A stretch of 64,000 bases of DNA from the IMG/VR virus record IMGVR_UViG_3300002835_000013; one strand, 5' to 3'. The notes under the pieces were generated by a model, which worked only from the letters and a program-made list of their open reading frames with translations, did not search any database and was not told the DNA's origin. This DNA is from a virus. The position numbers and the translations under genes were made by a program. Within the stretch, counting starts at the first letter, position 1. Every line of letters begins with the position of its first letter. This document shows, piece after piece, positions 1-64,000 of this stretch.

Positions 1-349
1 TGCGGACGCCGATCAACTATTTGGAGCAACAAATAGTGATAAGAGAGGTCTGCTAAACAGATTTAGATATCATGCTGCACCAGAGATTGCAGGACCTTTT
101 GGTGCATTCTTTAAAAGTCCTTCTGAATGGGAAATCGAATTTCATTATAGAAAGCCTAACGGTCAGTGGGCAAAGAATGTTAATCTACCATACATCGCTA
201 AGGGTGTTTTAGGTCGTGTCGATGTTGATTATAATCCAATGTCAGAGTTTAGCACCTTCGAAGACGGAAGACCTGTAACTGCCAGACTTTCAATGTCGTT
301 CCTAGAAATGGAAATCATCGACAAAAACAGAATCGAAACGGGATACTAA
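1..349 (+). CDS. gp48: Baseplate tail-tube cap gp48-like protein, 3' part (truncated by window edge)
   Basis: Open frame ...RFRYHAAPE...PSEWEIEF...VDVDYNP...FEDGRPV...LSMSFLEMEIIDKNRIETGY*; stop overlaps next ATG; baseplate context. Confidence 0.75.
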   Translation, partial: ADADQLFGATNSDKRGLLNRFRYHAAPEIAGPFGAFFKSPSEWEIEFHYRKPNGQWAKNVNLPYIAKGVLGRVDVDYNPMSEFSTFEDGRPVTARLSMSFLEMEIIDKNRIETGY

Positions 350-1008
350 TGGCTGCTAATATAACAAACGCACCGCTAAGAACTGAAATCAGTTCAATGA
401 TGGCTTCATTGGACGACAATTATAGTGTAGTCAAGGGTTGTAGATTTCTGGTTAGAATAAATCTTTCTGGTCTACTGCCTAGATTGAGTTACTCTAATAA
501 AATAGGCACATTGATTTATGCTTGTGAAGCCGCACAGTTTCCTGGACGTGGATTTCAGACTGCCGAAGTCAGATACTACGGTCCAAAGCAAATGATGCCT
601 ACCAATACGACATATGGCGATGACTTCTCATTGACCTTTCTTTGTCGTAGTAAAACACTTGAAAGACAATTCTTTGATGATTGGATGGACATTATTAATC
701 CGCCAAACTCATATCACTTCAAATATCCTAACGAGTATTTTACAGACATTGATATATTCCAGTATGCTGAATATGGATCATTGGCAAATGCTTTCATCAA
801 TAAAGCAGATAACGCCACTGGTATACCGCCTACATCAAGAGCAAGCAATAGATATGTACCTGAGCCAATATATGCTTGGAAAATGAAAAAGTGTTGGCCT
901 GTTTTAGTTGCTCCTCAGCAAGTATCTTGGGCAGAGAATGAAGTCCTAAGATTACAGGTTTCATTCGCATTCAAGAACTGGGAAAAACGAGTAGCAGCTA
1001 ATATATAA
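349..1008 (+). CDS. Baseplate tail-tube initiator gp54-like / gp19 tube-fold protein
   Basis: CEAAQFPGR, ERQFFDDW, WP..V, L.VSFAFK.W motifs typical of the gp19/gp54 family; lies between gp48 and gp26. Confidence 0.7.
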   Translation: MAANITNAPLRTEISSMMASLDDNYSVVKGCRFLVRINLSGLLPRLSYSNKIGTLIYACEAAQFPGRGFQTAEVRYYGPKQMMPTNTTYGDDFSLTFLCRSKTLERQFFDDWMDIINPPNSYHFKYPNEYFTDIDIFQYAEYGSLANAFINKADNATGIPPTSRASNRYVPEPIYAWKMKKCWPVLVAPQQVSWAENEVLRLQVSFAFKNWEKRVAANI

Positions 1009-1036
1009 AAATTTTTAGATAAATTGGAGTTGTATT

Positions 1037-1762
1037 ATGACATTACCTAAGATTGAGGTGCCTACTTACGAATTGACGATGCCTATTAGTGGTGAAACGC
1101 TGACAGTCAGACCGTTCAATGTAAGAGAAGAAAAGCTATTACTGATTGCTTTAGAGTCAAAAGATCAAAATGAAATCGTAAATACAGTCAAGCAGGTCGT
1201 GAATAACTGTATCGTTACTGGTAAGTTTGATGTAAATAAGTCGCCGTTCTTCGAGGTAGACTTTCTGTTCATCTTCCTAAGAGCAAAGAGCATCGGTGAA
1301 AAAGTAGCGGTAAAATTAACCTGTAATAATGTGATTGAGGAAGATAAAGTATGTGGCAACATATTCTCTGCCGAGATGGACGTTTCAAACTGTGAACTAG
1401 TAAATGATAATCCTGTGCCTAACGACATACCTCTAGGTGGTGGCAAGGGCGTCAAAATGAAATATCCTGGTTATGGCTCTATGAAGAAGATAGACGGCGG
1501 CCTTGATATCGATAGAACAGTAAATATCGTTGTCAATAGTATAGATTACATTTACGACAAAGATGGTGTTTACTCGGCAAAAGATTATAGCAAGGAAGAA
1601 CTAAACGACTTTGTAATGGGTCTGACCGAAGAGAACTTTAGAAAGCTGGAAGAATATATCGAAAACTTTCCATCTTTCGTGGTCAACATAGAAGCGAAAT
1701 GTAACAAGTGTGGATTCGATCATAAAGTGAGGTACAAGAATTTCGCTGATTTTTTTCTCTGA
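1037..1762 (+). CDS. gp26: Baseplate hub subunit gp26
   Basis: MTLPKIEVPTYEL...RPFNVREEKLLL...FLRAKSIGE...CNKCG...DFF, characteristic of T4 gp26 homologues. Confidence 0.9.
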   Translation: MTLPKIEVPTYELTMPISGETLTVRPFNVREEKLLLIALESKDQNEIVNTVKQVVNNCIVTGKFDVNKSPFFEVDFLFIFLRAKSIGEKVAVKLTCNNVIEEDKVCGNIFSAEMDVSNCELVNDNPVPNDIPLGGGKGVKMKYPGYGSMKKIDGGLDIDRTVNIVVNSIDYIYDKDGVYSAKDYSKEELNDFVMGLTEENFRKLEEYIENFPSFVVNIEAKCNKCGFDHKVRYKNFADFFL

Positions 1763-1764
1763 TA

Positions 1765-1983
1765 ATGTCCTATGAGGGTCTCTCGGGACATTTCAAGAAT
1801 AACTTTAGTTTACTACATCATCATAAGTGGCCTTTGTCGGATGTTGAGAATATGGTACCATGGGAGCGACAAATCTATATTGAAATGTTGGCTCTGTTCC
1901 TGAAAGAGCAAGAGCAAAAGATGAAAGACCTAGAGAATGAGCAAAGGGCACAACTACAACAAATGCTAAGAAAAAAGATGTAA
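1765..1983 (+). CDS. gp51: Baseplate hub assembly catalyst gp51
   Basis: NFSLLHHHKWPLSDVENMVPWERQIY motif; follows gp26. Confidence 0.85.
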   Translation: MSYEGLSGHFKNNFSLLHHHKWPLSDVENMVPWERQIYIEMLALFLKEQEQKMKDLENEQRAQLQQMLRKKM

Positions 1984-4900
1984 ATGGCAAAGAAATCAAA
2001 CTACTCAAAACTCGCCGAATTTAGATCCGAAGAAAGGGATAGACTAGTTAGGTCTAATCCTAATCTATTACAAGGTCTCACGCCTACACAGATAGCAGAA
2101 CTCTTTCCTGATTATTTTAGAAGAGGAACACCAGATGTTGGCGGATTTAGAGAGGCTATCTCTAAAGAGTCAGCTAGAAAACAAAGTCTATGGCAAGGTA
2201 GCGTTGATACTCGTTTAGATCGTCAAGGTGGTATGCTATCGAGAATGCGCCAAGAATATGGCGGCGGTTCTTTCACTGATAGTTCTGTAGGAACAGGTAG
2301 TAAGCAGTTTCAAGCCTTAGCTCCTAGAATTATGAAAGACTTGCAAAGAGATTTTCCAGGTTTAACAAAAGAAGACGCTGCTGCAATTGTTGGTAATCTT
2401 GGCGAAGAGTCTGGTGGATTCGGACAAATGTCAGAAGCAGGCGGTCGAGGACCTGGTCGTGGATGGGCTCAATGGACAAGTCCAGATAGAAAAGCCAAAT
2501 TCTTAGCAAACGTTCAGAAGTATGGCGGCGATTTAGCAAACTATCAAGCAAACTATGAAACACTAAGAGATGAGTTGAAAGGCGCATACGCTCCTGCACT
2601 TAGAGAGATGATGGCCGCACAAGGTTTGCAAAACAAAACTCATGTGTTTATGAGACGATTTGAAAATCCTGGTGTTGAAGCATTTGATGTTAGAATGCGT
2701 TATGCACAAAGAGCGGTAAATGTTTATGAAGCACCAGATACTACACCACAGCAAGGAAAAGGTGGAGCGACTACACCCCAACAGCAAGCAGGACAAGCAG
2801 GAACAGGAGCCACGACTCCTAGCGCACCTGCAGGTGATACGACAAAACAAGCAGGACAAAGAACAGAAGGTGCTAAGTTTAGTGTAGTATCTAACTACAT
2901 TGTACCTAACGATAAATCGCTATACGACACAAGAAACGCACAGCAATGTGCCACACTGTCAAAAGCGTTTAATCCTAATATTGGTAGATCGAACAGCTGG
3001 ACGGTTGTTGATGGTGATATTAAAGCGGGTCAGATTGTAGCAACAAAACAATATAACAATCCAGGCGCAGATAGAGTTCACTCTGGTTATCATACAGGTG
3101 TCGCACTAACAGCACCAAATGAAAAAGGTGACTTTCTATTACTAGAACAATTCAATGGTTCTGGCGGTGCTAGAACGAAGTGGGTTAACAAGAATAGTTA
3201 TCCAATCGGTAATACTGGTAAGACAACATCATTTGGTCTAATCTCTTCTGGTGGTAAAGTTCATGACGAAGTTTCACAAGAAGCACTAGCATATGGTCAA
3301 GGACTCGGATCACCTGCACAAAAATCTGCGGTTGGTACCAACTCTGGAACACCAGGCACTGGCGGTGAATCTGCTCCTGGCGTCGAAGGTAATGTAGATT
3401 ACGCTGGTGAACCTGGTAATATCGGCGGTGCATCTATGGGTGAGGCAGAACAACAATCCGCTTCACTAATGCAACCTGTAGCAATGATGCGAAATCTCAT
3501 GGGTATGATGGGAGGAATGATGGGTGGCGGAACAGCATCTCCACTCGGCCTCATTACAACAGCAATGGGATTTATCATGCCACTGATAGGTTCTATCGCC
3601 GGTGAAAGATTATCTGGTGAAGGTATGGGTGACGCTGGACCAAGAGCATTACCAAGAATAAACATAAATCGTACCTCAGGTGGTAGAGGTGGTCATCGAG
3701 CAGCGTCACACACTCATGGACATACACAGACAAGAGCAAGAAAAGCTGATACTTATTCTCCTAGTGTATCATCGTCAGGTCTAAATCAAAAAAGTAACTT
3801 GGCGAATTATACAAGTATTCATGCTGCTCCTGCTATTGGCGCATCTCAACAACAATATAATGCTTTTAGAGAAGCTGTAGCAAGTATTGAAAGTCGTGGT
3901 GGTAACTATAATCTTCGTGGTGGTTCAAGCAATCGTTTTGCTGGTGCATATCAAATGGGCGGCGGCGAGATTAAAGAGATTGCTAAGTTTCTAGGAGAGC
4001 AAGCACCAGTCGCAAGAATGAAAGGATCAAGAAAGATTGCGGCGTCTGACGAGTTTTTGCAAAATCCACAAATGCAAGAAAAGTATTTTGATGCATACGT
4101 GTTACAACATCATAATCACTTAATGAAGAATAATAAAAAGTATGCTGCCATGTCTCCAGAAGACAGACTTAAAGTCCTTGGTTATGCTCACAATCAAGGA
4201 GCAGGTGGCGCTAATAAGTGGTTAAGAACAGGTGCATCAAAAGCAGATGCATTTGGAACAGATGCAACGAAATACTCTTACAGAATCGGCAAGCAGTTTG
4301 AAGGATTACAAGTAGCACAAGCTGCCGAGAAGCAAGGAACACAATTAGCATCGACAACGCCTGCATCCTCAACAGGTCAAGTAGGACCAACACCTGCAAC
4401 TCCGTCATCAACTATTGGTCCAACTACACAGATGGCTCAAGCGCCAAAAACATTTATGGAAAGAATGTTTCCTTCTACGGGGGCTGCTGAAATCAATGCG
4501 ACAACACCAAAATCAGAAGTTAGAACATCACCAGCTTTTGCTGCACCCACTGTTCCTGTTTCTAGAGAAGCCAGAACTCCTCTTGGCATATATTCTAATC
4601 CTTCAAGATATGATGTTATGTCACAGTTTGGATATAGAAAACAACTAGACACAGCTTCGGTTATATCGCAATCTTCGTCTCCTGCGGTACCTGCTGCATC
4701 GACACCACAACAGACTACTGTGACAGCGATGCCTCATGTTCATAATACACCAGGACCTGCTCCTGATATGACCAGTATGCAAATGAACCAGATTAGAAAT
4801 CAAATGCAAATGATGACGCCTCAGGCGCCGCCACAAAATGTTATGCCAACAATACAAAATCCATCACCAGTGACACAGGTTCTAAATCACGATCATACAA

Positions 4901-5022
4901 TGAATATGATACAGAATCCTGCGGATACACCATCTGCTTATCGTGCATTTGCTAGAGCATATGGAAATGAAACGCCAGGAACATTTGGCGAAGGACACTT
5001 CAACTACGGTAATGCCAGATAA
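1984..5022 (+). CDS. Virion baseplate hub/tape-measure-like protein with three peptidoglycan hydrolase domains
   Basis: Phage tail lysozyme motif (AAAIVGNLGEES...GWAQWT...FENP), Cys/His amidase-like segment (QCATL...HTGV...LEQF), lysozyme/SLT-like segment (ASIES.GGNY...GAYQM); Q/P/G-rich linkers; gp29 position. Confidence 0.7.
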   Translation: MAKKSNYSKLAEFRSEERDRLVRSNPNLLQGLTPTQIAELFPDYFRRGTPDVGGFREAISKESARKQSLWQGSVDTRLDRQGGMLSRMRQEYGGGSFTDSSVGTGSKQFQALAPRIMKDLQRDFPGLTKEDAAAIVGNLGEESGGFGQMSEAGGRGPGRGWAQWTSPDRKAKFLANVQKYGGDLANYQANYETLRDELKGAYAPALREMMAAQGLQNKTHVFMRRFENPGVEAFDVRMRYAQRAVNVYEAPDTTPQQGKGGATTPQQQAGQAGTGATTPSAPAGDTTKQAGQRTEGAKFSVVSNYIVPNDKSLYDTRNAQQCATLSKAFNPNIGRSNSWTVVDGDIKAGQIVATKQYNNPGADRVHSGYHTGVALTAPNEKGDFLLLEQFNGSGGARTKWVNKNSYPIGNTGKTTSFGLISSGGKVHDEVSQEALAYGQGLGSPAQKSAVGTNSGTPGTGGESAPGVEGNVDYAGEPGNIGGASMGEAEQQSASLMQPVAMMRNLMGMMGGMMGGGTASPLGLITTAMGFIMPLIGSIAGERLSGEGMGDAGPRALPRININRTSGGRGGHRAASHTHGHTQTRARKADTYSPSVSSSGLNQKSNLANYTSIHAAPAIGASQQQYNAFREAVASIESRGGNYNLRGGSSNRFAGAYQMGGGEIKEIAKFLGEQAPVARMKGSRKIAASDEFLQNPQMQEKYFDAYVLQHHNHLMKNNKKYAAMSPEDRLKVLGYAHNQGAGGANKWLRTGASKADAFGTDATKYSYRIGKQFEGLQVAQAAEKQGTQLASTTPASSTGQVGPTPATPSSTIGPTTQMAQAPKTFMERMFPSTGAAEINATTPKSEVRTSPAFAAPTVPVSREARTPLGIYSNPSRYDVMSQFGYRKQLDTASVISQSSSPAVPAASTPQQTTVTAMPHVHNTPGPAPDMTSMQMNQIRNQMQMMTPQAPPQNVMPTIQNPSPVTQVLNHDHTMNMIQNPADTPSAYRAFARAYGNETPGTFGEGHFNYGNAR

Positions 5023-5048
5023 AAGAAAGGGGAGCATTTCTGCTCCCC
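5021..5048. terminator. Intrinsic terminator between convergent genes
   Basis: GGGGAGCA-TTTC-TGCTCCCC hairpin; flanking A-run gives a U-tract on the minus strand after gp32. Confidence 0.8.
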
Positions 5049-5055
5049 AATCTTC

Positions 5056-6024
5056 TTAGTCGTTTAGTAGATCACGAAATTCCTTTAGATCAGGATCATC
5101 GTCATCTTCGTCCTCAATCACAGGTGCCGCTGCCTTGCGAGCAACTGGCTTAGGATCATGGAAGGGAATATCCTCATCCTCATCAACAACCTTTGCTGCC
5201 TTGACCTTAGCGAGATTTCTCTCAAGGACTTCATCGGTATATGTTGACTTGCCAGGTGTCAGACCTAGAACATCATTTAGACGAGCCTTTAGCTGGTCAT
5301 ATGTCTTGAAGTTCTTTGGATCGATAATCTCCTTGAGGGAGTATTCTGTCTTCCAAATCTGTTCAAGTTCACCATCATCCTCGGATAGAGGACCTGGAGT
5401 TAGGAACACCGATTCGTCATAGTTAGGAAAACCAGACTGACGGACCATCTTCAACTTGAAGTTAGCACCTTCCCAAAGATCGAATGGATTGATCTTCTTT
5501 TCTGAATCAAGGTCTGGATTCATCATCTTTGTAATCTTATCAAAGATTTTCTTACCATACTTGAATAGAAAGACCTTGCCTTCATTCTGAGGATTCTTAG
5601 GATCACTCACCACATAGATGTTAGAAACATAGTGGAGGCGACGCTTCTGCTCACGGGCCTGCTTACGCTCTGGTGAGTTATCATCGGTCGAAGCATTCCA
5701 TAGAGTAGAATTGTATTCAGAAACAGGATCCTTGACGCCCTGACCAAGAGTGGTCAGTGACTTCTCAATATACCACTTACCGGTGAACTTGTTTTGAAAA
5801 CCGTGATCCCAATACTGAACCCATGGAAGAGCATCATCGCCATCCGCTGCAGGACCAGGAAGAAAACGAATAACCGCAAGAGCATTGCCAGCCTTATCTT
5901 GTGTAGGCTTCCAATAGTTGTCTGTGGAATCGTCTTTATCGTAGGTGGGCTTATTCATCTCGTCAACCTTCTTGAGAAGGCTGGAGAAGTCTTTGGATTG
6001 TTTCTTAAGGTTTGAAAAGTTCAT
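5056..6024 (-). CDS. gp32: Single-stranded DNA-binding protein gp32
   Basis: AVIRFLP, HGF...WYIE.SLTT, KYGKKIFDKI, GANFKLK, acidic C-terminal tail. Confidence 0.97.
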   Translation of the reverse strand: MNFSNLKKQSKDFSSLLKKVDEMNKPTYDKDDSTDNYWKPTQDKAGNALAVIRFLPGPAADGDDALPWVQYWDHGFQNKFTGKWYIEKSLTTLGQGVKDPVSEYNSTLWNASTDDNSPERKQAREQKRRLHYVSNIYVVSDPKNPQNEGKVFLFKYGKKIFDKITKMMNPDLDSEKKINPFDLWEGANFKLKMVRQSGFPNYDESVFLTPGPLSEDDGELEQIWKTEYSLKEIIDPKNFKTYDQLKARLNDVLGLTPGKSTYTDEVLERNLAKVKAAKVVDEDEDIPFHDPKPVARKAAAPVIEDEDDDDPDLKEFRDLLND

Positions 6025-6084
6025 TGTATTTTCCTTGTATTTGCGTTGTATGTTTTCTTATCCACATCATCATAATAAAAATAG

Positions 6085-6113
6085 ATAATAACACAAGAAT
6101 CTCCTTGTGTCAA
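6085..6113 (-). promoter_or_regulatory. Sigma70-type promoter for gp32
   Basis: TTGACA-17 nt-TATTAT on the minus strand. Confidence 0.75.
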
Positions 6114-6124
6114 ATGTTATTTAG

Positions 6125-6436
6125 TCACCAATCAATGGCAGGATCATGTAGATCCTCCCATTCCCATTTACCAATGAAGTCTCGTTTTGTCTGCTCAACT
6201 GCGGAGCATTCAAAGCGAATCTCTTGCCACGTCTTATCTCCCCATACACGACGAGGATTACCACACCAAATGCAACCAGATACACCACAGTCCATTGCAT
6301 CCATTTTATGAAAGCGATGTGGCTGAATAGTATCTCCATACTTATTGAACCAGTATGATGACTTTTTCACCTTGACTTGTCTATCGATGTGTCGCTTCTT
6401 TTGTTGGAATCTTCTCTGTCTTCTTTCTTTATTCAA
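6125..6436 (-). CDS. Hypothetical basic protein with CxxxxCxxCGNPR motif
   Basis: ORF; probable TTG start after a GGAG RBS rather than the track start at 6565. Confidence 0.6.
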   Translation of the reverse strand: MNKERRQRRFQQKKRHIDRQVKVKKSSYWFNKYGDTIQPHRFHKMDAMDCGVSGCIWCGNPRRVWGDKTWQEIRFECSAVEQTKRDFIGKWEWEDLHDPAIDW

Positions 6437-6611
6437 GAATAATCTCCAAATAGTGTTCCACTTCTTCATTTGGTAGATAACTAGTCTTTGTTTCCGTCTC
6501 ATAGATTTCAATCTGCGAGACATGAGAACCGTCATACTTATAGAACACTTCGTATCTTCCGTCAACCCACCCTTTCAATATGTCGGATGCGTTCCCTTCT
6601 AGTGTCTTCAT
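6429..6611 (-). CDS. Hypothetical protein
   Basis: ORF with GGAG RBS, packed in the operon. Confidence 0.55.
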   Translation of the reverse strand: MKTLEGNASDILKGWVDGRYEVFYKYDGSHVSQIEIYETETKTSYLPNEEVEHYLEIILE

Positions 6612-7200
6612 TGACCTTCTCCTTCAGTATGGCTTTGAACTTCTCGGCATCATACTTTATGAACGGTCTAAACTTGCGGAGTTTCAAAGCAACTCTTGAC
6701 CAGATGATATCATCATCGCCAAGGTATTTATCAAACTTTGAAGCGTAAGGAACAAAGTCGTTTAGAATTGCCGCAGACTCCAGAGCAATAGACTTCCGCA
6801 GAATAAGAGTAACAATGAAAGGATACTCACCATCGACAACATCAAAAGCATATTTACAACCATGCTCAAATACTTTGTCCACATCGTTTCTAAAAATGTA
6901 TGAGAGGGATTGTCTTCTCTTTTCTGCCTCCCAGAATGTTCCATGCGCTTCTTCTCCTATCATCTCGGTAATGTAATGACGGTCCTCTAGCAGATTAGCA
7001 ACGAAGAAGTTTTTGAGTTCCTCGGCATTGTATAGTTTCGCTACCTTCTCAAAGAAAGCCTTATCGTTGCGTTTTAGATATGACTCTTTCGTAGCACGGA
7101 GTTTACCGTTCATTAGAAAGAAGTCATACTTGACCTTGGTGAAATGAGTTCGCAAGGCCAAGAATAACAGATATGCTCCATAACCAGAGAAGTGTTTCAT
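6562..7200 (-). CDS. gp59: Helicase loader gp59
   Basis: Y..FLAL..HF...YDFF..NGK, KR.D..FFEK, F.ANL, K..PF; upstream of gp32. Confidence 0.9.
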   Translation of the reverse strand: MKHFSGYGAYLLFLALRTHFTKVKYDFFLMNGKLRATKESYLKRNDKAFFEKVAKLYNAEELKNFFVANLLEDRHYITEMIGEEAHGTFWEAEKRRQSLSYIFRNDVDKVFEHGCKYAFDVVDGEYPFIVTLILRKSIALESAAILNDFVPYASKFDKYLGDDDIIWSRVALKLRKFRPFIKYDAEKFKAILKEKVNEDTRRERIRHIERVG

Positions 7201-8237
7201 TTTGTTTGTTTTAGATAGTCCAATGTTATTTTAGTATCATTACGAAGTATATCATCCATTTCATTCATCGAATTAGGTCCGTATTTGCCTATAATGTCAT
7301 CAAGTTCAAATGGCTTTTCGGTATCGCCCATCGCATTTCTGGTGAGGTCATCAAGATAAGAATTGTTCCTATTAGCTATATTTTGTAGCGCCCGACTGAA
7401 CGGCGCAACCGGACGTGCAGGCATATTCGCTCCTTCCTGAAAGTCCTGGAAGTTCATATTCATCGCTTTGACCGCAGGATTCTGCAAGGTCGACGCCGGC
7501 CAGACCTTATTATTATCAAGTTTCGTCGGAGCATCACACTTCCTATCTGGGACACGGACCTTACGGAGCATTTCCTCTAGTGACTGTGACTTTGACTTTA
7601 GTGGCTCGTCAATCATGAGGTCTTCTTTTGTCTTCCAATCACGGTGTCTAAACTTATCAAGGCGCCACTTCTTTACTTTCTTATTACCATTGACAATAAG
7701 GTGCTTGTTCATAATAGCGTTATAAGTCTGATGGCTAATGTAAAGTCTGCCGACATGATAGGATGCCATACAGTGAATGAAGTCAAAATGATCAATCAGT
7801 GTCTTGCGATCCGTGAAGTCGGTCTTGATATACTGGACATTTGAATCCTGATTGAGTGCAGTAGCAAAGATATGTTCATTGCTATAATCATCATCCTCGT
7901 CCAGATGATACTTTACTATCCAAGTACCCGGTTTATGCCTAATCATATTCTCAAGCATGTTGTGTTGTGTGGGATTTTTAGGATGGAATGATTCATTCTT
8001 TAGAAGAAAGGTATCAATGTCGTTGATGAGTTCATCCCTTAGCAGAGAACTAATACAACCACCAGCAACGATTATAAATTCTCTATTATAACCATCATCA
8101 GTGGATACCCCCTCACTTTTATCCCAACTTGGATGTCTTCTTTCATAAAGGCCAACGTCTTTGATTAGTATTTCTAGTTTCCGTTTGACATCGGCAATGT
8201 GCCGAACTTCTTTGTCGGTAAAATCTTCACTAGACAT
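7197..8237 (-). CDS. Putative Pol-beta-superfamily nucleotidyltransferase (poly(A)/CCA head-like) with low-complexity C-terminus
   Basis: VAGGCISS...NDID motif and FDF.HC segment. Confidence 0.55.
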   Translation of the reverse strand: MSSEDFTDKEVRHIADVKRKLEILIKDVGLYERRHPSWDKSEGVSTDDGYNREFIIVAGGCISSLLRDELINDIDTFLLKNESFHPKNPTQHNMLENMIRHKPGTWIVKYHLDEDDDYSNEHIFATALNQDSNVQYIKTDFTDRKTLIDHFDFIHCMASYHVGRLYISHQTYNAIMNKHLIVNGNKKVKKWRLDKFRHRDWKTKEDLMIDEPLKSKSQSLEEMLRKVRVPDRKCDAPTKLDNNKVWPASTLQNPAVKAMNMNFQDFQEGANMPARPVAPFSRALQNIANRNNSYLDDLTRNAMGDTEKPFELDDIIGKYGPNSMNEMDDILRNDTKITLDYLKQTK

Positions 8238-8248
8238 GATGTAACCCT

Positions 8249-8473
8249 TTATAAAGGAAGTTGTGAGGTATTAGATTTCTTGAGAAAGTGGAGTTCTTCG
8301 GCTTCTAGTTTGATTTTGGATTTGAGAACACCCGAGACTAACTTTGCTGCGGTCTCTATCTCGAATCCTGTCTGTTCACAATACATAACGACGGCATCGA
8401 TATAAGGAATGTCTTTCATATAGACCAGTTCCTCAATCTCTAAACTAAACTTTTGTATGTCTTCGGGGGTCAT
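8249..8473 (-). CDS. gp33: Late transcription coactivator gp33
   Basis: FSLEIEELV...YIDAVV.YC...LKSKIKLEAEELHFL...LPL; gp33-gp59-gp32 synteny. Confidence 0.9.
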   Translation of the reverse strand: MTPEDIQKFSLEIEELVYMKDIPYIDAVVMYCEQTGFEIETAAKLVSGVLKSKIKLEAEELHFLKKSNTSQLPL

Positions 8474-8496
8474 TTGTTCCTCTGGTTCATAATATA

Positions 8497-8812
8497 AAAG
8501 GTGATTTTTCTGTTTCGAGGAAAACCACCAAACCCAATGAACTTACGCTGCTAGAGCGAAGTCAAATGGTACATTGTCGTTTGCTGCACCTGCAATTTGC
8601 CTTTGGTCTCCTTACGACCTTACTGTATCCCGTCGAACCTGTTCGCCCCCATCAAAGATACACTGTTGGACCCTCTGTCTTGTTCCAACTTTTCTCATAA
8701 AGAGTTGCGGGTTCCTATCTTTTCAGTCTAGGCAGTGTATCTATGATGGAGGCGGTGGGAATCGCACCCACGTCCAAGAAACCTATATTTCGTCTCTCAA
8801 CGACCTCGGCAA
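8497..8812 (-). ncRNA. ssrA: Circularly permuted (two-piece) tmRNA
   Basis: Acceptor piece ending GTGGG-TGCGATT-CCCAC-CGCCTCC-A (3' end at 8747) precedes the coding piece starting GGGGGCGAACAGGTTCGAC (8650); G3-U70 pair; tag ORF 8584-8543 ANDNVPFDFALAA*; terminator-like hairpin near 8500. Confidence 0.92.
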
Positions 8813-8820
8813 TTCTATTT

Positions 8821-8983
8821 ATCGTCTCCATCAAAGATACACTCTTAGCGTCAAAGTGATGGACTTGAACCATCATACCTTTCTTTGATATTCAGATATA
8901 CCGAACGTTACGATATACCCTTAGTCGGCCAACTCGCTATGTTAGATAATTAGTCTAACGAGTGTATCCATGATGAAGACGAT
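8821..8983 (-). ncRNA. Candidate structured ncRNA closed by a 24-nt inverted repeat and containing a T-loop hairpin
   Basis: Arms 8821-8844 and 8960-8983; TGATGG-TTCAAGT-CCATCA hairpin; own TATAAATA late promoter. Confidence 0.6.
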
Positions 8984-8991
8984 TCCAATTC

Positions 8992-8999
8992 TATTTATA
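8992..8999 (-). promoter_or_regulatory. T4-type late promoter
   Basis: TATAAATA; the 13-mer ATAAATAGAATTG recurs at 8810-8822 ahead of the tmRNA. Confidence 0.75.
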
Positions 9000-9279
9000 A
9001 TGGGGCGAAGGTTTTATTGTGACCGTCGATTGATAATGTGACTGCTCCAACGTAGCCACATTCTTTTGTTCCTGGAATGGAAAACTCACCGCTACCATGC
9101 CAGTGAAATGTAGGAGCGTTACACTCACCGCCGTTAATAGAAACCAACGAAACATCCATCACCTTCTTTGCTTTACAGTGGATGATATGGCTATCGCTAG
9201 CCTTCTTATCGCATGATATATCATCCGCTGCCATTGCTGTTCCACTCAATAATGATAATAATACTACAATCCGTTTCAT
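8995..9279 (-). CDS. Small secreted Cys-containing protein
   Basis: Signal peptide MKRIVVLLSLLSGTAMA; four Cys. Confidence 0.65.
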   Translation of the reverse strand: MKRIVVLLSLLSGTAMAADDISCDKKASDSHIIHCKAKKVMDVSLVSINGGECNAPTFHWHGSGEFSIPGTKECGYVGAVTLSIDGHNKTFAPL

Positions 9280-9282
9280 TTG

Positions 9283-10689
9283 TCAAGTCCTATTGTTGAT
9301 GTATTCTAAAAGTTTTCCATGATCGGGCTTGATACTGACGGACATATCTCCTAGATTTGGTATGTGGATGATATCTGCCAACTCAACTCTTTTCATGTAA
9401 AAGCTGCTAATGTCGTTCCCGATATCACAATCAGACAACATGGATTCATCTTCTGTTACAATATATAACAGATTACTAATCTCGTCAACCACTATCTCAA
9501 ATCGACTTCTGGAATACTTTCTTTCCAAAAGTTCTATCAAGTCAAAAGAGTTGATATCAATGTCATTGATGCGTGGCAGTTTGTTTTTTCGGACAAAGTA
9601 AAAATCCTCTGTGACATAATCTCCAGTCTCTATCACTCTACCATCTGGCATCTTTACCGTTAGCATATTGTCTGGAGTCGTTATCTTATAAAAATCATTA
9701 CACGGTTTACCTAACGATCTTGGATCAAACTTTTCTGTGTTCTTGTCAATGTATGGAAGAAACAGTGGACCGCCAGTTTCACTACAACCAAAAACACTAA
9801 CAATCTTTTTGATACTACCACTTTTGACAGCATTCAGCCATTTTGGATTTATGAATGATAGAATCATCATAGTGACAGCGGAAGCATCTATTTCACCAGA
9901 CTCTAATGTAGAAAGTAACGAGTCTGTTGCTAAACCGTTTGGTGATAGTATTTTAGTTATGCCTTTTCTCTCACAAAACTTCATAACATTGTAGTAATAG
10001 CCTTTGTCCGCATCGGTGACGACACTAGCAAACAAATAATGCTCTTTACAAACAAGCATTGAGGGTAAGAAGAATATACAGATAGAGGATCCATGATTGA
10101 AGGACTCTAGATGAATCGCCGAATCATCCTGATTGAATCCGAGTTGCTCCCAGTTCATAGAACATAGGTCATAAAGAAAAGAATGTGTTTGACTTATTAG
10201 TTTAGGTTTGCCCGTAGTGCCGCTACTGGTACACAAAAGCAAATCACTATCTGGTGTGGCATATACACCAACATCATTGTCAGAGAAAGCAACATAGTTA
10301 GGTTCTAGTCTAATACTCTTCCATGAATGACGAATGAAGAAATCGACCGCAAAGTTGTATTCGGGCGCATCTGGTAATCCGTATATGAACATATCCAAAG
10401 GCAAATGCGCCAGACATTTAGCACTGACGCAATCCTTTTCATTCATAGGTCTGGTTAGTATTACCATCTTTAGACCTAACTCAAATGCGGCAAATGTTAT
10501 AGCCAGATATGATAACTCATAAGATGGAATGGCTATCCCTATCTTTTGACCTGGTGTTATCCGTTCTTTGAGAAGTCTTTCTTTCCAGTGATTGATAGAT
10601 AAGGCAAGTTGTTCAAATGTGTATGTTTCATTTGCTGTATGAAATACACTATCTGGTCTAATCCATTTACGAGTAATAATCTTACTCAC
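9283..10689 (-). CDS. AMP-binding (ANL superfamily) adenylating enzyme
   Basis: TSSGTTGKPK P-loop, FGCSETGG, TGD motifs; GTG start with RBS. Confidence 0.8.
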   Translation of the reverse strand: MSKIITRKWIRPDSVFHTANETYTFEQLALSINHWKERLLKERITPGQKIGIAIPSYELSYLAITFAAFELGLKMVILTRPMNEKDCVSAKCLAHLPLDMFIYGLPDAPEYNFAVDFFIRHSWKSIRLEPNYVAFSDNDVGVYATPDSDLLLCTSSGTTGKPKLISQTHSFLYDLCSMNWEQLGFNQDDSAIHLESFNHGSSICIFFLPSMLVCKEHYLFASVVTDADKGYYYNVMKFCERKGITKILSPNGLATDSLLSTLESGEIDASAVTMMILSFINPKWLNAVKSGSIKKIVSVFGCSETGGPLFLPYIDKNTEKFDPRSLGKPCNDFYKITTPDNMLTVKMPDGRVIETGDYVTEDFYFVRKNKLPRINDIDINSFDLIELLERKYSRSRFEIVVDEISNLLYIVTEDESMLSDCDIGNDISSFYMKRVELADIIHIPNLGDMSVSIKPDHGKLLEYINNRT

Positions 10690-10750
10690 CTATCACTCCA
10701 CAGCGTTTTCGTAATCGTCTAAATCTGGTCCGTGTATACCACCGGGTCCA

Positions 10751-10870
10751 TCACTGGCACGGTCTATTAGAACTGTCCCATACAACGCACTTACCGACGG
10801 TCGCCAAAACGCAACCAGACAAACCCAAACTAAGAAACACCAATGCTACCGCTAGATATACTTTTCTCAT
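10751..10870 (-). CDS. Small lipoprotein (39 aa), not in ORF track
   Basis: MRKVYLAVALVFLSLGLSGC lipobox; GAGG RBS. Confidence 0.6.
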   Translation of the reverse strand: MRKVYLAVALVFLSLGLSGCVLATVGKCVVWDSSNRPCQ

Positions 10871-11019
10871 TTGTATTCCCTCATTTCTTTCTTTGCTTCC
10901 CTATATCTTTCTCTTTCCTTGAAGTTTTGTAAAACGCAACATTTACAGGAAAGAAGTTTATATTTTTTACCTTTTAGATCGAACTGACCAGCTACGTTTC
11001 TAATATGTAGAGATTTCAT
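10867..11019 (-). CDS. Hypothetical 50-aa protein
   Basis: MKSLHIRNVAGQ...REYK*; overlaps both neighbours by 4 nt. Confidence 0.5.
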   Translation of the reverse strand: MKSLHIRNVAGQFDLKGKKYKLLSCKCCVLQNFKERERYREAKKEMREYK

Positions 11020-11696
11020 AGTCCTGTATCCTCTCTAAACTTTTTTATCTTATACGCCAGTTCTGGCAAGTAATCTTTACGGTCTTTCACAAACACCTGC
11101 GGTTCTTCGTGGTCAACCGATATCAATACCACAATCTGCTTACACTTGATGCCTGTCATTTCCTCATACATCAAAGAATAACAGGTACATTGCTCAAAGT
11201 AACTTAGAATCCAATCTTCTCTCTTAGGTCTCAAGGAAGTTTTGAAATCAACAATAGAAGGAACACCATCAAACTCGGCAATACAGTCTACTTGACCAGC
11301 GAGACCAAGAGTTTCAGAGTATAGCATAGTTTCTAGATAGTGAACATTATCAAGTCTATTGAGTATAGGAACAAACTGATTGAAGGCATGCCGCATATCA
11401 GGCATTACATCTTCGTTGAGGAACCCTTCCTGATTGTTGATATAAGATTCCATAAGAGAATGAAATTTTGTACCTCTTCGGCTTGCTCGTCCTGATATTT
11501 TGTTCGCTTCTTCTTCGCCAACTTTCTTCCTCCACTTTTGGATGGAGTCTCCTTTGAAGTGAGAGAGAAAGGTGGTAACCGATGGAAGAGGCCTGCCCGA
11601 AGGAGATATATAATATCGTTTTCCATTTTGTTCTTCTCTTTTCAGATTCACCAACACTGGGTCATTGTTTATATGTGTAAAAGTTTTCATTAGCAA
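11016..11696 (-). CDS. PD-(D/E)XK (Cas4-like) exonuclease
   Basis: PSVTT, RGT.FH, AGQVDCIA, IVDFKTS, Q...Y motifs. Confidence 0.88.
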   Translation of the reverse strand: MLMKTFTHINNDPVLVNLKREEQNGKRYYISPSGRPLPSVTTFLSHFKGDSIQKWRKKVGEEEANKISGRASRRGTKFHSLMESYINNQEGFLNEDVMPDMRHAFNQFVPILNRLDNVHYLETMLYSETLGLAGQVDCIAEFDGVPSIVDFKTSLRPKREDWILSYFEQCTCYSLMYEEMTGIKCKQIVVLISVDHEEPQVFVKDRKDYLPELAYKIKKFREDTGL

Positions 11697-11762
11697 CCAA
11701 CATCAAAATGTTCCTCATTTAATTTATACATTATATACTCCAAATATATAGTTGTCAACCTT

Positions 11763-12335
11763 TTAACTTATTGTTTGATAAGCACCGGAGATATCAAACT
11801 CACTTGTGTTTGATGTTGCTCCAACTGGTGTGGTATTTTTCCAGGCCAAATCTGTGGTACTACCTGAATAGTAGAGTTTCATGACTGTATTACTTATGTC
11901 TATATCTGTGATACCGGCGATGTGATATTTGGCGTCGCCATTTGCTTGATGTAATGTACCGGCTCTAGCCGTTATTGTTGCGATAGAAGGCGCTGGCAAA
12001 ACAACCTGATACTGCCCACCAACATTGAAAGATGCGGCATTACAATTAGCAAAATCTATATTAATTCTAAAGTGTGTAATAAGACCTTGCTTTACATAAG
12101 ACCCTGTAGCAACTACACCAGGAACGTTGGCACCATTTGCTGTAAATTGAGGATCAAAAGTTTGATTGATAGAAAGTATACTAAAAGGAATACCACCAGG
12201 AGTCTCTCCATCCGAAAGTCGGAGAGGTGTCTGACCATCTGTATCATAGAATATTTCACCGGGTCTTCCGATGTATTCGGTGGCCTGTGTTCCGCCCATA
12301 TGGTCGGCAAACATTTTGAAAGTGACATTTGACAT
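11763..12335 (-). CDS. Probable virion structural/fibre-associated protein
   Basis: G..GEIFYD...LRLSDG.TPGG motif; beta-rich; late promoter upstream. Confidence 0.55.
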   Translation of the reverse strand: MSNVTFKMFADHMGGTQATEYIGRPGEIFYDTDGQTPLRLSDGETPGGIPFSILSINQTFDPQFTANGANVPGVVATGSYVKQGLITHFRINIDFANCNAASFNVGGQYQVVLPAPSIATITARAGTLHQANGDAKYHIAGITDIDISNTVMKLYYSGSTTDLAWKNTTPVGATSNTSEFDISGAYQTIS

Positions 12336-12364
12336 TGTAGAAACTCCTGGTTGTAATTTACTTC

Positions 12365-12372
12365 TATTTATA
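12365..12372 (-). promoter_or_regulatory. T4-type late promoter
   Basis: TATAAATA upstream of the 12335 ORF. Confidence 0.7.
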
Positions 12373-12386
12373 TAACATGTAAACTA

Positions 12387-13130
12387 TCATAGTCCCATTT
12401 CAGTTTTCTGAATGATGTATTCTTTGACGACACCGGAGCGAACGATGTCCTCAATACCAAATTCGACATGCTCAAATGATGACATACGGCGAGTAATAGC
12501 CATCAGTTCTTTGATGCCAGTTCTATCATGTGGTTTATGTAGATCGGTCTGGCGATAGTCACCACAAAAGATAATCTTAGAGTTATTACCAATACGTGTC
12601 ATAACTGTATCGACCTCTTGGAAGGTCATGTTGTTACACTCGTCAACAATGATAATGGAATCATTGAATGTAGTGCCACGAAGAAATGATGTAGTGGTAA
12701 ACTCTACCATTCTCTTTAGTTTCAATATACGCCATCCATCTCCACGACCAAATAAATCGTCACAAATTTCTTGGTAGGGTTGTTCGTAAACTTCCGCTTT
12801 TTGTTTATCGGTTCCTGGTAGAAAGCCCATGTCTCTGGTTGGAACTACGGAGCGGATGATAACGACCCTCTTATATATGTCGTCTGATAACACCTCCTTT
12901 AGTGCTAGATATGATGATAGAAAGGTTTTACCGGTACCGGCATAGCCATGCAGCATAAGATTGGAGCCATTCGAATATGCGTCCCACACTCTCTGTTGGT
13001 TTACTGTTAGTGGTTTAATGTGACGCAATTGAAAGTGGTTATGCTCCTCAAAGTTTTGCTGATTTTGCTGCTTGCTATTTCTTCTATTCTTACGTGACAT
13101 ATATTTTACCTTGTTGTTATTGTTAGTCAC
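12387..13130 (-). CDS. phoH: PhoH-family ATPase
   Basis: GYAGTGKT, GFLPG, LRG.TF, DECNN, TRIG, GD..Q.D, DIVRSG. Confidence 0.95.
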   Translation of the reverse strand: MTNNNNKVKYMSRKNRRNSKQQNQQNFEEHNHFQLRHIKPLTVNQQRVWDAYSNGSNLMLHGYAGTGKTFLSSYLALKEVLSDDIYKRVVIIRSVVPTRDMGFLPGTDKQKAEVYEQPYQEICDDLFGRGDGWRILKLKRMVEFTTTSFLRGTTFNDSIIIVDECNNMTFQEVDTVMTRIGNNSKIIFCGDYRQTDLHKPHDRTGIKELMAITRRMSSFEHVEFGIEDIVRSGVVKEYIIQKTEMGL

Positions 13131-13142
13131 ATTATCATAAAC

Positions 13143-13178
13143 AAAAGAGGTCGATGCCTTGTTACGGGCACGACCTCT
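13143..13178 (-). terminator. Probable intrinsic terminator
   Basis: AGAGGTCG(A)TGCC...GGCACGACCTCT hairpin followed by a T-run on the minus strand. Confidence 0.55.
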
Positions 13179-13209
13179 AAACTTTTTTGAAGGTATTTCT
13201 TCTGACAGG

Positions 13210-13473
13210 TTAAATCTCCTTGGGAATATCCCAACGCTTACTCGCTACGGCATCAGCTTGAGGCACCGAGTTTTTGATTCTGCCTAAAACGTATTTTTGG
13301 AAGTCGGAGGGAGGTTTAGTGACACCGATAGTTACAGGATCGGCAAAGTTCACAGCAAGAATGACCTGTTCCCAATCTGGCTTATCGTCTAGATATGTGT
13401 CATGTTCTGCCATCGTCATCTGGACGGTGACTTCTTCGTTGGTATTCTTATTGCGAAATGTGTAATATGGCAT
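13210..13473 (-). CDS. FmdB-like small protein conserved in T4-like phages
   Basis: MP.Y.F.N..T.E start, F...L..IK segment; typical position upstream of phoH. Confidence 0.6.
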   Translation of the reverse strand: MPYYTFRNKNTNEEVTVQMTMAEHDTYLDDKPDWEQVILAVNFADPVTIGVTKPPSDFQKYVLGRIKNSVPQADAVASKRWDIPKEI

Positions 13474-13501
13474 AGTCCCTCACAGTATTCTGTATTTAGT
13501 A

Positions 13502-14059
13502 TTATTCAGTCGCCACAAATGTGAAACGATAAGGAATCGAACTCAAAGTTAGTGGCGCTGGCTTATGTAAAATGTGGTTTTCAAATATGATGACTCTTCC
13601 TGGTCTAAACTCCGTAGCAATCTCTACCTCACCATACTTGTTACAAAACATAGTTTCGCCACCCCAATCCTTGTTCCAGGTTGTGTTGATGTAGTATAGT
13701 AAGGACTTCTTGCCTTTATGAGAGTTGTCGGGATGATAACTATATTCGGAAAGATGTGTTGATAAGACCATCCAGAAGTTTTTTGGATTTAGATTGATTT
13801 CATACTCGCTGGAGAAAACTTTCCAGTTCATAGACTCAAAAAAGCCAAAGTTATAGACATCCTCTTCGGTGAATGAAGACCGAAGAAAGAAGTCCTTTCG
13901 GGATTCATAAATGCCTAGAGATGTGCCTTTGGTATGAAAGAGAGAGTGACCAGCATAGTGGTGCATTCTATAATGTTCATCAACATCAAAGATACCATCG
14001 TAAATGTCAATGATATCTTCTGTTGTTGTCATCAATCTTTTGTGAACTACACGGCTCAT
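13502..14059 (-). CDS. 2OG-Fe(II) oxygenase
   Basis: HPD, LLYY.N..W...WGGET.F, PGR...F....H...R motifs. Confidence 0.85.
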   Translation of the reverse strand: MSRVVHKRLMTTTEDIIDIYDGIFDVDEHYRMHHYAGHSLFHTKGTSLGIYESRKDFFLRSSFTEEDVYNFGFFESMNWKVFSSEYEINLNPKNFWMVLSTHLSEYSYHPDNSHKGKKSLLYYINTTWNKDWGGETMFCNKYGEVEIATEFRPGRVIIFENHILHKPAPLTLSSIPYRFTFVATE

Positions 14060-14060
14060 G

Positions 14061-14612
14061 CTATAGTGTTACCTCATTTATCCACGCTGGCGCTTCACGA
14101 TTCTTCCACTTGTGAAGATGTGCCTTACCATGCTTGTAATAGTTCCGATAGTTGACCACTGGGTCTTCGGATATGATGTATTTAGTATCCATACAACTTG
14201 GCGGAGTAGTCGGGCCAATACGCTTGATGTTTTTTGGATGATCGGATAGTTTACCCAAAAGATTGGTTCGCTGAATCTTATGAATCTTGTTATAACGATG
14301 GGTATATTCTATACAATACTCGGCCATAAGATCCCACAACCACTCATAGTTGCTAGAAGACTCACGGGCCCACACAGCACAAGGATGATTGATATGGGTG
14401 GCAGAATAAAATTCTGTATCACGCCAGTCATCGAGTCGCCAACGCTTTACATTGCGACCAGTCTTTGTCTTATCGGTATACTCTACACCATCAAGTACCC
14501 GATGTGCGGTAGATAGAAGTTGGGCACTTTCAAGGATCATCTTGACGCAATGAGAGTCAACAGCCCACTCGGCACATAATTTGGGGTCAGAGTGTAGATA
14601 AAATATATTCAT
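14061..14612 (-). CDS. Pyrimidine dimer glycosylase / DenV-like family protein
   Basis: MNIFYL...HCVKMILESAQLLSTAH, H.NHPC..W, YR.YY. Confidence 0.75.
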   Translation of the reverse strand: MNIFYLHSDPKLCAEWAVDSHCVKMILESAQLLSTAHRVLDGVEYTDKTKTGRNVKRWRLDDWRDTEFYSATHINHPCAVWARESSSNYEWLWDLMAEYCIEYTHRYNKIHKIQRTNLLGKLSDHPKNIKRIGPTTPPSCMDTKYIISEDPVVNYRNYYKHGKAHLHKWKNREAPAWINEVTL

Positions 14613-14892
14613 TTGCTTCGTCCTCAGTATAAAATGCTTTTAGCAACACCCAACCACCAGCAGAACCGAAGTCTCTCTTATAGACACCCCAGGCGTGGTT
14701 GTTTATCTTTTCGACTTTGTATAGTGGATCATGCGTCATCAAACATATCCCAAAAACCTGTTTCCCACCAACCTTCTTCCCACATATCAGCAAGAACCTC
14801 CGAAACACCATAATAAGGACAGTCAATACACAACACATCATCAACGTATGCCTTTACGCCTTCGTTATAGGCGATTTGTTTCATTTCATCGG

Positions 14893-15147
14893 TCATAATT
14901 GACATCCTTTTAGGTCTGCGAGCAATCCTCTTAGCACGATACGAGTAAAAGCATCTTCGTTTTCATCCAATAGATTTTGAAGGTTCATGGCATAATATGC
15001 AGCATTATCACCACGAATAAACAAACCAGGCCAATCGTCGCCAAACTGTGTTGGTCCTGTTTCGACTCTCTTATCAAGTTTTACATCAATTTTTCGTATT
15101 ATCATTAGGTAACTCCGGTATTTCCATCCAATGTGTAGGCGCATCAC
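14893..15147 (-). CDS. Hypothetical protein
   Basis: RVETGP.QFGDDWPG.FIRGDNA segment; start uncertain. Confidence 0.55.
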   Translation of the reverse strand: MMRLHIGWKYRSYLMIIRKIDVKLDKRVETGPTQFGDDWPGLFIRGDNAAYYAMNLQNLLDENEDAFTRIVLRGLLADLKGCQL

Positions 15148-15313
15148 CCTCTACTTGTGCGTATTGTGATCGTTCATTCGTGCCAGAATAATACCATTCT
15201 TTCTGTTGAGAATACCAACGACCAAATCGTATCCATTTCTTTTCTTTATGACAGAGAAGATAATGATTGAACGGATGATCGTATGGATATGTTTCAATCG
15301 GTTGCCATGTCAT
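15086..15313 (-). CDS. DUF551-like small phage protein
   Basis: MTWQPIET...PTHWM.IPE.P. Confidence 0.7.
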   Translation of the reverse strand: MTWQPIETYPYDHPFNHYLLCHKEKKWIRFGRWYSQQKEWYYSGTNERSQYAQVEGDAPTHWMEIPELPNDNTKN

Positions 15314-16431
15314 AGATCACGCTTACCTTTCCAGAAAGCAACGATAACAGGAAAACGAAGTTTGCCGTCTTCCGTTTTGTTCTGATACCTCACGGTAACG
15401 TCCGTGCCGATATAATCATTAGCATTATACAGCAAGTCCTTGAGCATGTCAAATGAGCCACGCACTCCCGAAAACTGTGTCGTTCCATCTTTCAAACGGA
15501 TTTCCACACGCTTGGCAGCACCTGCCCAGTTACCTTTTCCTTCTTCGATAGAGACAATCTGGAACTCGTCGTCCTCAAACTCTTTATGCTTGATAAGGTT
15601 CTTAGAACGCTTGCCTTCATAAAGAGAGTCAGGAACACGGAGCATTTGGCCTTCGTAACCACTTTCGAGATAATGACCAAGCATTGTTTCAATTTCATTT
15701 TCGTTTTTAATCTCGAATGTCCTGACCAAATTTATACAACTCTGAAAATATATTTTAAGGTTCGGAAAGAGAAAGTCGTAACGTTCTTCGAATGTGCCAT
15801 CCATTATACAGTCATATACCCAATACTGTATCATCTGCTTAGACTCTTCCAAATCAGCAGCAGTTGGCTTTGTCTTACGAGCCAGTGAAATGATCTTTTC
15901 AAAATCATTCTTGAGGTCATGATTATACAACTCACCATCAAGAACCACATCAGGATATTTCTGAAAGAATGGTTCTAATGCCTCACGAATATGCGGAGCA
16001 GAGATGATAGACTTGCCATTGCGAGACTGCATACCATCTTTTGAAACGAGACAGCGAACACCATCAAGTTTCGGCTGTGAACAATACGGAAACTTGTTAT
16101 GCTTCTTGGCATCATACTTGTCGGCCAGCATACACTCATAGAACAAATCATCCTTCGACTTAGCAGCAGTAACGCTAGTATAATACTTGCCTTGAAACTG
16201 CTTCTTTACATAATGAGCATTTACTTCATTAGCAACCTGCATAGCAACGTCGGTCGCATTGGCACGACCAACATTCTTTTCAGTAGGATACTGCCAACCC
16301 GAAACTACAATCTTGCCACCATCGATACCAGAATGTGTCCGATACTTCTCGCTGTCATGTTCGATCCACCAAACACGGGTCTTACCTTTAGTGTCAATCT
16401 TGTATAGTTTCGGAAGGCTAATCATTACCAA
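15310..16431 (-). CDS. gp30: ATP-dependent DNA ligase
   Basis: KLDGVR, LDGELY, YD, EGQMLR, KRS..L.K.K, RFP motifs. Confidence 0.95.
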   Translation of the reverse strand: MVMISLPKLYKIDTKGKTRVWWIEHDSEKYRTHSGIDGGKIVVSGWQYPTEKNVGRANATDVAMQVANEVNAHYVKKQFQGKYYTSVTAAKSKDDLFYECMLADKYDAKKHNKFPYCSQPKLDGVRCLVSKDGMQSRNGKSIISAPHIREALEPFFQKYPDVVLDGELYNHDLKNDFEKIISLARKTKPTAADLEESKQMIQYWVYDCIMDGTFEERYDFLFPNLKIYFQSCINLVRTFEIKNENEIETMLGHYLESGYEGQMLRVPDSLYEGKRSKNLIKHKEFEDDEFQIVSIEEGKGNWAGAAKRVEIRLKDGTTQFSGVRGSFDMLKDLLYNANDYIGTDVTVRYQNKTEDGKLRFPVIVAFWKGKRDL

Positions 16432-16558
16432 AATCTCCTCACAAACAACGGCCCAAATCTGTAACTTCTATATGGGTTCCCACTGTTGAACCTTTCCACG
16501 ATATGAAACGCCCAGTGTTTAGGATTCCATATCCAGTGGATTTCAATCTTGTATAGTT

Positions 16559-16927
16559 TTAGAAGAGGATCGACCATTTGCCCCATTTCTCCTTACCAAC
16601 AGGCTTACCAAAGTCTACTTCTTTGTGAAGTCTACTTTTTTGTGCCGAGTCAAAGATAAACTCTAACTTCTTTTCTCTCGGCCATTCTCTTAGATATTCA
16701 TTTTCACGGTCGAACAGTTCGATATATTCATCTTCGGTAACAACATGGTGCGAAAAGACTTCTTCTGAAATATGATTTTGCGTGACCTCTGTTAGAGAAC
16801 TATCAGGTAGATCGACATTCCATACAACATCATCAATGGCATTTTGATTTGGTTCATCATCAGGCAGTCGCACAGCATATACATGCCGAAATGTTGAAAC
16901 GGTTTCTACTAGGACAATCTTGCTCAT
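16559..16927 (-). CDS. Hypothetical protein
   Basis: ORF with RBS in operon. Confidence 0.6.
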   Translation of the reverse strand: MSKIVLVETVSTFRHVYAVRLPDDEPNQNAIDDVVWNVDLPDSSLTEVTQNHISEEVFSHHVVTEDEYIELFDRENEYLREWPREKKLEFIFDSAQKSRLHKEVDFGKPVGKEKWGKWSILF

Positions 16928-17274
16928 TTACTTTCTCCGAATTGGTTGATGGTCGTGGGCCCGCTGCAACAAAGAGTGATAAGAACCATAAACAAAACAA
17001 GGACCCCATCCAAGGTTCTTTCGTCTTTTTATTACCATACTACGCCAATATCTTCTCGGCGGCACTCGACCAGCCGTTCTAGCCATCTTTTTCATTATTT
17101 AACTCCACATACCAGTGACGGCAATAGAAATGGTCACCGCAGGCATCTATCTCATGCTGCGGATAACCATTCTCTAATAGCCATTTGATCGTGTCTGTAA
17201 CATCCTCTGGAAGAACTTTTGGAAAACCGTAAAGCCAACCAGAAGGTGGATCAATCATCTTAACCTTTGACATT

Positions 17275-17472
17275 TCATTCACCCTGATTAAAGTTGAGGT
17301 TGACATTGTTATTGCGGAGATTGTTATTGACCACATTATACTTGAAGCAAGCCTGGCTATTAGAGCTTCCGCTATTGATACAGTCTTGCATTAGAATGCC
17401 GTTATAAATAGCGGCAATAAGCGTAACGCCCATCAAAATCTTTACAAGAATGGAGAGTGTATCATGGCGCAT
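17275..17472 (-). CDS. Small membrane protein
   Basis: One hydrophobic helix. Confidence 0.5.
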   Translation of the reverse strand: MRHDTLSILVKILMGVTLIAAIYNGILMQDCINSGSSNSQACFKYNVVNNNLRNNNVNLNFNQGE

Positions 17473-17851
17473 TTTTCAGACCTTTCTTGACTTCGTTTAT
17501 ATGAGAACACCACTTGCGATATCCGAAAGCCGTGCAATTACAAGAGAAACGTCCGAACGGACCGCTTGTAACCACATACTTTCTCTTTTCGCCATCGACC
17601 AGATATACACCGTCAGGACGATTTGATTTGTCAATCTTGATATCCGTTATATTGTTCTTATTGACGATGCGGACTGGGGCATCAATATCACCAGTCGTCA
17701 ACATAAACTCGTCTTTGGATAGCCATGACGGACGTGGCAGATAACGACCAACATATGTGTTAGAGTCTGGCTCATAACAAGCATGGGAACATTTATGCTT
17801 GTGAACATTTCTAACAGTAATCTTGATACGTTTACCTACCAAGTCCATCAC
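17462..17851 (-). CDS. SWIM zinc-finger protein
   Basis: CNCTAFGYRKWCSH. Confidence 0.7.
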   Translation of the reverse strand: MMDLVGKRIKITVRNVHKHKCSHACYEPDSNTYVGRYLPRPSWLSKDEFMLTTGDIDAPVRIVNKNNITDIKIDKSNRPDGVYLVDGEKRKYVVTSGPFGRFSCNCTAFGYRKWCSHINEVKKGLKNAP

Positions 17852-17862
17852 GGCACTCCGAG

Positions 17863-19347
17863 TTAAGCAGCCTTAGGCTTATTATACCACATATCTTTGT
17901 AATCTTCAAGGTTCATTGTGCCCATTCGAGTGTTATGTTCCGCACGAACCATCCGAATGTTGCTACGATCATTGGAACCACCTTCATCAAGTGGAACAAT
18001 GTGTGCAGCATGAGCATCTTTGAACTTGAGCGGCTTACCATCAATATAGCATTTGTTATCCTGACTCTGTAGAATTTGCTCACGCAATTCCTTGGTAAGG
18101 GTTTTGCGTGATTGTTTCACAACAAGAATACCATCTTCAATAAGGGTATCACAGTCCATAAAGCGATTTTCGATCCACTTGATATTATCAAGCCAACGAT
18201 TTACGCTACCCTTACCGTGATTGTCTTTGAACATGGCAAAGCGATTGCGCTTTTCTTTGCTGTTATCATAACCATTGAGTAGCTGCAACGCATAGGCATC
18301 AAAAGTGTCTTTATGAAAGCGGATCCAGGCAAGACGGAACTGATCATAGTATCTATCCATGTCAGTAATCTTGAACGAGTCATAACGAGACTGATAAGTG
18401 AACCATAACCGAATAAGCATGATGCATTCATCTTCGGTCATTTTCGCCTTAATGTCTGCTAACTTGTTTTCTGCCATTGCAAAAAGAAAATCAAGAACCT
18501 CTGTGACTTTCTTTCGCATAATGTCAGCCTGAGCCTGTGTTATGTTAGTATCATAATACATCTTTTCAATGTCAGGATCATCCACATTGCATGGCTTGGA
18601 ACCATTATACACGATAGTAGCGATGCGAGCAACCAGACGATCATAAGTCAGACGATTAGGAGTGAACGTCAACCATTCACCAATCGTATCACCCTGGGTA
18701 CCTTGCTTAACATCGAAAAGATCGTGACAGAAAGTCTTGGTCTTACGATCGGTACGAGCCAACTGACGAATAAGATTGGCAACAGGAACATCGCCAACGC
18801 CATTTACCTGCTCTTGATGATTAAGAGCCGTAAAGTTATTCGAGGTAGCCCACAGCATCGCTTTCTGTGTCGGCGACAGATTACGATAGATCACGATACG
18901 AACCTTGAAATTAAGGAACATATCACGTTCTTGGTCGGTCAAATCCGAATATTGCTTGTAACCGATCATCTTAGTTTCATAAGGATTGGTACAAAACTCT
19001 CCACGAAAGAATGCTCGGATCGCACGTTTGCGATGACCACCATCGATGGACTCATACTTTTCACGATACTTTAAACGCTCTTCTGGAGTGCGCTCATTGA
19101 TCTTGATTTCACCAATGTCTGTGCCTTTAAAGATAGAAGACACGATACCCTGCCGTTTCGTGGCAGTCTTCTTCTTATCAGACTCAAACTTATCGTTGGT
19201 CGTATCAATTCGCTGATGGACAGGAAGGACATCAATGTCCGCCATTAGATCGATAAGTTCTCGAATGGTGATGATTTTCATCTCCCATTCCATAAGATTT
19301 CTATCATAAAGCGAACTCATGCGGGAGATTTGCGAAGACGTAGACAT
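17863..19347 (-). CDS. DUF262 (ParB/Srx-like) plus C-terminal HNH nuclease, GmrSD-like architecture
   Basis: P.HQR, IDGGHR, N.....N..E motifs; C-terminal CYIDG...AHIVP...GG.N...N...HN. Confidence 0.75.
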   Translation of the reverse strand: MSTSSQISRMSSLYDRNLMEWEMKIITIRELIDLMADIDVLPVHQRIDTTNDKFESDKKKTATKRQGIVSSIFKGTDIGEIKINERTPEERLKYREKYESIDGGHRKRAIRAFFRGEFCTNPYETKMIGYKQYSDLTDQERDMFLNFKVRIVIYRNLSPTQKAMLWATSNNFTALNHQEQVNGVGDVPVANLIRQLARTDRKTKTFCHDLFDVKQGTQGDTIGEWLTFTPNRLTYDRLVARIATIVYNGSKPCNVDDPDIEKMYYDTNITQAQADIMRKKVTEVLDFLFAMAENKLADIKAKMTEDECIMLIRLWFTYQSRYDSFKITDMDRYYDQFRLAWIRFHKDTFDAYALQLLNGYDNSKEKRNRFAMFKDNHGKGSVNRWLDNIKWIENRFMDCDTLIEDGILVVKQSRKTLTKELREQILQSQDNKCYIDGKPLKFKDAHAAHIVPLDEGGSNDRSNIRMVRAEHNTRMGTMNLEDYKDMWYNKPKAA

Positions 19348-19377
19348 TATATATTATCCTTTCACATTCAATTTATA

Positions 19378-19947
19378 TCAGAGAAGGTTCTTGAGGTCAA
19401 GACCTTCGACCGAGTCCCAGTCACCATCGACATTGAAGGACGTACCGACTTCACCAGTCGTGCCGAAAGTCTCGGTCACATCATCGAACTCACGGACACG
19501 CTTTGCCAGCTTCTTATGAGCGGCACCAACTTCCTTGAGTTTAGCAAGATTAGCTGCCTTGATTTCGGCAACAGACTTGGTGGGCTTAGTCTTAGCAACG
19601 ACAGGAGCAACAACCTTTTTGGTTGCAGTCTTAGTCTTAGCAGCGGGTGCTGCCTTAGTCTTAGCCGTCTTAGCTTTGGTGCCACTGCCCTTGCTCTGGG
19701 CCGCAGCCACCAGCGCCGCAGCATTTGCGGGCTCTTTGATAAGGGTGTAGGATACGACATTGCGGCCGCTCTTAGCAACCGAGAAATCATAACCAAGGAT
19801 CTTGAGATAAAGGACATGCTTGGCAGCATAGTTGCCCTTGCCGACATGGTCGTTAATCTGCGACGGAGACACAGGCACGCCGGGCTTGGCAATCTCAAGG
19901 ACCTTGAGAAGGGTAGGAGAGAGACTGGAAAGAGTATTGTTAGCCAT
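19378..19947 (-). CDS. Early DNA-binding protein: wHTH-like N-terminus plus Lys/Ala-rich histone-H1-like segment
   Basis: AKTAKTKAAPAAKTK repeats; directly downstream of an early promoter cassette. Confidence 0.65.
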   Translation of the reverse strand: MANNTLSSLSPTLLKVLEIAKPGVPVSPSQINDHVGKGNYAAKHVLYLKILGYDFSVAKSGRNVVSYTLIKEPANAAALVAAAQSKGSGTKAKTAKTKAAPAAKTKTATKKVVAPVVAKTKPTKSVAEIKAANLAKLKEVGAAHKKLAKRVREFDDVTETFGTTGEVGTSFNVDGDWDSVEGLDLKNLL

Positions 19948-19978
19948 TTAGAACCTCACTTTTCGACTTTATGGACAT

Positions 19979-20044
19979 ATTATAGCACATGGAATGGAAG
20001 ATGCAAGCGAAATCGTATGTCAACGACTGCGACAGGTTGTCGCA
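19979..20044 (-). promoter_or_regulatory. Early promoter cassette 1 with upstream TGCGACA-N3-TGTCGCA palindrome
   Basis: CTTGCA...TGTGCTATAAT; palindrome 20028-20044. Confidence 0.85.
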
Positions 20045-20078
20045 CCCATAGTCTATAGAATGGGTAGAGTGTATACAA

Positions 20079-20297
20079 TCAGCATCCAGGGTCATAATCG
20101 TGCCACTCTAGAATTTCGTCGGGCTGACCATCGTCCTCGTCCGTTTCCTCGTCATCAAAACCAAAGGAATTGTAAAAATCCTTTACATCGGACTCGGACA
20201 TATAGTTAAGAAGGTCCCGGATCAATTCATCTCGATCCCAAAGACATTCATCAACCATTTCGATTATCTTATTCGTGTATTTACGGACCATTTTCAT
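20079..20297 (-). CDS. Hypothetical acidic early protein
   Basis: GAGG RBS; C-terminal DGQPDE..EW.D.D..C. Confidence 0.6.
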   Translation of the reverse strand: MKMVRKYTNKIIEMVDECLWDRDELIRDLLNYMSESDVKDFYNSFGFDDEETDEDDGQPDEILEWHDYDPGC

Positions 20298-20925
20298 CAC
20301 CTCAGTTGTAAGAAGTAAAGTCGCCAGGAGCATCCTCACCGAAAAACTTTTCAAGGACACTCTCAACAAACCACATACCAACTTCGACCGGCATACGCTC
20401 ATTTACATATTCAAGGACGTCTCGGTCAGACATTACACCGGGTTCCGACATAGCATCAATCACTAGATTTTCTGCCATAAGAACCAAATCAGACATACGT
20501 GACATATTAGTCCTCCGAATTAGAGAAGATGGTGAGAATAGCAAGAAAGCAGATAGGACCGCCTAGCATTGATATAAAAATCTGAAAGGGAAGGATATCC
20601 CAATCGGTTTCATCTTTTAGATAGATGTCGGGATATGTGCGTTTCATTAGATACATAAAAACGCCCTGACCGATTAGACCGACGATAACCCAAGCTAGAA
20701 TGAAAAGCATTTATATCTCCTTGTTCCAACCAACTTGAAGATAACCATATAGAGCCATATCACGATTGAAAATTTTATACCTCATTTTGGCGGTACGTTC
20801 GGACAAACCATAAAACGTATGCCGCTTACCATGCTTATCGACAAAAAAGAAAGAATACACTTTGTTGCTCCATATACGATTGATTGTTTCCGCATCGATA
20901 AACTTAACTTTCATTTTATTTCTCC

Positions 20926-21174
20926 TTACGCATTCCAGCCGAGCATATCTTCCAGAGCCTTCTGGTCGATGGTGTTAGCATTAGCAGAACCGATCCACTT
21001 ATTGATATGCTTGGACGTGGTGCGAGAAAACTTGGTAGCGGTACGGAAATAACCCATGCCGCAGATATAGACTGCCACAGGCGTCTTGTAAGAAATAAGA
21101 AAGCGGTTATAACCGTGCTGGATTTCAAGCTGGTTGGAACCGATGGACTGGGCACGAATAGCGATGGATGACAT
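20926..21174 (-). CDS. Hypothetical early protein
   Basis: SY.TPVA...S.TTSKHINKW; first gene after promoter cassette 2. Confidence 0.7.
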   Translation of the reverse strand: MSSIAIRAQSIGSNQLEIQHGYNRFLISYKTPVAVYICGMGYFRTATKFSRTTSKHINKWIGSANANTIDQKALEDMLGWNA

Positions 21175-21201
21175 GTTAGATCCTTTCTCGATTATGGGAA
21201 T

Positions 21202-21268
21202 ATATTAACACATAGGAAGGAAAGAGTCAATGGGAATCGTTTGTAAACAACTGCGACAGGATGTCGCA
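21202..21268 (-). promoter_or_regulatory. Early promoter cassette 2
   Basis: TTGACT-17-TAATAT; palindrome 21252-21268. Confidence 0.85.
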
Positions 21269-21446
21269 CCTTAGGCATAGCCGTTTACATTCCTCCAGAG
21301 CGGGCTGGAGAAACCGAGCATTGGACAGCTATATACGCACCAAAACGACCAGGACCGCTCTCCAGCCGTCGCTGGCCTCAGGCGATCCTGGTCTATAAGC
21401 ACCCATTGGAATATAGAATGCGCTCCGAATGTCTACAGATCAAAGT

Positions 21447-21560
21447 CTATAGTTTTGGTAGCCTTTTGCGATTGTATACAGTTTTCTTGTCTACAATCAC
21501 CTTTTGTCTACATTGAGGTTGTCGGAGTGCTTTCGCTACTGGATTCGGTTTTCGTTTCAT
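21447..21560 (-). CDS. 37-aa basic peptide resembling ArfA-type ribosome rescue factors (not in ORF track)
   Basis: MKRKPNPVAKALRQPQCRQKVIVDKKTVYNRKRLPKL; GAAGGGG RBS. Confidence 0.55.
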   Translation of the reverse strand: MKRKPNPVAKALRQPQCRQKVIVDKKTVYNRKRLPKL

Positions 21561-21585
21561 TTTACCCCTTCACATTCTATGTTTA

Positions 21586-21653
21586 CTAAATAGTAATGTC
21601 CGTCACGGTGTTGACGCACCCACGGACTCTAATACTGTATAGGAGTATCAGCA
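21586..21653 (+). promoter_or_regulatory. Late promoter (CTAAATA) plus structured leader of the HNH gene
   Basis: Same stem architecture as 34861-34927, with compensatory changes. Confidence 0.75.
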
Positions 21654-22253
21654 ATGTTATTTATATCCAACAAGTATACCACTTGGTATTTCTCCCTTAT
21701 AGAGAATCGCAAATCAACTATTCCAGAAGGATATGTTGAGAAGCATCATATTATCCCCAAATCTATCGGAGGAACCGATGACTCCGATAATCTTGTCGCA
21801 TTGACCGCAAGAGAACATTTTTTAGCACATTGGTTACTAACCAAAATGACTAAAGATAATGAACAAGTAAAAATGAAACATGCTTTGGGTGGAATGACTG
21901 GTAATAATCACAATGGAAGGACTCTATCATCTTATCAATATGCGATTTGTAGGCAATCATTTAGTGAAGCACGAAAAGGCGTTATTTCACCCCATATGCT
22001 AAGATCGGGTGAAGATCATCATATGTTCGGAAAGAAAAGACCAAGACAATCACTCCTTATGAGCGGTGAAAATAATCCAAACTATGGCAAGTTTGGTGAA
22101 AATCACCACTGTTATGGTAAGAAACATAAAGACGATAGGACAGAGAGAATGACTAAAACTTTACAGTCATTAGGCAAACTACCCTGTCCTAACTGTGGCG
22201 AAATGATTTCACCGTTGAACAGTCAACACAAAAGACGTTGTATCAACCTTTGA
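21654..22253 (+). CDS. Free-standing HNH homing endonuclease with NUMOD3-like repeats
   Basis: EKHHIIPKSIGG...NLVALTAREHFLAH; GENNPNYGK; C-terminal CPNC. Confidence 0.88.
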   Translation: MLFISNKYTTWYFSLIENRKSTIPEGYVEKHHIIPKSIGGTDDSDNLVALTAREHFLAHWLLTKMTKDNEQVKMKHALGGMTGNNHNGRTLSSYQYAICRQSFSEARKGVISPHMLRSGEDHHMFGKKRPRQSLLMSGENNPNYGKFGENHHCYGKKHKDDRTERMTKTLQSLGKLPCPNCGEMISPLNSQHKRRCINL

Positions 22254-23469
22254 TGTTGACCACCTGACGGAGACGGTGGACAATCTCAACAAGGTCATCC
22301 TGGGCAGCCATGACCGCACCGATATCCTTGTAAGCAGCCGGCGACTCGTCGATAACATCGGCATCCTTACGGCACTCGATACCCTCGGTCGCCTTGATAT
22401 GATCCTCTAGCGTGATAGCCTTACGTGCCGCATTGCGAGACATACGACGACCAGCGCCGTGAGAACATGAACAAAACGACTCATGATTACCAAGACCACG
22501 AACGATAAACGAACCCGTTCCCATCGAACCCGGTATGATACCGAGGTCGTTCTTACGAGCCCGAACAGCACCCTTGCGGGTCACATACACATTTTCTCCA
22601 AAGTGGTTCTCCTTGGAGATATAGTTGTGATGGCAGTTCACAGCCTTTTCGTCAGATACAACGAATGCCGGCAAACGCCCACGAAGAACCTTTAGCACAG
22701 CGTCCATCATAACCTGACGGTTGAGGGCAGCAAACTCCTGTGCCCACGATACAGCCTCCACATAATCATCGAATAGCGTCGTGTTTTCTACCAGATAGGA
22801 CAAGTCCTGATCCGGCAGATACGGCAAGATATGATAGCGTTCCATCTCACGCTTTGCAGCTTCGATGAAATACTGACCTATCTTGTTACCAACACCACGA
22901 GAACCAGAGTGTAGCATTACCCACACATAGTCGGCCTCGTCCAGACACAATTCGATAAAGTGATTACCCGTGCCAAGCGTTCCCATAAACTCGAAGGTCT
23001 TATGAGAAGCAATCTTCGGATGCTTTGCTAAGATAGCGTCATAACGAGACTTCAACACCGCCCAAGCATCTATGGCAGAACGGGACGCAAAGTTCGAGTT
23101 CCACGTTCCTTCGTCGTTCTTACCACCGTTGTCCGTGCGACCATGCGGCACTGCGGCCTCGATAGCAGAACGAAGCGGAGCAAGATTATCCGGTAAATCG
23201 TTCGCCGTCAGTGACAAGCGAACAGCCATCATACCGCAACCGATATCAACACCAACCGCAGCCGGAACCACAGCACCCTTCGTTGCTATAACAGAACCAA
23301 CCGTAGCACCCTTGCCAAGATGAACGTCCGGCATAACCGCTACATGCTTATACACGAACGGCAAGGACGCTATATTTTCCAACTGCGTGCGAGCGTCGGC
23401 TTCGACCTCAACACCTTCGCACCACATCTTGAGCGGCGCACCACGACCTTGGACGAACTGATAAGCCAT
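22243..23469 (-). CDS. rtcB: RNA-splicing/repair ligase RtcB
   Basis: MPDVH.G.G, VGVDIGCG, GTLG.GNHF, HSGSRG, HHN, SCSHGAGR, DE.P.AYK. Confidence 0.97.
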   Translation of the reverse strand: MAYQFVQGRGAPLKMWCEGVEVEADARTQLENIASLPFVYKHVAVMPDVHLGKGATVGSVIATKGAVVPAAVGVDIGCGMMAVRLSLTANDLPDNLAPLRSAIEAAVPHGRTDNGGKNDEGTWNSNFASRSAIDAWAVLKSRYDAILAKHPKIASHKTFEFMGTLGTGNHFIELCLDEADYVWVMLHSGSRGVGNKIGQYFIEAAKREMERYHILPYLPDQDLSYLVENTTLFDDYVEAVSWAQEFAALNRQVMMDAVLKVLRGRLPAFVVSDEKAVNCHHNYISKENHFGENVYVTRKGAVRARKNDLGIIPGSMGTGSFIVRGLGNHESFCSCSHGAGRRMSRNAARKAITLEDHIKATEGIECRKDADVIDESPAAYKDIGAVMAAQDDLVEIVHRLRQVVNIKG

Positions 23470-23791
23470 TTTATTTCTCCTAACGAGCCTCTACATAAAA
23501 ATCGGGCTTGATATACTTATTGAGATAATACTTTTTATATCGTTCAACAGCAACCCGTGAAATGCCACGGAATGTTATGGTCGTGCTATCAACAAAATAG
23601 ACCGACAGATTGTAGGTTTTCACATTAGCCATTTTATTTCTCCACACAGACATACTGGATCATAGCCTGATGATACTTATCAGGATATATACGAATAAGG
23701 GCTTCACCCGCCGCTTTACATTTGTCTAGCGAACTAAACTCCGCAGTAATTCCTGCCTTATAATATAAAAGAGCGATTAGAACGTAGGTCA

Positions 23792-24121
23792 TTATTCTTT
23801 CACTCCTTCAGGAAGCATCCAAATGTTTACACCGTGAACCATAAAGTCCTTGGCATCTTTAAGTCCATACCCAGTAGCATGACGCACAGCCTTAATGGCA
23901 TTGATGAACATGCGATATTCTTTTGAAGCATGAGTACGAATCTTTAGATCATACTTAATACCACGCAGAAGTCCCATAAGGACAGCGTTCTGTAAGTCCT
24001 CGCCCATTCCTTCTTTCAGTGAACGCCACATCTTCATGCCCTGCTCGTCTCCGTAATACTTTGTGATATCACGGAGAAGGTTGCGAGCACTAACAATAAG
24101 ACTTGTAGGAAGCTCAGCCAT
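23792..24121 (-). CDS. Protein with ribosomal bL12 C-terminal-domain-like motif
   Basis: INAIKAVRHATGYGLKDAKDF. Confidence 0.6.
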   Translation of the reverse strand: MAELPTSLIVSARNLLRDITKYYGDEQGMKMWRSLKEGMGEDLQNAVLMGLLRGIKYDLKIRTHASKEYRMFINAIKAVRHATGYGLKDAKDFMVHGVNIWMLPEGVKE

Positions 24122-24338
24122 AATATTGAACCTTTTCTTCTAGCCACTTTTTATAATCGTCGTGACTGAGATAATATTCAAGCACTACTTCAATAGCATC
24201 TCTCAAGTCATCCTCCTCTGGCATGGGATTTACAGCCATTGAACGATAATCATGTTTTAGATTTTCTACAACCAAATAGTCCACTTGGTCTTGATCTAAA
24301 TCAACTGTCATTATCCTCTTCATGTTCCTCATCCTCAT
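24114..24338 (-). CDS. Hypothetical protein
   Basis: ORF in early operon. Confidence 0.55.
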   Translation of the reverse strand: MRMRNMKRIMTVDLDQDQVDYLVVENLKHDYRSMAVNPMPEEDDLRDAIEVVLEYYLSHDDYKKWLEEKVQYYG

Positions 24339-24732
24339 ATAGTTCGTTTATAGTCTTCTCGTATTCAGTAGGTAGGCGTTCGCATGTTACGCTCTCACTG
24401 TAGTAGCCGTTTGAAGTTCCCAACCAACGAACAGTTACAGATCCCTTAATGGTACGAAAGTTATAGAAAGTCCAAGTGGCACTTTCATAATCCGCACCAC
24501 CGTCCTGCGAGTCCTCACGAGCCTCAAGAATTGGCACTCCTACAAGGTCGTTAAGATCACCTACAATGTCCTCAATGCGAACACTCTCGCAACAATCCTG
24601 CTCGTGATAGAACTTAAAGGAAGGAGTATCGCCTGCTCCAACGAACAAGAGAACATCGTTGTCCTTTTCACCCTCGACATGGTGAAAGGTTAATCCTTCC
24701 ATTTGGCTTAGATTATCAGCAAAATACTTCAT
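24301..24732 (-). CDS. Conserved hypothetical phage protein
   Basis: H.QDCCE.V..EDI.GDL...WTFY...T.KG.V..RW.G.SNGYYSE. Confidence 0.75.
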   Translation of the reverse strand: MKYFADNLSQMEGLTFHHVEGEKDNDVLLFVGAGDTPSFKFYHEQDCCESVRIEDIVGDLNDLVGVPILEAREDSQDGGADYESATWTFYNFRTIKGSVTVRWLGTSNGYYSESVTCERLPTEYEKTINELYEDEEHEEDNDS

Positions 24733-24792
24733 TCTACAACCTCAACTCTATCTTCTGCCTTCATATACCAATCGGGAGCAGTATCGCTAACA

Positions 24793-24981
24793 TTAGTCAT
24801 TATCTATCTCCTTCTCATGCCAATCGACGAGGATGCTTTCCTTGCAATGCATGTCTCTTTGCCATTGTATGGCATGGTTAAAATCCCAAAGCACACCATT
24901 GGTCGCCTCAAGAGAACTATCCGCGGTAACTACATAAACGTATCTGCGTTCTTCCACTAGTGTCACTTCATACGTCGTCAT
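24793..24981 (-). CDS. Hypothetical protein
   Basis: ORF translationally coupled to its upstream neighbour. Confidence 0.5.
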   Translation of the reverse strand: MTTYEVTLVEERRYVYVVTADSSLEATNGVLWDFNHAIQWQRDMHCKESILVDWHEKEIDND

Positions 24982-25127
24982 TCAGGCACCATCCAAATGT
25001 TTACACCGTGAACCATAAAGGTCTTAGTGTAGATTACGACACCGACATTACCATAAAGTTCGGCAACAGTCGGCAGAAGTTCGGTGACAGGAACATAAAC
25101 AGTTTTGTCCAGATTTGCTTCTGCCAT
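24978..25127 (-). CDS. 49-aa micro-protein ending NIWMVPE (not in ORF track)
   Basis: AGGTGAG RBS; shares 40 nt with the 3' end of the 23792-24121 gene. Confidence 0.55.
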   Translation of the reverse strand: MAEANLDKTVYVPVTELLPTVAELYGNVGVVIYTKTFMVHGVNIWMVPE

Positions 25128-25134
25128 TTCTCAC

Positions 25135-25353
25135 CTATTGATTTGCCGAGTCGTCAAAAGCATTGACGTTCGGAACTGTATATTCATTGCCAGTCGCAAA
25201 GATGACCGTGTCGCCTTCAACAACTTCCGCAACCGCACGAAGGTCCCAAAAGCGATGCCAGAAGTCCGGCTTGCCAAAGACCTTGAGGGCGTTATATACA
25301 CGCTCGTCCTTGAAACCGACAAAGTGGACAGCCATCGTTTCCTCATTTCTCAT
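25135..25353 (-). CDS. Hypothetical early protein
   Basis: HFVGF...A.KVFG.PDF.H..WD.RA; downstream of promoter cassette 3. Confidence 0.7.
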   Translation of the reverse strand: MRNEETMAVHFVGFKDERVYNALKVFGKPDFWHRFWDLRAVAEVVEGDTVIFATGNEYTVPNVNAFDDSANQ

Positions 25354-25364
25354 TCTATGGACAT

Positions 25365-25433
25365 ATTATAGCACAAGGAATGGAAGATGCAAGCGAAATC
25401 GTATGTAAACGGGTGCGACATTCTGTCGCACCC
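25365..25433 (-). promoter_or_regulatory. Early promoter cassette 3
   Basis: CTTGCA...TGCTATAAT; GGGTGCGACA-TTC-TGTCGCACCC palindrome 25411-25433. Confidence 0.85.
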
Positions 25434-25438
25434 TTAGT

Positions 25439-25564
25439 CTATTGATTTTGTAGCAAGATTGTATTAGGCACATACCAAATGCTGGATGCGGTATATGGGC
25501 AGGTACTATAATCATAACTCACCCGAATTCCAGCACCATAGAGACTGACATAAAACCGAGCCAT
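25439..25564 (-). CDS. 41-aa micro-protein (IWYVPNT)
   Basis: Coupled TAATG start; divergent member of the micro-ORF family. Confidence 0.5.
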   Translation of the reverse strand: MARFYVSLYGAGIRVSYDYSTCPYTASSIWYVPNTILLQNQ

Positions 25565-25668
25565 TAGTTTACTCCATCAAGAGCCATGATAAGAACGATA
25601 CCGAAGATTAGACCGACAGTAACAACACCAAGGGCCATAATCTGAACCATTTTACTTTCGTCTAACAT
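25564..25668 (-). CDS. 34-aa single-helix membrane peptide
   Basis: GGAGG RBS; hydrophobic core. Confidence 0.5.
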   Translation of the reverse strand: MLDESKMVQIMALGVVTVGLIFGIVLIMALDGVN

Positions 25669-25669
25669 T

Positions 25670-25786
25670 TTAGTCCTCCAGAGTGCCAGGAACAACCCAT
25701 ATTGAACATGAAGTAAACATATTACCACCAAAGCTAGCATATGCTACACAATGACCATATGAAGGAATATACCTATGAATAACCAT
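25670..25786 (-). CDS. 38-aa micro-protein (WVVPGTLED family)
   Basis: GGAGG RBS inside previous ORF; MVIHRY...IWVVPGTLED. Confidence 0.6.
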   Translation of the reverse strand: MVIHRYIPSYGHCVAYASFGGNMFTSCSIWVVPGTLED

Positions 25787-25787
25787 A

Positions 25788-25913
25788 TCATGCCTCCAAA
25801 GTTCCGGGAACAACCCAATAAGATTGATGATCACTATTAGCAGCATATGCCACAACATGACCAAACACACCGAGATTGGCGTATATCATCAGATGATTAA
25901 CATATACTATCAT
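25788..25913 (-). CDS. 41-aa micro-protein (WVVPGTLEA family)
   Basis: GGAGG RBS; MIVYVN...YWVVPGTLEA. Confidence 0.6.
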   Translation of the reverse strand: MIVYVNHLMIYANLGVFGHVVAYAANSDHQSYWVVPGTLEA

Positions 25914-25914
25914 A

Positions 25915-26043
25915 TCAATCCTCCAGAGTGCCGGGAACAATCCAATAAGAGATATCAGCATCGGGATAGATTTCATCCTGAAGCCAGGTGATAGCAGAAT
26001 AACCACGGTGACCATCGTGATAGATAGAATAGAAAACTGTCAT
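25915..26043 (-). CDS. 42-aa micro-protein (WIVPGTLED family)
   Basis: GGAGG RBS; MTVFYS...YWIVPGTLED. Confidence 0.6.
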   Translation of the reverse strand: MTVFYSIYHDGHRGYSAITWLQDEIYPDADISYWIVPGTLED

Positions 26044-26246
26044 TTCAGACCTCCGTCAGAATAGCGACAAGCGCAAGAGATATAGGCGCACCGAATAGAA
26101 CGAAAAAGAGAATAACGTCGGACACTATCGGTTCTCCGCATTAGAGATAAGATCGGGATATAACCACACACAAACACCGTGCCAAATCAACTGGTGCTCG
26201 GCCCAGTTATTGATCTGGGCAATGATGTGAACTGGGATATTATTCA

Positions 26247-26474
26247 TTATGCAGCCTCCTGACCGAGTTTATCCGTATCATACACAATCGACTCGCCGAG
26301 AAAGTCTTCGTTGGCACGGGCACCAACTACACGGCGAGAGATAATATAACGACCATACGCTTCACCCTCAAAATCGACCAGAGCCGATTGGGCATCTGCC
26401 AGCGAATAATAAACGCCGAGCATATAATCACCCTCATAATCGATGCAACCGAAGAGAACGAAAACTTCCATCAC
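26247..26474 (-). CDS. Hypothetical early protein
   Basis: YEG...LGVY motif; RBS. Confidence 0.6.
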   Translation of the reverse strand: MMEVFVLFGCIDYEGDYMLGVYYSLADAQSALVDFEGEAYGRYIISRRVVGARANEDFLGESIVYDTDKLGQEAA

Positions 26475-26641
26475 TTATCTCCTACTTTGATATTTTTACC
26501 AACCGTGAAACCACGCTTCGGACGTTTAGACGATTTCACCTTGGTGATTTTACCACCGTTTTCAGCCCAACGAAGAAGGGCGAGACGCAAAACCACATCT
26601 TTGCCGTCTTGGTTTTTGATATGAAAGCGAGTATTTGACAT
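26471..26641 (-). CDS. 56-aa basic protein with a GGKITK (SutA RNAP-binding-like) motif
   Basis: First ORF after promoter cassette 4; RWAENGGKITKV. Confidence 0.5.
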   Translation of the reverse strand: MSNTRFHIKNQDGKDVVLRLALLRWAENGGKITKVKSSKRPKRGFTVGKNIKVGDK

Positions 26642-26668
26642 GTTGGAACCTTTCTCGATTATGGGAAT

Positions 26669-26735
26669 ATATTAGCACATCGGAACGGAAGGGTCAACCA
26701 AAATCGTTTGTCAACGACTGCGACAGGTTGTCGCA
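26669..26735 (-). promoter_or_regulatory. Early promoter cassette 4
   Basis: TTGACC-17-TAATAT; palindrome 26719-26735. Confidence 0.85.
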
Positions 26736-26764
26736 CATTGATCGCAGTCGTTGACATTCTTCTA

Positions 26765-27001
26765 TCAAATATCAACATAGCGAATGGTAACATTGTCGAT
26801 ATTATATTCAACAATTTCGACGCTATATTGATCTAGATCAATCTTTTCTAAGACTTCTAGTAATACTTCTACGGATTCACGAAACTCTTTTGCTTCGGTC
26901 AGATTGTTGAATAACGGATCAAACTCTTGACGGATATTGTCGTTTATGTGATCATAAACAAGAATGGAATAATAGTTGGACATGATTTTTCCTTTCATCA
27001 T
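26765..27001 (-). CDS. Hypothetical acidic protein
   Basis: Single ORF between promoter cassettes 4 and 5. Confidence 0.6.
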   Translation of the reverse strand: MMKGKIMSNYYSILVYDHINDNIRQEFDPLFNNLTEAKEFRESVEVLLEVLEKIDLDQYSVEIVEYNIDNVTIRYVDI

Positions 27002-27007
27002 AGGAAC

Positions 27008-27074
27008 ATAATACCACGGTAAAAGGAAGGAGTCAATAGAAATCTAATTGTAAACAGTGCGACAGGATGTCGCA
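27008..27074 (-). promoter_or_regulatory. Early promoter cassette 5
   Basis: TTGACT-17-TATTAT; palindrome 27058-27074. Confidence 0.85.
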
Positions 27075-27076
27075 CC

Positions 27077-27319
27077 TCAGCTATTGCCAAGCTCAAGGCT
27101 CCGGCGCATCTTCCAGACCAGCTTTCTTTCTAGCTGATAAACCCGTGCCTGCGACAGGCCAAGCTCCTCGGCGATGGCATCGATGGTCTGGTTCTGATAG
27201 AAACGACGGACGGCGATGAATTGTAAACGTGGGCTAAGGCATTCGATAGCCCGTTTACAGACAACCTTACGGTCAAGGTCATGCATATTGATAAGTTGGA
27301 GAAAAGTTTCGTTTACCAT
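27077..27319 (-). CDS. Stand-alone sigma-70 region 4-like HTH protein
   Basis: LSPR...V.RRF...T...IAEELGLSQARVYQLE.K. Confidence 0.8.
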   Translation of the reverse strand: MVNETFLQLINMHDLDRKVVCKRAIECLSPRLQFIAVRRFYQNQTIDAIAEELGLSQARVYQLERKLVWKMRRSLELGNS

Positions 27320-27639
27320 TATCGGACGTCCGTATTGAGGGCAGGAGAGAGTTCACGGATAAGCTCACGCTCACGGATATGGGCAGCGGACTTGCCACGC
27401 ACCACTTCGTAATAGCAGACTTCAAATGCGTCTGGACCATACTTGCGGATCGCTTTACATAGGGCCCAGTCACGTCCCTCGGTCAGGGCACGGTTTACAT
27501 GCTTCTGCCAGCGACGGATAACAGACTTGGACACAGCCGACTTGTCTACATACGTCACGCCGATATATTCCAGTCCGTTTACAGACAAGGAATAGATGAC
27601 ATGCTTACGGTCGGTGCGGGCTTTGCGCTTCTTGATCAT
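27319..27639 (-). CDS. GIY-YIG nuclease-domain protein, probably leaderless
   Basis: VIY...YIG.T...R...H; E..LI....LN; ATG lies 6 nt after the -10 box. Confidence 0.75.
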   Translation of the reverse strand: MIKKRKARTDRKHVIYSLSVNGLEYIGVTYVDKSAVSKSVIRRWQKHVNRALTEGRDWALCKAIRKYGPDAFEVCYYEVVRGKSAAHIRERELIRELSPALNTDVR

Positions 27640-27645
27640 GGTCAC

Positions 27646-27711
27646 ATTATAGCACAATGGAACCGAGATGCAAGCGAAATCGTTTGTAAACGAGTGCGAC
27701 AGGTTGTCGCA
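27646..27711 (-). promoter_or_regulatory. Early promoter cassette 6
   Basis: CTTGCA...TGCTATAAT; palindrome 27695-27711. Confidence 0.85.
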
Positions 27712-27776
27712 CCTCTAAGTGACTGATTTCATTAATGATTTTATAAGTGATTGATTATAAAGCGATTTTATCTTAG

Positions 27777-28856
27777 TCAATTCTTCGATAGTATCAGATA
27801 CTCCGCATTAGGTTCATTGACCTCGTTTTTACAATTACCTGACTTGATTGCAAATGTCTGACTATTTGGTTTATGATCAAACTTAAATATATTTATCAGT
27901 TTTTGATGATCGCCAATAATTTCTATTAGGTTATCTATCTTTACTTTGGAACGATTACTATATGATATAAGTGTGTATTCTGTATCAAACTTTGTCAATA
28001 AAGATTTGAAAGAATCCTCGACGACAGAATTGTTTGTGCTTTCAAATTCCGAGATAGCACCTTTGATCTTATCACTCGATACATCATATCTTCTTTTAGA
28101 CGATCCGACTAAAACAGGACAGTCGTTCTTACATACTGTTGTCCATAGATGATAATAAGAAAAGTATCTTACTCGGGTCGTCTTTGTTTTTTCATTTGAT
28201 GTTCCATATGGAGGATCGAAGTAGCAAAGATCAAAACTATCCTTAACATCGAAGACATTTTTAGTATAAACTCTATGATCTAGATTATCTATTACATAGT
28301 TAGGAACTTTAAGATGTAAAGGTTTATACGTTTTTGAAGACCAATTCTTTAGATATGAGACCTGATGACCCATATCATTTGATACATTATCTAGAGCCAA
28401 CAACAGACTTGTTAATAACACGGATTTATCTATACAATCCATTGGATAAAGAATGTCTATCTCATTTCTAATTGCATCCAATTTTTCCGTAACATGCATT
28501 TGGAACGGTCTTTTAAAGCCATCTTCTTGAATCGAAGATCCATCTCTATCATAACCTCCGTAATTGATAGAGAACCATCCAACTGTTGGCGTTAAACTAT
28601 TTAAATGATCTACAATAGACTTATAATAACTATGAGGCTGTCTTGCTAACAAATAACATTCGGCAATATGTTTGGAATAGATTGCCATATCATTGCTAGT
28701 CGTAACGAATCCTTTGTGTTTGAAAAACTGTGAGACTCTGGTGCTACCAGAAAATCCATCGAGGACATTTTTTAAAGAAATGTCCTCAAGAATTAGATCA
28801 ATCTTTGGTAGTATCTTATTCTTACTGCCAGAGTATCTTATAGATTCATATCTCAT
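27777..28856 (-). CDS. DNA adenine methyltransferase (D12 / Dam-like class)
   Basis: RY.GSK, DGFSGS, YFDPPY, ISYS, EYL. Confidence 0.9.
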   Translation of the reverse strand: MRYESIRYSGSKNKILPKIDLILEDISLKNVLDGFSGSTRVSQFFKHKGFVTTSNDMAIYSKHIAECYLLARQPHSYYKSIVDHLNSLTPTVGWFSINYGGYDRDGSSIQEDGFKRPFQMHVTEKLDAIRNEIDILYPMDCIDKSVLLTSLLLALDNVSNDMGHQVSYLKNWSSKTYKPLHLKVPNYVIDNLDHRVYTKNVFDVKDSFDLCYFDPPYGTSNEKTKTTRVRYFSYYHLWTTVCKNDCPVLVGSSKRRYDVSSDKIKGAISEFESTNNSVVEDSFKSLLTKFDTEYTLISYSNRSKVKIDNLIEIIGDHQKLINIFKFDHKPNSQTFAIKSGNCKNEVNEPNAEYLILSKN

Positions 28857-29382
28857 TAACTATTTTTCCCACTCTTGAAACCCATGATAGAGGATAATTG
28901 ATTGTATGTTCTTTATTCTTCGAATTGGCACCACGGCGAGTTAGATTGTCTTCTGTGTAATCTAGAAATGCCGTGGTACTTACCTTATAAATGTATTTGA
29001 GTGTTAGTCCTTCAAACACACCACAATAAAATGCTTTATTTCTGGTGATGCGTTCAAGACTATCAGGCTTTCTTTCAGGATCGGAGAACATGCAATCGAT
29101 AGCAAAAGTTCCCGACTTTTTTCCATTGTTAGCAACTTTTTCCTGACAAGAAAGATACTCATAATAATTGATACCATCAGTAGCATCGGGGAGATGCTTG
29201 TTCTTAATGATCTTATGACCAAGACTATCTGCCATGATAACTTCTTTGATAAGACCTGGTTGTGTAATGTTATCAATTCCAGATTTTCTGAAAAGTTCTT
29301 GTGCTTTGTTTAGATGTTTAATTGCTTCACGAATGTCATCTGTAACATCGATCAGAATAGCGGATTCACTTATATTTCTCAT
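28846..29382 (-). CDS. PvuII-like restriction endonuclease
   Basis: End-to-end resemblance to PvuII as recalled (Q.L..K.GI..I.Q, DA.D...YE, G..L..IY, P...V...G); overlaps the MTase start. Confidence 0.6.
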   Translation of the reverse strand: MRNISESAILIDVTDDIREAIKHLNKAQELFRKSGIDNITQPGLIKEVIMADSLGHKIIKNKHLPDATDGINYYEYLSCQEKVANNGKKSGTFAIDCMFSDPERKPDSLERITRNKAFYCGVFEGLTLKYIYKVSTTAFLDYTEDNLTRRGANSKNKEHTINYPLSWVSRVGKIVNEI

Positions 29383-29403
29383 AACGACACCTTATAAAGT
29401 TAT

Positions 29404-29601
29404 TCAATGCTCGTAAAATTCGTCCACTTCGTCGTAATCATCGACATGTTCCATCCACGCCTTGGTCAGATTCCGAATAGGACGCTTCTTGGTCATGTCA
29501 GTCTGCGGACGCTCAATTCGCTTTCCGCCATACTTCTTGTCCTCTTCATATAGATCGACATAGAGAGGATCGATTTTGCGAGTTGGAGTCTTATTTTTCA
29601 T
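29404..29601 (-). CDS. Hypothetical protein
   Basis: ORF in operon. Confidence 0.55.
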   Translation of the reverse strand: MKNKTPTRKIDPLYVDLYEEDKKYGGKRIERPQTDMTKKRPIRNLTKAWMEHVDDYDEVDEFYEH

Positions 29602-29616
29602 AGAATGATATCCATG

Positions 29617-30048
29617 TTATGTTGGTAGCAGACCTTCGAATGCTTCACTAACGATTGCTGGCGTTAGATATGGCACCTTTAGATCCTTTCTAATCATGTT
29701 AGCATACACCTCGGCCTCTTTTGGCTCCAGTGATTCAAGAATCTGAATCAATAGTTCCTCTTTGCGCTTTTCTGTCAAAGTAGGAGGACACTGAGGATGA
29801 TCCTTCACAAAAAGATATACACGGCGCAAGGCGTCAGTGATATGATTATAAGACATACCTGGCGGCACATCTTCGCTCTTGTATTCTGGGATTTTCTTGA
29901 TACAAAATTCCACGTTAGGTGAGAATGCTCCCTGTAGAACACTCATTAGAGCAAAGTTTTTGTTTTTGCGAAGAACCTCAATTCTCTCCGCCTTTGTTTT
30001 AGCGTTTTTGAAATCATCAAAAACTTCATACACATTCTTAATAGCCAT
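29617..30048 (-). CDS. Conserved hypothetical protein typically downstream of rnh in T4-like phages
   Basis: R.E....Q.LE.L...EA, V.EAF..L motifs. Confidence 0.7.
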   Translation of the reverse strand: MAIKNVYEVFDDFKNAKTKAERIEVLRKNKNFALMSVLQGAFSPNVEFCIKKIPEYKSEDVPPGMSYNHITDALRRVYLFVKDHPQCPPTLTEKRKEELLIQILESLEPKEAEVYANMIRKDLKVPYLTPAIVSEAFEGLLPT

Positions 30049-30905
30049 TAGAAGTCTCCTATTGACTCAATCATTGCCTTGAGTCCTTTGTCAATAAAAT
30101 AGTTTAGCATCTTCTCTTTTGTAGCAGGCTTTGATTCCTCAAAAGCCACTACAATCTTCTTCTGAATTTCATCAGGTATATAGTCAAAATCAACCAGCAT
30201 TTGATTACGCTTAAACCCACGAAGCATATCAGCGTTACAAAAATCCGTGGCATCTTTCTGAACCCATTCAGAGAGTTTCTTACTGTTTATCGGCTTCTGA
30301 CGTTCACCAGCGGCAAAGCAGTTGTCAGGCGATAGAAAGTTTGGAATACCATCACCACGATCACCCTTTAGAATATGCTCACGAATGAACGTCTTAGGAT
30401 CATCAATCTTGATGAACCGCTTTAGAATAGGAGAATACTGTGAAACGTTTGGATACTTCTGTAGTTGTGCGAAGTCTTTGTCCGATGACAAAATGAGAAC
30501 ACTGCCATGCGGAGCCAACCGAGCGGTTAGAACGGCAATAACATCGTCGGCTTCGGCACCTTCGACATTTAGAGTCTTATAGGGAAAGTTGTCACGCAGT
30601 TCATCTCGGAGACGATTTAGAACATCAAAGATCATGTTCCAATCCAGACCAGATGCCTCTCGGTCGTGCTTACGATGCGCCTTGTAGAAAGGAAACACAT
30701 CACGGCGCCAGTAATGCTTGGAGTCGCAGCAAAGAATAACGTTATTGTATTTCGACCGAAACTGTTTTACATTGGATCGGATTGTATTGATACACATATG
30801 GCGAATAAGGTCTTCGCTCATTTCATGTTGTTTGGCCACAAACTTTAGATGCTGCATCAAGTTTGAGATAAGAACCTGGTTAAGGTCGATTAGCATGTAA
30901 GACAT
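30048..30905 (-). CDS. rnh: T4-type RNase H (5'-3' exonuclease)
   Basis: WRR..FP.YK..R, EADD, SSDKDF.QL, GD.GDGIPN. Confidence 0.95.
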   Translation of the reverse strand: MSYMLIDLNQVLISNLMQHLKFVAKQHEMSEDLIRHMCINTIRSNVKQFRSKYNNVILCCDSKHYWRRDVFPFYKAHRKHDREASGLDWNMIFDVLNRLRDELRDNFPYKTLNVEGAEADDVIAVLTARLAPHGSVLILSSDKDFAQLQKYPNVSQYSPILKRFIKIDDPKTFIREHILKGDRGDGIPNFLSPDNCFAAGERQKPINSKKLSEWVQKDATDFCNADMLRGFKRNQMLVDFDYIPDEIQKKIVVAFEESKPATKEKMLNYFIDKGLKAMIESIGDF

Positions 30906-30937
30906 AATATTTCCTTATTGAGTGAATAGATACTATA

Positions 30938-31336
30938 TCACTCTTCCTCGTCAGTGTCAAGATTATCTTTTGCTTGTGTCAATTCCAACATAATCTTTTC
31001 GATCTTTTCCTTAATCTCTTCCTTGGTCATTCCTTCACCACCTTCGATTAGCTTGACATTGTTATCCACAAAGTCATGGAGATGATGATCGATTCCAAAT
31101 GACCGATATACACAAGCCTTGAGTGCGTCCGCTACCAGAACAAAGTCTTTGGAGAACTGTTTGTTTTCCACTTCGACCATACAGTTGTCAAGTTCCGTGA
31201 TTAGCATTCCCGTTAGGTCATCAACAATAGCATCGGCCAACTTTTGGTCAGCCTTTGCTTGTCGTGCTATAAGATGCTCTTGTGGAACTTCTCGAACCAC
31301 CTTATGTTTTGGAAACTCGATTACTTTGTCGGTCAT
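30938..31336 (-). CDS. Hypothetical protein
   Basis: ORF; KVIEFP start. Confidence 0.6.
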   Translation of the reverse strand: MTDKVIEFPKHKVVREVPQEHLIARQAKADQKLADAIVDDLTGMLITELDNCMVEVENKQFSKDFVLVADALKACVYRSFGIDHHLHDFVDNNVKLIEGGEGMTKEEIKEKIEKIMLELTQAKDNLDTDEEE

Positions 31337-32073
31337 TTGTTATCCTTGAAAACTGATTTGTCATTGTAACAAGTATACGTCACATAGCTCCATATTCTGT
31401 TAGCATAGTAGAAAGCAGCCTTTTCTGTAATATAAAGCATGTTATCACGAAACGGAGAACTCTCGATATTTAGAAACCTCTCGCCCATTCTCATACACGC
31501 TGCCACAATATTGTCCGTGATATCTTCTCGGTCAATATATCGAAACGGACATCTATTAGATGCTAGATGCTTTTCTAAGGAGGCATCGGTATCTGTAACA
31601 ACAAACACTCCGTTGGAATCAAGCACTCGCCGAACTTCAATCAAAAACAGTTGAGGGTTATCATAACAATGCATCGACTCAACATTTGTTACGATATCGA
31701 ACGTAGAGTTATTGAACGATATGTTATGAGCATCCATAACATAATAAGAATCGTCCTTGAATACCCTATTAGCAAACGAGATATTGTCCTCGCTGATATC
31801 GATCCCTGTGGCGCCAGCGAAACCATAGTTTCCTGTTTTGAACATATTGACCGCACCGCCACGACCACAACCAACGTCCAGAATATTCTTGTTTTCGGTC
31901 ACAAGATTTTTCAGTAGATGTTGGTATAGGGATTTCTGATAGCCATTGAAGTAGTCGGATGATAGATCGACCTCAGGATCTTCTGTATAATATCCATGAT
32001 TGAAAAAGGTCAGGATATCAGGACAGATTTCATTGAAGTGTTTATAATGTTGTATTGTATCTAACGGGTTCAT
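31333..32073 (-). CDS. Class I SAM-dependent methyltransferase
   Basis: LDVGCGRGG, GID, FD.V.NVES.H.Y. Confidence 0.85.
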   Translation of the reverse strand: MNPLDTIQHYKHFNEICPDILTFFNHGYYTEDPEVDLSSDYFNGYQKSLYQHLLKNLVTENKNILDVGCGRGGAVNMFKTGNYGFAGATGIDISEDNISFANRVFKDDSYYVMDAHNISFNNSTFDIVTNVESMHCYDNPQLFLIEVRRVLDSNGVFVVTDTDASLEKHLASNRCPFRYIDREDITDNIVAACMRMGERFLNIESSPFRDNMLYITEKAAFYYANRIWSYVTYTCYNDKSVFKDNK

Positions 32074-33191
32074 TTTACTACTCTCAATAGAAGTGTATCA
32101 GTGTTGATACGACCAGTTGCTTTTTGTTCTGTTGTGGTGATGTTATCCATAACCTTGCGAAGATAGATTTTGCCACCTTCGAGAAGAGGTTTGATTACCG
32201 CTTCTGGCTTACGGAGTTTCTTTGTGACCGAAGTTGTCTCGTCAAATCCTGTAAGCGTAGACCCTCTGACCGAAAGGCCAGAATGACCCACGGCATTATA
32301 CACAGAAAGATTACGAGTCTTAGCATTATAAACCCAAAGTTGCGAAGCACCAATAATCTCCTTAGGATCGATACTCTTATATTCATCATTGTTAGGTAGA
32401 TAGTTCATCTTGGAAACCAGCACACTCGCTGGCTTTACCTTCTTCTTGCGTGGCTTACGAATAGTCTGACCAGCAGAATCCAGTTCTACCATATGATCGA
32501 TTAGTCGCTTGATGAAAAGCGCCATGATTTTAAGAACTGGCTTACGCCAACCCTTATACGACTCAGCCAACTCTTTGTCTTTGCCTTCGAGGGCTTCGGT
32601 GATTTCATTGTATTGAGGACGGAAGTGTTCTGCAATCCTCTTCGCAATTTGCGGTTTAATTCCCTTCTCAAGGGACCACTTCTTAACATCGAACTGAATA
32701 ACTCCTTCTTGGAAGAACACGTCCAACTGTTCTTCCAACTCGCCGATTAGATCGGACGCTTTATTGTTGATACGGTCCTGGATTGATACGATCTTGACAA
32801 CTGCCGCTGGTTCTTCGTCGTTATCGATTGTAACAGCAGAAGCAAGTTGTTTGATTCTGGAATAGCAACGATCCCAAACACCATCAGGCAGATTACTGCC
32901 ATTATGGAGCAAACGGCAGTTCCAACCGATGTTATGAAGATCAATGGCATTTACTTTAGAGAGTTTTGTGATTGTGTCTTTGTTGTATTTGATATACTTG
33001 AGGTAGGAGATTGTGAAGTTTTTGGCGTCCTCACTATTATAGAAATAGTTGAACCATGTGTATGCCCTGGCCATATCGCCCTGCGTGGCCTTTTCGGTGA
33101 CTGTGGGTTCCGGACCCAGATACTTTTCATCAGCAAATTTAGGTCGTCTTACGGTAGCCGACTTTCTCACCTTTTTCTCCTTGTCTTTCAA
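32070..33191 (-). CDS. Conserved hypothetical T4-like phage protein
   Basis: IIGA..LWVYN.K.R.L, KKLRKPE, GRIN...LL. Confidence 0.75.
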   Translation of the reverse strand: MKDKEKKVRKSATVRRPKFADEKYLGPEPTVTEKATQGDMARAYTWFNYFYNSEDAKNFTISYLKYIKYNKDTITKLSKVNAIDLHNIGWNCRLLHNGSNLPDGVWDRCYSRIKQLASAVTIDNDEEPAAVVKIVSIQDRINNKASDLIGELEEQLDVFFQEGVIQFDVKKWSLEKGIKPQIAKRIAEHFRPQYNEITEALEGKDKELAESYKGWRKPVLKIMALFIKRLIDHMVELDSAGQTIRKPRKKKVKPASVLVSKMNYLPNNDEYKSIDPKEIIGASQLWVYNAKTRNLSVYNAVGHSGLSVRGSTLTGFDETTSVTKKLRKPEAVIKPLLEGGKIYLRKVMDNITTTEQKATGRINTDTLLLRVVK

Positions 33192-33636
33192 GATGTTGTT
33201 TCCAAAGTTCGTAAAGTTCTTTTTCTAGTTGTGCTGCTTCTATTTCCCACGGCAGCTTTTTATAATCGACCATATGCTCATTGAACATAGTGCCTTGCCA
33301 CTTTTGATAACTGCCATACTCCATATCTATAAGTTCTTTTCTAGCATACTGTTTGACGTGGACAAGTTCATGTGCCAGTGTCCGAAATAAAAATACAGGT
33401 CCAAGGTCTGCGTCAATTTCTATTTCAAACTTACGATGGTTCCTTGTTTCGTCATCTGTCCATGTAGCGAAACCAAAACACTTAGTATTCTTATATAGAT
33501 TTTTCTTGAGTTTGATTTTGACATGGACATTTCTACTTAGGCGTTTCAAGAGGTAATCGCAAAAAAAGTTTGCTGCGGATCGAATTGATCTAGTATGAAC
33601 CTTTTTTGCGCTACCTATGATCTTGATTGTTGCCAT
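33139..33636 (-). CDS. Zincin-like metallopeptidase
   Basis: AHELVHVKQ...PWEIEA. Confidence 0.75.
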   Translation of the reverse strand: MATIKIIGSAKKVHTRSIRSAANFFCDYLLKRLSRNVHVKIKLKKNLYKNTKCFGFATWTDDETRNHRKFEIEIDADLGPVFLFRTLAHELVHVKQYARKELIDMEYGSYQKWQGTMFNEHMVDYKKLPWEIEAAQLEKELYELWKQHLERQGEKGEKVGYRKTT

Positions 33637-33637
33637 G

Positions 33638-33931
33638 TTATCCGAAGATGTATCCGTAATCTTTGAAGTCGTTGATCACACAGATACCATCCTCAGTTTC
33701 GCCTACATCATACTCCAATGCCTCGGCAAAGTCAATAGCCTGGTTAAGTGTATGAAATACTTCGCTTTCACCAAACGTTTCCTTGATAGCGGAAAGATTT
33801 CCTTCATATAATGCCTTATCAGCATTCCACTCACCATAGATGTTTCCAATGGAATGAGAATAAGAGACACGATATTCAGGACCCTTTTCTGTTTCCGTTA
33901 GAAGGACATAGATTCCGTTATCAACCGACAT
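33638..33931 (-). CDS. Hypothetical protein
   Basis: MS.DNGIY.L start; coupled ORF. Confidence 0.6.
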   Translation of the reverse strand: MSVDNGIYVLLTETEKGPEYRVSYSHSIGNIYGEWNADKALYEGNLSAIKETFGESEVFHTLNQAIDFAEALEYDVGETEDGICVINDFKDYGYIFG

Positions 33932-34188
33932 TATTCTTCTCCCTCGTCACCATCATTCATAAAAGTTGATTTGAACAAGCGAACAAACCAAGAGAACATG
34001 AAAGGTGCCCAAAGCGGAGCAGTCACCTCTACCCATGTCCAGTTCTGGAGATGGTCGGTCAACTTTAGACCAATGAACAGTAGTGCTAGACCGTCCATAA
34101 AGTTGATGCCATCGGACGAGGCTGACACGTTGATGATTTTGCTATTCTCGCTCAAGTTCTTCACCTTTGTTGGTAGATCCATAGGCAT
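33931..34188 (-). CDS. Small membrane protein
   Basis: L.FI.LKLT...W.W..V.APLW. Confidence 0.65.
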   Translation of the reverse strand: MPMDLPTKVKNLSENSKIINVSASSDGINFMDGLALLFIGLKLTDHLQNWTWVEVTAPLWAPFMFSWFVRLFKSTFMNDGDEGEE

Positions 34189-34288
34189 TACTTCTTCTTT
34201 CTTCCTTTGAGACGACGGGCTTTGCGTTTTGTTGAACCAATCTTACGACGACCCTTGCGAGGTCTATTCTTATGTGGATGCGCCATAC

Positions 34289-34564
34289 TTACTCCCTCAA
34301 TAGTGTTTTCACGGTTTTCACGGAATCATAACGAAAGGATCGCCATCCATCTGCGTCAATATCCCATACTACCTGAACATCATCATTCAACTGCCGAGCA
34401 GGCTTTGCTACCTGTCCATCATATTCTGATAGCATCTGCGGTAGCGGTACATATAGATCAGAAAGAGTGGCACGCATGGTGCGTTCCGTTCCATCTTTCT
34501 TCTCAAAGACAACGGTAACAACACCGTTCTTCAAGTCTTCTTTTAGTCCATACTTGTCAATCAT
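34289..34564 (-). CDS. WYL-like / SH3-fold phage protein
   Basis: V.F.K.DGT.R.M.ATL...WD....WRSF. Confidence 0.75.
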   Translation of the reverse strand: MIDKYGLKEDLKNGVVTVVFEKKDGTERTMRATLSDLYVPLPQMLSEYDGQVAKPARQLNDDVQVVWDIDADGWRSFRYDSVKTVKTLLRE

Positions 34565-34794
34565 AGTTTTCCTTCCTCATGTAGATTGGAAAGTTCATTA
34601 TAGCCGCCAATGTAACGACTGTCAATAGTGATTACGGGAAAGGTTTTGGCAGTAGGATATAATGCCTTGATAGTCTCTCTGGAAAAGTCTCTTTCTAGTT
34701 TATATTCAATAAAGAACTTTCCTTGACTTCTTAGAAGTTCCCTGGCTTTGTCACAGAAGGAACATTCATCTTTGGAATAAATTACGATAGCCAT
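34561..34794 (-). CDS. nrdC: Glutaredoxin
   Basis: CSFC active site, TFP.I, IGGY. Confidence 0.9.
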   Translation of the reverse strand: MAIVIYSKDECSFCDKARELLRSQGKFFIEYKLERDFSRETIKALYPTAKTFPVITIDSRYIGGYNELSNLHEEGKL

Positions 34795-34860
34795 GTTTAC
34801 CTCATTGTCTTATATAATAGCAGAATCATTTTGGAATGTCAAGTGAAAAATCTAAAAACG

Positions 34861-34927
34861 CTAAATAGATGTAGGTCGCAGGATTGCCGTCCTCACCTAC
34901 TCTAACGCTAAACAGGAGCGCCAGCAT
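34861..34927 (+). promoter_or_regulatory. Late promoter (CTAAATA) plus structured leader of the GIY-YIG gene
   Basis: Same stem architecture as 21586-21653, with compensatory changes. Confidence 0.75.
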
Positions 34928-35422
34928 ATGTCTTACTATATATACGCCTATATTCGTCAAAACGGAACTCCCTATTATATCGGTAAAGGAAAAGGTAAAC
35001 GAGCCTGGAGTATTCATCCTGGTGTTTCTGTTCCTAAAGATCCTTCTCGCATAGTCATAATGGAATCAAACCTAACTAATGTGGGCGCCTGTGCTTTGGA
35101 GCGCCGATATATTAGATGGTTCGGTCGCAAAGACCTCGGCACTGGTATTCTCATAAACAGAACCGAAGGAGGTGATGGTAATACTAGTCCTCGTTCCGAC
35201 GAATGGAAAAAAGAACATAGTGTAAAAATGTCAGGATCTAATAATCCTATGTTTGGTAAAACAAGAAAACCCATTGATCGTTCATATATGAAAACCGAAG
35301 AATATCGTAAGAAGATAAGTGAAGCAAAGAAAGGTAAACCTAATCTAAAACTCCGTGGTCGTGTTTTCACCGAAGAATGGAAAAGAAAGATTAGCGAGTC
35401 CAAGAAGAAACCCTTACTTTAG
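34928..35422 (+). CDS. Free-standing GIY-YIG-type homing endonuclease with NUMOD3 repeats
   Basis: YIYAY...PYYIGKG...R, E...I, N.T.GGDG; [15 protein letters not shown]. Confidence 0.8.
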
Positions 35423-35815
35423 TGCTTTCACATGAGTTCGCCTAACTCTCAAAAAAATCCAATCGTTATAATAGTCCTCGGAAATCAAAGCGTTTCGGTC
35501 AAACTGTTCCTTCGCTTCCATATACGAAGCCTCGCCTTTACTCTTACATAGATAGAGGATTTCTCTTGTGAACTTTTCTTTGCCGAATAGATCAACATGC
35601 GAAAGGAGTTCTTTGTTTGAACCATAGTAATCCAGCCAATCCGAATCAACCTGTTTCTTCACTCGCTTACCTTTTCTCTTGGTGCTGCGAGTGAAACGAA
35701 ACAGTTTCTTGCCTACATATTTCTTATCAGTGACCGTGTTTGTTATCAGATAAACAAACGCCACATATCCATCTGGTATTTCAGTAAGTGGTTCTTTGTT
35801 GTATGTCCATGCCAT
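35414..35815 (-). CDS. Conserved GIY-YIG family protein
   Basis: FVYLITN....KYVGKK, SDW..YYGS, F.REIL, YYN. Confidence 0.8.
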
Positions 35816-35930
35816 ACAGATATATAGTCATCGATTTATAAACCAATCATATATCTTGGCAGAAACAACAATCAAAATACCGTAGACTATTACCAATAGA
35901 GGTGCGATAAAAAGAAGATATGTCCATGCG

Positions 35931-36149
35931 TCAATCTTCAAAGGCTTCTACCTCTGGCGGATACTTTTCGTTCCACACTACATCAAATGCCGGATCGATA
36001 TCAAGATATCCTTCCATGCCTTTGACTTCAAACTCTTCCAAAACTTCTAATAGAATCCTGTATGTTTCTTCTCGTTCTAATACACCAACATCGCTTTCAA
36101 CATACTGTTCAATAAACTGTCCAAATATGGCCGCTCTTTCTCCGGTCAT
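35931..36149 (-). CDS. Hypothetical acidic protein
   Basis: Coupled ORF. Confidence 0.55.
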   Translation of the reverse strand: MTGERAAIFGQFIEQYVESDVGVLEREETYRILLEVLEEFEVKGMEGYLDIDPAFDVVWNEKYPPEVEAFED

Positions 36150-36490
36150 CCTTCTTTATCCTTTCTGAAATAAGACATGTAACTTGTGACAGAATCGGAG
36201 AACATCTTATAACTGAAAGCCGCTGCGATAAACACATTTCTATACCATTCATAAACTAGATTTCTAGCCAACAAGTCCGACTCTTTTATTTTCTTTCTTC
36301 TGGGTCTTTTCTTTAGTAAAGACTTATCTTCTATCATAGTCTCAAAAAACTTTATTCTTCCTTCTATGTAAAGTTTGCCCTTCTCCACTTGAGGATCATT
36401 TCTCAAAAGTTTAGAAACTCTCCTTAGATGCTTTCTATTTCTCATTGAAATGTGGAGTTGTTCAAGTAAGATTTCGTCAAGTTCATTCAT
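36146..36490 (-). CDS. Hypothetical protein
   Basis: ORF coupled to the glycosyltransferase stop. Confidence 0.55.
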   Translation of the reverse strand: MNELDEILLEQLHISMRNRKHLRRVSKLLRNDPQVEKGKLYIEGRIKFFETMIEDKSLLKKRPRRKKIKESDLLARNLVYEWYRNVFIAAAFSYKMFSDSVTSYMSYFRKDKEG

Positions 36491-37485
36491 ACCAAATTTT
36501 CTACAAACTGATCGGTTGCTGCTTCCCATGAGAAATGCTTTGCTCTCGCTACAGCATCTTCTCGTTTGAGATGGAATGCCCTACAAATGGCATGTTCCAG
36601 ATCATCATCAAGATAACCAGACTTGCCTTCTTCAATGATATATTCATTCACATCATTATAAAAAGCAGCAACAGGTAGACCACATGCCATCGCTTCAAGC
36701 ACGACAAGGCCAAATGTATCTGTCATGGATGGCCATGCGAACACATCTTGTACCTGTAATGTTCTAGCGATTTCTTCTGGAGTTTTTCTGCCTAGGAATA
36801 TGGCATCTGGATATTTTGCTTTGTATTCTTCTAACTGTGGACCATCACCAATAATAAACTTCACAATACTTTCATTCGGTATCTTTAGAAATGCTTCTAG
36901 GTTTTTCTCGGCTGATACTCTACCTACATAGATAGCACGAATGACCTTTTCTACTTCCATCTTCTTCCAATTCGGATCGGGTTTGAAAAGGTCAGTATCA
37001 ACACCACGAGACCATAACTTTAGGTTTTTGATACCCAATGAATTACAGTAATCAACCATGGCGGGGGTAGGAACCATAACACAATCGCTGTTTCTATGGA
37101 ACCAACGAAAATACCGACCAGTAATTCTTGGTGGTATATAAGCATGTTCATAAAGATAATCTGGATACTTAGTATGGAACGATGTGGTATAGCGTCGTTT
37201 ATACTTCTTGCAATAATGTCTAGCGGCAAGACCTATGCTTCCTTCTGTTGCTATGTGAATGTGGTTCGCATTCTTCACATATTCATCAGCGATACCCATA
37301 GGCAAAAGTGGCATATAAATGCCCGTTGATGGTTGTAGTGGAACTGTCACCTTGAACATACCAGGATGGACAACTTTTACATCATAACCACGCTTTTCAA
37401 GATGCTTGATTGTCGTCTTTAGTGTAGTGACAACTCCATTGATTTGTGGTTCCCAAGCATCGGTAAAAATTGTAATGTTCGTCAT
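36487..37485 (-). CDS. GT4-family glycosyltransferase
   Basis: TDAW.PQ.NGV, HIATEG, YVGRVS.EKN, TDTFGLV.LEAMACG.PV. Confidence 0.92.
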   Translation of the reverse strand: MTNITIFTDAWEPQINGVVTTLKTTIKHLEKRGYDVKVVHPGMFKVTVPLQPSTGIYMPLLPMGIADEYVKNANHIHIATEGSIGLAARHYCKKYKRRYTTSFHTKYPDYLYEHAYIPPRITGRYFRWFHRNSDCVMVPTPAMVDYCNSLGIKNLKLWSRGVDTDLFKPDPNWKKMEVEKVIRAIYVGRVSAEKNLEAFLKIPNESIVKFIIGDGPQLEEYKAKYPDAIFLGRKTPEEIARTLQVQDVFAWPSMTDTFGLVVLEAMACGLPVAAFYNDVNEYIIEEGKSGYLDDDLEHAICRAFHLKREDAVARAKHFSWEAATDQFVENLV

Positions 37486-38225
37486 CGTCTTATAATCTCA
37501 AACTTTCCATTATAGTGTTCAACAAGTGCGGTGCAGGATTCTACCCAATCGCCGCAGTTCATATACTCAACATCATCAAAAGAACATATATTAGCATGAT
37601 GAATATGACCGCAAACCACACCATCTACGCATCTCCTTTTGGCAGCATCAGCAACTACCTTTTCATAGTCACCAATAAAGTTTACTGCTTCCTTGACATT
37701 TTGTTTCGCCCATGCCGAAAGAGAAAATCCATTGATGCCAAAATAATTATATATGTTCTGTAGATATCTGTTTAGATCAATCATTCTATCATACAACCAA
37801 CCGCCGATAAGAGCAAGCCACTTGGCGTTTGTTGTAATCAAGTCAAACTGATCGCCATGAATTACGAGATATCGCTTACCACTTTCACCATGATGGATAG
37901 TTTCATTCACCAATCTGATATTACCCATCTCGGTGCCAGCATACTCACGAAGAAACTCGTCATGATTGCCAGTTACATAATAGACTTCTACTGACTTCTT
38001 GGATTGCTTTAGAAAGAACTGAATGACTTCGTTATGTGCCTGAGGCCAATAGACTTTGTTTCGCATCATCCATCCGTCAATAATATCACCAACCAAGTAG
38101 TATCTATCGGCTTCGGTTTCTTTGAGAAACTCCAATAGCTTTTCAGCATTGGAGTATTTTGTGCCCAAGTGAACATCTGATATAAAGATAGCACGATACT
38201 TCTTTTTCTCTTTGTTCTTCAACAC
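37482..38225 (-). CDS. LpxH-like metallophosphoesterase
   Basis: SDVHLG, GDI.D, GNHD, HGD, CGHIH, N.GDWVE. Confidence 0.88.
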   Translation of the reverse strand: MLKNKEKKKYRAIFISDVHLGTKYSNAEKLLEFLKETEADRYYLVGDIIDGWMMRNKVYWPQAHNEVIQFFLKQSKKSVEVYYVTGNHDEFLREYAGTEMGNIRLVNETIHHGESGKRYLVIHGDQFDLITTNAKWLALIGGWLYDRMIDLNRYLQNIYNYFGINGFSLSAWAKQNVKEAVNFIGDYEKVVADAAKRRCVDGVVCGHIHHANICSFDDVEYMNCGDWVESCTALVEHYNGKFEIIRR

Positions 38226-38390
38226 CGCTCCTTTGGTTAGAAGGCAAGACTATTTATAAAGCTGAAAACAAAAGGGCAGTAATCGTGATAAGCATGACTA
38301 ATGAGAATGCCCAGTTAGTTGCCAGTCCTATCATACCAAAGATTGTGATTAGTATGATGAGAGACATGATGGTGCGAAACTTTTCGTCGG

Positions 38391-38795
38391 TCACGGAACA
38401 ATCCTAATAGTTGTGTTTGGATCATGCTTTACAATTTCATATAGAGTGGCAGCATTAGCAGGATGTAGCCTGACACAGCCATGAGAAGCAGGCCGACCAA
38501 GATTGCCAACATGGGGAGTAGCATGAATGGCATATCCACCAGAGAAGAAAATAGAGTTCGGCATAGGTGCATTATCATACTTCTTTGAGTAATGCATTCT
38601 CTGTAGAGAATACGGATGAAATGTGCCAGTTGGTGTATAAAAGCCCTTACGAGCCGTAGACACAGGCCACTGATAAGAACCATAATCACTATCAACCTGC
38701 ATCATCTGGTGAGACTTGCTAACAGTGATATTGGTTTCAGCAAACGCCGGTGTAGTCAGCAACGTTACGAGGGCTAGACTTAGCAACTTCTTCAT
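38391..38795 (-). CDS. L,D-transpeptidase (YkuD family), secreted
   Basis: Signal peptide; WPVST, MP..., AIH...LG.PASHGCVRL. Confidence 0.92.
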   Translation of the reverse strand: MKKLLSLALVTLLTTPAFAETNITVSKSHQMMQVDSDYGSYQWPVSTARKGFYTPTGTFHPYSLQRMHYSKKYDNAPMPNSIFFSGGYAIHATPHVGNLGRPASHGCVRLHPANAATLYEIVKHDPNTTIRIVP

Positions 38796-39039
38796 TCTCT
38801 TTCTCCTTCACAGTAAGTTCAAGTGGTACAACAAACTTTTGCCATGCCATAAAATCCTTATTAGATTCTTTTATGGCATATATGATATGTGGTTGATAGT
38901 TTTTCCGATCAAAATACTGTGACACAACCAAAAGATCATCTACTGTATAGTTGCGTAGATGATCCCTTTTCATCATGTTATCAAGTTCTTCTCTGGTATT
39001 GATAACTCTTGCCTTGAATGATAGTTCTATTTGACTCAT
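38737..39039 (-). CDS. Hypothetical protein
   Basis: ORF with RBS. Confidence 0.5.
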   Translation of the reverse strand: MSQIELSFKARVINTREELDNMMKRDHLRNYTVDDLLVVSQYFDRKNYQPHIIYAIKESNKDFMAWQKFVVPLELTVKEKENEEVAKSSPRNVADYTGVC

Positions 39040-39050
39040 TTACTTCTCCA

Positions 39051-39278
39051 TTAGCATGTAATCTTACCAGGACATTTGTCGTGCGGACAAACATATCCCA
39101 TAGGTAATAGTCTGCCAAGACCATCTGTAAAAGAAATACCACAGATTTTACATTTCACTTCGCCATAATCAGTTGGAAGTTGGTGTTGAGAAGGGACCGT
39201 CCAGTCCCTCCATAGTTTTCCTATTTCCATACCATCACGAATACCTTGTTTGTATCCTTCTTTCCAATCTTCGCTCAT
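39051..39278 (-). CDS. Small Zn-ribbon protein
   Basis: CKIC...MGYVCP...CP. Confidence 0.55.
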   Translation of the reverse strand: MSEDWKEGYKQGIRDGMEIGKLWRDWTVPSQHQLPTDYGEVKCKICGISFTDGLGRLLPMGYVCPHDKCPGKITC

Positions 39279-41167
39279 ATTTCACAACTTCCTGAGGTAC
39301 AAGCCAAAGTCTGAACACCTTCAACATTATCTTCCATTTCAACCAGAGAGTCCCAATCGAGAGACTTTGGAATAGATGGTAGCATTAGATTATAAAGGTC
39401 TTCGGTGATTTCCTCATATGGTGCCTGACGATATGAACCACCATCATGTGGCAAGAATGATACGCCAGACATTTCATCAAAATGACGATACACCCACGCA
39501 CCAACATCCATCCATTCATGCTCTCTTACATTGATGGTAACGGATGGCTTGTGTTCGCACCATGCCTCCTGATATACTGCCCAAAGTTCAAGGTGCTTGA
39601 TGGCGTCAATGTCGTCTCTAACGACAGCGCCCTTTGGCGCTTTCATTGGGAATGAGAAGACAGTTGTGGATTCTGGCTTCATAACATCTGGTTCCCATGG
39701 CACACCCTTGTCCTTCATAAACCGTGTGAGAGGATCTTTATTATCAGCCCGAACACGACGAATATAGAAGTTAGAATGGCGAGGATGGATACCACTGGCC
39801 GAATCGCATAGTTGAGATACAGTACCAGAAGGTTTAACGCAAGTAATAGCAGCAGCGGGATTGATTCCAAGAGTAGTTGCGAGTCCATTGTTTACCTCAA
39901 TAGCAAAGTCACGGAGAGAAGCAAGACGCTCCTTGATGCCTTTGTCTTCTGGATTGTTGAATAGTTTGGAGTCATAGATGCCTGTGAGAGATACACCAAG
40001 TAGTCTTTCTTCCTCAGCATTCTTCTGCCAAATCTTTCTTAGGTAGGGAAAATCCGTAAGAGTAGACTGAAAAGTACCAAGGATAGTCGCAATCTCAATT
40101 TTGTCACGAATAGTTTCCATGGTGTCTCCGGCTCTAATAACAACCTCGGTAAGATTACAAAAGCCATACGGTCTAAGGATGATTTCAGAGCATGGGTTTG
40201 TTCCAAAAAGTTGGTCAGCATTTCTGCGGCCATTTCGCTTTGCGATTTTCTGACATGCTTCACGACTGAATAGACCTCTCTCACCCGACTTGGAATCATA
40301 TAGTGCTAGCCACTCGGACATGAATGATCCGATTTCCGGCTTCTCGTTATAGACCGCAGAGTTGTTAGACAATGCTCGCTGTGGATTTGCTTCCCACCAA
40401 GCACCTGCCTTAGCATGTCTCATACGATCATCGGAAAGATTAGACAAGGAAATCATAGCAGAACGGCGAACACCACCGACTACCACAACCTCTCCGATTT
40501 TACACATAATATCATGGCACTCTAAGGATGTCAAGCGGCGTCCATGAGCATTCCTGAAAATCTTTACAACAAACTTGAACAGTTCGGAAAGTGGACCAGG
40601 ACCAGAAGAACGACCGCCAAATGTCTTTAGTGGAGCACCAGCAGGACGAACCTTTGTTAGGTCCCACTTTGGAACTTCACCAGCATAAAGAAGTGAGATA
40701 AGCATACGAAGTGCCTTTGCCCAACCTTCCTTAGAATCACGAACAGAAATGATAGTTTCGGAATCAAATAGTTTTTCTGGAATCTCTGGTAGCTGATTGA
40801 TAAACTGGCGCTCAACAGAGAAGCCAACACCAGTGCCACAAAGAAGAATAAACATTGCTTCGTCAAATGCCTTAGGATCATCAACAGGCAAAAACGAACA
40901 GTTATAACCACAAGTGTTATCACGCTCTAATGCCTTGCCAGCAGTCATCAAGGCACGCATAGAAGGCATAACCTTGAGGTCATACATGGCGTTATAGAGA
41001 CGAGGACGAATGTCTTTGATGTTGTAGTTGTATTTGCTTTGGAGATGATTCTCCATGAAGTCTAGGTATCTATTGATAGTCTCGCCCCAGTTCTCACGGC
41101 GATTTAGTTCTGGTAGGTATCTTGAGTATCTGCTTTTGTAAATAAATTCCTGATAAAGTGATTCCAT
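39275..41167 (-). CDS. nrdJ: Class II (B12-dependent) ribonucleotide reductase
   Basis: PSMR, NC, GTGVGFS, GGVRRSA, TNPCSEI, CNLTE, KPSGTVS, C-terminal CxxxxC. Confidence 0.95.
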   Translation of the reverse strand: MESLYQEFIYKSRYSRYLPELNRRENWGETINRYLDFMENHLQSKYNYNIKDIRPRLYNAMYDLKVMPSMRALMTAGKALERDNTCGYNCSFLPVDDPKAFDEAMFILLCGTGVGFSVERQFINQLPEIPEKLFDSETIISVRDSKEGWAKALRMLISLLYAGEVPKWDLTKVRPAGAPLKTFGGRSSGPGPLSELFKFVVKIFRNAHGRRLTSLECHDIMCKIGEVVVVGGVRRSAMISLSNLSDDRMRHAKAGAWWEANPQRALSNNSAVYNEKPEIGSFMSEWLALYDSKSGERGLFSREACQKIAKRNGRRNADQLFGTNPCSEIILRPYGFCNLTEVVIRAGDTMETIRDKIEIATILGTFQSTLTDFPYLRKIWQKNAEEERLLGVSLTGIYDSKLFNNPEDKGIKERLASLRDFAIEVNNGLATTLGINPAAAITCVKPSGTVSQLCDSASGIHPRHSNFYIRRVRADNKDPLTRFMKDKGVPWEPDVMKPESTTVFSFPMKAPKGAVVRDDIDAIKHLELWAVYQEAWCEHKPSVTINVREHEWMDVGAWVYRHFDEMSGVSFLPHDGGSYRQAPYEEITEDLYNLMLPSIPKSLDWDSLVEMEDNVEGVQTLACTSGSCEI

Positions 41168-41382
41168 TATTCTTCCTCTTTCTTATTCGTATATACTATC
41201 TGCTCATCTTTAGGTTTCTCAATACGATTGATCACTTTATATGGAGCATTACTGACACATTTGTTTGAATGTTCCATATACATATATTCCCAACCACTGT
41301 TCTTTGTCAACTTTGCAATAGTTAGTTTCTGTGATCTCTCATACTGGATGACCCAATAGAATCCTGGAGTATAGTTACTCAT
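41167..41382 (-). CDS. Hypothetical protein bracketed by 20-nt direct repeats
   Basis: Coupled ORF ending KKEEE. Confidence 0.55.
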   Translation of the reverse strand: MSNYTPGFYWVIQYERSQKLTIAKLTKNSGWEYMYMEHSNKCVSNAPYKVINRIEKPKDEQIVYTNKKEEE

Positions 41383-41567
41383 TATTCTTCCTCTTTCTTT
41401 TCCATTTCCATAATCTGTTTATACTGTTTCAGACCTTCTTCCTTGCCGTGAATAGCTTGAAGGTCTTTGTGTAAGTCGCTATCACTATATTCTCGTCTAT
41501 ACTTTTTATATGTTTTGTTCGCCTCTGAAATCGTTTGGTCAAGTTTTGTCAATGCTTCGTCAATCAT
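41382..41567 (-). CDS. Hypothetical protein
   Basis: Coupled ORF ending KKEEE. Confidence 0.55.
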   Translation of the reverse strand: MIDEALTKLDQTISEANKTYKKYRREYSDSDLHKDLQAIHGKEEGLKQYKQIMEMEKKEEE

Positions 41568-41794
41568 GACCGAAATTCCTTGCGATTTGCGATTCTCGTC
41601 AGATCCTCATATGAATAAGATGTTGGTTGTCCCCAACCTTTTTCCATTCTTTTGTGGATGACTATGATAGTATCATTTGTCATACCAATACTTCTTCTAA
41701 ACTCAAATAGAATGTCTAAACATTTTCTATCAGGATCACTGTAATAGTTCTTTAGATATTCTGCCGCATCCCTCATAACATTAGGATCAATCAT
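41564..41794 (-). CDS. Hypothetical protein bracketed by 12-nt direct repeats
   Basis: ATGA-coupled to thyX stop. Confidence 0.55.
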   Translation of the reverse strand: MIDPNVMRDAAEYLKNYYSDPDRKCLDILFEFRRSIGMTNDTIIVIHKRMEKGWGQPTSYSYEDLTRIANRKEFRS

Positions 41795-42603
41795 GACCAA
41801 AACTTCCACCAAGGTTTCTTTTCAATGAGAGGTACCTCAACAAATTTATTATCCCAATAATCCCAAAGAGAAGGAAAGTGCATTAGAATTTGCTCTTGTG
41901 CGGAAAGAGCAACCTGACGGTGTTCCTTCTGTGTGCCTGGTTCGGCTCTAACGTCAATGTAATGAATCCAAGAACGAAGTGTCCCTGACATATATAGACG
42001 GGTTGTGGTTAGACCTTCTGGTAGAATTGCTCTGGCTTGTTCTTTGGCCATGCCCCAACTTATAGCGTTTTTATAACGCTCTTTAGCAAGATCAGTTATT
42101 TCTTCCTGAACACTATTCCATTGAAACTTTAGACCGGAAGCATCGATATCTCCAATAGACGAAGAAATCGTTTCATCTGTAATCTCAATACTATTCTGAC
42201 GATTCTTGGCATCCTGTAGTCTTGCTTCTCTCGTTACAAACTGCATGTCCTTAGTAGGATCAGCATAACGCTGGCTAAACTCTTGGAATGAGAATGAACG
42301 ATGGCGAATGATCTGGTGAGAGATATCACGGGTTGTATTGATTTCCATTGTGATAGACACCATCTCAAAAGGACTCCAGTGCTTATGTTCAATGAGGTAC
42401 TTTAGAAGTTTTGGTGCGGTTAGTGTGTTGTGTTGATTAGATGGATTAGATACTCTTGCCGTGTAGGCGATAAACTCTTCGGCAGACATATCTTTTTGAT
42501 AACTAGATGTATGATTTCTGCCTGTTGCTTTACAAAATTTAGTCTGTTCAACAGTAGTTTTCATAAGCGGTTGTGTAATAGCAATAATCTTAGCGTCGTT
42601 CAT
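41791..42603 (-). CDS. thyX: Flavin-dependent thymidylate synthase
   Basis: HWSPFE, RHRSFSFQEFSQRY, EQAR..LP, LRSW.H. Confidence 0.96.
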   Translation of the reverse strand: MNDAKIIAITQPLMKTTVEQTKFCKATGRNHTSSYQKDMSAEEFIAYTARVSNPSNQHNTLTAPKLLKYLIEHKHWSPFEMVSITMEINTTRDISHQIIRHRSFSFQEFSQRYADPTKDMQFVTREARLQDAKNRQNSIEITDETISSSIGDIDASGLKFQWNSVQEEITDLAKERYKNAISWGMAKEQARAILPEGLTTTRLYMSGTLRSWIHYIDVRAEPGTQKEHRQVALSAQEQILMHFPSLWDYWDNKFVEVPLIEKKPWWKFWS

Positions 42604-42784
42604 TCTTTATGTCCTCAATCAATTCTGCCATTTCTTCAATTAGTTTAGGTAATAATACAAAAGCAGCGCCCCATGTATGTTTATTCATAAGGTGCTTATA
42701 ACGCTTCACATATTCGTGTGGTGATATATGTTTTAGTTCTTGTTCAACCCACTTAGCATCATAGATGATCTTAGCGTCGTTCAT
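42590..42784 (-). CDS. Hypothetical protein starting with a copy of the ThyX N-terminus (MNDAKII)
   Basis: ATGA-coupled to primase stop; 17-nt repeat. Confidence 0.55.
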   Translation of the reverse strand: MNDAKIIYDAKWVEQELKHISPHEYVKRYKHLMNKHTWGAAFVLLPKLIEEMAELIEDIKNERR

Positions 42785-43785
42785 ACTCTGCTCCACTGGT
42801 TCATTTTCATTGTCGCTTCTAATCCTGCAAAGGTATTAGTATCTATGATGTGCTGGATATGGGAAGGATGCATTCCTGCCAATACCATTTCATTGATATC
42901 TTTCTCTTTGATATCCGTAGGCCATACACAAATCTTTCTACCCATGTCGATTGTCTTCCGCATGTTGCTTACGATTTGCTTGTTTCGAGGTTCATTATCA
43001 TAGACGAAAACATAGTCGTAGTCAAGACCTACGATACTAGCCGCAACATACAAACTTGCATCCATAGTAGCCAGGCTATTGTCAATAAAAAGAGAGTCGA
43101 TGGGACCCTCAACCACATACATAGTGCGACTAACATCAACTCTATCCCAACCAAATATCTTAGGAACTGTTTCATCTGCCTTGATCGTTATGTATTTGAT
43201 TTTGGAAGGACCGATTGCTCGACCTTGAACGCCTAGAAGATTGCCTTCTTTGTCATGGAAAGGAATGATGATGCGTTCTTCTTTATATAGTTGTTTGTCG
43301 TTTTCAGGAAATAGGTCCTTGACAAACTTTGAGAAGTCGTCCGTATAGAATAGATGGTCGATAGGAACTTTTCTATCTTCCATATACTTTCTGGCATGAT
43401 GCTTTGGACTCAACTCCGAAAGTTTGGTGGTTACAATAGTCTTAGGCTTGGAAACAAACACAGGCTTGGACACAAAGTCATTTACATCCACTTTGGTGTT
43501 TGTTGTATTGGACTGAACAAACGATTCCAACTGATACTCATTATAGAGAACAGGATCCACATAGCGAATGAACTTAGACAACGCCATAGTGGAACCGCAG
43601 TTATGACACATAAAGCCAAAGTGTTCCTTTCGCTTATAGATGTAACCACGGGTCTTGATTTTGTTCTTTTGGGAATCGCCACAAACTGGACAACGGAAGT
43701 TCCATAAAAATTCTCCCCGCTGCTTGAACTGTGAAAGTTTAGGAGCGAGGAGAGAAATATACTTTTTATCGATGTATACCGACAT
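42781..43785 (-). CDS. gp61: DNA primase gp61
   Basis: NFRCPVCGDS..., CHNCG, RIIIPF, QGR, EGPIDS, DNEPRN, KDINEM. Confidence 0.96.
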   Translation of the reverse strand: MSVYIDKKYISLLAPKLSQFKQRGEFLWNFRCPVCGDSQKNKIKTRGYIYKRKEHFGFMCHNCGSTMALSKFIRYVDPVLYNEYQLESFVQSNTTNTKVDVNDFVSKPVFVSKPKTIVTTKLSELSPKHHARKYMEDRKVPIDHLFYTDDFSKFVKDLFPENDKQLYKEERIIIPFHDKEGNLLGVQGRAIGPSKIKYITIKADETVPKIFGWDRVDVSRTMYVVEGPIDSLFIDNSLATMDASLYVAASIVGLDYDYVFVYDNEPRNKQIVSNMRKTIDMGRKICVWPTDIKEKDINEMVLAGMHPSHIQHIIDTNTFAGLEATMKMNQWSRV

Positions 43786-43841
43786 AGATCACCTGTTCAT
43801 AATGAAGTTCTATTCTATATTATCCTTGACGCTGTGTCAAG

Positions 43842-44186
43842 TTATTTCTTTAGGTATGGCTTCATTTGTTGGAGAACTTCCCTTAGACTATCGATTTCCT
43901 TTCTAAGGTCTTGACGGTCATTGTCCACTACAGGAATACGAGAATCCAACTTTGACTTGATGGAATCTACGGTTTCTTCTATGCGAGTTACCTTTGTTTC
44001 AAGGTAAGTTACTTTTTGTTGAAGTTCCAGGTCCTTCATTTTGAAGTCGCCAATGGTCATAAAGTAGGCAGCAATAAGACCACCCACCGCAATAATGGCG
44101 GTGATAAAGTGTGGAACTTTCTCTACGATACCACCAACCGCATCATTATCGTCGTTGGTGTTGTTGTTAACCATTGTTGCTTCCAT
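43842..44186 (-). CDS. Single-TM coiled-coil membrane protein
   Basis: Hydrophobic helix followed by coiled coil. Confidence 0.55.
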   Translation of the reverse strand: MEATMVNNNTNDDNDAVGGIVEKVPHFITAIIAVGGLIAAYFMTIGDFKMKDLELQQKVTYLETKVTRIEETVDSIKSKLDSRIPVVDNDRQDLRKEIDSLREVLQQMKPYLKK

Positions 44187-44203
44187 TCCTTTTCTTGTCC
44201 TGT

Positions 44204-44623
44204 CTATCTCTTCTTGGGATAGCGAGCATAACACATTTCACCGGTGCTTTCATTTCTCAATACAATCCCTCTCCCAGGATTCTTTGCGGCATATTCTCTA
44301 ATCTCGGCAAAACAATCATCTTCATCTAGGTACTTGCGCCAATGTTTACCTCTGCGCTTTTCCATCTTGGCATTATGAAAAACTTTTGATGACACCTCGA
44401 AGACAACCGAACCAGCAAATGTTTCACAATCTTCTACAATAGGATTTGGTGCTTTTCTTCTAAGCATATTTATAACGACAGGTGTAGGAGTTGATTTCTC
44501 ATTACGCTGTCTTCTTCTTTGTGCTTTCTTAGAAACACCAGGTTCGCCCATTGGTCCGATACCTGCACCGGCGATGGCACCAGAACCTACATTGTTTGTC
44601 GGCGCATCTTCTTTGATTGTCAT
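44204..44623 (-). CDS. Conserved hypothetical (probable head-associated) protein
   Basis: EDAPTN..G.G.IAG start; W..Y....IR.Y...NP...I.L.N..TG. Confidence 0.65.
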   Translation of the reverse strand: MTIKEDAPTNNVGSGAIAGAGIGPMGEPGVSKKAQRRRQRNEKSTPTPVVINMLRRKAPNPIVEDCETFAGSVVFEVSSKVFHNAKMEKRRGKHWRKYLDEDDCFAEIREYAAKNPGRGIVLRNESTGEMCYARYPKKR

Positions 44624-45006
44624 ATTTTCCTCAATCTATCTGCTATGGATAAATCCACAGGTATTTCTTCTTGCCTGACATAGTATTTATCAAACGAAGC
44701 CTTTAGATGGTCGGGCATATAGTTCAAATATATCAGTATTGTTTTCAGAACAGGATAATCTTCTTGATCTATTTTGTAAAATAGCATATTGACGGTGGGT
44801 TCAACACCAAAGACATTGGCTAGAATGATAACGTGGTTTAGAACAAGTCTCTCCTTGAACTCACCAGTTTGTTTATACTTTCTCAAAAGGCGCTTGATAT
44901 ACTTGATGCGCTTTAGATCGTCCTCAAACTCCGATTGGATGATGTGAGGACGATCATAGCATTTCGCCGCATATATCAAGAAGTTTCCATCATTTAGATC
45001 AAGCAT
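44620..45006 (-). CDS. Conserved hypothetical T4-like protein
   Basis: NF..YA.K.Y..P...EF..DLKR.KY.KRL...ERL.LNH.I.L.NVFG. Confidence 0.8.
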   Translation of the reverse strand: MLDLNDGNFLIYAAKCYDRPHIIQSEFEDDLKRIKYIKRLLRKYKQTGEFKERLVLNHVIILANVFGVEPTVNMLFYKIDQEDYPVLKTILIYLNYMPDHLKASFDKYYVRQEEIPVDLSIADRLRKI

Positions 45007-45009
45007 TAC

Positions 45010-45261
45010 TTAGTTCTTACTTCGTTTCATTTCCTTCATGATCTTATACTGATAATGCCTATTAGAATGATTATACAATCTTCTATAGAACATTTCGATT
45101 ATTGTCTTGGCAGTTGTTCCCTCAAATAACGATGGTATAAGACCATGAACAATAGAAGCAATACCTGTGCCTATTAGGATGAAGCCAGCATATACGGCCC
45201 ATTTGAGGTGAGCCGTATATGTAGTATTACTTTCTTTTAGATGATCACTTATTTTCTTCAC
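45010..45261 (-). CDS. Small hydrophobic conserved protein
   Basis: HL......Y..H...A......H..IP..F..T; probable GTG start. Confidence 0.6.
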   Translation of the reverse strand: MKKISDHLKESNTTYTAHLKWAVYAGFILIGTGIASIVHGLIPSLFEGTTAKTIIEMFYRRLYNHSNRHYQYKIMKEMKRSKN

Positions 45262-47401
45262 GCTTCTTTGCTTTCCATGCTGTAGCGTAAGCAATAGACT
45301 TTTCTTTGGCAGTTAGACCGTCCTTAGAATAGCCTTTCTTGATGTGCTTTACCATGCGCTCAAACTTTGCGCCTGGAGGTGCCTTTTCTTCTAGTCTATC
45401 AGATACTCTTTCAAGACCTTTCTTTCTTTTCTTGATGGCGTGCTTGAACTTGCCTTCTGTGTCAAGGCCTTTTCTAACAACTTCTTTACTTACATTGCGG
45501 TCTGCTTTAGCCGCACTCTTGTATGCTTTGAGAGTTGCCTGCTTTAGTTCATCAATCTGTGTTTCTTCTTTAGCATGAACTTTTACATTCTTGCCTTTGA
45601 TCTTGTCTTTAGCAAGGTTAGGAGATAGCATTCCTTTACGAAAAGACTCGGGTGTTGCGTAATCCTTGTTTCGATCTTTCTTCTTCGCAAGGTAACTTCT
45701 AAGAGTCTTTTTAGAAACCTCATCAATCTGTTCTTCTTTGACTGGCACACAGTTAGGCACCTGGCGGCCGCCCTTCTTCTTCATGCCAACCATTTCATAA
45801 CCCTTCCAGCAAGGATCTTTATCTTCTTCCATCTTATTGGCAGCATACTTAGCAAACTTGATGCCTTGCTTGTTCTTCTTTTCGCCTTTATGGAATGCCT
45901 GAACATAAGAATACATATCAGGTTCTTTCTGGGCATCCTTCTTCATCTTATCGGACTTTACATAAGCATGATGGGCAGCACGGCTAGCAAGACCAGCGGA
46001 TACTTCATCAATCTTTTCTTCTTTTAGACGCTTATGTGCCATGGTTAGACCTTTTAGTCTTTTTCCAATGGTCTTTTCGTCTTTTGCCTTTTCTGATTCT
46101 GGTCTATCCTTAAACTTAGGTTTACCAAAAACGTCCGTCATATCTTTGCCGGCCCTTTCGTGAAAGCGGTCATCTTCTCTCTTACCAGCAGCATATGTAT
46201 AGGAGGCGTGTGCCCTCTTTCTATATCTGTTTGCTAGTTCCTTAGAGATTTCATCAATCTGGGTTTCTTCCATGTAAGCATTCTTAGGCATAGAAGCATT
46301 TACTTTTGCCTTGCCTTTCATCTTCTTATCAGCAAGAGCAATACCTTTTTCTCTTTTTCTTGCTAATGCCTTAGAAGGAGAAGGATCATCACCCATAGAT
46401 TTGGTGAACTTAGTTTCCCAAGTAGCATCGCCATGGGACTTTTCAGCACCTCTCTTATAGCGAACAAGTTTGCCTAGAGATACTTCGTCAAGTTCAACTT
46501 CTTCTTTTTGATTGGCACGCTTTGTCATTTTATCATACCAAGCTTGGCTTTTCTTTTTACCAGACCTGACAACATCTTTTATCTTATTCTTAGCAACGAT
46601 TTTTTGAATCGCTTTAGTTGAATCATCTTCGTCAATCTGCTTTTTCATCATAACTTTGATGGCAGACTGGGTGCTTGGTGAGTCTCCTTGGCTACAGTCG
46701 CAATCGTCTAGAACAGTATGTGCCTTTTCTTTTGGTGCAGCGGCCTTAGCAACTGCCTGACGGACGGCAGCATCGGTTTCTTCTCCAAAAACATCACCAA
46801 CTTTTTTACTAGGCGAATTACCCAAAAAATGACTTCTTGGATTTTTGGAATTTAATTCCTTCATCTTTTTCATCATTTCTTTTTTACTGCCCTGAGCAAC
46901 AATTTTTTTACTATCGGCATGAACAACTTTATGTGAAGTTGAATGACGAATCGCTTCTTCTAATGTTTCCTCAGCGACCATACTTTCAGCCGCACCAATC
47001 TTGGATTCTAGTTCTTTATCATCCACAATCTTGGCTTGTAGATAATACATGGAACCGACTAGATGATAGTGAAAGAAAAGATAATACTTGGCAGGAACTT
47101 GATTGATCCATTCACCTGTATCGGTGAAGCCCATCTTGTTACCAAACTGATTTACTTCCCATACTTCAATACCATGTCTACCCTCTAGATAGACTTTCTT
47201 TGGTAGATGAATGTGGAAATATGCTAGAGCCTTGCGAACCTTATTGAGTGAAGCATAAGGTGTTACACATGGTCTGGCAGCGATACCAGCTAGAATGCCA
47301 TTTACTTCGTCTCTAACGGCGTCACGCTCAATGTCGATGCCCCCACTAGCGAGGGCACCGATTGTGATTTCTTCGTTTAGGTGTTCACGGAAAGTTTTCA
47401 T
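45245..47401 (-). CDS. Probable internal head polyprotein with repeated (Q/K)IDE processing sites
   Basis: Capsid-targeting-like N-terminus MKTFREHLNE; Lys-rich modules separated by EE.QIDE. Confidence 0.7.
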   Translation of the reverse strand: MKTFREHLNEEITIGALASGGIDIERDAVRDEVNGILAGIAARPCVTPYASLNKVRKALAYFHIHLPKKVYLEGRHGIEVWEVNQFGNKMGFTDTGEWINQVPAKYYLFFHYHLVGSMYYLQAKIVDDKELESKIGAAESMVAEETLEEAIRHSTSHKVVHADSKKIVAQGSKKEMMKKMKELNSKNPRSHFLGNSPSKKVGDVFGEETDAAVRQAVAKAAAPKEKAHTVLDDCDCSQGDSPSTQSAIKVMMKKQIDEDDSTKAIQKIVAKNKIKDVVRSGKKKSQAWYDKMTKRANQKEEVELDEVSLGKLVRYKRGAEKSHGDATWETKFTKSMGDDPSPSKALARKREKGIALADKKMKGKAKVNASMPKNAYMEETQIDEISKELANRYRKRAHASYTYAAGKREDDRFHERAGKDMTDVFGKPKFKDRPESEKAKDEKTIGKRLKGLTMAHKRLKEEKIDEVSAGLASRAAHHAYVKSDKMKKDAQKEPDMYSYVQAFHKGEKKNKQGIKFAKYAANKMEEDKDPCWKGYEMVGMKKKGGRQVPNCVPVKEEQIDEVSKKTLRSYLAKKKDRNKDYATPESFRKGMLSPNLAKDKIKGKNVKVHAKEETQIDELKQATLKAYKSAAKADRNVSKEVVRKGLDTEGKFKHAIKKRKKGLERVSDRLEEKAPPGAKFERMVKHIKKGYSKDGLTAKEKSIAYATAWKAKKREENK

Positions 47402-47411
47402 ATAACTCTCC

Positions 47412-48023
47412 TTATGGTGTTGTTACGGCAGCGTTTGCGGATGTAACTGTGTTTGCTCCAGCTGCGGAAACTAGAACACGGAAGGTGTTTGCGTTTGCGA
47501 CTGCGGCATTTGCGACAAGAGTTGGTGAAGTATTGTTGAAGTAAACACCAGCTGTATTTGGAACAGATATCCAACCAGCACCAGCGTTACGCTGCCATGT
47601 ATAGGATAGTGTAGCGCCTGTTGGTGTTGATGCAGCAGCAACAGTTAGATTGACATTGCCGGCACCATTTGCGCTTGTTGGCTGTGTGGTAATGCGTAGT
47701 GTAAAGTCTGGGAAGTTAGTGTCATCGGAACCATCGGTAGCGATAGAACCTGTAGCAACTAGAACTTCGTATGTTACACGACCAGCACGAAGACCGGTGC
47801 CTTCTTTACGAAGAACCCAACCGGAGTGTGGGATTCTTGGATTAGCACGGACTTCGTTTGTGTCTACAGCAAACTGTCCGATTGCTAGATTTGTTGTGAT
47901 GGCAGACATGGTAACATTGCCATATAGATTGGCACGATTACCAGGTGTGGTTGCCTGATTGACCTGAATTGTTGCTGCAATGTCTGAATTGGCAGCGTTG
48001 TCTTTATTACCCCATAGTGGCAT
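47412..48023 (-). CDS. Virion protein with C-terminal Ig-like domain (head decoration-like)
   Basis: MPLWG start, H.GWV, R...E.LVA, ITTQP...LSY.WQ Ig-like domain. Confidence 0.7.
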   Translation of the reverse strand: MPLWGNKDNAANSDIAATIQVNQATTPGNRANLYGNVTMSAITTNLAIGQFAVDTNEVRANPRIPHSGWVLRKEGTGLRAGRVTYEVLVATGSIATDGSDDTNFPDFTLRITTQPTSANGAGNVNLTVAAASTPTGATLSYTWQRNAGAGWISVPNTAGVYFNNTSPTLVANAAVANANTFRVLVSAAGANTVTSANAAVTTP

Positions 48024-48201
48024 TGTAGTTTCCTTTAGTTAGTTAGAGAGGTGTTCTGCATACCCTGTTTTGCTGGATCCAATTCTACAGGATCAGCGGG
48101 TTTGCCCGTCTCGGTTGTATTTGCTTTTATTTGTTGTCTCTTAGAGAGGACTTTTTTACGATCCTCTCTTACGAGTTTCTTTACATCATACGGATGTTTC
48201 A

Positions 48202-48927
48202 TCATACTATCCTATATTTATTTGCACCAACGGACACGACAGACTCAGCAATTTGACTATTTTGAGAAGTTCTGTTCTTTGCCTCTTTTTCATTATCAAG
48301 ACCAGCACCACCTTGATGCCTTGATCCACTTACAGGTGAATTGGTACGATCAAGAGGATCACTCTCTCTACCATAATTAGGAGTCATAGCATCCGAGCCA
48401 CCTTTTGGTGTAGTGACTGCTGTAGATGCTCCAGGAACGCTACTATCTGTTCTTGGTGTTGCTGGAGCGGGTGCTGCTGACTGCTCTGGACCTTGTGCTT
48501 TTTCAGCCTTTGAAGGATCAAAGGCCTTTAGTCCCTTAGGATCAAGTCTCTTTTGAATAACAGAAGGATCATTTGCACCACCCTTACGTGCTGTCAATCC
48601 TTTAAGATCATTCATATACTGACCTAAGGTAGCATTCGGATTACCTACGTTTTTTCTATATGTATCTAGATCAGACTTAGAAACAACGCCGGGTTTTGTT
48701 GCTGTTGATGCAGCAGGCGGTCTTGTAGTTGTGCCAAGACTAGTAGGTCTTACTGGTGGACGTGGAGCCATAGTTACTGATCCGCTACCACCAGCATTAG
48801 TCGATCCCGCAGGTCTAATGTTTTGTGAGCCTACTGCCTGTGTGCGTCCAACTTGTGCTGCGGCCGGCGCCGCTGGCTTTGGCATACTATTTAATTTAGC
48901 CAACGCTTGTGCGGCCGTAGGTCTCAT
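48202..48927 (-). CDS. Low-complexity Pro/Ala/Ser-rich protein, possibly a frameshift extension of the upstream ORF
   Basis: No clear RBS; frame stays open into the 3' end of 48963-50291. Confidence 0.55.
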   Translation of the reverse strand: MRPTAAQALAKLNSMPKPAAPAAAQVGRTQAVGSQNIRPAGSTNAGGSGSVTMAPRPPVRPTSLGTTTRPPAASTATKPGVVSKSDLDTYRKNVGNPNATLGQYMNDLKGLTARKGGANDPSVIQKRLDPKGLKAFDPSKAEKAQGPEQSAAPAPATPRTDSSVPGASTAVTTPKGGSDAMTPNYGRESDPLDRTNSPVSGSRHQGGAGLDNEKEAKNRTSQNSQIAESVVSVGANKYRIV

Positions 48928-48962
48928 TTGCTCGGATACCGACTTACCCGTTTCCGGTGCGC

Positions 48963-50291
48963 CTAGAAAGACGAATCTTCCTTCATATGCTTGGCACGGA
49001 TTCTCTTTAGAATAGCACCGGCAACTTTCTTGCCACGCTCTTCGGATCCATACTTCTCACCAGCTTTAGCAGCAATCTTAGAGAACATCTTGCCTGGCTT
49101 ACCAATATCTTTACCAGCACGGGCAGCCTTTGCTGAATATGCCGCTTCGTCAAGTTCATAACCTTCTGGTAGATTTGGTTTTGTATGTTTTCCAAGACGA
49201 CTTTTGATATCGGCCTTTGTGTCTTTGGTTGCAGACTTAGTAAGTTTGCCTTTTTTAGTAAAATGGCCTGAATATCCATCCTTATGAAAATCTGTATTGC
49301 TAACATCAGGAAGTTTTGCTTTTCCTGTTGGCTTTTGATTTCTTGCACTCTTGCCAGGAAGATTCTTTTCTTTCCATCTATAAAGACGATTACTTCTATT
49401 CCAGTTGCCATCCATGTCATCATGCGTTTCTGCACGACGATATGCCTGCATTGCTGTCTTAGCAGTTGGCTTCTTTAGTTCATCAATCTGTATTTCTTCT
49501 TTAGCAAGTTTTCTATATTCCTTTGCCTTGTTCTTAGCAGCCTTAAGATCGGACGATGCCTTGGCACGATCCATCAAAGCCGATGCACGACCTCTCTTAG
49601 CTGCGGATTTTTCTGCACTTCTTTCATGCCCAACTGCCTTCCCATAATGACGCTCGAATTTTTCATCATCGTCTTTTTCATCAGCCTTGTCAGCTTCACC
49701 ATGATGAAAATTGGCTCTGGCTTTATGTGTTTGATAGTCGTCAGAATGTTTGCGACGAATATCTGGTAACTTACCCTTACCATAAAGTTCATCGATCTGT
49801 TCTTCTTCCATCTTGCCTGCCATCTTAGCAGCACGGAAGCGAGAACCCCAAACTTCGTCCTTTGGAGACTCTATCTTGCCGTCCTTGTCATAGTCTTTGT
49901 CGGCTTTTTCTTCTTTGGTAACACCCTGCTTCATAAGTTTGCGACCATGTTTTAGCATACTTACGGGAGCATTGTAGTTATTGTTGCGACCTTCGGGATT
50001 ATCGTGACCGAGTTTCATAGCAACGGCATCACGCTTACGACGATTTATATCATCTTTCTTTGGACGATCACGTATTTCATCAATCTGTTCACCTTCCTTC
50101 ATGCACTTATATGCTTCCTCAAGGCGAGCATCATAAGCAGCAAGATCCTCACGGACAACTGCCTTACGAGAATAGACACCGAACTCCTCGTTTACAAGGG
50201 CTTCGGCCTTACGACGAATCTCACCATCCTGCATGGCGGACTGGACTGCTTCTAATAGCGGGTCCTTCTTTGTTAGAAATGGATTACTCAT
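48963..50291 (-). CDS. Probable internal head polyprotein with QIDE/LDE-delimited modules
   Basis: GEQIDE, EEEQIDE, EIQIDE, YELDE junctions between basic modules. Confidence 0.7.
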   Translation of the reverse strand: MSNPFLTKKDPLLEAVQSAMQDGEIRRKAEALVNEEFGVYSRKAVVREDLAAYDARLEEAYKCMKEGEQIDEIRDRPKKDDINRRKRDAVAMKLGHDNPEGRNNNYNAPVSMLKHGRKLMKQGVTKEEKADKDYDKDGKIESPKDEVWGSRFRAAKMAGKMEEEQIDELYGKGKLPDIRRKHSDDYQTHKARANFHHGEADKADEKDDDEKFERHYGKAVGHERSAEKSAAKRGRASALMDRAKASSDLKAAKNKAKEYRKLAKEEIQIDELKKPTAKTAMQAYRRAETHDDMDGNWNRSNRLYRWKEKNLPGKSARNQKPTGKAKLPDVSNTDFHKDGYSGHFTKKGKLTKSATKDTKADIKSRLGKHTKPNLPEGYELDEAAYSAKAARAGKDIGKPGKMFSKIAAKAGEKYGSEERGKKVAGAILKRIRAKHMKEDSSF

Positions 50292-50334
50292 TTTTGTTTC
50301 CCTTTTAGTTTCTTATAATATAGAAAACTCTATC

Positions 50335-52338
50335 TTATTTAGTCTTTTTGTATTTTCTTTTTCCAAACAATGCTGTTTTTTCAAACTCTGCGTTCACATC
50401 AGGTTTTACTTCATCTTGACTCATTGTGTTTGGAGTCATGCCCATTGATCCCATATAAGGGTCAATCAGGCTTTCTTTTCTCACTTTTTCAGCCGTTTCT
50501 TTCATCTTTTCTTCGGCTAGTTTGCCATACTTTGCTTTGAATCTTCTACGAGTTTCTTCTTTCATCATCCAACGGTCAATAGGAGACCATAGCTGATTTG
50601 GTTCACCAGTAATGAAAGGATTATCATCGCTTGTTATATCACCGACAAATGAAGGATTCTTGGCAGAGGTAAATGTCTGACCAAGGCGATCCGCTTTGAT
50701 GGGTAGATTGCCAAAGACTTTAGTTTCATAATAACCCATATCTCTTGTCTTACCTGGCTCCTGACCTGGCGTATCTTTCTTATAACGATCTGTTAGCTTA
50801 GGTGTGCCCCAGTTTCCTGCGCCACCTACTGGATTGCTCTTTGCCTTTGGTGAGAAGTCCGAATACTGTTCTAGCATATTCTCAAAGCGGCGGTCCATAT
50901 CACTGGATAGAAACTCTTCCACTTCTTTGGAAATGGAGTCAACGAACTTATTGTATGTCTCAACAATAGTATTGGCGTCAAGGTCATTCTTTACCTCAAT
51001 AACCTTCTCAAATAGCTGGTCATAACGATTTAGATTGAACTGTGCCTTGCTCCACTTTTCATAACGCTTTTCTTCGGCAATGACACGACCACCAGTGGTT
51101 GACCTTGCTTCGTTACGCTGTCTGGATACATCATTGCTGGTATTCACAAATAGCATAATCGTCTTGTAACCGGCACTCTCAAGGATATTCTTGATTTGTC
51201 TTGTTGCTTCATAGTCTGCCATGGTGCCATTGACTACAAGATTATCACCATTACACTCTTTGATGGAAAACTTGTTATCTGATACTTCTCTAAAGCCATG
51301 TGGTAGAATAGCTTCTTTTAGTATCTTGTCTTTGCCTGAACCAGGAACACCACCAAGAACGATTGCCTTATGTTCTATAACATATGACTTACCAAACATA
51401 TCTGGATTAGCCTTGCCGAACCAACGCATTACTTTACCTGCTTCCGAGTTTGCTTCGTTTTCAATATCTGAACCAGTTGAGCCTTCTTGCTTGATATCTT
51501 TACCGAGTCTACCATCTTCGTTTTGTTTGTGATGGACCAGTTCATGTGCGACAGTTCTAAAGATGTCCATTGGATGACGATTCTTTGTCATAACGATTAG
51601 CTTCTTCTCACCTGGTGAATAACCACCAAATGATGGCTGGTCGCCGTGATCGTCAGCTTCTTTGTATTCTATTTCAGGAGGTTCTACAATGCCAAGTTTG
51701 CCGACAGTAAAGTCAATAAAACTTTTCAGCATACCATCAAACTCTTTGCGAGATAGATCCTCGGTTAGAGTATCTTCTTTGAGATATGATTTGGCTGCGG
51801 TGAAAATCTTCTTGGCTAATGCTCTATCGGCGGTAGGTGCGGTCTTCATAAACTCGCCAAACTTGCCACCACGGATATATTCACGCATCTGTGTTCCAGA
51901 TACGCCTGCCTTACGACCGCCAGAGTTGATTACATCAAAGCGTCTAAAGGCATAGTTTTTGTTCTTATCAAACTTTGGATTGTCTCTAGGCAGAACATAT
52001 TTGCCAATGCTATTCTTGAACTCTGCTACACGGTCACCACCTGTAATCATTGTCACATCTTCGACGCCTTCATCGGAGAGTTTTTTACAAATAGCAAATG
52101 CGGTTGTAGCATTTGGATCGTCAACGATATTGATGCCAGGGAATAGCTGGCGAAGAAACATTACTTTTTGCTGATATGGAAGAGGATTCTTTTTAGGATC
52201 CCAGGACTTGGAGGTATAAACTCTAAACTCGGCGCCAATCTTTCTAGCATAGTTAGCACCGAAGTGGATCATTTCAGCATGGCCTTTTGTAGGTACCTGG
52301 AAACGTCCGAAAATGAATACAACTTTTTTATTGAACAT
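50335..52338 (-). CDS. Multidomain protein: cytidylyltransferase-like NTase, zincin peptidase, P-loop kinase
   Basis: FGRFQ.PTKGH...SGT.MR; AHELVH; GGVPGSGKD. Confidence 0.8.
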   Translation of the reverse strand: MFNKKVVFIFGRFQVPTKGHAEMIHFGANYARKIGAEFRVYTSKSWDPKKNPLPYQQKVMFLRQLFPGINIVDDPNATTAFAICKKLSDEGVEDVTMITGGDRVAEFKNSIGKYVLPRDNPKFDKNKNYAFRRFDVINSGGRKAGVSGTQMREYIRGGKFGEFMKTAPTADRALAKKIFTAAKSYLKEDTLTEDLSRKEFDGMLKSFIDFTVGKLGIVEPPEIEYKEADDHGDQPSFGGYSPGEKKLIVMTKNRHPMDIFRTVAHELVHHKQNEDGRLGKDIKQEGSTGSDIENEANSEAGKVMRWFGKANPDMFGKSYVIEHKAIVLGGVPGSGKDKILKEAILPHGFREVSDNKFSIKECNGDNLVVNGTMADYEATRQIKNILESAGYKTIMLFVNTSNDVSRQRNEARSTTGGRVIAEEKRYEKWSKAQFNLNRYDQLFEKVIEVKNDLDANTIVETYNKFVDSISKEVEEFLSSDMDRRFENMLEQYSDFSPKAKSNPVGGAGNWGTPKLTDRYKKDTPGQEPGKTRDMGYYETKVFGNLPIKADRLGQTFTSAKNPSFVGDITSDDNPFITGEPNQLWSPIDRWMMKEETRRRFKAKYGKLAEEKMKETAEKVRKESLIDPYMGSMGMTPNTMSQDEVKPDVNAEFEKTALFGKRKYKKTK

Positions 52339-52457
52339 ACTCGCTCCCTCTGCGGGTTTATTTGCTTATTTATATAACTTTTTCTTTCTTGCCTCTTTTA
52401 CTATCTTACGAATAGTTTTGACGATAGGCGTAGGCTTCTTTTCGGGTTCCTTTTTCA

Positions 52458-53699
52458 TTACTTGCCCCAGTTCTTTACAGCCAGGAAGTTGGCTCTACTA
52501 AACTCCATACGATCCACTAGTTTGACAGCATCACCACCAGTTGACCAAGCAGCCACATATCCTTCTGGAGTTGTTACTTTATAGCCACCATCGGCTGTAT
52601 GTAAGAATGTGCCTAGATCATTCACCATGTTGAACTTGGCAATCAGTAGCATCTTGGCATCAATCAATAGATTTTGAAGCTGGAATATCTTCTTTAGATC
52701 GGAAGCATTCTGGCGATACCATCTAAGGATCATATCTCTTTCAGCCTTGCGCTTTGCTTTAGTCGCTGGCATCTTGGCGTCGTCTATTTGCTTTTGATAC
52801 TTGTCGCCAACCCATTTGATTAGCTGTGCCGTATGGCCCGCACCCATATGTTCACCAGCACGAATGCGCTGATTATAGAAGGACATAATCTGGATTCTTT
52901 GTGTTTCGTTTGTAGCAATGAAGTTCATTAGTGAGGCAGGTATTGTTCTGAATAGTGAACCAGCTTGTGATAGAATGCCTGTTAGTCTAGCATTCTCTGC
53001 CTTTGTAAGAGTAGCACGACCAGTAACATCAACAAACTTATTTGATCTATACCACACATTTCGTGATGGATTGAAGTTATTTACATTGATATCAAAATGT
53101 GTCTGGAGAGTCTGCATCGTCTTGCCATGATATGTGGTATGAAATACGATACCAATCTTGGCCGCTCTGACTTGCTGTGCCAGTTTAGAATCGGCAGGAA
53201 CAGCATATGTGATTGTATTAGGACGGAATGTGATATACTTCTTGCCGTCGATTGTCTCGTCCTTTAGTTCGCTTTTGGAGAACATAAAGTCGCCATGAAC
53301 GATACCTTTGATGCCTAGTTCTGGTAGATACTTTAGAGCGGCAGACAGTTTATCAGCCAGACCGCCTTGGTGATTGGCTCTAACATCGGCTTCTGTATAG
53401 TTTAGTTTAGCATTCTTGGCGAAGATAGACTTTGAGCCAACAAAGAACTTTCCGTTTTCAGGATTGATACCGGCATAGATAGCAGGAGCGCCGTCGAACT
53501 TAGTTCTAAGAATAAGGCCGCCTCTTGCTTCTGATAGAGTCTGACCATCATCGGCAAACATATCTCTAAGGGAGATTAGGAACTGAATAGCGTTGCGAGT
53601 GCCAGCAACACCACCTTCCAGAACGGCGTCCTCAATATGTGTTAGATGGCGATCCTTTTCGGCCGCTGCTTCTGTAATATACTGTGAAAGTCTAATCAC
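52458..53699 (-). CDS. Conserved T4-like protein with ATP-dependent ligase-like nucleotidyltransferase motifs
   Basis: HL.H.ED, KFDG, GD.MF, FHT, EGYV, VKLVDR.EFS; N-terminus MIRLSQYITE. Confidence 0.65.
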   Translation of the reverse strand: MIRLSQYITEAAAEKDRHLTHIEDAVLEGGVAGTRNAIQFLISLRDMFADDGQTLSEARGGLILRTKFDGAPAIYAGINPENGKFFVGSKSIFAKNAKLNYTEADVRANHQGGLADKLSAALKYLPELGIKGIVHGDFMFSKSELKDETIDGKKYITFRPNTITYAVPADSKLAQQVRAAKIGIVFHTTYHGKTMQTLQTHFDINVNNFNPSRNVWYRSNKFVDVTGRATLTKAENARLTGILSQAGSLFRTIPASLMNFIATNETQRIQIMSFYNQRIRAGEHMGAGHTAQLIKWVGDKYQKQIDDAKMPATKAKRKAERDMILRWYRQNASDLKKIFQLQNLLIDAKMLLIAKFNMVNDLGTFLHTADGGYKVTTPEGYVAAWSTGGDAVKLVDRMEFSRANFLAVKNWGK

Positions 53700-53711
53700 A
53701 AATGAATCCTC

Positions 53712-54794
53712 TTATTTGAATCTAACGATCTTAAACTTAGTATCGTTTGGATATTCTTGTGCTTTACTATTTCTTAGTTCGATTGTATATTCCGCAGAAG
53801 GTGTTGAACAGTAAATAGTAATCTGTTTTGATCCAGTGTTAGGATAGTTTACTTTTGTAACCGTCATGTTTTCGGTCAACGATTTTAATTTTGAACCATC
53901 CATCCAAAAAACTTTCCAATCGGTAGCATTTATCTTTCTCACATAAAAGTAATTCATACCCCACGCTCTTTCGAAAATAGCTTTCATCTCTTTTGGATTA
54001 GGTGTAGCAACTTTTAGCTTAGGACGTTTCTTTTTTATTTTATTTCTTTCATCAAAGCCTTCTTGGACTTTATTCAAATCAACACCAAAAGAGTTTAAAA
54101 ACTTAGCACCAGCTGAATCAGGTTGTAAAGTTCCTGTAGCATCAAACAAAGAAGCAGCACCTGAGTAAGAACTAAATGTTGCTCCGTTCACATCTTTCAG
54201 TGAGATAAACCACTTTTTACTACGTGAATCCTCAATAACAATGTCACCAATAATTGCTCCCAAATCAGCAGTCGCTACTCCTTCTTTTTTCGTTGAACCT
54301 GTTCTTTGTGTCACAGATTTAATTTCATTTACGCCAAACGCAGGATTCGACTGAATGAGTTTTTCCACAAGTTGCTGATATGTTTTATTTACACCTTTAC
54401 TTTTAAAGAATCTTGCCAGATCAGTGATAGTTTTCTTCTCGAAATTCTCACCTTTGTTGGCACCCTTTGCTATAACGGCATCGAACTTCATACTCTCATA
54501 TGTAAAAGATACTGAAGGATATTTGCTACTATTTGGTGAAATATTATTATATGTTATTTTTGTGACGCCAGCAGCCTTTAAATCTTTCATGATTGCTGCC
54601 TTTAGCGCCTCGGACGTATCCTTACCAGTATTAATCAACTGTAATCTAAACTCTCTTACCATTGAGTTGGTCTTAGACGGCTTTCCTAGTTTTTGTGTAG
54701 GAGCCACTTGAAAGTTATACTTTTTAGAAACACTATTCAAGAGACCTGCAACTTCGCTTATAATAGTTTTCGAGTCTGGTTTCTTAACAGCCAA
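53712..54794 (-). CDS. Hypothetical protein, possible PD-(D/E)XK nuclease
   Basis: G..FE, GDIVI....ISLK; AT-rich codon usage. Confidence 0.5.
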   Translation of the reverse strand: MAVKKPDSKTIISEVAGLLNSVSKKYNFQVAPTQKLGKPSKTNSMVREFRLQLINTGKDTSEALKAAIMKDLKAAGVTKITYNNISPNSSKYPSVSFTYESMKFDAVIAKGANKGENFEKKTITDLARFFKSKGVNKTYQQLVEKLIQSNPAFGVNEIKSVTQRTGSTKKEGVATADLGAIIGDIVIEDSRSKKWFISLKDVNGATFSSYSGAASLFDATGTLQPDSAGAKFLNSFGVDLNKVQEGFDERNKIKKKRPKLKVATPNPKEMKAIFERAWGMNYFYVRKINATDWKVFWMDGSKLKSLTENMTVTKVNYPNTGSKQITIYCSTPSAEYTIELRNSKAQEYPNDTKFKIVRFK

Positions 54795-54813
54795 AAAAAT
54801 ACTCCTAATTTTA

Positions 54814-55068
54814 TCATCTAGGAGTATTTAGTCTTTTTCTTATCAAATAGATCCACAGTCGAATAGCACCAACACATCTGTCATATATGTCTCGGATAGA
54901 CCAAAAGTTCTTATTCAACTGTAGTCGCATTCTGTGATTGTCTTCTTCCAGTCTGGCAATAGTATATGCTGCCTTTCGTGGCACAGAATGACAATGGACT
55001 GAGTTGTGTTTCTCAACCCAGTCCGCTAGTTCATGTAGTTGTTCGATTAGTTCTTGATTGTCGCTCAT
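54814..55068 (-). CDS. Hypothetical protein
   Basis: Coupled ORF. Confidence 0.55.
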   Translation of the reverse strand: MSDNQELIEQLHELADWVEKHNSVHCHSVPRKAAYTIARLEEDNHRMRLQLNKNFWSIRDIYDRCVGAIRLWIYLIRKRLNTPR

Positions 55069-55694
55069 TCTTCCTCAATAAACTTGATTAAGTCAGCGGG
55101 TTTCACCATGATGAACTTTTCGTTGGCATACTTCTTGGCAATCTTTTCGGCAACTCTCTTACTGGCTTCTTTTTGATTTTCCGCCCGCATTAGTGTCGCA
55201 GAAGTTTTTGCTTTTGCCAATTCTCTTTCTAGAGTAAGTATCTTATCCTCATAGCTTTTCTTTTCAAGAGGCTGAAAATTCTTCTGAAAGCCTAGCCAAA
55301 ACTCACGGATAGCATCATCACGCCCGACGCCTACTGGTATGGCAATGTCTCCGGTTTTGAGATTTAAAGCTATATCACCCAGACTCGTTTGTATTGTAAT
55401 ATGTCTAGGTTGATCGTTTTGGATAGATGAGGTTATCATTGCGGATCCCGATGATACATCGACATCAAACGGTTCTCCATTATAGACAATCGACGGATTA
55501 TATGGTGCGCCAACTGCTCCTGCCGCTCCTACAGAAGCCATCTTTAAAGCATTATCTAGTACCGTTTCTAAATCACCGTTGTTTCTAGCTATATCTATTC
55601 TATCAACAGTGACACCAGAAATATGACGATACGAATCTGTCATAACATCGTATGACCAATCTTTTCTCTTCTGTGCGGTTCTCAATGTTGTCAT
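55065..55694 (-). CDS. Hypothetical protein
   Basis: Coupled ORF. Confidence 0.6.
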   Translation of the reverse strand: MTTLRTAQKRKDWSYDVMTDSYRHISGVTVDRIDIARNNGDLETVLDNALKMASVGAAGAVGAPYNPSIVYNGEPFDVDVSSGSAMITSSIQNDQPRHITIQTSLGDIALNLKTGDIAIPVGVGRDDAIREFWLGFQKNFQPLEKKSYEDKILTLERELAKAKTSATLMRAENQKEASKRVAEKIAKKYANEKFIMVKPADLIKFIEEE

Positions 55695-55984
55695 TATTCT
55701 ATCACCTCAAAGATATGCCAAACAAGAGTTGTCCAACTTGATTGCTGAACCGTGCCAACATAAACATAATGCTTTCGTTCATAATCCTGCATTTCATATC
55801 CAGTGCCAAAGACATGAAACACATACTTACGTTTTTCTTTCTTGGGATTGACGACGGCCCAGAGGACAGGAATACTACCCTGCATCTGCAATGATAGTAT
55901 CTGTGCTCCTCTGGGCATTTCAATCTCTGTCACCATATTATGATGAATATCCGTACCAAGCGGATACTTGTGAATCATCTTCAT
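55694..55984 (-). CDS. Conserved hypothetical phage protein
   Basis: I.KY.L...WA.V...GTG...Y.GT.Q....VWH.FE. Confidence 0.7.
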   Translation of the reverse strand: MKMIHKYPLGTDIHHNMVTEIEMPRGAQILSLQMQGSIPVLWAVVNPKKEKRKYVFHVFGTGYEMQDYERKHYVYVGTVQQSSWTTLVWHIFEVIE

Positions 55985-56001
55985 AACAAAAACTCCAGTT
56001 G

Positions 56002-56667
56002 TTAGATACGGGCAGCCTGGAAATGCATACCGTCAGGACGACGCTCCCAACGACCACCCCAAATCCAACCTTCTGCCTCAAATGCCTGAACGATTAGAGA
56101 CTTTTCAGTGAAAGAATGCTTATTATATCCTGGCTTTTTACCAAGAGCGTTCCAAGGTGCGGCAATGTCAATAGCGACACCAAAGGCATGAGTAGAAAGA
56201 GAAGAACCGCCACGCATGTTACGGATGTTCCAGGTGCCAGAAAAGACATGTAGTTGCTGTGCCTTAATCTTATCATAATCTCTGCCATTCTCGTCCCACA
56301 CATATGTTAGAACACGAACAAGAGAATCAGCACAGGACTTATTCATCCATGTCTTGGTGATCTTGATATCGTCCATCCACATGGTATATGGTAGATTGAC
56401 CTGAACCATATGCTTTCTAAATGCTCCGCCGTAATCTGGTGTACCGAACTTGGCACGAAGTTCACGCTGGAGCGGCCATACGTTCTTCTTTAGTTTACCA
56501 GCAGTAGGGACCTTAGCGTCAGCCACAGTGTTGGTAACGTCAACAAACTTTGTTTCGTCAGCGTCTTTTACAGCAACATCGGTCGTGTATAGTTTACCGT
56601 CAAAAAGAAATACATCTTTGCCAGCTTTTCGTGCTTCGGCAAATGCCTGTTTGAATGTTTTAGCCAT
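56002..56667 (-). CDS. Endolysin, M15-family peptidase
   Basis: R..RGG..LS.HAFG.AID, WGG.W...D.MHFQ. Confidence 0.85.
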   Translation of the reverse strand: MAKTFKQAFAEARKAGKDVFLFDGKLYTTDVAVKDADETKFVDVTNTVADAKVPTAGKLKKNVWPLQRELRAKFGTPDYGGAFRKHMVQVNLPYTMWMDDIKITKTWMNKSCADSLVRVLTYVWDENGRDYDKIKAQQLHVFSGTWNIRNMRGGSSLSTHAFGVAIDIAAPWNALGKKPGYNKHSFTEKSLIVQAFEAEGWIWGGRWERRPDGMHFQAARI

Positions 56668-56796
56668 TAGTTTCTCCTATTCTTAGTTCGCAATCACTAG
56701 CAGGACAGTCAGCGGAGCCGATGTAAGTGATAACATACTCACAGCACCAATACTCACGATTGACTCTCGCCAACTCGGACACATTAACAATATATA

Positions 56797-57183
56797 TCAT
56801 TCTTCTTTCTTATGATGTTCGGAGCAAGTCATACGATATCCACCATCTTTGGTAGGCCAACCAGTGCTAATACTATTGAAGCAACCTGGTTCATCACACA
56901 AACTAAGAATCGGCTTGAGAACATCAATCTTTTCTTCTCTAACCTTTGCTCTAATGTTGTCGATTCTCTCCATATCAAACTCATTGGAGATTTCCATGCC
57001 GCCAGCCATATATAGTGGCACATAGGCGTCAGGACCAAATCCTAGGCGTTCATAGATTAGATAACGAAAAGAACCAGGATTATGAGCATGTTCCACGATA
57101 TGTTTCATTACCCATGCGGTAACGGCCAGTTTCGTTTCATATGGACATTCTTCCACAAGGTCTTCTAGTGTTTTATCGCTCAT
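56797..57183 (-). CDS. Hypothetical protein
   Basis: GSFRYLIY.RLGF...AY; C-terminal Cys/His cluster. Confidence 0.6.
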   Translation of the reverse strand: MSDKTLEDLVEECPYETKLAVTAWVMKHIVEHAHNPGSFRYLIYERLGFGPDAYVPLYMAGGMEISNEFDMERIDNIRAKVREEKIDVLKPILSLCDEPGCFNSISTGWPTKDGGYRMTCSEHHKKEE

Positions 57184-57596
57184 TCTATCACCTCATATCC
57201 ATCATCGCAAGTGTATATCGTTCGCTTTAGACCAAAGGCTGCTATAGCCCTTTCACAACCAGCACAAGGCTTTGCTAGACCCCACACAAACTTTTTGGTG
57301 AATGGCTTCTCTTTCTTCACTCTGGTGATATACAAGTCGCATTTAGAAAAATCATCCACATCAATCTCACGGAGCGCATTCTTGATGGCATCAATCTCGC
57401 TGTGAAGGAAGATCGCATGTTCATTCTTGGAATACTTCGCTTGGAGTGGATGCGACTTCATACTATTCATTCCAATGGAAATGATCTTATTATTCCAAAC
57501 GACAGCAGCGGCAAACTTTTCCGTGGGGTTCGGATTAGCTGCCGCTATCTTTTCCAGAGTATGGAGAATGTTCTTATTGATCTTTCGCATTCTCAT
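57180..57596 (-). CDS. Zn-dependent cytidine/dCMP deaminase-family protein
   Basis: HSE...PCAGC. Confidence 0.8.
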   Translation of the reverse strand: MRMRKINKNILHTLEKIAAANPNPTEKFAAAVVWNNKIISIGMNSMKSHPLQAKYSKNEHAIFLHSEIDAIKNALREIDVDDFSKCDLYITRVKKEKPFTKKFVWGLAKPCAGCERAIAAFGLKRTIYTCDDGYEVIE

Positions 57597-57621
57597 AATA
57601 TAGCATAGATGATCTAGAAAG

Positions 57622-58272
57622 TCAATACCAAATTATTCTCTTGTCTTCCGTTACGATTCCGGGACCAGTCTTTGTCACCGCTGCCATATGAGTTCCCACA
57701 TCTTTTCCAAAACCACGCCACTGCATTTGAACGATTCCAATTCCTTTGGCTTGAAATGATCTGGCACCAGCAGTCATCTTACCAAATGTCTGGTCATAAG
57801 CGATTTCCAAAACGTCTTTATAAACAGTATTACCAACATCAAATGTTTCATGGTGAGCAACGAAGTTTACGACTTGACGACCCTTTTCTGGCCAAATGAA
57901 TGGTGTAGACTTGATTGCGGAGATTTGAAGTTCCTGATCGATTATGTCACCGACCTTCTGGACTTTACCCCATGGTATTTCTTTACCAGCAACAAAGGCA
58001 GTTGTTCTAAACTTTGTCCAGAACTGATACTTTTTGGCAGGATAGATATCGACCAACTCCATCACACCATTTGGATGATTGTAGTCCATAACCCATGTTG
58101 CTTTCCACTCACCGCCATGATAGTCTTCTTGGTAGACATAACGGTCGTTTGGCTTCGTGTAGAAAACATTACCGATAATCTTTTGATCAGCAGGGTTATA
58201 ATATTCGTGTTGAATAAGTTCGCCAGGTTTTGGCTGCGGCCAGTATTCTTTAATGTCAAATGTTCTATACAT
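57622..58272 (-). CDS. Hypothetical protein
   Basis: Long ORF; A.GIG.V segment. Confidence 0.65.
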   Translation of the reverse strand: MYRTFDIKEYWPQPKPGELIQHEYYNPADQKIIGNVFYTKPNDRYVYQEDYHGGEWKATWVMDYNHPNGVMELVDIYPAKKYQFWTKFRTTAFVAGKEIPWGKVQKVGDIIDQELQISAIKSTPFIWPEKGRQVVNFVAHHETFDVGNTVYKDVLEIAYDQTFGKMTAGARSFQAKGIGIVQMQWRGFGKDVGTHMAAVTKTGPGIVTEDKRIIWY

Positions 58273-58468
58273 CCTTTTCCTCCGTGTATTTGTCCCATTT
58301 GCCTACAGGGCACGATGAACTGGGAAACATAGTCTTGCCTTTGAGAAAACAACCACACTTCTTACAAACGTAAAACTGTTTTTCCAAATGTTCACACTCT
58401 ACACAGATGTTCAATCGTTCTCTTGCCTTCTTGGCTCGTTCTGTCCATTTTGTTACAAGTTCGACCAT
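58265..58468 (-). CDS. Small Cys-rich protein
   Basis: R..IC..C...C..CGC....K......CP..KW. Confidence 0.7.
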   Translation of the reverse strand: MVELVTKWTERAKKARERLNICVECEHLEKQFYVCKKCGCFLKGKTMFPSSSCPVGKWDKYTEEKDV

Positions 58469-58486
58469 GATGATTTATCCTATAAG

Positions 58487-58513
58487 AAAGGGTGGGAATT
58501 TCTCCCCACCCTC
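58487..58513 (-). terminator. Probable intrinsic terminator
   Basis: AGGGTGGG-AATTTCTC-CCCACCCT hairpin. Confidence 0.6.
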
Positions 58514-58519
58514 TATATA

Positions 58520-59020
58520 TTACTTCTGTATATGTATATGATCAAAGTGGCCTGCTACCTTCCAAAGCACAGTATAACCTGCCGCTCTGGCTCTCGCAGC
58601 CAAGGCATCAAACTTCGATCTTGTCGAACGATTAGATGCCTCTCTTACACCACGACCTATGTTGATGTCGATTGCCCGACCAGCATAATGAGCCCAACCA
58701 TGATGAACATGATGGACTCCTCCAAAAGCAGGATGTTCCGACACACGGAAACCAGAATGTTGAAGCATTCTTCCGTATGCAACGATTGATGCCGAAGCAC
58801 CAGTGTTTCTTCCTCGTCCTGCCATATGGGTGTTATGGTGTCTCGAAGCAAGTCTAGCACGACCATGGAGTCTGGGCATTACGCTCCAGTTTCCGTTCGG
58901 AGTGCCGAGAATAGAGTCTAATAGATTAGGCTCTGTTGCTCCGTTTGAATATTGATTTCTTGCCTCAGCGGTACCGCTAATAGCAAGTACCGTAATGAAA
59001 GCAAGTAAAATCTTCTTCAT
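58520..59020 (-). CDS. Secreted M15/Hedgehog-like Zn peptidase
   Basis: Signal peptide; HYAGRAID...HFDHIH. Confidence 0.65.
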   Translation of the reverse strand: MKKILLAFITVLAISGTAEARNQYSNGATEPNLLDSILGTPNGNWSVMPRLHGRARLASRHHNTHMAGRGRNTGASASIVAYGRMLQHSGFRVSEHPAFGGVHHVHHGWAHYAGRAIDINIGRGVREASNRSTRSKFDALAARARAAGYTVLWKVAGHFDHIHIQK

Positions 59021-59206
59021 AATAGTACCTTTCTGTTATATACGACCACGCACAATATCACGATAACGAAAGATGAAGGAAATGTGAGATTGATTTGGCG
59101 AGTGCCGACGAGGTCGTAGGAGTTGAGTGCCGCTGCCATTACATCCGTGGTCAGCGGCGATAATCGCTAGGCAATATGACTGCCTAGCGAATTAGTATTT
59201 AGTAAA

Positions 59207-59671
59207 CTATAGGCTTGGGAATTTATCGGCGGCGATAGAAGCAGCCCATGCCTCTGGCTTCACTCTAGGAGTCACACCAGTCATACCACGAATATAGCCA
59301 ACTGCTTCGCTGATAACACAGGAAGAACCGTGCTTGTGATTTGGATTGATATCGATGTGGACCTCGCACTGTCTGTCACCAATAACATCTGCTAGGTCTA
59401 GATAAAGCTGTGCTGCCTTCATAACCTCATTCATCAATCGCATACGTGGCTTATCTTTAGCCTGGTCATAATCTCGTTCGGTTGTAATCTCACCAAAGAC
59501 TTTAGCACCATGCTTACCGTCTTTATGAATAACCACAACGACAGCATAATCCGCAAACCAGACTCCGCCTCGTCTATGTCTTTCAGAGTCAGAACCAATA
59601 TAAATCTTGGTTGATTCCGAAGAGTTCTCGATGAAATCTCTTACTTCGTCCAAGTCTAGTTTACGTCTCAT
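59207..59671 (-). CDS. RNase H-like YkuK-family protein
   Basis: IYIG.DS, RL..EV, EVH.DIN, KP.AWAAS..AD. Confidence 0.85.
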   Translation of the reverse strand: MRRKLDLDEVRDFIENSSESTKIYIGSDSERHRRGGVWFADYAVVVVIHKDGKHGAKVFGEITTERDYDQAKDKPRMRLMNEVMKAAQLYLDLADVIGDRQCEVHIDINPNHKHGSSCVISEAVGYIRGMTGVTPRVKPEAWAASIAADKFPSL

Positions 59672-59672
59672 T

Positions 59673-60020
59673 TTAGTCCCTTTCTACATATCGCTCCCTG
59701 ATTTTCTTTGGAGCGAAAAACTGATTTACTGTCTCTAATACTGCTTCGGTTGAAAATGGTTTACATGAAAAAACATCCATGTAAAAGTTACCAGACTCGT
59801 CACAGAAATGAGCAACGATATTGGAAGTTTCAATCAACTGAACCAGTGTATAACCTTGCTTGTCGTCTTCGCCGAAGTGAACAACTTGCGGCTCACCATA
59901 TGCCACCATATCAATGCGCTTTACTAATACTTTAGCAAATGCGGCGATGTTTGTTGGATTGGTGATTAGCGCCTTGTCAGCATCATAACAATCTAGAATA
60001 AGATGATAACCCCACGCCAT
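59673..60020 (-). CDS. speD: S-adenosylmethionine decarboxylase proenzyme
   Basis: G.HL.LD, QLIETSNI..HF, D.FSCK.F. Confidence 0.85.
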   Translation of the reverse strand: MAWGYHLILDCYDADKALITNPTNIAAFAKVLVKRIDMVAYGEPQVVHFGEDDKQGYTLVQLIETSNIVAHFCDESGNFYMDVFSCKPFSTEAVLETVNQFFAPKKIRERYVERD

Positions 60021-60413
60021 TTAGATATCCTTTTGCTTGCCCTTTTGTGCTTCATATGCCTTTACTAGGCCTTGAAGCGTATCTGGATTATATGTAACAT
60101 CATTCATCATGGCGAGAAAGCAAGAATCCTCACCCTTCTGTGCTGTGATAACAATAGTCGTGCCAGAAATCCAGACACTCTCGACAACACCACTGTCATT
60201 GGTCATATTTAGAAGAAGAAAGAAGTTCTTTTCGTCCATAGTTTTCTGGACGCTCTCTGTCTTTTCGCAAACAATCTTCTGTTCGGTATTCGTTTCCTTT
60301 TTCGCAGGAGCACCTTGTAGCGCCGTCGATGCGAGTGTAATGACAAGCACAGCAAATAGACCTTGAAGACCGCCTCTAATAAAAACGTTTTTCATTTTAC
60401 TCTCCATAATCAA
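60021..60413 (-). CDS. Hypothetical exported protein
   Basis: N-terminal hydrophobic/signal segment. Confidence 0.55.
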   Translation of the reverse strand: MIMESKMKNVFIRGGLQGLFAVLVITLASTALQGAPAKKETNTEQKIVCEKTESVQKTMDEKNFFLLLNMTNDSGVVESVWISGTTIVITAQKGEDSCFLAMMNDVTYNPDTLQGLVKAYEAQKGKQKDI

Positions 60414-60693
60414 GATGAATCATATTCTGATAAGACATTAACGGAGGAGCATCTGCCGTCTTGTTCTTAACTTTTAGTATATACTTTTTAGCTTGTTCTG
60501 TTAGAAGGCGATCAAAATCTTGTTCGATATGAATCCCTTCCCTCACATTGATATCATTGTAATACTTTGCACCAAATGAATTTAGAAATTTGGCCGTGGC
60601 TTCAGTTTTATCTTTTGCATCTAGAATCATAATCGCTCTAGTATGTCCAGAAGAACTTGAAGCACGATCCATTGTTACAGTGTAATAGCACAT
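60397..60693 (-). CDS. Hypothetical protein
   Basis: GGAGG RBS. Confidence 0.55.
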   Translation of the reverse strand: MCYYTVTMDRASSSSGHTRAIMILDAKDKTEATAKFLNSFGAKYYNDINVREGIHIEQDFDRLLTEQAKKYILKVKNKTADAPPLMSYQNMIHLDYGE

Positions 60694-60714
60694 ACTCTTC
60701 CTCCTTCTGTGTTA

Positions 60715-61065
60715 TTACCAACCGAATATGTCGTCTTCCTCATACACCCGGGCACCAGGACTATTCTTGATAATGATCTGCTTTCGGACAGTCGGACGAT
60801 AAGCAGGAGCATAAGTCGGCGCAGCATATACAGGCACAGGAGCATAACCATATCCACCATAAGGATAAGAGTTAGCAATAGCGGCAGCACCAATAGCAGC
60901 GGAAGCAATACCAATACCAGCAATAGCGGCACTGTAGCCAAAACCAGCACCATAACCCCAACCCATTCCACCATATCCCCAAGGGATAAACTGTGCTTTG
61001 GCAGGCGTAGCGATGGCAAGAGAAAGACTTAGTGCGGTGAATAGGGCTATAATCTTGTTTCTCAT
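60715..61065 (-). CDS. Secreted Gly/Tyr/Pro-rich protein
   Basis: Signal peptide MRNKII...PAKA; GWGYGAG, hydrophobic Gly/Ala helix, YAP repeats. Confidence 0.65.
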   Translation of the reverse strand: MRNKIIALFTALSLSLAIATPAKAQFIPWGYGGMGWGYGAGFGYSAAIAGIGIASAAIGAAAIANSYPYGGYGYAPVPVYAAPTYAPAYRPTVRKQIIIKNSPGARVYEEDDIFGW

Positions 61066-61117
61066 TTTGAGACTCCATAGAGAAAAGTGACCCCATTGCG
61101 GGGCCACTGTATATTTA

Positions 61118-61306
61118 TTACTTTCTGGTTGTGAGTTCCTGAACCTTCTGTGCAACCTTCTGATTATCGAGTTTACCGAAATTAGTAGGACGCTTAGGCG
61201 GCATAGGTGCCTCAACATACTTGGTAACTGGCGGAGCGATAACATCGGTGCCAGCGAATGCGCTACCACTGAAAAGCATAGCGGCTAGAAAAGTAACAGT
61301 CTTCAT
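61118..61306 (-). CDS. Small secreted protein
   Basis: Signal peptide; PMPPKRP; AGGAAGG RBS. Confidence 0.6.
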   Translation of the reverse strand: MKTVTFLAAMLFSGSAFAGTDVIAPPVTKYVEAPMPPKRPTNFGKLDNQKVAQKVQELTTRK

Positions 61307-61372
61307 ATATTTTCCTTCCTAAAGTTAGCGAAGTTTACCGATGTTGCATTGCAACATCATACTAGTATATAG

Positions 61373-61651
61373 TCATAGGACATTTTTGTCAAGATGTTCG
61401 GAGAAAAAGTTTTTGAGAATTGTGCCGAAATTTTCATTCGTCATCATAGTGTCATTCCAGAGAATGAAGTCCTGATAAAGATTGTGAATATCGTCCATAA
61501 TTCTTTCTTTTGCCTGAATGGACTCGTCTCTACAAATAACGGAGTATCCTCTATCTTCCAGTTCATCCATCAAATCATCTATGTGAAAATCACGCAGGTC
61601 TACATCAACATCAACTTCCGTGGTGATGGTAGGCATTCCATTTCTCCTCAT
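61373..61651 (-). CDS. Hypothetical protein
   Basis: Downstream of a TTGACA-17-TAATAT promoter (61664-61692). Confidence 0.6.
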   Translation of the reverse strand: MRRNGMPTITTEVDVDVDLRDFHIDDLMDELEDRGYSVICRDESIQAKERIMDDIHNLYQDFILWNDTMMTNENFGTILKNFFSEHLDKNVL

Positions 61652-61696
61652 TCATTATGTCTAATATTAGCACATTGGAATGGAAATGTCAAGTCT

Positions 61697-62176
61697 TTAG
61701 TTCAATCGTTCCACGGAGATATTGCTAGTGCTACCCATGCCAATAGCCCGTGCAGCACCGTAAGAAAGATCAAGAGAACGGCCCCTGACAAATGGTCCTC
61801 TATCATTGACCACAACTGTAACGCATCCATGGTGACATACCTTTAGGTGAGTGCCGAACGGAAGAGAACGATGGGCTGCGGTGTATCCATGAGGATTGAA
61901 AACTGCGCCCGATGCGGTTCGACGGGAAAGATGTTCTCCGTGACCGTAGAAGGAAGCAACCATGTGACTGCCTCCAGTAGAATGATGGCCCCAACTAGCA
62001 GTCCAATCATTATTGTCATAGCTTTGAACGCTTGTGCCATGTCTATTTCTTTTCACCTTTGTTTGTCGTGTGGATTGTTCGCCAAAGATACCACCGAAAA
62101 AATCAGATAACGGATCGGCAGCGGCCGAAGTTGTAAGAACGATGAAAAGGGCTATAGTGGTAAATGCTTTGTTCAT
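61697..62176 (-). CDS. RlpA-like (DPBB) lytic transglycosylase, secreted
   Basis: ASFYG...TASG..F....TAAHRSLPFGT...VNDRGPF...R.LDLS..AA. Confidence 0.9.
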   Translation of the reverse strand: MNKAFTTIALFIVLTTSAAADPLSDFFGGIFGEQSTRQTKVKRNRHGTSVQSYDNNDWTASWGHHSTGGSHMVASFYGHGEHLSRRTASGAVFNPHGYTAAHRSLPFGTHLKVCHHGCVTVVVNDRGPFVRGRSLDLSYGAARAIGMGSTSNISVERLN

Positions 62177-62340
62177 TCTGAATCCTCTTCTTCAAATAAC
62201 TTAGGATTTTGTGCTTTGATTATAGGTTCAATCAAGGGAAGCAGTTCTTCTACCCATTTCTCCATCAAGGGATGATGATCATCTTCCATAATTTCTCTTA
62301 GAGAAACTTTCACTTTGTTCATAAAATACCTTTCAATGAT

Positions 62341-62414
62341 TGGATCAGGAACCTGGATTCGAACCAAGATTAACGGAGTCAGAGTCCGCTGTTCTACCGT
62401 TGAACTATTCCTGA
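62341..62414 (-). tRNA. tRNA-Gln(CUG)
   Basis: Cloverleaf, anticodon CTG, encoded CCA. Confidence 0.92.
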
Positions 62415-62415
62415 A

Positions 62416-62490
62416 TGGATCGGGGACTAGGACTCGAACCTAGAAAGTCGGAACCAAAATCCGACGTTATGCCAATTTAACTATCCCCGA
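62416..62490 (-). tRNA. tRNA-Gln(UUG)
   Basis: Cloverleaf, anticodon TTG, CCA. Confidence 0.92.
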
Positions 62491-62497
62491 ATAAAGA

Positions 62498-62589
62498 TGG
62501 TGCGTGAGGTAGGATTCGAACCTACAATGTTACCACAAAGGGAACGGATTTACAGTCCGCTGCAACACCACCGCCGTTGCCGCTCACAC
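62498..62589 (-). tRNA. tRNA-Tyr(GUA)
   Basis: Anticodon GTA, long variable arm, enlarged D arm, CCA. Confidence 0.85.
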
Positions 62590-62712
62590 ATATTCCATAC
62601 GCCTTATCGGTTTAGCCCTTTAGCTAATGAAGTCAGCAATCCGATATTCACGGGCATTCCCTTCTGTTATTCCCGCTAGGCCTCTCCTGCGTATCTAGAA
62701 AGCAGGATAAAC

Positions 62713-62786
62713 TGGTTGTCCCTACTGGTAACGATCCAGTGTCTATGTGTTATCAGCACATTGCTCTACCTTTGAGCTAAGGGACA
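62713..62786 (-). tRNA. tRNA-Ile(GAU)
   Basis: Anticodon GAT, T-loop ATCGTTA, CCA. Confidence 0.88.
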
Positions 62787-62793
62787 GTAAACT

Positions 62794-63267
62794 TTAGAAA
62801 TCGGCACGATCCTGGTTACACTCAAACACATAGTAACCAGCTTCACGCCACGCATCAATAACACGATGCCGATCCTCGAACACTCCCATCACTTTATATC
62901 GAGGATGAAACAGAGAAAGATACTCATTTAGAATATCCAACTTGATCTTATCATCGTCGGTACGATCACCACTCTTACGCATGAAAAGATCGCCATCAGG
63001 AAAATCGTAATCACAATGCTGCTGCAACCAACGGAGAGTAACCGCACGAAAACGCTCGTCACGGGCAGTAATAACAATAACCTTATCACCAGTCTTATGT
63101 AGAGTATTCATAAGATGCATAACGGCTTCGTAAGGTTCATCCTTATCCTGTGCCGCAAAGAAAGCATCCCAGTCCTTCGTGGTGTTCTGGGTAAGGTGCT
63201 TGATACGGTGCAGGTTGTTAGCCAGCGTTCCATCAATATCGAATATCCACAAGTTCCGCTTATTCAT
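62794..63267 (-). CDS. HAD-family phosphatase (PseT/Pnkp 3'-phosphatase-like domain)
   Basis: FDIDGTLA, ITAR, L.MR..GD...D..IK, EDR..V...W; embedded in the tRNA cluster. Confidence 0.85.
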   Translation of the reverse strand: MNKRNLWIFDIDGTLANNLHRIKHLTQNTTKDWDAFFAAQDKDEPYEAVMHLMNTLHKTGDKVIVITARDERFRAVTLRWLQQHCDYDFPDGDLFMRKSGDRTDDDKIKLDILNEYLSLFHPRYKVMGVFEDRHRVIDAWREAGYYVFECNQDRADF

Positions 63268-63291
63268 TCCATTTCCTTTCTCATTATGTCT

Positions 63292-63321
63292 TATAATAGC
63301 ACATCCGGAATGGAATGTCAA
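63292..63321 (-). promoter_or_regulatory. Early-type promoter within the tRNA cluster
   Basis: TTGACA-17-TATTAT with a TTCCATTCC spacer like the other early promoters. Confidence 0.7.
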
Positions 63322-63353
63322 GTGGCTATGTTTACAATCGTTTGTCTACATTC

Positions 63354-63427
63354 TGGTGCCGGCTAGAGGAATCGAACCTCTGTTTGATGATTACGAGTCA
63401 ACTGTAATACCATTATACTAAGCCGGC
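63354..63427 (-). tRNA. tRNA-Thr(CGU)
   Basis: Cloverleaf, anticodon CGT, CCA. Confidence 0.9.
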
Positions 63428-63431
63428 AATC

Positions 63432-63505
63432 TGGTGCTCCTGCCCGGTAACGATCCGAGTTTTCACCCTTACCAAGGGTGTGTAATACCTTTATACTACA
63501 AGAGC
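63432..63505 (-). tRNA. tRNA-Thr(GGU)
   Basis: Cloverleaf, anticodon GGT, CCA. Confidence 0.9.
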
Positions 63506-63508
63506 AAA

Positions 63509-63582
63509 TGGCACTGGGTCCAGGTATCGATCCTGGTCTCCAAGATCCACAATCTCGGGTGCTACCATTACACTAACCCAGC
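63509..63582 (-). tRNA. tRNA-His(GUG)
   Basis: Anticodon GTG, no encoded G-1, G discriminator, CCA. Confidence 0.88.
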
Positions 63583-63586
63583 AAAT

Positions 63587-63663
63587 TGGTGCCCTCGGTC
63601 AGACTCGAACTGACACTAAGTTGGGTTTGAATCAACTGCCTCTGCCAATTGGGCTACGAGGGC
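63587..63663 (-). tRNA. tRNA-Leu(CAA) with short variable loop
   Basis: Anticodon CAA, CCA. Confidence 0.85.
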
Positions 63664-63844
63664 ATAACACCTATCATCAACTCTGAATACTGATGATACT
63701 TTATCTTATGTATTGGATTATTGTTATAAGGATCAGTATCATACCAACGATGCTCACCAATAACAATACCTATACAATCATAACCGTTTTCTTTATCTTC
63801 TTTCTTCCACATCGGAAGATATGTGATTTTATAATATAACATCA

Positions 63845-63920
63845 TGGTGCTTCCCCTTAGAATCAAACTAAGTCCTTCTGCTCTTCAGGCAGTCGTGCGG
63901 ATCACCTACACCAGAGAAGC
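63845..63920 (-). tRNA. tRNA-Phe(GAA)
   Basis: Anticodon GAA, CCA. Confidence 0.85.
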
Positions 63921-63925
63921 ATAAA

Positions 63926-64000
63926 TGGTGCTTCGTATGGGTATCGATCCCATCTTTCCCGCTTGAGAGGCGAGTGTCCTAGCCAATAGACGAACGAAGC
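63926..64000 (-). tRNA. tRNA-Glu(CUC)
   Basis: Cloverleaf, anticodon CTC, CCA; 5' end at the window edge. Confidence 0.88.

Follow-up and report, generated by a model that had tools for sequence, protein, structure and literature searches.

Why should a phage genome carry, side by side, two RNA hairpins with closely similar closing stems, one of them the intervening segment of a tmRNA gene and the other lying outside that gene? The sequence-only reading of this locus had noticed the pair and offered two explanations: the normally discarded intervening piece might be a functional RNA belonging to a small family, or the stem might be a reusable module for processing or protein binding that releases different cargo RNAs. 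The locus lies on the minus strand of the 64-kb stretch of DNA that was analysed (hereafter the window), and this strand carries a T4-like block of replication and late-transcription genes. We refer to the tmRNA segment as unit 1 and to its neighbor as unit 2; the features needed for the argument are given below from the upstream end of the locus.

8995..9279, minus strand: small upstream ORF of 94 codons as listed, whose true start may be later and whose stop codon abuts the cassette site
8986..8998, minus strand: upstream 13-mer ATAAATAGAATTG, overlapping the stop codon of the 94-codon ORF
8823..8998, minus strand: 176-nt insertion consisting of unit 2 and one promoter copy, absent from sister phages
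8821..8983, minus strand: unit 2, a free-standing hairpin cassette of 163 nt (fold; inverted repeat I2; no Rfam match)
8971..8983, minus strand: pseudo-acceptor 3' strand AUCGUCUUC with AUCA, a CCA mimic in which C74 has become U
8857..8875, minus strand: T-arm-like hairpin UGAUGG-UUCAAGU-CCAUCA within unit 2
8821..8833, minus strand: leader mimic UGAU and pseudo-acceptor 5' strand GGAGACGAU
8810..8822, minus strand: downstream copy of the 13-mer (GATAAATA...), directly before the tmRNA 5' end
8749..8805, minus strand: tmRNA acceptor piece, with P2 strand, T arm and acceptor 3' strand (Rfam RF04321, ARAGORN)
8748-8754, minus strand: acceptor 3' strand CGCCUCC
8744-8747, minus strand: AUCA where CCA is expected
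8651..8743, minus strand: unit 1, the tmRNA intervening segment of 93 nt, closed by UAGAUACACUG / CAGUGUAUCUUUGAU
8543..8650, minus strand: tmRNA coding piece, from GGGGGCG (8644-8650) to the tag stop codon (Rfam, ARAGORN)
8249..8473, minus strand: gene for the late-transcription coactivator gp33, directly downstream of the tmRNA (Pfam PF16805, 4e-21)
6562-7200, minus strand: gp59, part of the T4-like block
5056-6024, minus strand: gp32, part of the T4-like block

Circularly permuted tmRNA genes in two pieces were reportedly described by Keiler, Shapiro and Williams in 2000, and the tmRNA of the window is such a gene. It scores 90.9 bits against Rfam model RF04321 (cut-off 47) and 60.8 bits against RF01849 (cut-off 50), and ARAGORN also calls a permuted tmRNA, with the tag AANDNVPFDFALAA ending in ...ALAA. 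The G3-U70 alanine identity pair is present (GGGGGCG/CGCCUCC). The spacer region folds at -46.4 kcal/mol (z = -5.8), the acceptor stem and spacer forming a continuous helix of 11 + 9 bp. Unit 1 corresponds exactly to the intervening segment (IVS) of this gene type, extending from the acceptor 3' strand to the 5' end of the coding piece and lying upstream of gp33 as in phage Melnitz. The order tmRNA-gp33 is the synteny described for Melnitz and for pelagimyophages (PMC9004378). An encoded CCA, which is usual but not obligatory according to the tmRNA database paper ('not always' present; PMC11915505), is missing here and replaced by AUCA. Unit 1 thus belongs to the known class of permuted tmRNAs, in a form without encoded CCA. 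These two papers treat the IVS as an excised spacer (PMC11915505, PMC9004378), and the database paper mentions one tRNA gene and one repetitive element inside such spacers (PMC11915505). A blastn search of positions 8400-9100 against the INPHARED phages gave no match, and a 41-nt probe matched phages, Melnitz and others, only in the tmRNA 5' core.

Unit 2 differs from a tmRNA IVS in lying outside the tmRNA and in having no T arm, no CCA and no G3-U70 pair. Its closing helix of 13 bp, a U-U mismatch and 10 bp encloses an interior of 115 nt, and the whole folds as a single hairpin at -64.4 kcal/mol (z = -7.4). The closing arms are as first reported, at 8733-8748/8650-8665 for unit 1 and 8960-8983/8821-8844 for unit 2 on the minus strand, and so are the U-U mismatch common to both and the switch of the inner pair (CACTG/CAGTG versus CACTC/GAGTG). 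The two helices, of 22-24 bp, form the strongest well-paired inverted repeats in the window, and both hairpins persist when a precursor of 397 nt is folded. A 16-mer, AGTGTATCTTTGATGG, is common to the two units and has three matches at two or fewer mismatches, against 0.09 expected.

Whether unit 2 is itself a tRNA-like RNA was examined from several sides. No T arm precedes its 5' arm, the end reads AUCA in place of an NCCA-ended acceptor, and the 3:70 pair is A3-U70 instead of G-U (GGAGACG/CGUCUUC). Neither ARAGORN at default settings nor Rfam calls it as a tRNA or tmRNA. The T-loop hairpin that had been noticed inside it is confirmed at 8857-8875 and may be part of a decayed tRNA-like cloverleaf at 8850-8923, where ARAGORN reports a weak internal cloverleaf only at its 80% threshold. 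An Rfam scan of 8780-9020 at E values up to 10 returned only chance-level snoRNA and lncRNA matches, and the suggested check against Rfam including the Y RNA/YrlA models likewise gave no match for unit 2. When Rfam E-value scans were extended to eight related loci, only tmRNA, tRNA and Mu-gpT-DE were matched. This boundary matters for annotation, in that the tmRNA models overrun into unit 2 (RF01849 starts at 8839, ARAGORN at 8836).

How unit 2 came to lie at this position is revealed by relatives that lack it. The 13-mer ATAAATAGAATTG occurs exactly twice in the window, at 8986-8998 and 8810-8822, and had been described as an identical late promoter preceding each transcription unit. The two copies are indeed identical; the full motif TATAAATA, however, exists only upstream, where T8999 completes it, while the downstream copy reads GATAAATA. 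Because three other copies of TATAAATA in the window sit 26-30 nt upstream of ORF starts, this T4-type late-promoter motif is plausible as a late promoter. In addition, a strong sigma-70-like promoter at 9258-9286, ahead of the 94-codon ORF, could allow readthrough into the cassette region. Among metagenome contigs chosen for a common promoter and tmRNA 5' end, three of the loci compared with the window (such phage contigs or loci carry L-numbers) show a clean alignment gap of 176 nt over window positions 8823-8998 (L291, L294 and L296). In these and in L292 the empty site reads CCATTA, TAAATAGAATTG and CCGAGG without interruption, with TAAATAGAATTG present once. The clean gap means that the supposed identical promoter is a direct repeat of 12-13 nt flanking an insertion, and the same relatives place the start of the tmRNA gene near 8805-8809. 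Unit 2 is therefore a dispensable insertion that is missing from sister phages.

The same site is otherwise filled in other relatives. In L071 it holds a single unit whose interior is unrelated; L205, at 98% identity to the window, combines unit 2 with an extra small-ORF cassette of 196 nt; and L107, L212 and L217 carry two units each. In L197 and L293 the site holds up to six cassettes, comprising five hairpin units and one ORF cassette that are bounded alike, with a further, unbounded small ORF among them. Cassette junctions take the form of GGAGACG followed directly by CCTTCACCA, or of GGAGACG-ATAAATAGAATTG-GAATCGTCTTC. In the sister lineage L242-L255, insertions with other stems occur at the same point without promoter duplication. 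Junctions depend on the lineage: the window has duplicated 13 nt of promoter, the L242 lineage shows no such duplication, and L205 and L107 have pseudo-acceptor repeats. They therefore define no single insertion mechanism.

The closing helix is not peculiar to this genome. Pattern scans of IMG/VR with the arm core returned 76, 76 and 7 loci at gaps of 40-70, 71-100 and 101-130 nt, respectively, against an estimated chance expectation of about 3 loci for the first scan, and the first pattern was found in none of 185,579 bacterial (and archaeal) genomes. Nearly every match is the spacer of a permuted tmRNA, with the order GGAC, T arm, acceptor 3' strand, ACCA, U and helix, then helix, U, UGAU, GGGG and coding piece. 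In these aquatic T4-like phages the acceptor stem of the tmRNA runs on into the helix, which closes the spacers of about 230 permuted genes among IMG/VR phage contigs, most commonly as GAUACAC/GUGUAUC within about 10 bp, with the encoded ACCA paired to the UGAU leader; since the arm scans select this GATACAC type by construction, its seeming invariance is in part a circular result. The arms used in the scans also bound the spacer of a permuted tRNA-like gene that has no tag and escapes recognition by Rfam (the L015/L041 group), and a variant of the helix, CCAUAAACACUU / AAGUGUUUAUGAUGG, is present in the cultured phage Melnitz.

An independent sample was therefore assembled from 65 loci reached through the gp33 protein, in which tmRNAs were found by their T arm and acceptor pairing only, with no use of the helix. 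It yielded 26 distinct tmRNA genes. Positions 78-86 are paired in at least 24 of the 26 and position 87 in 20, with 2-6 pair types at each, and the paired fraction is 0.81 compared with 0.25-0.56 in shifted registers. The C74-A(-2) mismatch (23/26), the U77-U mismatch (14/26) and the UGAU leader are conserved as well. Arm types in this set include GAUACAC, GAUACAU, GUAACAC, GUAACAU, GACACUU, AGCACAC and AUAUACG, and spacers with an ORF have arms containing a Shine-Dalgarno sequence. G-U pairs number 18 and A-C only one, an asymmetry showing that the pairing is selected as RNA on the tmRNA sense strand.

What this helix encloses is far more variable. The interiors cluster into 68 mutually unrelated families, and the closing helix accordingly bounds at least 68 unrelated RNA interiors as well as small ORFs, both in tmRNA genes and in free-standing slots. 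Units within an interior family are 92-100% identical, whereas the flanking mature tmRNA sequences (70 nt upstream and 120 nt downstream) are 65-82% identical, which indicates that cassettes move between phages. Acceptor stems vary by compensatory substitutions around an invariant insert. Conversely, near-identical tmRNA genes carry unrelated spacers in the window, L071, L107, L197 and L296. The interior of unit 1 recurs as a tmRNA spacer in L110 and L205 and, outside the gene, in a free-standing slot of L107, L212 and L217; L110 shares the acceptor piece and spacer of the window, yet has a different promoter, coding piece and neighbors. The first-slot interior of the L197 array equals the tmRNA spacer interior of L295. 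Cassettes have thus been both exchanged and multiplied. One unit of family 2 even lies in an unrelated phage of the Mu-gpT type (L169), between the major head gene and a Mu-gpT-DE motif, where it is flanked by a duplicated hairpin resembling an acceptor micro-helix that ends in ACCA.

These results bear unequally on the two original explanations. A small family of functional RNAs finds no support: the interiors are unrelated, and that of unit 2, absent from the sister phages, occurs in a single other contig (L205), with no contig matched in a metagenome scan. The shared UAGACU hairpin and the AA before the 3' arm are real in both units, but do not extend beyond them, as the UAGACU/AGAC motif is not enriched among the 68 interior families. 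The stem as a reusable module holds as a description, given its different cargoes.

A structure scan requiring A[CT]CA, 9/9 helix pairs, TGAT and at least 6/7 flanking pairs detected 238 cassettes linked to a T arm and 49 scored without one, and none in shuffled DNA; opposite-strand detections of perfectly paired free-standing hairpins were removed. Unit 2 falls within this definition of a stem-closed spacer cassette, with 9/9 helix and 7/7 stem pairs on the tmRNA strand. The 49 include about 6 false negatives of the simple T-arm classifier and 6 inner units that lie behind an ORF in a tmRNA spacer, leaving about 37 truly free-standing cassettes of about 16 distinct arm/stem types on about 20 distinct contigs, many of the contigs behind these counts being short and redundant. 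Cassettes linked to a T arm have ACCA in 237 of 238 cases, the window tmRNA being the sole exception, and G3-U70 in 226 of 238. Those scored without a T arm have ATCA in 27 of 49, which turns the C-A mismatch into a U-A pair, and a Watson-Crick 3:70 pair in 30 of 49. The free-standing stems covary (GGAGACG/CGUCUUC, GAAGGCG/CGCCUUC and GGUGGCG/CGCCACC). Free-standing copies keep the hairpin, preserving its helix by compensatory change, and they shed the T arm, usually G3-U70 and mostly CCA.

Taken together, we consider it probable that unit 2 is a free-standing copy of the stem-closed tmRNA spacer cassette, that recombination at the arms generated it, and that the helix acts as an RNA clamp or processing site. 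The arms, about 20 nt each, are nearly identical across many different phages and probably provide the phage recombination system with portable homology. Crossovers there would replace one interior by another between phages, and unequal exchange would seed extra cassette copies outside the tmRNA gene. In the window, one copy together with a copy of the late-promoter 13-mer was inserted between the small upstream ORF and the tmRNA. The cargo of unit 2, a 115-nt RNA with its decayed tRNA-like part, is probably incidental.

In the transcript the helix would be a self-contained clamp, which would keep the insert from mispairing with the tmRNA and would bring the two acceptor strands together. The 3' arm of unit 2 is 90% complementary over 21 nt to the tmRNA's own 5' arm (inverted repeat I4), and self-folding of the cassette might insulate the tmRNA from this arm. 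Where the cargo is an ORF (L205, L261), the helix may sequester its ribosome-binding site. The helix could also be a double-stranded or RNase P-type cleavage platform from which host RNases excise the cassette. Candidate cuts would be by RNase P between UGAU and G and by RNase E or RNase III near the boundary between CCA and U; alternatively, RNase III might cut within the helix, whose 22-24 bp are a suitable length. A fully paired leader and trailer is generally expected to make a poor RNase P substrate, which counts against this reading. RNase E cuts E. coli tmRNA just 3' of CCA (PMC5291269). A further point against it is that none of the 28 window ORFs scanned was seen to encode RNase III.

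The strongest of the competing accounts holds that the cargo matters, such that unit 2 and the spacer interiors would be functional late small RNAs released from a tRNA-like processing stem, with possible roles as decoys, regulators or tRNA-like mimics. The interiors are far better conserved than the surrounding tmRNA, and such strong conservation could reflect function instead of recent transfer, but recent transfer explains the high identity equally well. In favor of the account, a few compensatory changes are seen within the interiors. Unit 2 folds far better than shuffled sequence, a single variant in its T stem keeps the pair (A-U to G-U), and conserved small ORFs also occupy the slot. 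T-arm-like hairpins, also in its favor, are present in 6 of the 68 interior families against 0.06 expected. This enrichment points to pieces captured from tRNAs or tmRNAs, not to a functional core common to the families. With its default thresholds ARAGORN calls no tRNA among the interiors, and at 80% it reports 2 of 68 interiors compared with 2 of 680 shuffles, a weak signal. Against this account, the interior families, at least 68 in number, have no common motif and unit 2 matches no Rfam family; its interior is confined to one other contig and no metagenome contig; and sister phages with 91-98% identity over the aligned sequence either lack unit 2 or have something else in its place. We therefore regard a selected cargo as unlikely to be the explanation.

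Slightly less likely again is a miniature mobile element, either MITE-like or driven by a nuclease, which would target junctions resembling acceptor stems and for which the tmRNA spacer would be a safe harbor. The arms look like terminal inverted repeats, the direct repeat of 12-13 nt flanks unit 2, near-identical copies reside in diverged tmRNA genes, one copy lies at the duplicated acceptor-like hairpin of the unrelated L169, and the window encodes an HNH-domain protein at 17863-19347. However, every context but L169 is a tmRNA or tRNA-like junction or an array immediately upstream of one, and the flanking repeats vary in length and identity among events: the 12-13-nt repeat of the window gives way to other junction types elsewhere, and only L169 has no tRNA-like gene nearby. 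The preference for G-U over A-C likewise indicates selection on RNA pairing and not on DNA repeats alone. No transposase or nuclease co-occurs in the short contigs examined, and no such enzyme is needed for efficient recombination at short repeats in T4-type phages, as the precedent discussed below demonstrates (PMC2839356).

That unit 2 is an unselected, decaying by-product of a partial tmRNA duplication is very improbable: it is dispensable and has no T arm, CCA, G3-U70 or coding piece, and scrambled tmRNA duplicates do exist elsewhere (L046/L143, L156/L166), but in no fewer than three independent types of pseudo-acceptor the helix is preserved by compensatory substitutions, a base pair is regained through ATCA, and cassettes build ordered arrays with conserved junctions instead of eroding.

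Two further candidates were set aside. Remnants of temperate-phage attP sites do not fit a T4-like phage of lytic type with a complete tmRNA gene, nor do the cassettes contain a tmRNA 3' half. An integron-like system was considered on account of the ordered arrays of unrelated small cassettes, the conserved, folded and recombination-prone ends and the fixed anchor (L197), and was rejected because no integrase and no attC or attI site was seen. Here the boundaries mimic the tmRNA acceptor, some cassettes are non-coding hairpins, and movement is probably due to general homologous recombination.

The free-standing spacer cassette that we favor has a close known counterpart in the PeSLs (promoter-early stem-loops) of T4-type phages, regulatory cassettes that are likewise mobile (Arbiol et al., 2010, PMC2839356; Comeau et al., 2014, PMC4122927). 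PeSL motifs supply recombination homology in these phages, and mini-circles are formed (PMC2839356, PMC4122927). In both cases short repeated motifs of promoter and stem-loop occupy hyperplastic regions of T4-like genomes, and recombination between repeats adds, removes or replaces small genes. A similar composite here is the stem-loop with ATAAATAGAATTG behind it; the 13-mer or pseudo-acceptor repeats delimit the indels of 176 and 196 nt as well as the replaced cassettes. Yet the promoter motif here is of the late type (TATAAATA) and not a sigma-70 early promoter. The stem-loop is no terminator and has no U tract, and no terminator was called on the minus strand. Furthermore, the stem derives from the tmRNA acceptor and spacer helix, its pairing is under selection at the RNA level, and it encloses its cargo, whereas PeSLs flank theirs.

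Two other systems share parts of this architecture. Intervening sequences of bacterial 23S rRNA are removed by RNase III without religation. Like the tmRNA spacers, they are helix-closed, variable and laterally exchanged inserts in a stable-RNA gene, sometimes with an ORF, and their excision leaves a fragmented yet functional RNA. They differ in host RNA and position, RNase III cleavage is established for rRNA and would be by analogy here, and to our knowledge no free-standing arrays of them are known. YrlA (bacterial Y RNA-like) RNAs combine a tRNA-like module with a long stem and are often encoded near rsr and rtcB. Unit 2 resembles them in its long terminal stem and T-arm-like hairpin, and an RtcB gene lies in the same genome, at 22243-23469 of the window. 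However, the stem sequence of unit 2 is that of the tmRNA spacer, its interior is not conserved and it has no Rfam match; a search of the 28 window ORFs for a Ro (Rsr, TROVE) domain gave no match.

In the literature searched, we found no published description of a conserved closing helix, of cassette exchange or of free-standing arrays. What the present analysis adds is the consensus of the helix and its covariation, the pseudo-acceptor cassettes that stand free of the gene, the arrays they form, the empty site, and the loss of tRNA identity marks. The tmRNA spacer has been treated as disposable. In these phages it is better conserved than its host tmRNA, is exchanged among genomes and has spawned copies outside the gene that keep the acceptor-like helix while dropping tRNA identity. 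Because a variant of the helix is present in the cultured phage Melnitz, experiments are possible.

A broader proposal is considerably more tentative, although we find it less doubtful than the competing accounts above. T4-like aquatic phages may possess a cassette system based on acceptor mimics, in which a transferable helix copying the acceptor/CCA/leader junction would insulate and release each cassette, one late transcript would deliver exchangeable small structured RNAs and micro-proteins, the cargo would be selected, and the helix would be dedicated to processing. If this is true, the tmRNA gene would be the original docking site, and cargoes might be, for example, host-takeover or anti-defence factors. 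The cassettes also offer a concrete, testable model for the shuffling of very small genes and RNAs by T4-like phages, in which they would be the late-promoter equivalent of the PeSLs, and for how a processing signal of a stable RNA may be re-used as a general release-and-insulation module.

Cassettes, in which an RNA or a small ORF is closed by a helix mimicking the tmRNA acceptor end, were encountered in several arrangements among the phage and metagenome loci compared with the window (numbered with the prefix L), and five of these are located as follows.

L169:3750-3852, minus strand: family-2 cassette
L107, 5960-6200 of the reverse-complemented locus, minus strand: ORF within a tmRNA spacer
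L041:2935-3130, plus strand: permuted tRNA-like gene without a tag
L046, locus coordinates 1-490, minus strand (also in L143): scrambled tmRNA duplicate
L110, 3400-3900 of the reverse-complemented locus, minus strand: mosaic tmRNA gene

The L169 cassette, whose interior is identical to interiors found in T4-like tmRNA genes, resides in an unrelated phage that carries a Mu-gpT-type head gene, where it has the major head gene on one side and a Mu-gpT-DE RNA motif (RF03012, 73 bits) on the other. A duplicated GGGGGCUAC...GUGGCCCCC hairpin lies on both sides of it, and ACCA ends the left copy.

Some spacers, the intervening segments of permuted two-piece tmRNA genes, contain small ORFs (L107, L261-L264 and L287), with the Shine-Dalgarno sequence of the ORF base-paired as part of the closing helix. 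L197 and L293 carry the L107 ORF again, there as a free-standing cassette. Separately, we noted that the spacers of L094, L048, L300 and L121 carry a T-arm-like hairpin directly adjoining the closing helix, which is 9 bp long, at its 3′ strand, and the excised hairpin thus itself resembles an acceptor/T minihelix.

The permuted tRNA-like gene, also present in L015, L073, L142, L144, L148, L162 and L168, is directly preceded by tRNA genes and consists of a T arm with ACUCCCC-ACCA, then a cassette, then GGGGAGU with two small hairpins, its 5′ and 3′ ends pairing with each other. It lacks the G3-U70 pair, and no match to the Rfam tmRNA models was obtained at E values up to 1.

In the scrambled duplicate, the promoter-proximal element is a cassette that lacks a T arm. 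A one-piece acceptor/T-arm minihelix of 45 nt, which has both G3-U70 and ACCA, comes next, and after it stand another cassette and a coding piece that is truncated and has a terminator. L143 contains a complete tmRNA following the duplicate. The mosaic gene of L110 has an acceptor piece and spacer nearly identical to their counterparts in the window, but differs in its promoter (sigma-70-like plus TATAAATA), coding piece, tag and adjoining genes.

Features of the window itself include the following.

7197-8237: possible nucleotidyltransferase (PHROG), just downstream of gp33
8744-8747, minus strand: AUCA at the expected CCA position of the tmRNA
9283-10689: AMP-binding enzyme, adjoining the small ORF at 8995-9279
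15310-16431: ATP-dependent DNA ligase
22243-23469: RtcB RNA ligase (430 bits)
26719-26736, 27057-27075 and 27694-27712: near-palindromic 18-19-mer GTGCGACAGGWTGTCGCAC, three copies within 1 kb
50335-52338: protein with a Zeta-toxin-like kinase domain

The GTGCGACAGGWTGTCGCAC copies may constitute a regulatory or terminator repeat.

The tmRNA 5′ end called by ARAGORN and RF01849 (8836-8839) runs into the 3′ arm of unit 2, the free-standing cassette inserted upstream, whereas relatives with an empty site place these bases outside the tmRNA gene, which starts near 8805-8809. The window's tmRNA is the only one of the 238 T-arm-linked cassettes to lack ACCA, which is present in L205, 98% identical to the window. 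The AUCA may have arisen by conversion from the adjoining unit 2, which itself carries AUCA. With AUCA in place of CCA, trimming and CCA addition would be required for this tmRNA to function.

Follow-up and report, generated by a model that had tools for sequence, protein, structure and literature searches.

Two homing endonuclease genes (HEGs) in the window, which is the whole 64,000-nt stretch of viral DNA analysed here, are headed by copies of one conserved, covarying element. The pattern of covariation suggests that the conserved fold fits the strand opposite the nuclease gene and not an mRNA leader, so a small antisense RNA restraining the nuclease is probable, rather than a riboswitch-like leader. 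In full, the reading we favour is a portable HEG head cassette of ~90 bp with convergent late promoters, encoding a ~70-nt cis-antisense RNA over the 5′ UTR and the Shine-Dalgarno (SD) sequence; judged from sequence, it has about an even chance of being right.

The element in the window and its family

Both leader sequences quoted in the earlier note agreed letter for letter with the window, and they shared a common 57-nt architecture of three stems (P1, P2, and P3). In the two-sequence alignment, all 14 pairs were standard in both copies as the note had claimed, with seven changed on both sides and none broken. Only 2 of 500 column shuffles reached this level of pairing, and sliding the stem partners left just 29–50% paired; the match is far beyond chance. 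The features on the gene strand and the inserts that carry them were as follows.

21580–22262 (no strand), approximate insert at the RtcB site: ~6 nt, promoter, module, HEG, and the recoded last ~18 nt of rtcB
21586–21592 (+), late-promoter-like box CTAAATA, by sequence, predicted to drive the HNH homing endonuclease gene
21598–21653 (+), element as first delimited, 5′ UTR of the HNH mRNA with P1, P2, P3, and SD GGAG (80 bits with model R1)
21598–21603 with 21622–21627 (+), P1, CAC bulge after it
21607–21610 with 21617–21620 (+), P2
21628–21632 (+), TCTAA
21633–21636 with 21644–21647 (+), P3, then TCAGCA and ATG at 21654
21654–22253 (+), HNH + NUMOD3 homing endonuclease gene, with its neighbours on the opposite strand (Pfam HNH 2e-5, NUMOD3 1e-4; PHROG_655 homing endonuclease 6e-44)
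34846–35425 (no strand), approximate insert at the glutaredoxin/segE-like site, from comparison with empty-site relatives
34861–34867 (+), late-promoter-like box CTAAATA of the second (Seg-like) copy, 3 nt before P1
34871–34927 (+), element as first delimited, 5′ UTR of the Seg-like gene (81 bits)
34871–34876 with 34895–34900 (+), P1
34880–34883 with 34890–34893 (+), P2
34901–34905 (+), TCTAA
34906–34909 with 34917–34920 (+), P3, ATG at 34928
34928–35422 (+), Seg-like (GIY-YIG-like N-terminus) + NUMOD3 homing endonuclease gene (NUMOD3 1.5e-9; PHROG_314 4e-7; homologues annotated Seg-like or intron endonuclease)

In the HNH copy, five bases separated the CTAAATA box from the first base of P1 (G). 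The GGAG in the element is the SD sequence, and only its last two bases lay within P3. The Pfam HNH and PHROG_655 matches bore out the HNH gene behind the first leader. The second gene, previously called GIY-YIG, had the NUMOD3 and a GIY-YIG-like N-terminus, but that assignment was weakly supported (PDB E 0.5, besides the PHROG_314 match).

The module formed the extreme edge of a mobile insert at both sites. It was absent from close relatives (RtcB 86–91% at the amino acid level), in which a small downstream ORF directly abutted rtcB in the alignment; in the window, the 3′ end of the original rtcB survives as a remnant at about 21564–21580. At the other site, homology with empty-site relatives resumed at the −35 TTGACA of an early promoter (34842–34814, minus strand), and alignment with relatives placed the stretch 34846–34860 within the insert.

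A first-round covariance model built from the two window copies found 28 more copies beside homologous nuclease genes, and a second-round model built from those found 122 more; in total, contigs of uncultured T4-like phages yielded over 150 copies besides the window pair. Nearly all headed a homing endonuclease gene. Among 111 distinct sequences, double changes occurred in all 14 pairs and 95% of cells were paired, against 71% in shuffles; the element is genuinely structured and conserved. The nucleases behind it were of HNH, HNH_3, GIY-YIG, Seg-like, TnsA-like, PDDEXK_15, and NUMOD3-only types, and it was common to at least 17 ORF clusters with 2–3 occurrences per contig, in line with the portable element travelling with unrelated nucleases that had been proposed. 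The module matched no Rfam family on either strand, riboswitches and ribozymes included, and many homologues were found; on neither count, therefore, was its standing as a new element called into question. No carrier was found among GenBank phages or isolate phages. TAAATA lay 5 nt (66 copies) or 3–4 nt (51 copies) before P1, position −1 was T in 95%, and P1 base 1 was invariably a purine. The apical loop TTGMCG, taken as conserved from the two copies, was not so in the family, where the loop had 6–9 nt and a Y-U-G bias only.

The strand that carries the fold

Read on the gene strand, P1, P2, and P3 held 3 G.U and 70 A.C cells (G.U vs. A.C: P1, 0 vs. 12; P2, 3 vs. 4; P3, 0 vs. 54). An extra pair, R8-Y39, joined the bulge purine with a 3′ pyrimidine; it was G-C in 67, A-U in 17, A.C in 27, and G.U in no copies on the gene strand, whereas on the opposite strand the counts were G-C 67, A-U 17, G.U 27, and A.C 0, so that it was legal there only. 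With this pair included, the helices contained 97 A.C against 3 G.U on the gene strand, and the A.C became G.U on the other. This asymmetry showed the strand opposite the nuclease gene to be the one whose pairing is under selection.

On that strand, UCUAA and YCAGC pair together through an invariant G.U. Given no structure and only a plain MAFFT alignment of the minus strands of 42 diverse copies, RNAalifold returned 19 pairs in which UCUAA and YCAGC were absorbed in an 8-bp helix (columns 5–25: A-U 24, G.U 13, G-C 3, U-A 1). The consensus consisted of two clean hairpins with 98.1% of cells paired and double changes in 16 of the 19 pairs. The minus strand was also the more stable fold in 132 of 134 distinct copies (mean −4.6 kcal/mol). 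The earlier note had taken conserved unpaired nucleotides as a sign of a tertiary fold or ligand site, of a ribozyme, or of autorepression; with UCUAA and YCAGC paired on the minus strand, this argument was not supported. Its conserved, covarying mobile element stood, but the riboregulatory mRNA leader gained no support.

The reverse promoter box and the predicted antisense RNA

Conservation extended into codons 2–4, which had been missed before. The downstream ORFs began M-x-I-Y, and codons 2–4 carried TATTTAT, which is the late promoter in reverse complement. T-ATT-TAT at +6 to +12 was 79–91% conserved per position family-wide and was kept in 17 N-terminal protein clusters unrelated to one another. 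Codon 2 ended in T in about 90% (background 34%) and the ATT:ATA ratio was 76:15 (background 38:43), so the box exceeded codon bias; it was even retained where the module ATG opened a mere 9–39-aa uORF before the real nuclease gene (L148, L208). Both boxes were present in 86 of 134 copies, and 36 of the 134, the Seg-like copy included, kept the fold with no TATTTA at the canonical spacing. In the window, exact TATAAATA occurred 7 times with ~7 expected by chance; thus, support for the box comes from its family-wide conservation only. Its frequency was 0.78 with a plus-strand upstream neighbour and 0.71–0.75 with a minus-strand one, and it is therefore not merely a promoter of the neighbouring gene. 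The minus-strand features were as follows.

21658–21665 (−), perfect TATAAATA inside HNH codons 2–4, then ACATT, then G (21652)
21586–21652 (−), predicted cis-antisense RNA of the HNH copy, putative start near G 21652, end likewise putative
21651–21644 with 21636–21629 (−), hairpin A′ of the HNH copy, 8 bp, loop CCUAUAC (anti-SD), linker A next
21627–21598 (−), hairpin B′ of the HNH copy, 11 bp with two bulged G, then a U-rich tail complementary to the plus promoter
34937–34944 (−), degenerate box TATATATA, separated by 11 nt from the CAGC complement
34859–34925 (−), fold of the Seg-like copy, with hairpin A′ CUGGCGCU/AGCGUUAG (two G.U) and hairpin B′ at 34900–34871

The HNH copy has the full set of cassette features. 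Its box-N5-purine spacing on the minus strand was the one seen at the plus promoter and at the other TATAAATA sites in the window, and the minus-strand minimum free energy structure matched the two hairpins exactly (68% of the ensemble; −20.8 kcal/mol, z −2.8). The Seg-like copy is without a canonical reverse promoter, and an insert-borne U-rich stretch (the complement of 34846–34870) follows its hairpin B′; a variant box, or transcripts reading through from the convergent segE-like gene (35414–35815, minus strand), might supply an antisense RNA there. Across the family, hairpin A′ was a continuous 8-bp helix (CUGR-YRCU with AGYR-YUAG) whose 7-nt loop starts with CC and thus displays the anti-SD CUCC, and hairpin B′ had 11 bp and two invariant bulged G. 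The antisense reading leaves these two G, the linker A, and the 5′ G unaccounted for.

A rule taken over from T4 ("about one helical turn"; PMC2988020) gave the start sites. From the left promoter (CTAAATA/TATAAATA), the HEG mRNA would start at the first base of P1 or within 2 nt, and from the right promoter (M-x-I-Y = ATG NNT ATT TAT), the minus RNA would start at the G facing the final C of YCAGC, 1 nt ahead of the first hairpin. The resulting ~70-nt RNA, the full complement of the HEG 5′ UTR including GGAG, would pair with the HEG mRNA, possibly through loop-loop contacts, as the two RNAs would fold as mirror hairpins. A consensus terminator scan did not call hairpin B′ and its tail a terminator, and the 3′ end is uncertain since the U-run usually starts 2 nt past the stem. 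A minus-strand ORF started <60 nt from the module in 34 of 118 copies (longest-ORF calls, whose starts are possibly overextended), and read-through transcripts may therefore matter.

It is unlikely that the cassette is chiefly an outward-facing leader or insulator for flanking genes, with HEG repression incidental. Such an element would restore or stabilise transcription of a minus-strand gene through its 5′-terminal hairpin, or terminate antisense read-through before the next unit. Promoters embedded in HEG ORFs serve displaced neighbours in T4 (PMC2988022); the ORF at 21447–21560 (minus strand), which abuts rtcB in empty-site relatives, here lies 37 nt beyond hairpin B′; the minus-strand neighbour diverges in 78 of 118 copies, 34 of them within 60 nt; and the Seg-like insert adds its U-rich stretch right before the early promoter. 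However, the other 40 copies have plus-strand upstream neighbours and no gene to feed, with reverse box and tail composition unchanged, and the terminator and read-through roles conflict at different sites. Hairpin A′ shows the exact complement of the HEG SD with the predicted RNA start 1 nt before it, which antisense control fits better.

Comparison with known systems

T-even HEGs are controlled by a late promoter and a hairpin that sequesters the ribosome binding site (RBS) (I-TevI, I-TevII, I-TevIII, segB, and Aeh1 mobE; PMC2988022), and the cassette would likewise join late expression to RNA structure at a phage HEG RBS. This classical design is seen in S-SRM01 and B23, at the closest homologues that databases hold for the Seg-like gene. 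Such hairpins would favour the HEG mRNA leader of the earlier note, in which a 5′-terminal hairpin would stabilise the mRNA and a second one would weakly sequester the SD, perhaps with a protein or ligand bound; the plus strand is also paired in 95% of cells, the purine at P1 base 1 is the predicted late start or lies close to it, and P3 covers the last two GGAG bases. However, the T-even late promoter lies within the long hairpin, and transcripts made late therefore lack the inhibitory arm, whereas the cassette promoter precedes all stems, P3 touches two SD bases only, and it is the opposite strand that holds the selected fold. Besides the A.C excess, the lower half of the P3 helix invariably has A.C on the gene strand. 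The box is only 3 nt from P1 in about one third of copies, where a T4-like start would cut off P1 pairs 1–2, yet these still covary. In variants with the plus box displaced 12–14 nt upstream, A5–6 and T abut P1 (A and U5–6 after hairpin B′ on the minus strand, a point in favour of the antisense reading), and the hairpin loses its 5′-terminal position. With no Rfam riboswitch or ribozyme match and an unconserved apical loop as well, the sense-strand leader is quite improbable.

A mainly DNA-level role, as a PeSL-like cassette for HEG recombination and shuffling or as a single-stranded minus-strand hairpin with incidental RNA folding, would suit the many ORF clusters, the insert-edge position, the repeated copies per contig, the inverted repeat of the two boxes around the core, and the modular shuffling that PeSL promoter/stem-loop cassettes drive in T4-type phages (PMC2839356, PMC4122927), but it is very improbable, as recombination needs sequence identity and these stems vary while paired (7 of 14 pairs differ within the window), an invariant mid-helix G.U in 8 bp and a G.U-rich pattern are typical of RNA and not of DNA, and PeSL promoters are early sigma-70 and not late boxes. 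PeSL cassettes are similar in being short repeated promoter and stem-loop units that flank and move with accessory genes; they differ as sequence-conserved units of terminator stem-loop and promoter, whereas the phage cassette has two late boxes, covarying stems, and nuclease linkage.

For the antisense reading, CfrI is an experimentally detected precedent, an antisense RNA opposite the free-standing HEG F-CphI in the T4-like cyanophage S-PM2 (PMC2984593; PMC5931967). Unlike the RNA predicted here, CfrI is ~225 nt long and bridges psbA and the HEG. The promoters within T4 HEG ORFs (PMC2988022) are a further precedent. A covariance-model search of S-PM2 found no module copy (best E 0.75), and membership of CfrI in the same family was rejected.

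IS10 RNA-OUT is a 69-nt RNA whose promoter lies inside the 5′ end of the transposase gene and which blocks ribosome binding (PMC5006887). The favoured reading shares with it an in-gene promoter facing that of the gene and a ~70-nt stem-loop RNA directed against the translation initiation region. In contrast to IS10, the phage boxes are late-type and not sigma-70, the predicted RNA has two hairpins and covers the whole 5′ UTR but not the AUG, and the cassette, known here from sequence alone, is common to unrelated nuclease families with copy-specific stems. Pairing of the antisense RNA with the HEG mRNA may keep ribosomes from binding, yield a substrate for RNase III, or both, perhaps with convergent-promoter interference as an added effect, and would keep a potentially toxic nuclease low. 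As in the RNA-OUT/RNA-IN system of IS10/Tn10, a selfish element would thereby limit its own DNA-cutting enzyme.

Two module copies and a family in environmental phages

The module, a head of ~90 bases on homing endonuclease genes (HEGs), was found in the window at 21598-21653 (HNH copy) and 34871-34927 (Seg-like copy), and both leader sequences read exactly as an earlier note on this DNA had quoted them. Downstream of each copy, a plus-strand ORF started with ATG, within a region of minus-strand genes.

Features at the two module sites (coordinates, strand, description)
21447-21560, minus: small ORF, 37 aa (Pfam DUF7230, 6e-5, 23.5 bits, below the cutoff of 27)
21586-92, plus: CTAAATA plus box, the late-promoter box before the HNH copy (sequence)
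21654-22253, plus: ORF with HNH and NUMOD3 (Pfam, PHROG)
22243-23469, minus: rtcB (RtcB)
34842-34814, minus: early sigma-70-type promoter of the glutaredoxin gene, near-consensus TTGACA-17-TATTAT with TG (sequence)
34861-67, plus: CTAAATA plus box of the Seg-like copy (sequence)
34928-35422, plus: ORF with NUMOD3, a GIY-YIG-like N-terminus and Seg-like homologues (domain and homologue searches)
35414-35815, minus: SegE_GIY-YIG-domain gene, 133 aa, convergent with the Seg-like HEG with a 9-nt overlap

The two 57-nt segments were aligned with one gap. The stems had been described as differing in sequence yet pairing, and indeed all 14 pairs were standard in both copies, with seven differing on both sides. 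This level of pairing was matched by only 2 of 500 column shuffles, and sliding the partners reduced it to 29-50%. The gene assignments of the earlier note held for the HNH gene, which was recognized by domain match, and stood weakly by sequence for the GIY-YIG gene, whose product reached GIY-YIG proteins only at E 0.5 in a PDB sequence search.

No Rfam 15 family matched either site at gathering score in a search of the whole window, and with E up to 10 the 251-nt stretches gave one chance miRNA match on the two strands and nothing else; thus no curated riboswitch, ribozyme, sRNA or leader was recognized. A covariance model built from the two copies (R1) found just these two in the window, as did a later, larger model (R2). 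From IMG/VR, R1 recovered 28 further copies adjoining homologous nuclease genes. Searching with a pattern drawn from the conserved blocks, in which TCTAA, CT, GGAG and CAGC were fixed, gave at least 119 viral contigs. When R2 was run on the first 100 of these, it detected 122 full-length copies, with two or three on several contigs. Among 111 distinct sequences, changes on both sides were observed at all 14 pairs, and 95.0% of cells were paired vs. 70.9% in shuffles. The protein-derived set (A2), set against the blocks fixed by the pattern, showed the same conserved blocks with few exceptions. The homologue search suggested by the note thus yielded more than 150 environmental copies.

The window phage is a distant T4-like, cyanophage-related myovirus without a close GenBank relative. 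Megablast and blastn searches with the region and with two module copies gave no match among 50,697 GenBank phage records, and these searches revealed no cultured carrier of the module. A pattern scan of 185,579 prokaryote genomes returned 72 loci, just seven of which were real, strong copies, on six MAG contigs. These were of freshwater origin, in Luteolibacter, Haliscomenobacter, Bacteroidetes and Nitrosomonadales bins, and are probably mis-binned phage, from which no host was deduced.

The ORFs opened by the module ATG fell into at least 17 unrelated N-terminal clusters, and their Pfam domains comprised HNH+NUMOD3, HNH_3, GIY-YIG, NUMOD3 only, a TnsA-like endonuclease and PDDEXK_15. This variety upheld the proposed portability of the module across nuclease families. 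In one contig (L167:143-197) the module lay right before a T4-type terminase large subunit gene (L167:227-1900), with a 9-aa uORF between and without the reverse late box (TATTTAT in codons 2-4); this is either the relic of a lost HEG or a case in which an ordinary late gene has adopted the module.

The strand that carries the fold

The helices read on the gene strand (stems P1, P2 and P3) contained three G.U vs. 70 A.C/C.A cells (P1 0 vs. 12, P2 3 vs. 4, P3 0 vs. 54), and every A.C on the gene strand is a G.U on the opposite strand. The bulge purine (column 8) and the single 3′ pyrimidine (column 39) occurred as G/C 67, A/U 17, A/C 27 and G/U 0 times, which is the pattern of a minus-strand pair (G-C, A-U and G.U, with zero A.C) and not of a plus-strand pair. 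A plain MAFFT alignment of 42 diverse minus-strand copies was submitted to RNAalifold with no structure supplied. The result comprised 19 pairs with 98.1% of cells paired and double changes at 16 of the 19, and no shuffled or slid version came close.

The minus-strand fold consists of two hairpins. Hairpin A′ is an unbroken 8-bp helix in which 5′-CUGR pairs with YUAG, the complements of YCAGC and UCUAA; it contains an invariant G.U, and its R-Y position was A-U in 24, G.U in 13, G-C in three and U-A in one. Hairpin B′ has 11 bp and two bulged G. The minimum free energy structure of the minus strand in the HNH copy was exactly these two hairpins (68% of the ensemble, z -2.8). The minus strand was the more stable in 132 of 134 copies, an outcome that G+U richness alone favors. 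Taken together, the fold is very probably selected on the minus strand.

The earlier note had read the conserved unpaired bases as a tertiary fold or ligand site, a riboswitch- or ribozyme-like pocket in the leader. That reading was not supported: on the opposite strand UCUAA pairs with YCAGC and the bulge purine with the 3′ pyrimidine, GGAG is the Shine-Dalgarno (SD) sequence, and the apical loop is variable. Minus-strand partners, the SD and promoter boxes therefore account for almost all of these bases, leaving two invariant bulged G, the linker A and the 5′ G. A loop-to-tail pseudoknot between the apical YUG and the CAG of YCAGC was considered and set aside, since the loop is not conserved.

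Facing late-promoter boxes and boundaries of the inserts

In T4, transcription from late promoters starts about one helical turn past a TATA box of 8 bp (PMC2988020), and the late box of cyanomyoviruses is NATAAATA (PMC2984593). In the module, the distance from TAAATA to P1 was 5 nt in 66 copies and 3-4 nt in 51; T occupied position -1 in 95%, and base 1 of P1 was a purine in all. TATTTAT is the reverse complement of the plus box, so that the minus strand reads ATAAATA-NNCAT-G with the same box-N5-purine spacing and T at -1, the G complementing the last C of YCAGC. This reverse box was present in codons 2-4 at that spacing in 98 of 134 distinct copies; both boxes were found in 86, the plus box only in 30, the minus box only in 12 and neither in six. 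The HNH copy had a perfect TATAAATA on the minus strand (21665-21658) and merely CTAAATA on the plus strand, and the Seg-like copy had a degenerate TATATATA at the wrong distance, without an opposite-strand promoter of this kind. Exact TATAAATA occurred seven times in the window and ~7 were expected by chance, so only the family-wide conservation counts as evidence.

The coding regions bore the same mark. All ORFs at the module ATG started with M-x-I-Y, and nucleotides +6 to +12 were T-ATT-TAT at 79-91% per position across the family. The third base of codon 2 was T in ~90% over eight or more amino acids, vs. 34% in the background, and ATT:ATA was 76:15 in the family vs. 38:43 in the background. 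The block was retained where the module ATG opened a short uORF and the nuclease lay further downstream (L148, L208). This indicated that the conservation has a nucleic-acid reason.

Phages with 86-91% identical RtcB had no module, and their rtcB abutted the small downstream ORF. Compared with these, the HNH-site insert spanned ~680 bp (roughly 21580-22262), started ~6 nt outside CTAAATA and carried the HEG. It replaced the last ~18 nt of rtcB (22245-22262) by a recoded version (…QVVNIKG* vs. …QVLNVKG* in empty-site relatives), and a non-coding remnant of the original rtcB 3′ end remained at ~21564-21580, beside the small ORF. The pattern resembles a trace left by homing that recoded its target site. 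In HEG-less relatives the SD of the small ORF overlapped the rtcB stop, which suggests translational coupling to rtcB; the small ORF had no ArfA match in Pfam. Also present in the window were at least nine clustered tRNA genes at 62344-64000 (minus strand) and, at 8543-8805 (minus strand), a permuted two-piece tmRNA (Rfam tmRNA_permuted, 90.9 bits).

Relatives of the glutaredoxin gene likewise had no Seg-like module copy. The insert there (roughly 34846-35425) reached past CTAAATA by 15 bases, rich in A and so in U on the minus strand, and stopped at the -35 of the strong early promoter, which lay outside the insert and began exactly where the empty-site homology resumed. The convergent SegE_GIY-YIG gene was also present in empty-site relatives (L370) with a different C-terminus (…SHIKKSLDIPK* vs. 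…THVKALK*), so its end was recoded by the HEG insert too. At both sites the module lay at an edge of the insert and so forms the outer end of the mobile unit. In more distant relatives (L384:1846-1900, L385:555-609), a different module copy with an HEG lay immediately downstream of the glutaredoxin gene and co-oriented with it, indicating that the same neighborhood was invaded independently at another position.

A possible antisense control of homing endonucleases

Here, we propose that the module could encode a minus-strand cis-antisense RNA of ~70 nt. Its predicted 5′ end is one base ahead of hairpin A′, at whose stem-loop junction CUCC would be exposed, and its 3′ end would fall within the U-rich sequence complementary to the plus promoter. 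By pairing with the HEG 5′ UTR, it would block initiation or trigger cleavage. We regard an independent repressing antisense RNA of this kind as about evenly balanced between right and wrong. Its closest working likeness is RNA-OUT/RNA-IN of IS10 (PMC5006887), and the antisense-strand stem-loop of the RNA-OUT type was found, with 19 pairs and G.U on that strand only. The opposite-strand promoter within the HEG 5′ end is predicted from sequence in the 98 copies, including the HNH copy. In variants with a displaced plus box, the U-run behind hairpin B′ was kept or better; a consensus terminator scan around both sites called none, the tail being a poor canonical terminator. Further weak points of the proposal are that many minus-strand neighbors start nearby and that a quarter of the copies, including the Seg-like one, have no canonical reverse box.

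The main rival, an outward-facing leader or insulator for the flanking genes, is unlikely. Serving flanking genes is a known habit of T4 HEGs (PMC2988022); however, the reverse box was equally frequent where the upstream neighbor was co-oriented with the HEG (0.78) and where it diverged (0.71-0.75), so it is not just the neighbor's promoter, and neither the box nor the U-richness of the tail differed with neighbor orientation. A wider form of antisense control seems improbable: a class of governor RNAs for HEGs, in which a phage or host protein would recognize the invariant features (the two bulged G, the linker A, the constant CUGR/YUAG helix and the anti-SD loop on display). The RNAs of all HEG copies in a genome would then act not on their own mRNAs alone but in part in trans, together forming a multicopy brake on homing, or a switch that times it, across the genome. 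A riboregulator in the sense leader, with which the standard gene-strand pairs of the two window copies agree and the A.C cells of the family do not, is quite improbable. A DNA-level or PeSL-like cassette is very improbable: a PeSL has an early sigma-70 promoter behind its terminator stem-loop, but the module boxes are late-type, and the sigma-70-like promoter at 34842-34814 (minus strand) lies beyond the insert.

An antisense RNA opposite a cyanophage HEG has a precedent in CfrI (PMC2984593, PMC5931967). CfrI of S-PM2 is not homologous to the module, as the best R2 hit in the whole S-PM2 record had E 0.75 and lay at an unrelated position, and scans of S-PM2, S-SRM01 and B23 detected no module copy. 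In the T-even design a late promoter lies inside the SD/AUG hairpin and late transcripts escape, whereas in the module all three stems (P1-P3) follow the promoter, and only the final two bases of the SD are paired in P3; in read-through RNA, the promoter box could form a weak A-U helix with TATTTAT. Among cultured phages, the closest homologues of the Seg-like gene, from S-SRM01 (L001:470-585) and B23 (L002:505-600), had the classical T-even design instead: a TATAAATA box and a terminator-like hairpin lie within a long inverted repeat, whose 5′ arm would be missing from late transcripts. The module is outside Rfam families, the T-even promoter-in-hairpin, CfrI and PeSLs. Literature searches on HEG-leader or antisense motifs gave CfrI, T-even hairpins and PeSLs only, with no description of the module. 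It is a real, widespread and apparently undescribed phage RNA element, whose function we infer from sequence comparison.

Large phages carry homing endonucleases as their main selfish elements. To our knowledge, the restraint of these enzymes is known from a few T-even cases only, as RBS hairpins and autorepression; antisense RNA control is familiar from IS10 and type I toxin-antitoxin systems. The module is a single portable cassette, seen in more than 150 environmental copies; it serves at least four nuclease superfamilies, and its fold is very probably selected on the antisense strand. It is also a worked caution that a structured leader seen on one strand can mirror an RNA of the other. 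If the proposal is true, antisense RNA control would be added to the repertoire of HEG restraint. The module would give Rfam a new phage RNA family, and metagenome studies a sequence tag for free-standing HEGs and the boundaries of their inserts.

Follow-up and report, generated by a model that had tools for sequence, protein, structure and literature searches.

Four paralogous micro-genes of about 40 residues each (A–D) lie in tandem on the minus strand of an uncultivated large freshwater phage, within the 64,000-nt stretch of DNA that was analysed here (the window; IMG/VR record IMGVR_UViG_3300002835_000013). They belong to an operon of nine tightly packed small genes on the minus strand (26641–25439), which is listed here together with the elements on either side of it.

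26719–26735, no strand assigned: palindrome TGCGACA-ACC-TGTCGCA (TGCGACA-N3-TGTCGCA), which belongs to the upstream cassette
26697–26669, minus strand: sigma-70-like promoter (TTGACC, 17 nt, TG-n-TAATAT), a match to the consensus alone
26641–26471, minus strand: basic protein, 56 aa
26474–26247, minus strand: weak DUF7336/phrog_3002 protein, 75 aa
26247–26125, minus strand: small ORF, 40 aa
26125–26045, minus strand: hydrophobic micro-gene TM26 (VSDVILFFVLFGAPISLALVAILTEV), 26 aa, the conserved upstream neighbour of A in two of three related phage groups
26043–25915, minus strand: micro-gene A, 42 aa (MTVFYS...SYWIVPGTLED), the core type, found in nearly all related phage loci examined
25913–25788, minus strand: micro-gene B, 41 aa, tail SYWVVPGTLEA (...GVFGHVVAYAANSDHQSYWVVPGTLEA), an accessory type
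25786–25670, minus strand: micro-gene C, 38 aa (MVIHRYIPSYGHCVAY...SIWVVPGTLED), an accessory type
25668–25564, minus strand: hydrophobic micro-gene TM34 (MLDESKMVQIMALG...), 34 aa, between C and D, a conserved neighbour downstream of the array
25564–25439, minus strand: micro-gene D, 41 aa (MARFYVSLYGAGI...SIWYVPNTILLQNQ), the last gene of the operon
25432–25411, minus strand: stem-loop GGGTGCGACA-GAA-TGTCGCACCC, directly after D (−19.8 kcal/mol, z −5.25)

The sigma-70-like promoter probably drives all nine genes. It is the sole candidate promoter upstream of the operon and lies just downstream of the palindrome, a sequence that occurs six times in the window, where 0.01 copies would be expected. 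An earlier reading of the locus, made from the sequence alone, had assigned the array to an early promoter cassette; the promoter part of this claim is borne out by the element behind the palindrome, and early expression of the operon is presumed. The stem-loop at 25411–25432 likely ends the operon and opens the next cassette, although for want of a U-tract it is not classed as an intrinsic terminator. In total, the window holds six stem-loop and promoter cassettes built like promoter-early stem-loop (PeSL) cassettes, two of which bracket the operon. TM34 shows a weak match to phrog_4839 (E 0.019). The array sits in a hyperplastic small-gene region of the phage, whose genome is about 170 kb. 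From the tmRNA tag and the RtcB neighbours, the host may be an alphaproteobacterium.

Coordinates and translations of A–D were exact in the sequence-only reading, to which TM34, between C and D, and TM26, before A, have to be added. The C-termini of A, B and C read S-[YI]-W-[IV]-V-P-G-T-L-E-[DA] and that of D reads S-I-W-Y-V-P-N-T-ILLQNQ, so that S-x-W-x-V-P-G/N-T is common to all four; D retains W-x-V-P-x-T without LED and without a coupled downstream gene, and scores with the family hidden Markov model (HMM) at E 2e-10. Each gene has its own Shine-Dalgarno (SD) site, GGAGG or GGAG, 6–9 nt 5' of the ATG, and successive genes are separated by 1 nt between stop and start or overlap. A mechanical ORF list, suspected earlier of missing or mis-starting these genes, indeed gives B and C as 75 and 66 aa, with out-of-frame starts inside the preceding gene. 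We prefer the short forms of both because GGAGG stands 6–9 nt before their ATG and because these starts match those of their orthologues, which number six for B (P0007, P0008, P0010, P0011, P0037, P0055) and three for C (P0009, P0012, P0058); D has orthologues in P0004 and P0005. Two further descriptions of the peptides hold in part. The central GH motif is present in A–C, but only its G is common in alignments of the family, and the N-termini are not simply variable: the pattern M-x-V-F/Y-Y of the first strand is conserved, and MTVFY is nearly invariant at the start of the A type. The net charge of the peptides is −6 for A, −2 for B, −1 for C and +1 for D.

The family extends well beyond this phage. 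A profile of the four peptides retrieved 31 proteins (90%-identity clusters from a collection of 5.8 billion proteins), and a profile of 32 members retrieved 45 clusters at 50% identity among 1.84 billion representatives. Cluster members are nearly all stand-alone proteins of 35–57 aa, the exceptions being a few mis-started calls of 61–82 aa and two long artefacts. The score of the long match P0057, a subtilase/ricin-lectin protein, is the sum of six near-identical 140-aa repeats at 4–6 bits each, and that of P0044 is the sum of 25 Kelch-repeat fragments. The P0057 repeat resembles a ricin-type trefoil subdomain in which S-L-W-E-V-P replaces Q-x-W. The idea that the family is a split beta-trefoil or ricin (QxW) subdomain was rejected, with a probability of 1% in hhalign of the family against P0057:610–900 and no trefoil in the fold lists. 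Further loci were found in IMG/VR (20) and in JGI/ENA metagenomes (11), 31 in all, plus several by exact look-up. All family members come from metagenomic or viral contigs; each gene encodes 38–51 residues and is conserved at the protein level. The proteins are mostly acidic and rich in aromatic residues (median net charge −5, median pI 4.1, aromaticity 0.18).

Relatives were sought in a wide range of collections. A pattern scan of 185,579 prokaryote species, one genome each, yielded no relative; among 50,697 deposited phage genomes, a near-identity search with positions 24000–28000 gave no match and tblastn gave a chance match alone (E 6). No recurrent Pfam family was found among 67 members at E ≤ 10, PHROGs v4 and PADLOC gave no match to the family, a profile search of PDB sequences returned nothing at E ≤ 10, and a search of the ESM Atlas by features produced nothing usable. 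A full-text search found no paper containing the motifs VPGTLED, WIVPGT, WVVPGT or WAVPGT. Within the window, A–D alone score with the family HMM; two ORFs considered as wider W-x-x-P members (24978–25127, ...GVNIWMVPE; 26125–26247, ...VWLYPD) gave no score. Taken together, these comparisons of sequence show a real, phage-only and previously undescribed microprotein family.

An AlphaFold2 model of A, built on a 67-row alignment, has a mean pLDDT of 86.9 and a pTM of 0.61, with three strands at residues 2–7, 13–18 and 30–35. The A type is thus confidently predicted to be a three-stranded mini beta-sheet, in which MTVFY would form strand 1, D-I-S-Y-W-I strand 3, and V-P-G-T an ordered Pro-Gly turn following strand 3. 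The turn between strands 1 and 2, strand 2 itself and the long loop between strands 2 and 3 are the regions that differ between paralog types. The tail had been taken earlier for a common docking or processing signal. In the model it is part of the mini-domain, which argues against a free tail of that kind: S-Y-W-I belongs to the third beta-strand, residues 31–40 including V-P-G-T are ordered (average pLDDT 87), and L-E-D alone is loose, the last two residues averaging 64. The model of B is poor (pLDDT 63), and a fold common to all paralog types is suggested by their alignment. In an exhaustive fold search the best of the 50 matches listed for the A model reached Z 3.3. Nothing stood out in Foldseek against the PDB (E ≥ 4) or in a search of BFVD (E ≥ 1.8), and a shape search of the Atlas with the A model gave a TM of 0.68 to a 72-aa viral cluster.

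Successive genes of the array are joined by a repeat of about 40 nt (repeat family D1), present in three copies of 73–100% identity, which contains the tail codons of one gene and the SD site, stop and ATG of the next.

25911..25950, minus strand: junction repeat copy 1, with the A tail codons, the GGAGG SD site, the stop and the ATG of B
25784..25823, minus strand: junction repeat copy 2, with the B tail, the SD site and the ATG of C
25666..25705, minus strand: junction repeat copy 3, with the C tail, the SD site and the ATG of TM34

A check of copy number across phage loci, proposed in the sequence-only reading, showed that related phages carry one to four copies of the micro-gene. The related contigs were sorted into three groups, the first of which is near-identical to the window.

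Group 1, window and L007: TM26-A-B-C-TM34-D
Group 1, L010: TM26-A-B-TM34, no D
Group 1, L011: TM26-A-TM34-D
Group 1, L009: TM26-A, then the start of TM34, where the contig ends
Group 1, L008: TM26-A-[unrelated 40-aa gene]-TM34-D
Group 2, L016, L017, L021, L023, L024, L026: A type alone, with a long acidic tail
Group 2, L015, L018, L022, L027: one to three further types upstream of TM26; L015 has three other types and A
Group 3, L001–L006 and L012–L014: A, an adjacent type and a dispersed third type; both TM genes missing as judged by motif

In group 1, C is absent from L008–L011 and B from L011, L009 and L008, B being 7 codons shorter in L010. Every indel boundary in the alignment of this group falls inside the tail/SD/ATG junction repeat. 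The A body of L011 and L009 continues into TGGGTTGTTCCCGGCACTCTGGAGGACTAAAATGTTAGACG, identical except at one base to the window's C/TM34 junction; in L010 it is the B body that is joined to that same junction (copy 3), and in L008 the foreign gene begins at the junction ATG. The junctions at these boundaries hold no promoter and no stable stem-loop. Boundaries within junction copies of 27–40 nt, with every product in frame, are the expected outcome of unequal homologous recombination, and the alignment lends good support to the gain or loss of paralogs, in either direction, by recombination at the junction. The suggestion that the array is expandable by recombination at the repeat therefore agrees with the position of these breakpoints. 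The further suggestion of a diversifying library finds no support, as at least eight recognisable paralog types are stable, each with orthologues in other phages, and evolve at a dN/dS of about 0.29. On this comparative evidence the array represents a small multigene family, in which A is the core member and the others are accessory, and not a hypervariable library.

The same contigs bear on the relation of the microproteins to the hydrophobic genes that flank them. Two of the three related phage groups preserve the order TM26–A–TM34, and the stop of A overlaps the start of TM34 (ATATGA) in one group and is separated from the next start by 1 nt in the window, which suggests coupled, stoichiometric synthesis. 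Such an arrangement would be consistent with a membrane-linked module in which the A type works together with TM26 and TM34 and the extra paralogs are variants of a soluble subunit, for example in superinfection exclusion, lysis timing or the control of a host membrane protein. However, unrelated genes lie between TM26 and A in L016, L017, L018 and L027, group 3 lacks both TM genes by motif, and the microproteins themselves have neither a hydrophobic segment nor a signal peptide. We regard a membrane-linked module as unlikely.

Whether the tail is kept for the sake of the peptide or of the nucleic acid can be judged from its codons. In the 30 distinct tail sequences compared, S, W, V, P, G and T never change, yet their codons are free to vary: S is encoded by TCA, TCC, TCT, TCG, AGC and AGT, V by GTT, GTC and GTG, P by CCT, CCC and CCG, G by all four of its codons and T by ACA, ACG and ACT. 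The synonymous variation from which selection on the peptide had been proposed earlier is thus much wider among relatives than within the window. In a codon alignment of the A type (21 distinct genes), V3, S6, R14, I32, S33, G39 and T40 are invariant with three or four codons each and F4, D31 and P38 with two codons each, and the median pairwise dN/dS is 0.285 (167 pairs). As invariant residues use two to four synonymous codons and dN/dS is about 0.29, the peptide itself is selected, and the alignment shows purifying selection on the translated product over the whole ORF. The last residues of the tail behave differently. The L-E-D codons (CTGGAGGA) double as the SD site for the gene that follows, always 6–10 nt before its ATG; when residues are inserted, CTGGAGGA shifts with the next start (LNLED, LSLED, LDLLEV, INDMDELEDIFI), and LED is missing in D, which has no coupled gene downstream, and in members such as P0039, P0042 and P0048. 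Since its position tracks the next start and it is missing where no gene is coupled, L-E-D is largely an imprint of the ribosome-binding site of the next gene, in agreement with the earlier proposal that the repeat supplies this site through the GGAGG inside the junction. W-x-V-P-G-T-[LI] is, on the same codon evidence, a protein motif.

An explanation of the tail purely at the level of RNA or DNA was considered alongside. It holds that the V-P-G codons mask the SD site until the upstream ORF is translated (GUUCCyGG pairing with yUGG-A-GGA), that recombination homogenises the junction, and that the peptides matter little. A V-P-G/SD hairpin can indeed form in 95% of pair cells over 20 distinct junctions, compared with 20–61% for slid controls, and third positions are free in its loop, whereas in its stem they switch solely between pair-compatible bases. 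The masking hairpin was, however, derived from the same sequences that were used to score it; compensatory double changes are absent from all pairs, and 364 of 500 shuffles score at least as high as observed. Compared with shuffled sequence the hairpins show no extra stability (z −0.9 to +1.6), nor does RNAalifold recover a consensus structure at the junction. Furthermore, W-x-V-P-x-T persists where no SD site follows, in the D type, and in the LED-less P0039, P0042 and P0048, and invariance combined with synonymous variation also occurs outside the junction (V3, F4, R14, D31), with dN/dS at about 0.29 across the ORF. We consider it very improbable that the tail is conserved mainly in this way, and the V-P-G/SD hairpin may make at most a minor contribution to translational coupling. 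That the ORFs are RiPP-type precursor peptides, in which conserved recognition sequences at both termini would enclose a variable core, is scarcely credible: the layout of tandem ORFs of about 40 aa with conserved ends is superficially RiPP-like, but the small ORFs of the operon and its neighbours carry no modifying enzyme, protease or exporter domains, a compact folded domain is predicted for the A type, and the middle region is conserved within each paralog type.

The explanation that we favour is a lineage-specific multigene family of translated and folded microproteins whose operon follows a sigma-70-like promoter. Whole gene cassettes would be added, removed or swapped in frame when copies of the junction undergo unequal homologous recombination, and the small proteins may bind or inhibit host proteins early on, in the cytoplasm, to take over the host or counter its defences, with the paralog types differing in target. 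We judge the layers of this explanation that concern genes, selection and recombination to be highly probable. Its functional layer, small phage proteins that bind host factors, is tentative; it draws on the host-type promoter, the tiny size, the acidity of the core type, the richness in aromatic residues and the presence of accessory, strain-variable paralogs. As a whole, the explanation has about an even chance of being correct. A more specific and rather doubtful version sees in the family a natural miniature binding scaffold, in which a fixed two-strand frame (MTVFY..., ...SYWxVPGT) could present a variable hairpin turn and loop, and in-frame recombination at the junction could mix cassettes so that different host proteins, whether of defence or of housekeeping, are neutralised. 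If true, this would amount to a modular, recombination-driven counter-defence repertoire whose building blocks are the smallest folded units so far seen in phages. As separate observations, B, C and D are weakly charged, so that A is the best match to the term acidic binder, and the membrane micro-genes conserved on either side could instead indicate a role linked to the membrane.

Gene callers routinely miss micro-genes of some 40 codons or place their starts wrongly, as happened here to two of three copies. The present comparison provides evidence that such genes are real, in the form of selection at the protein level, a confidently predicted fold of the core type and restriction to one uncultivated phage group. 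It also describes a single stretch of 40 nt that would serve as a structural strand (as predicted), as the ribosome-binding site of the next gene and as the recombination point for gain and loss of whole genes. Should the microproteins bind host proteins, they are short enough for chemical synthesis and for direct screening as inhibitors. What is new is the phage-restricted microprotein family with its junction for recombination and coupling; variable small early genes in hyperplastic regions are already familiar.

Several known systems share features with the array. The top small-protein rows of the fold search were T7 Gp2, which binds the RNA polymerase jaw (PDB 2lmc; Z 3.3, rmsd 2.8, 39 aligned), and the uracil-DNA glycosylase inhibitor p56 of phi29 (PDB 2le2, 8ail; Z 3.1, rmsd 2.9, 39 aligned), both at noise level for a sheet of 42 residues. 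Like the microproteins as predicted here, they are very small, early, acidic and beta-sheet-based phage proteins, but both have a helix, are single-copy and show no sequence similarity to the family, and the resemblance is an analogy of kind and not evidence of homology or target. The WW domain (PF00397), another mini-domain of some 40 residues, combines a three-stranded antiparallel sheet with a G-x-x-aromatic strand 2 and a C-terminal W-x-x-P, a layout that the microproteins would share. However, none of the 67 members matches PF00397 even at E 10, and although the A model has three strands, WW domains are not among its 50 listed fold matches (best Z 3.3). The family also lacks the conserved N-terminal Trp of the WW signature (two Trp 20–22 residues apart and a Pro), and the loop between strands 2 and 3 has 11 residues in the A type. 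The internal proteins IPI–III of T4 carry an N-terminal capsid targeting sequence that ends in an L/I-x-E cleavage site. The family alignments contain no such N-terminal motif, and the L-E of the tail is adjacent and not L-x-E.

Modular shuffling by PeSL cassettes takes place in the hyperplastic regions of T4-type phages, where repeated stem-loop/early-promoter cassettes mark indel boundaries (PMC2839356; PMC4122927). As in those phages, short repeats at gene boundaries in a region of small genes and early promoters mark the insertion, deletion or replacement of whole genes between close phages. The defining PeSL arrangement, an intergenic stem-loop followed by a sigma-70 promoter and repeated, is found in the cassettes that bracket the operon and not in the array. 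The exchange point of the array is instead a coding junction, made up of the last nine or so codons of one gene and the SD site, stop and ATG of the next, and not an intergenic terminator or promoter, so that exchanges would keep both the reading frame and the third strand of the protein. By analogy, PeSL-mediated shuffling is the closest described mechanism to the recombination proposed here for the micro-gene array.

In L008, a contig from a near-identical phage, the place of array genes B and C (window 25670-25913) is taken by an unrelated 40-aa gene (L008:3482-3604, MNYSPFLVRCRK...), which starts at the same ATG of the junction, the repeat that joins one array gene to the next. The difference is a cassette swap and not a simple deletion. 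A smaller difference separates B from its counterpart in the near-identical contig L010: B carries 21 additional bases, i.e., seven codons (YVNHLMI, window 25882-25902, minus strand). On either side of them lies a short direct repeat, TGATA(G)TATA, a layout suggesting that the start of the gene was duplicated by slippage. The array is flanked by two hydrophobic micro-genes, whose sequence and order are kept in two related phage groups:

26045-26125, minus strand, 26 aa (MTDIVLF...)
25564-25668, minus strand, 34 aa (MMDETKVMQ...)

A further small ORF lies nearby:

24978-25127, minus strand, 49-aa ORF with the C-terminal end FMVHGVNIWMVPE

This ORF is a conserved gene, with orthologues ending in GVQIWMVPE in the related-phage loci L015-L024; scanned with the microprotein HMM, the profile of the array family, it gave no score. 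Its last 48 nt recur with 90% identity at 23804-23851 (repeat D2), where the copy lies at the 3' end of a bL12-CTD-like gene (23792-24121) that matches Ribosomal_L12 (E 3.8e-5).

Of three further features, the tmRNA tag and the RtcB ligase bear on the host:

8452-8836, minus strand, permuted tmRNA gene with the tag AANDNVPFDFALAA
62341-64000, minus strand, cluster of ten tRNA genes
22243-23469, minus strand, RtcB ligase

The tmRNA tag resembles those of alphaproteobacteria. The best RtcB matches are in phages of alphaproteobacteria, namely of Mesorhizobium (70.5% identity), Erythrobacter (68%) and Sphingobium (65%), and may hint at an alphaproteobacterial host, consistent with the tag.

Upstream of the common operon, L007:1-1900 differs from window 26700-29400, the two contigs being otherwise near-identical. 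L007 carries RNaseH, DUF6433 and SprT-like genes there, and the window a sigma-region-4 protein, a GIY-YIG gene and a methyltransferase/endonuclease pair. This difference is a further large replacement, and its boundary falls at or near a cassette, one of the palindrome/promoter units. The palindrome TGCGACA-N3-TGTCGCA occurs in six copies in the window, against 0.01 expected by chance:

20028, palindrome copy
21252, palindrome copy
25414, palindrome copy
26719, palindrome copy
27058, palindrome copy
27695, palindrome copy

Where read, each copy forms a stable stem-loop, and a sigma-70-like promoter comes after it. PeSL cassettes in T4-type phages are built in this way (PMC2839356, PMC4122927).
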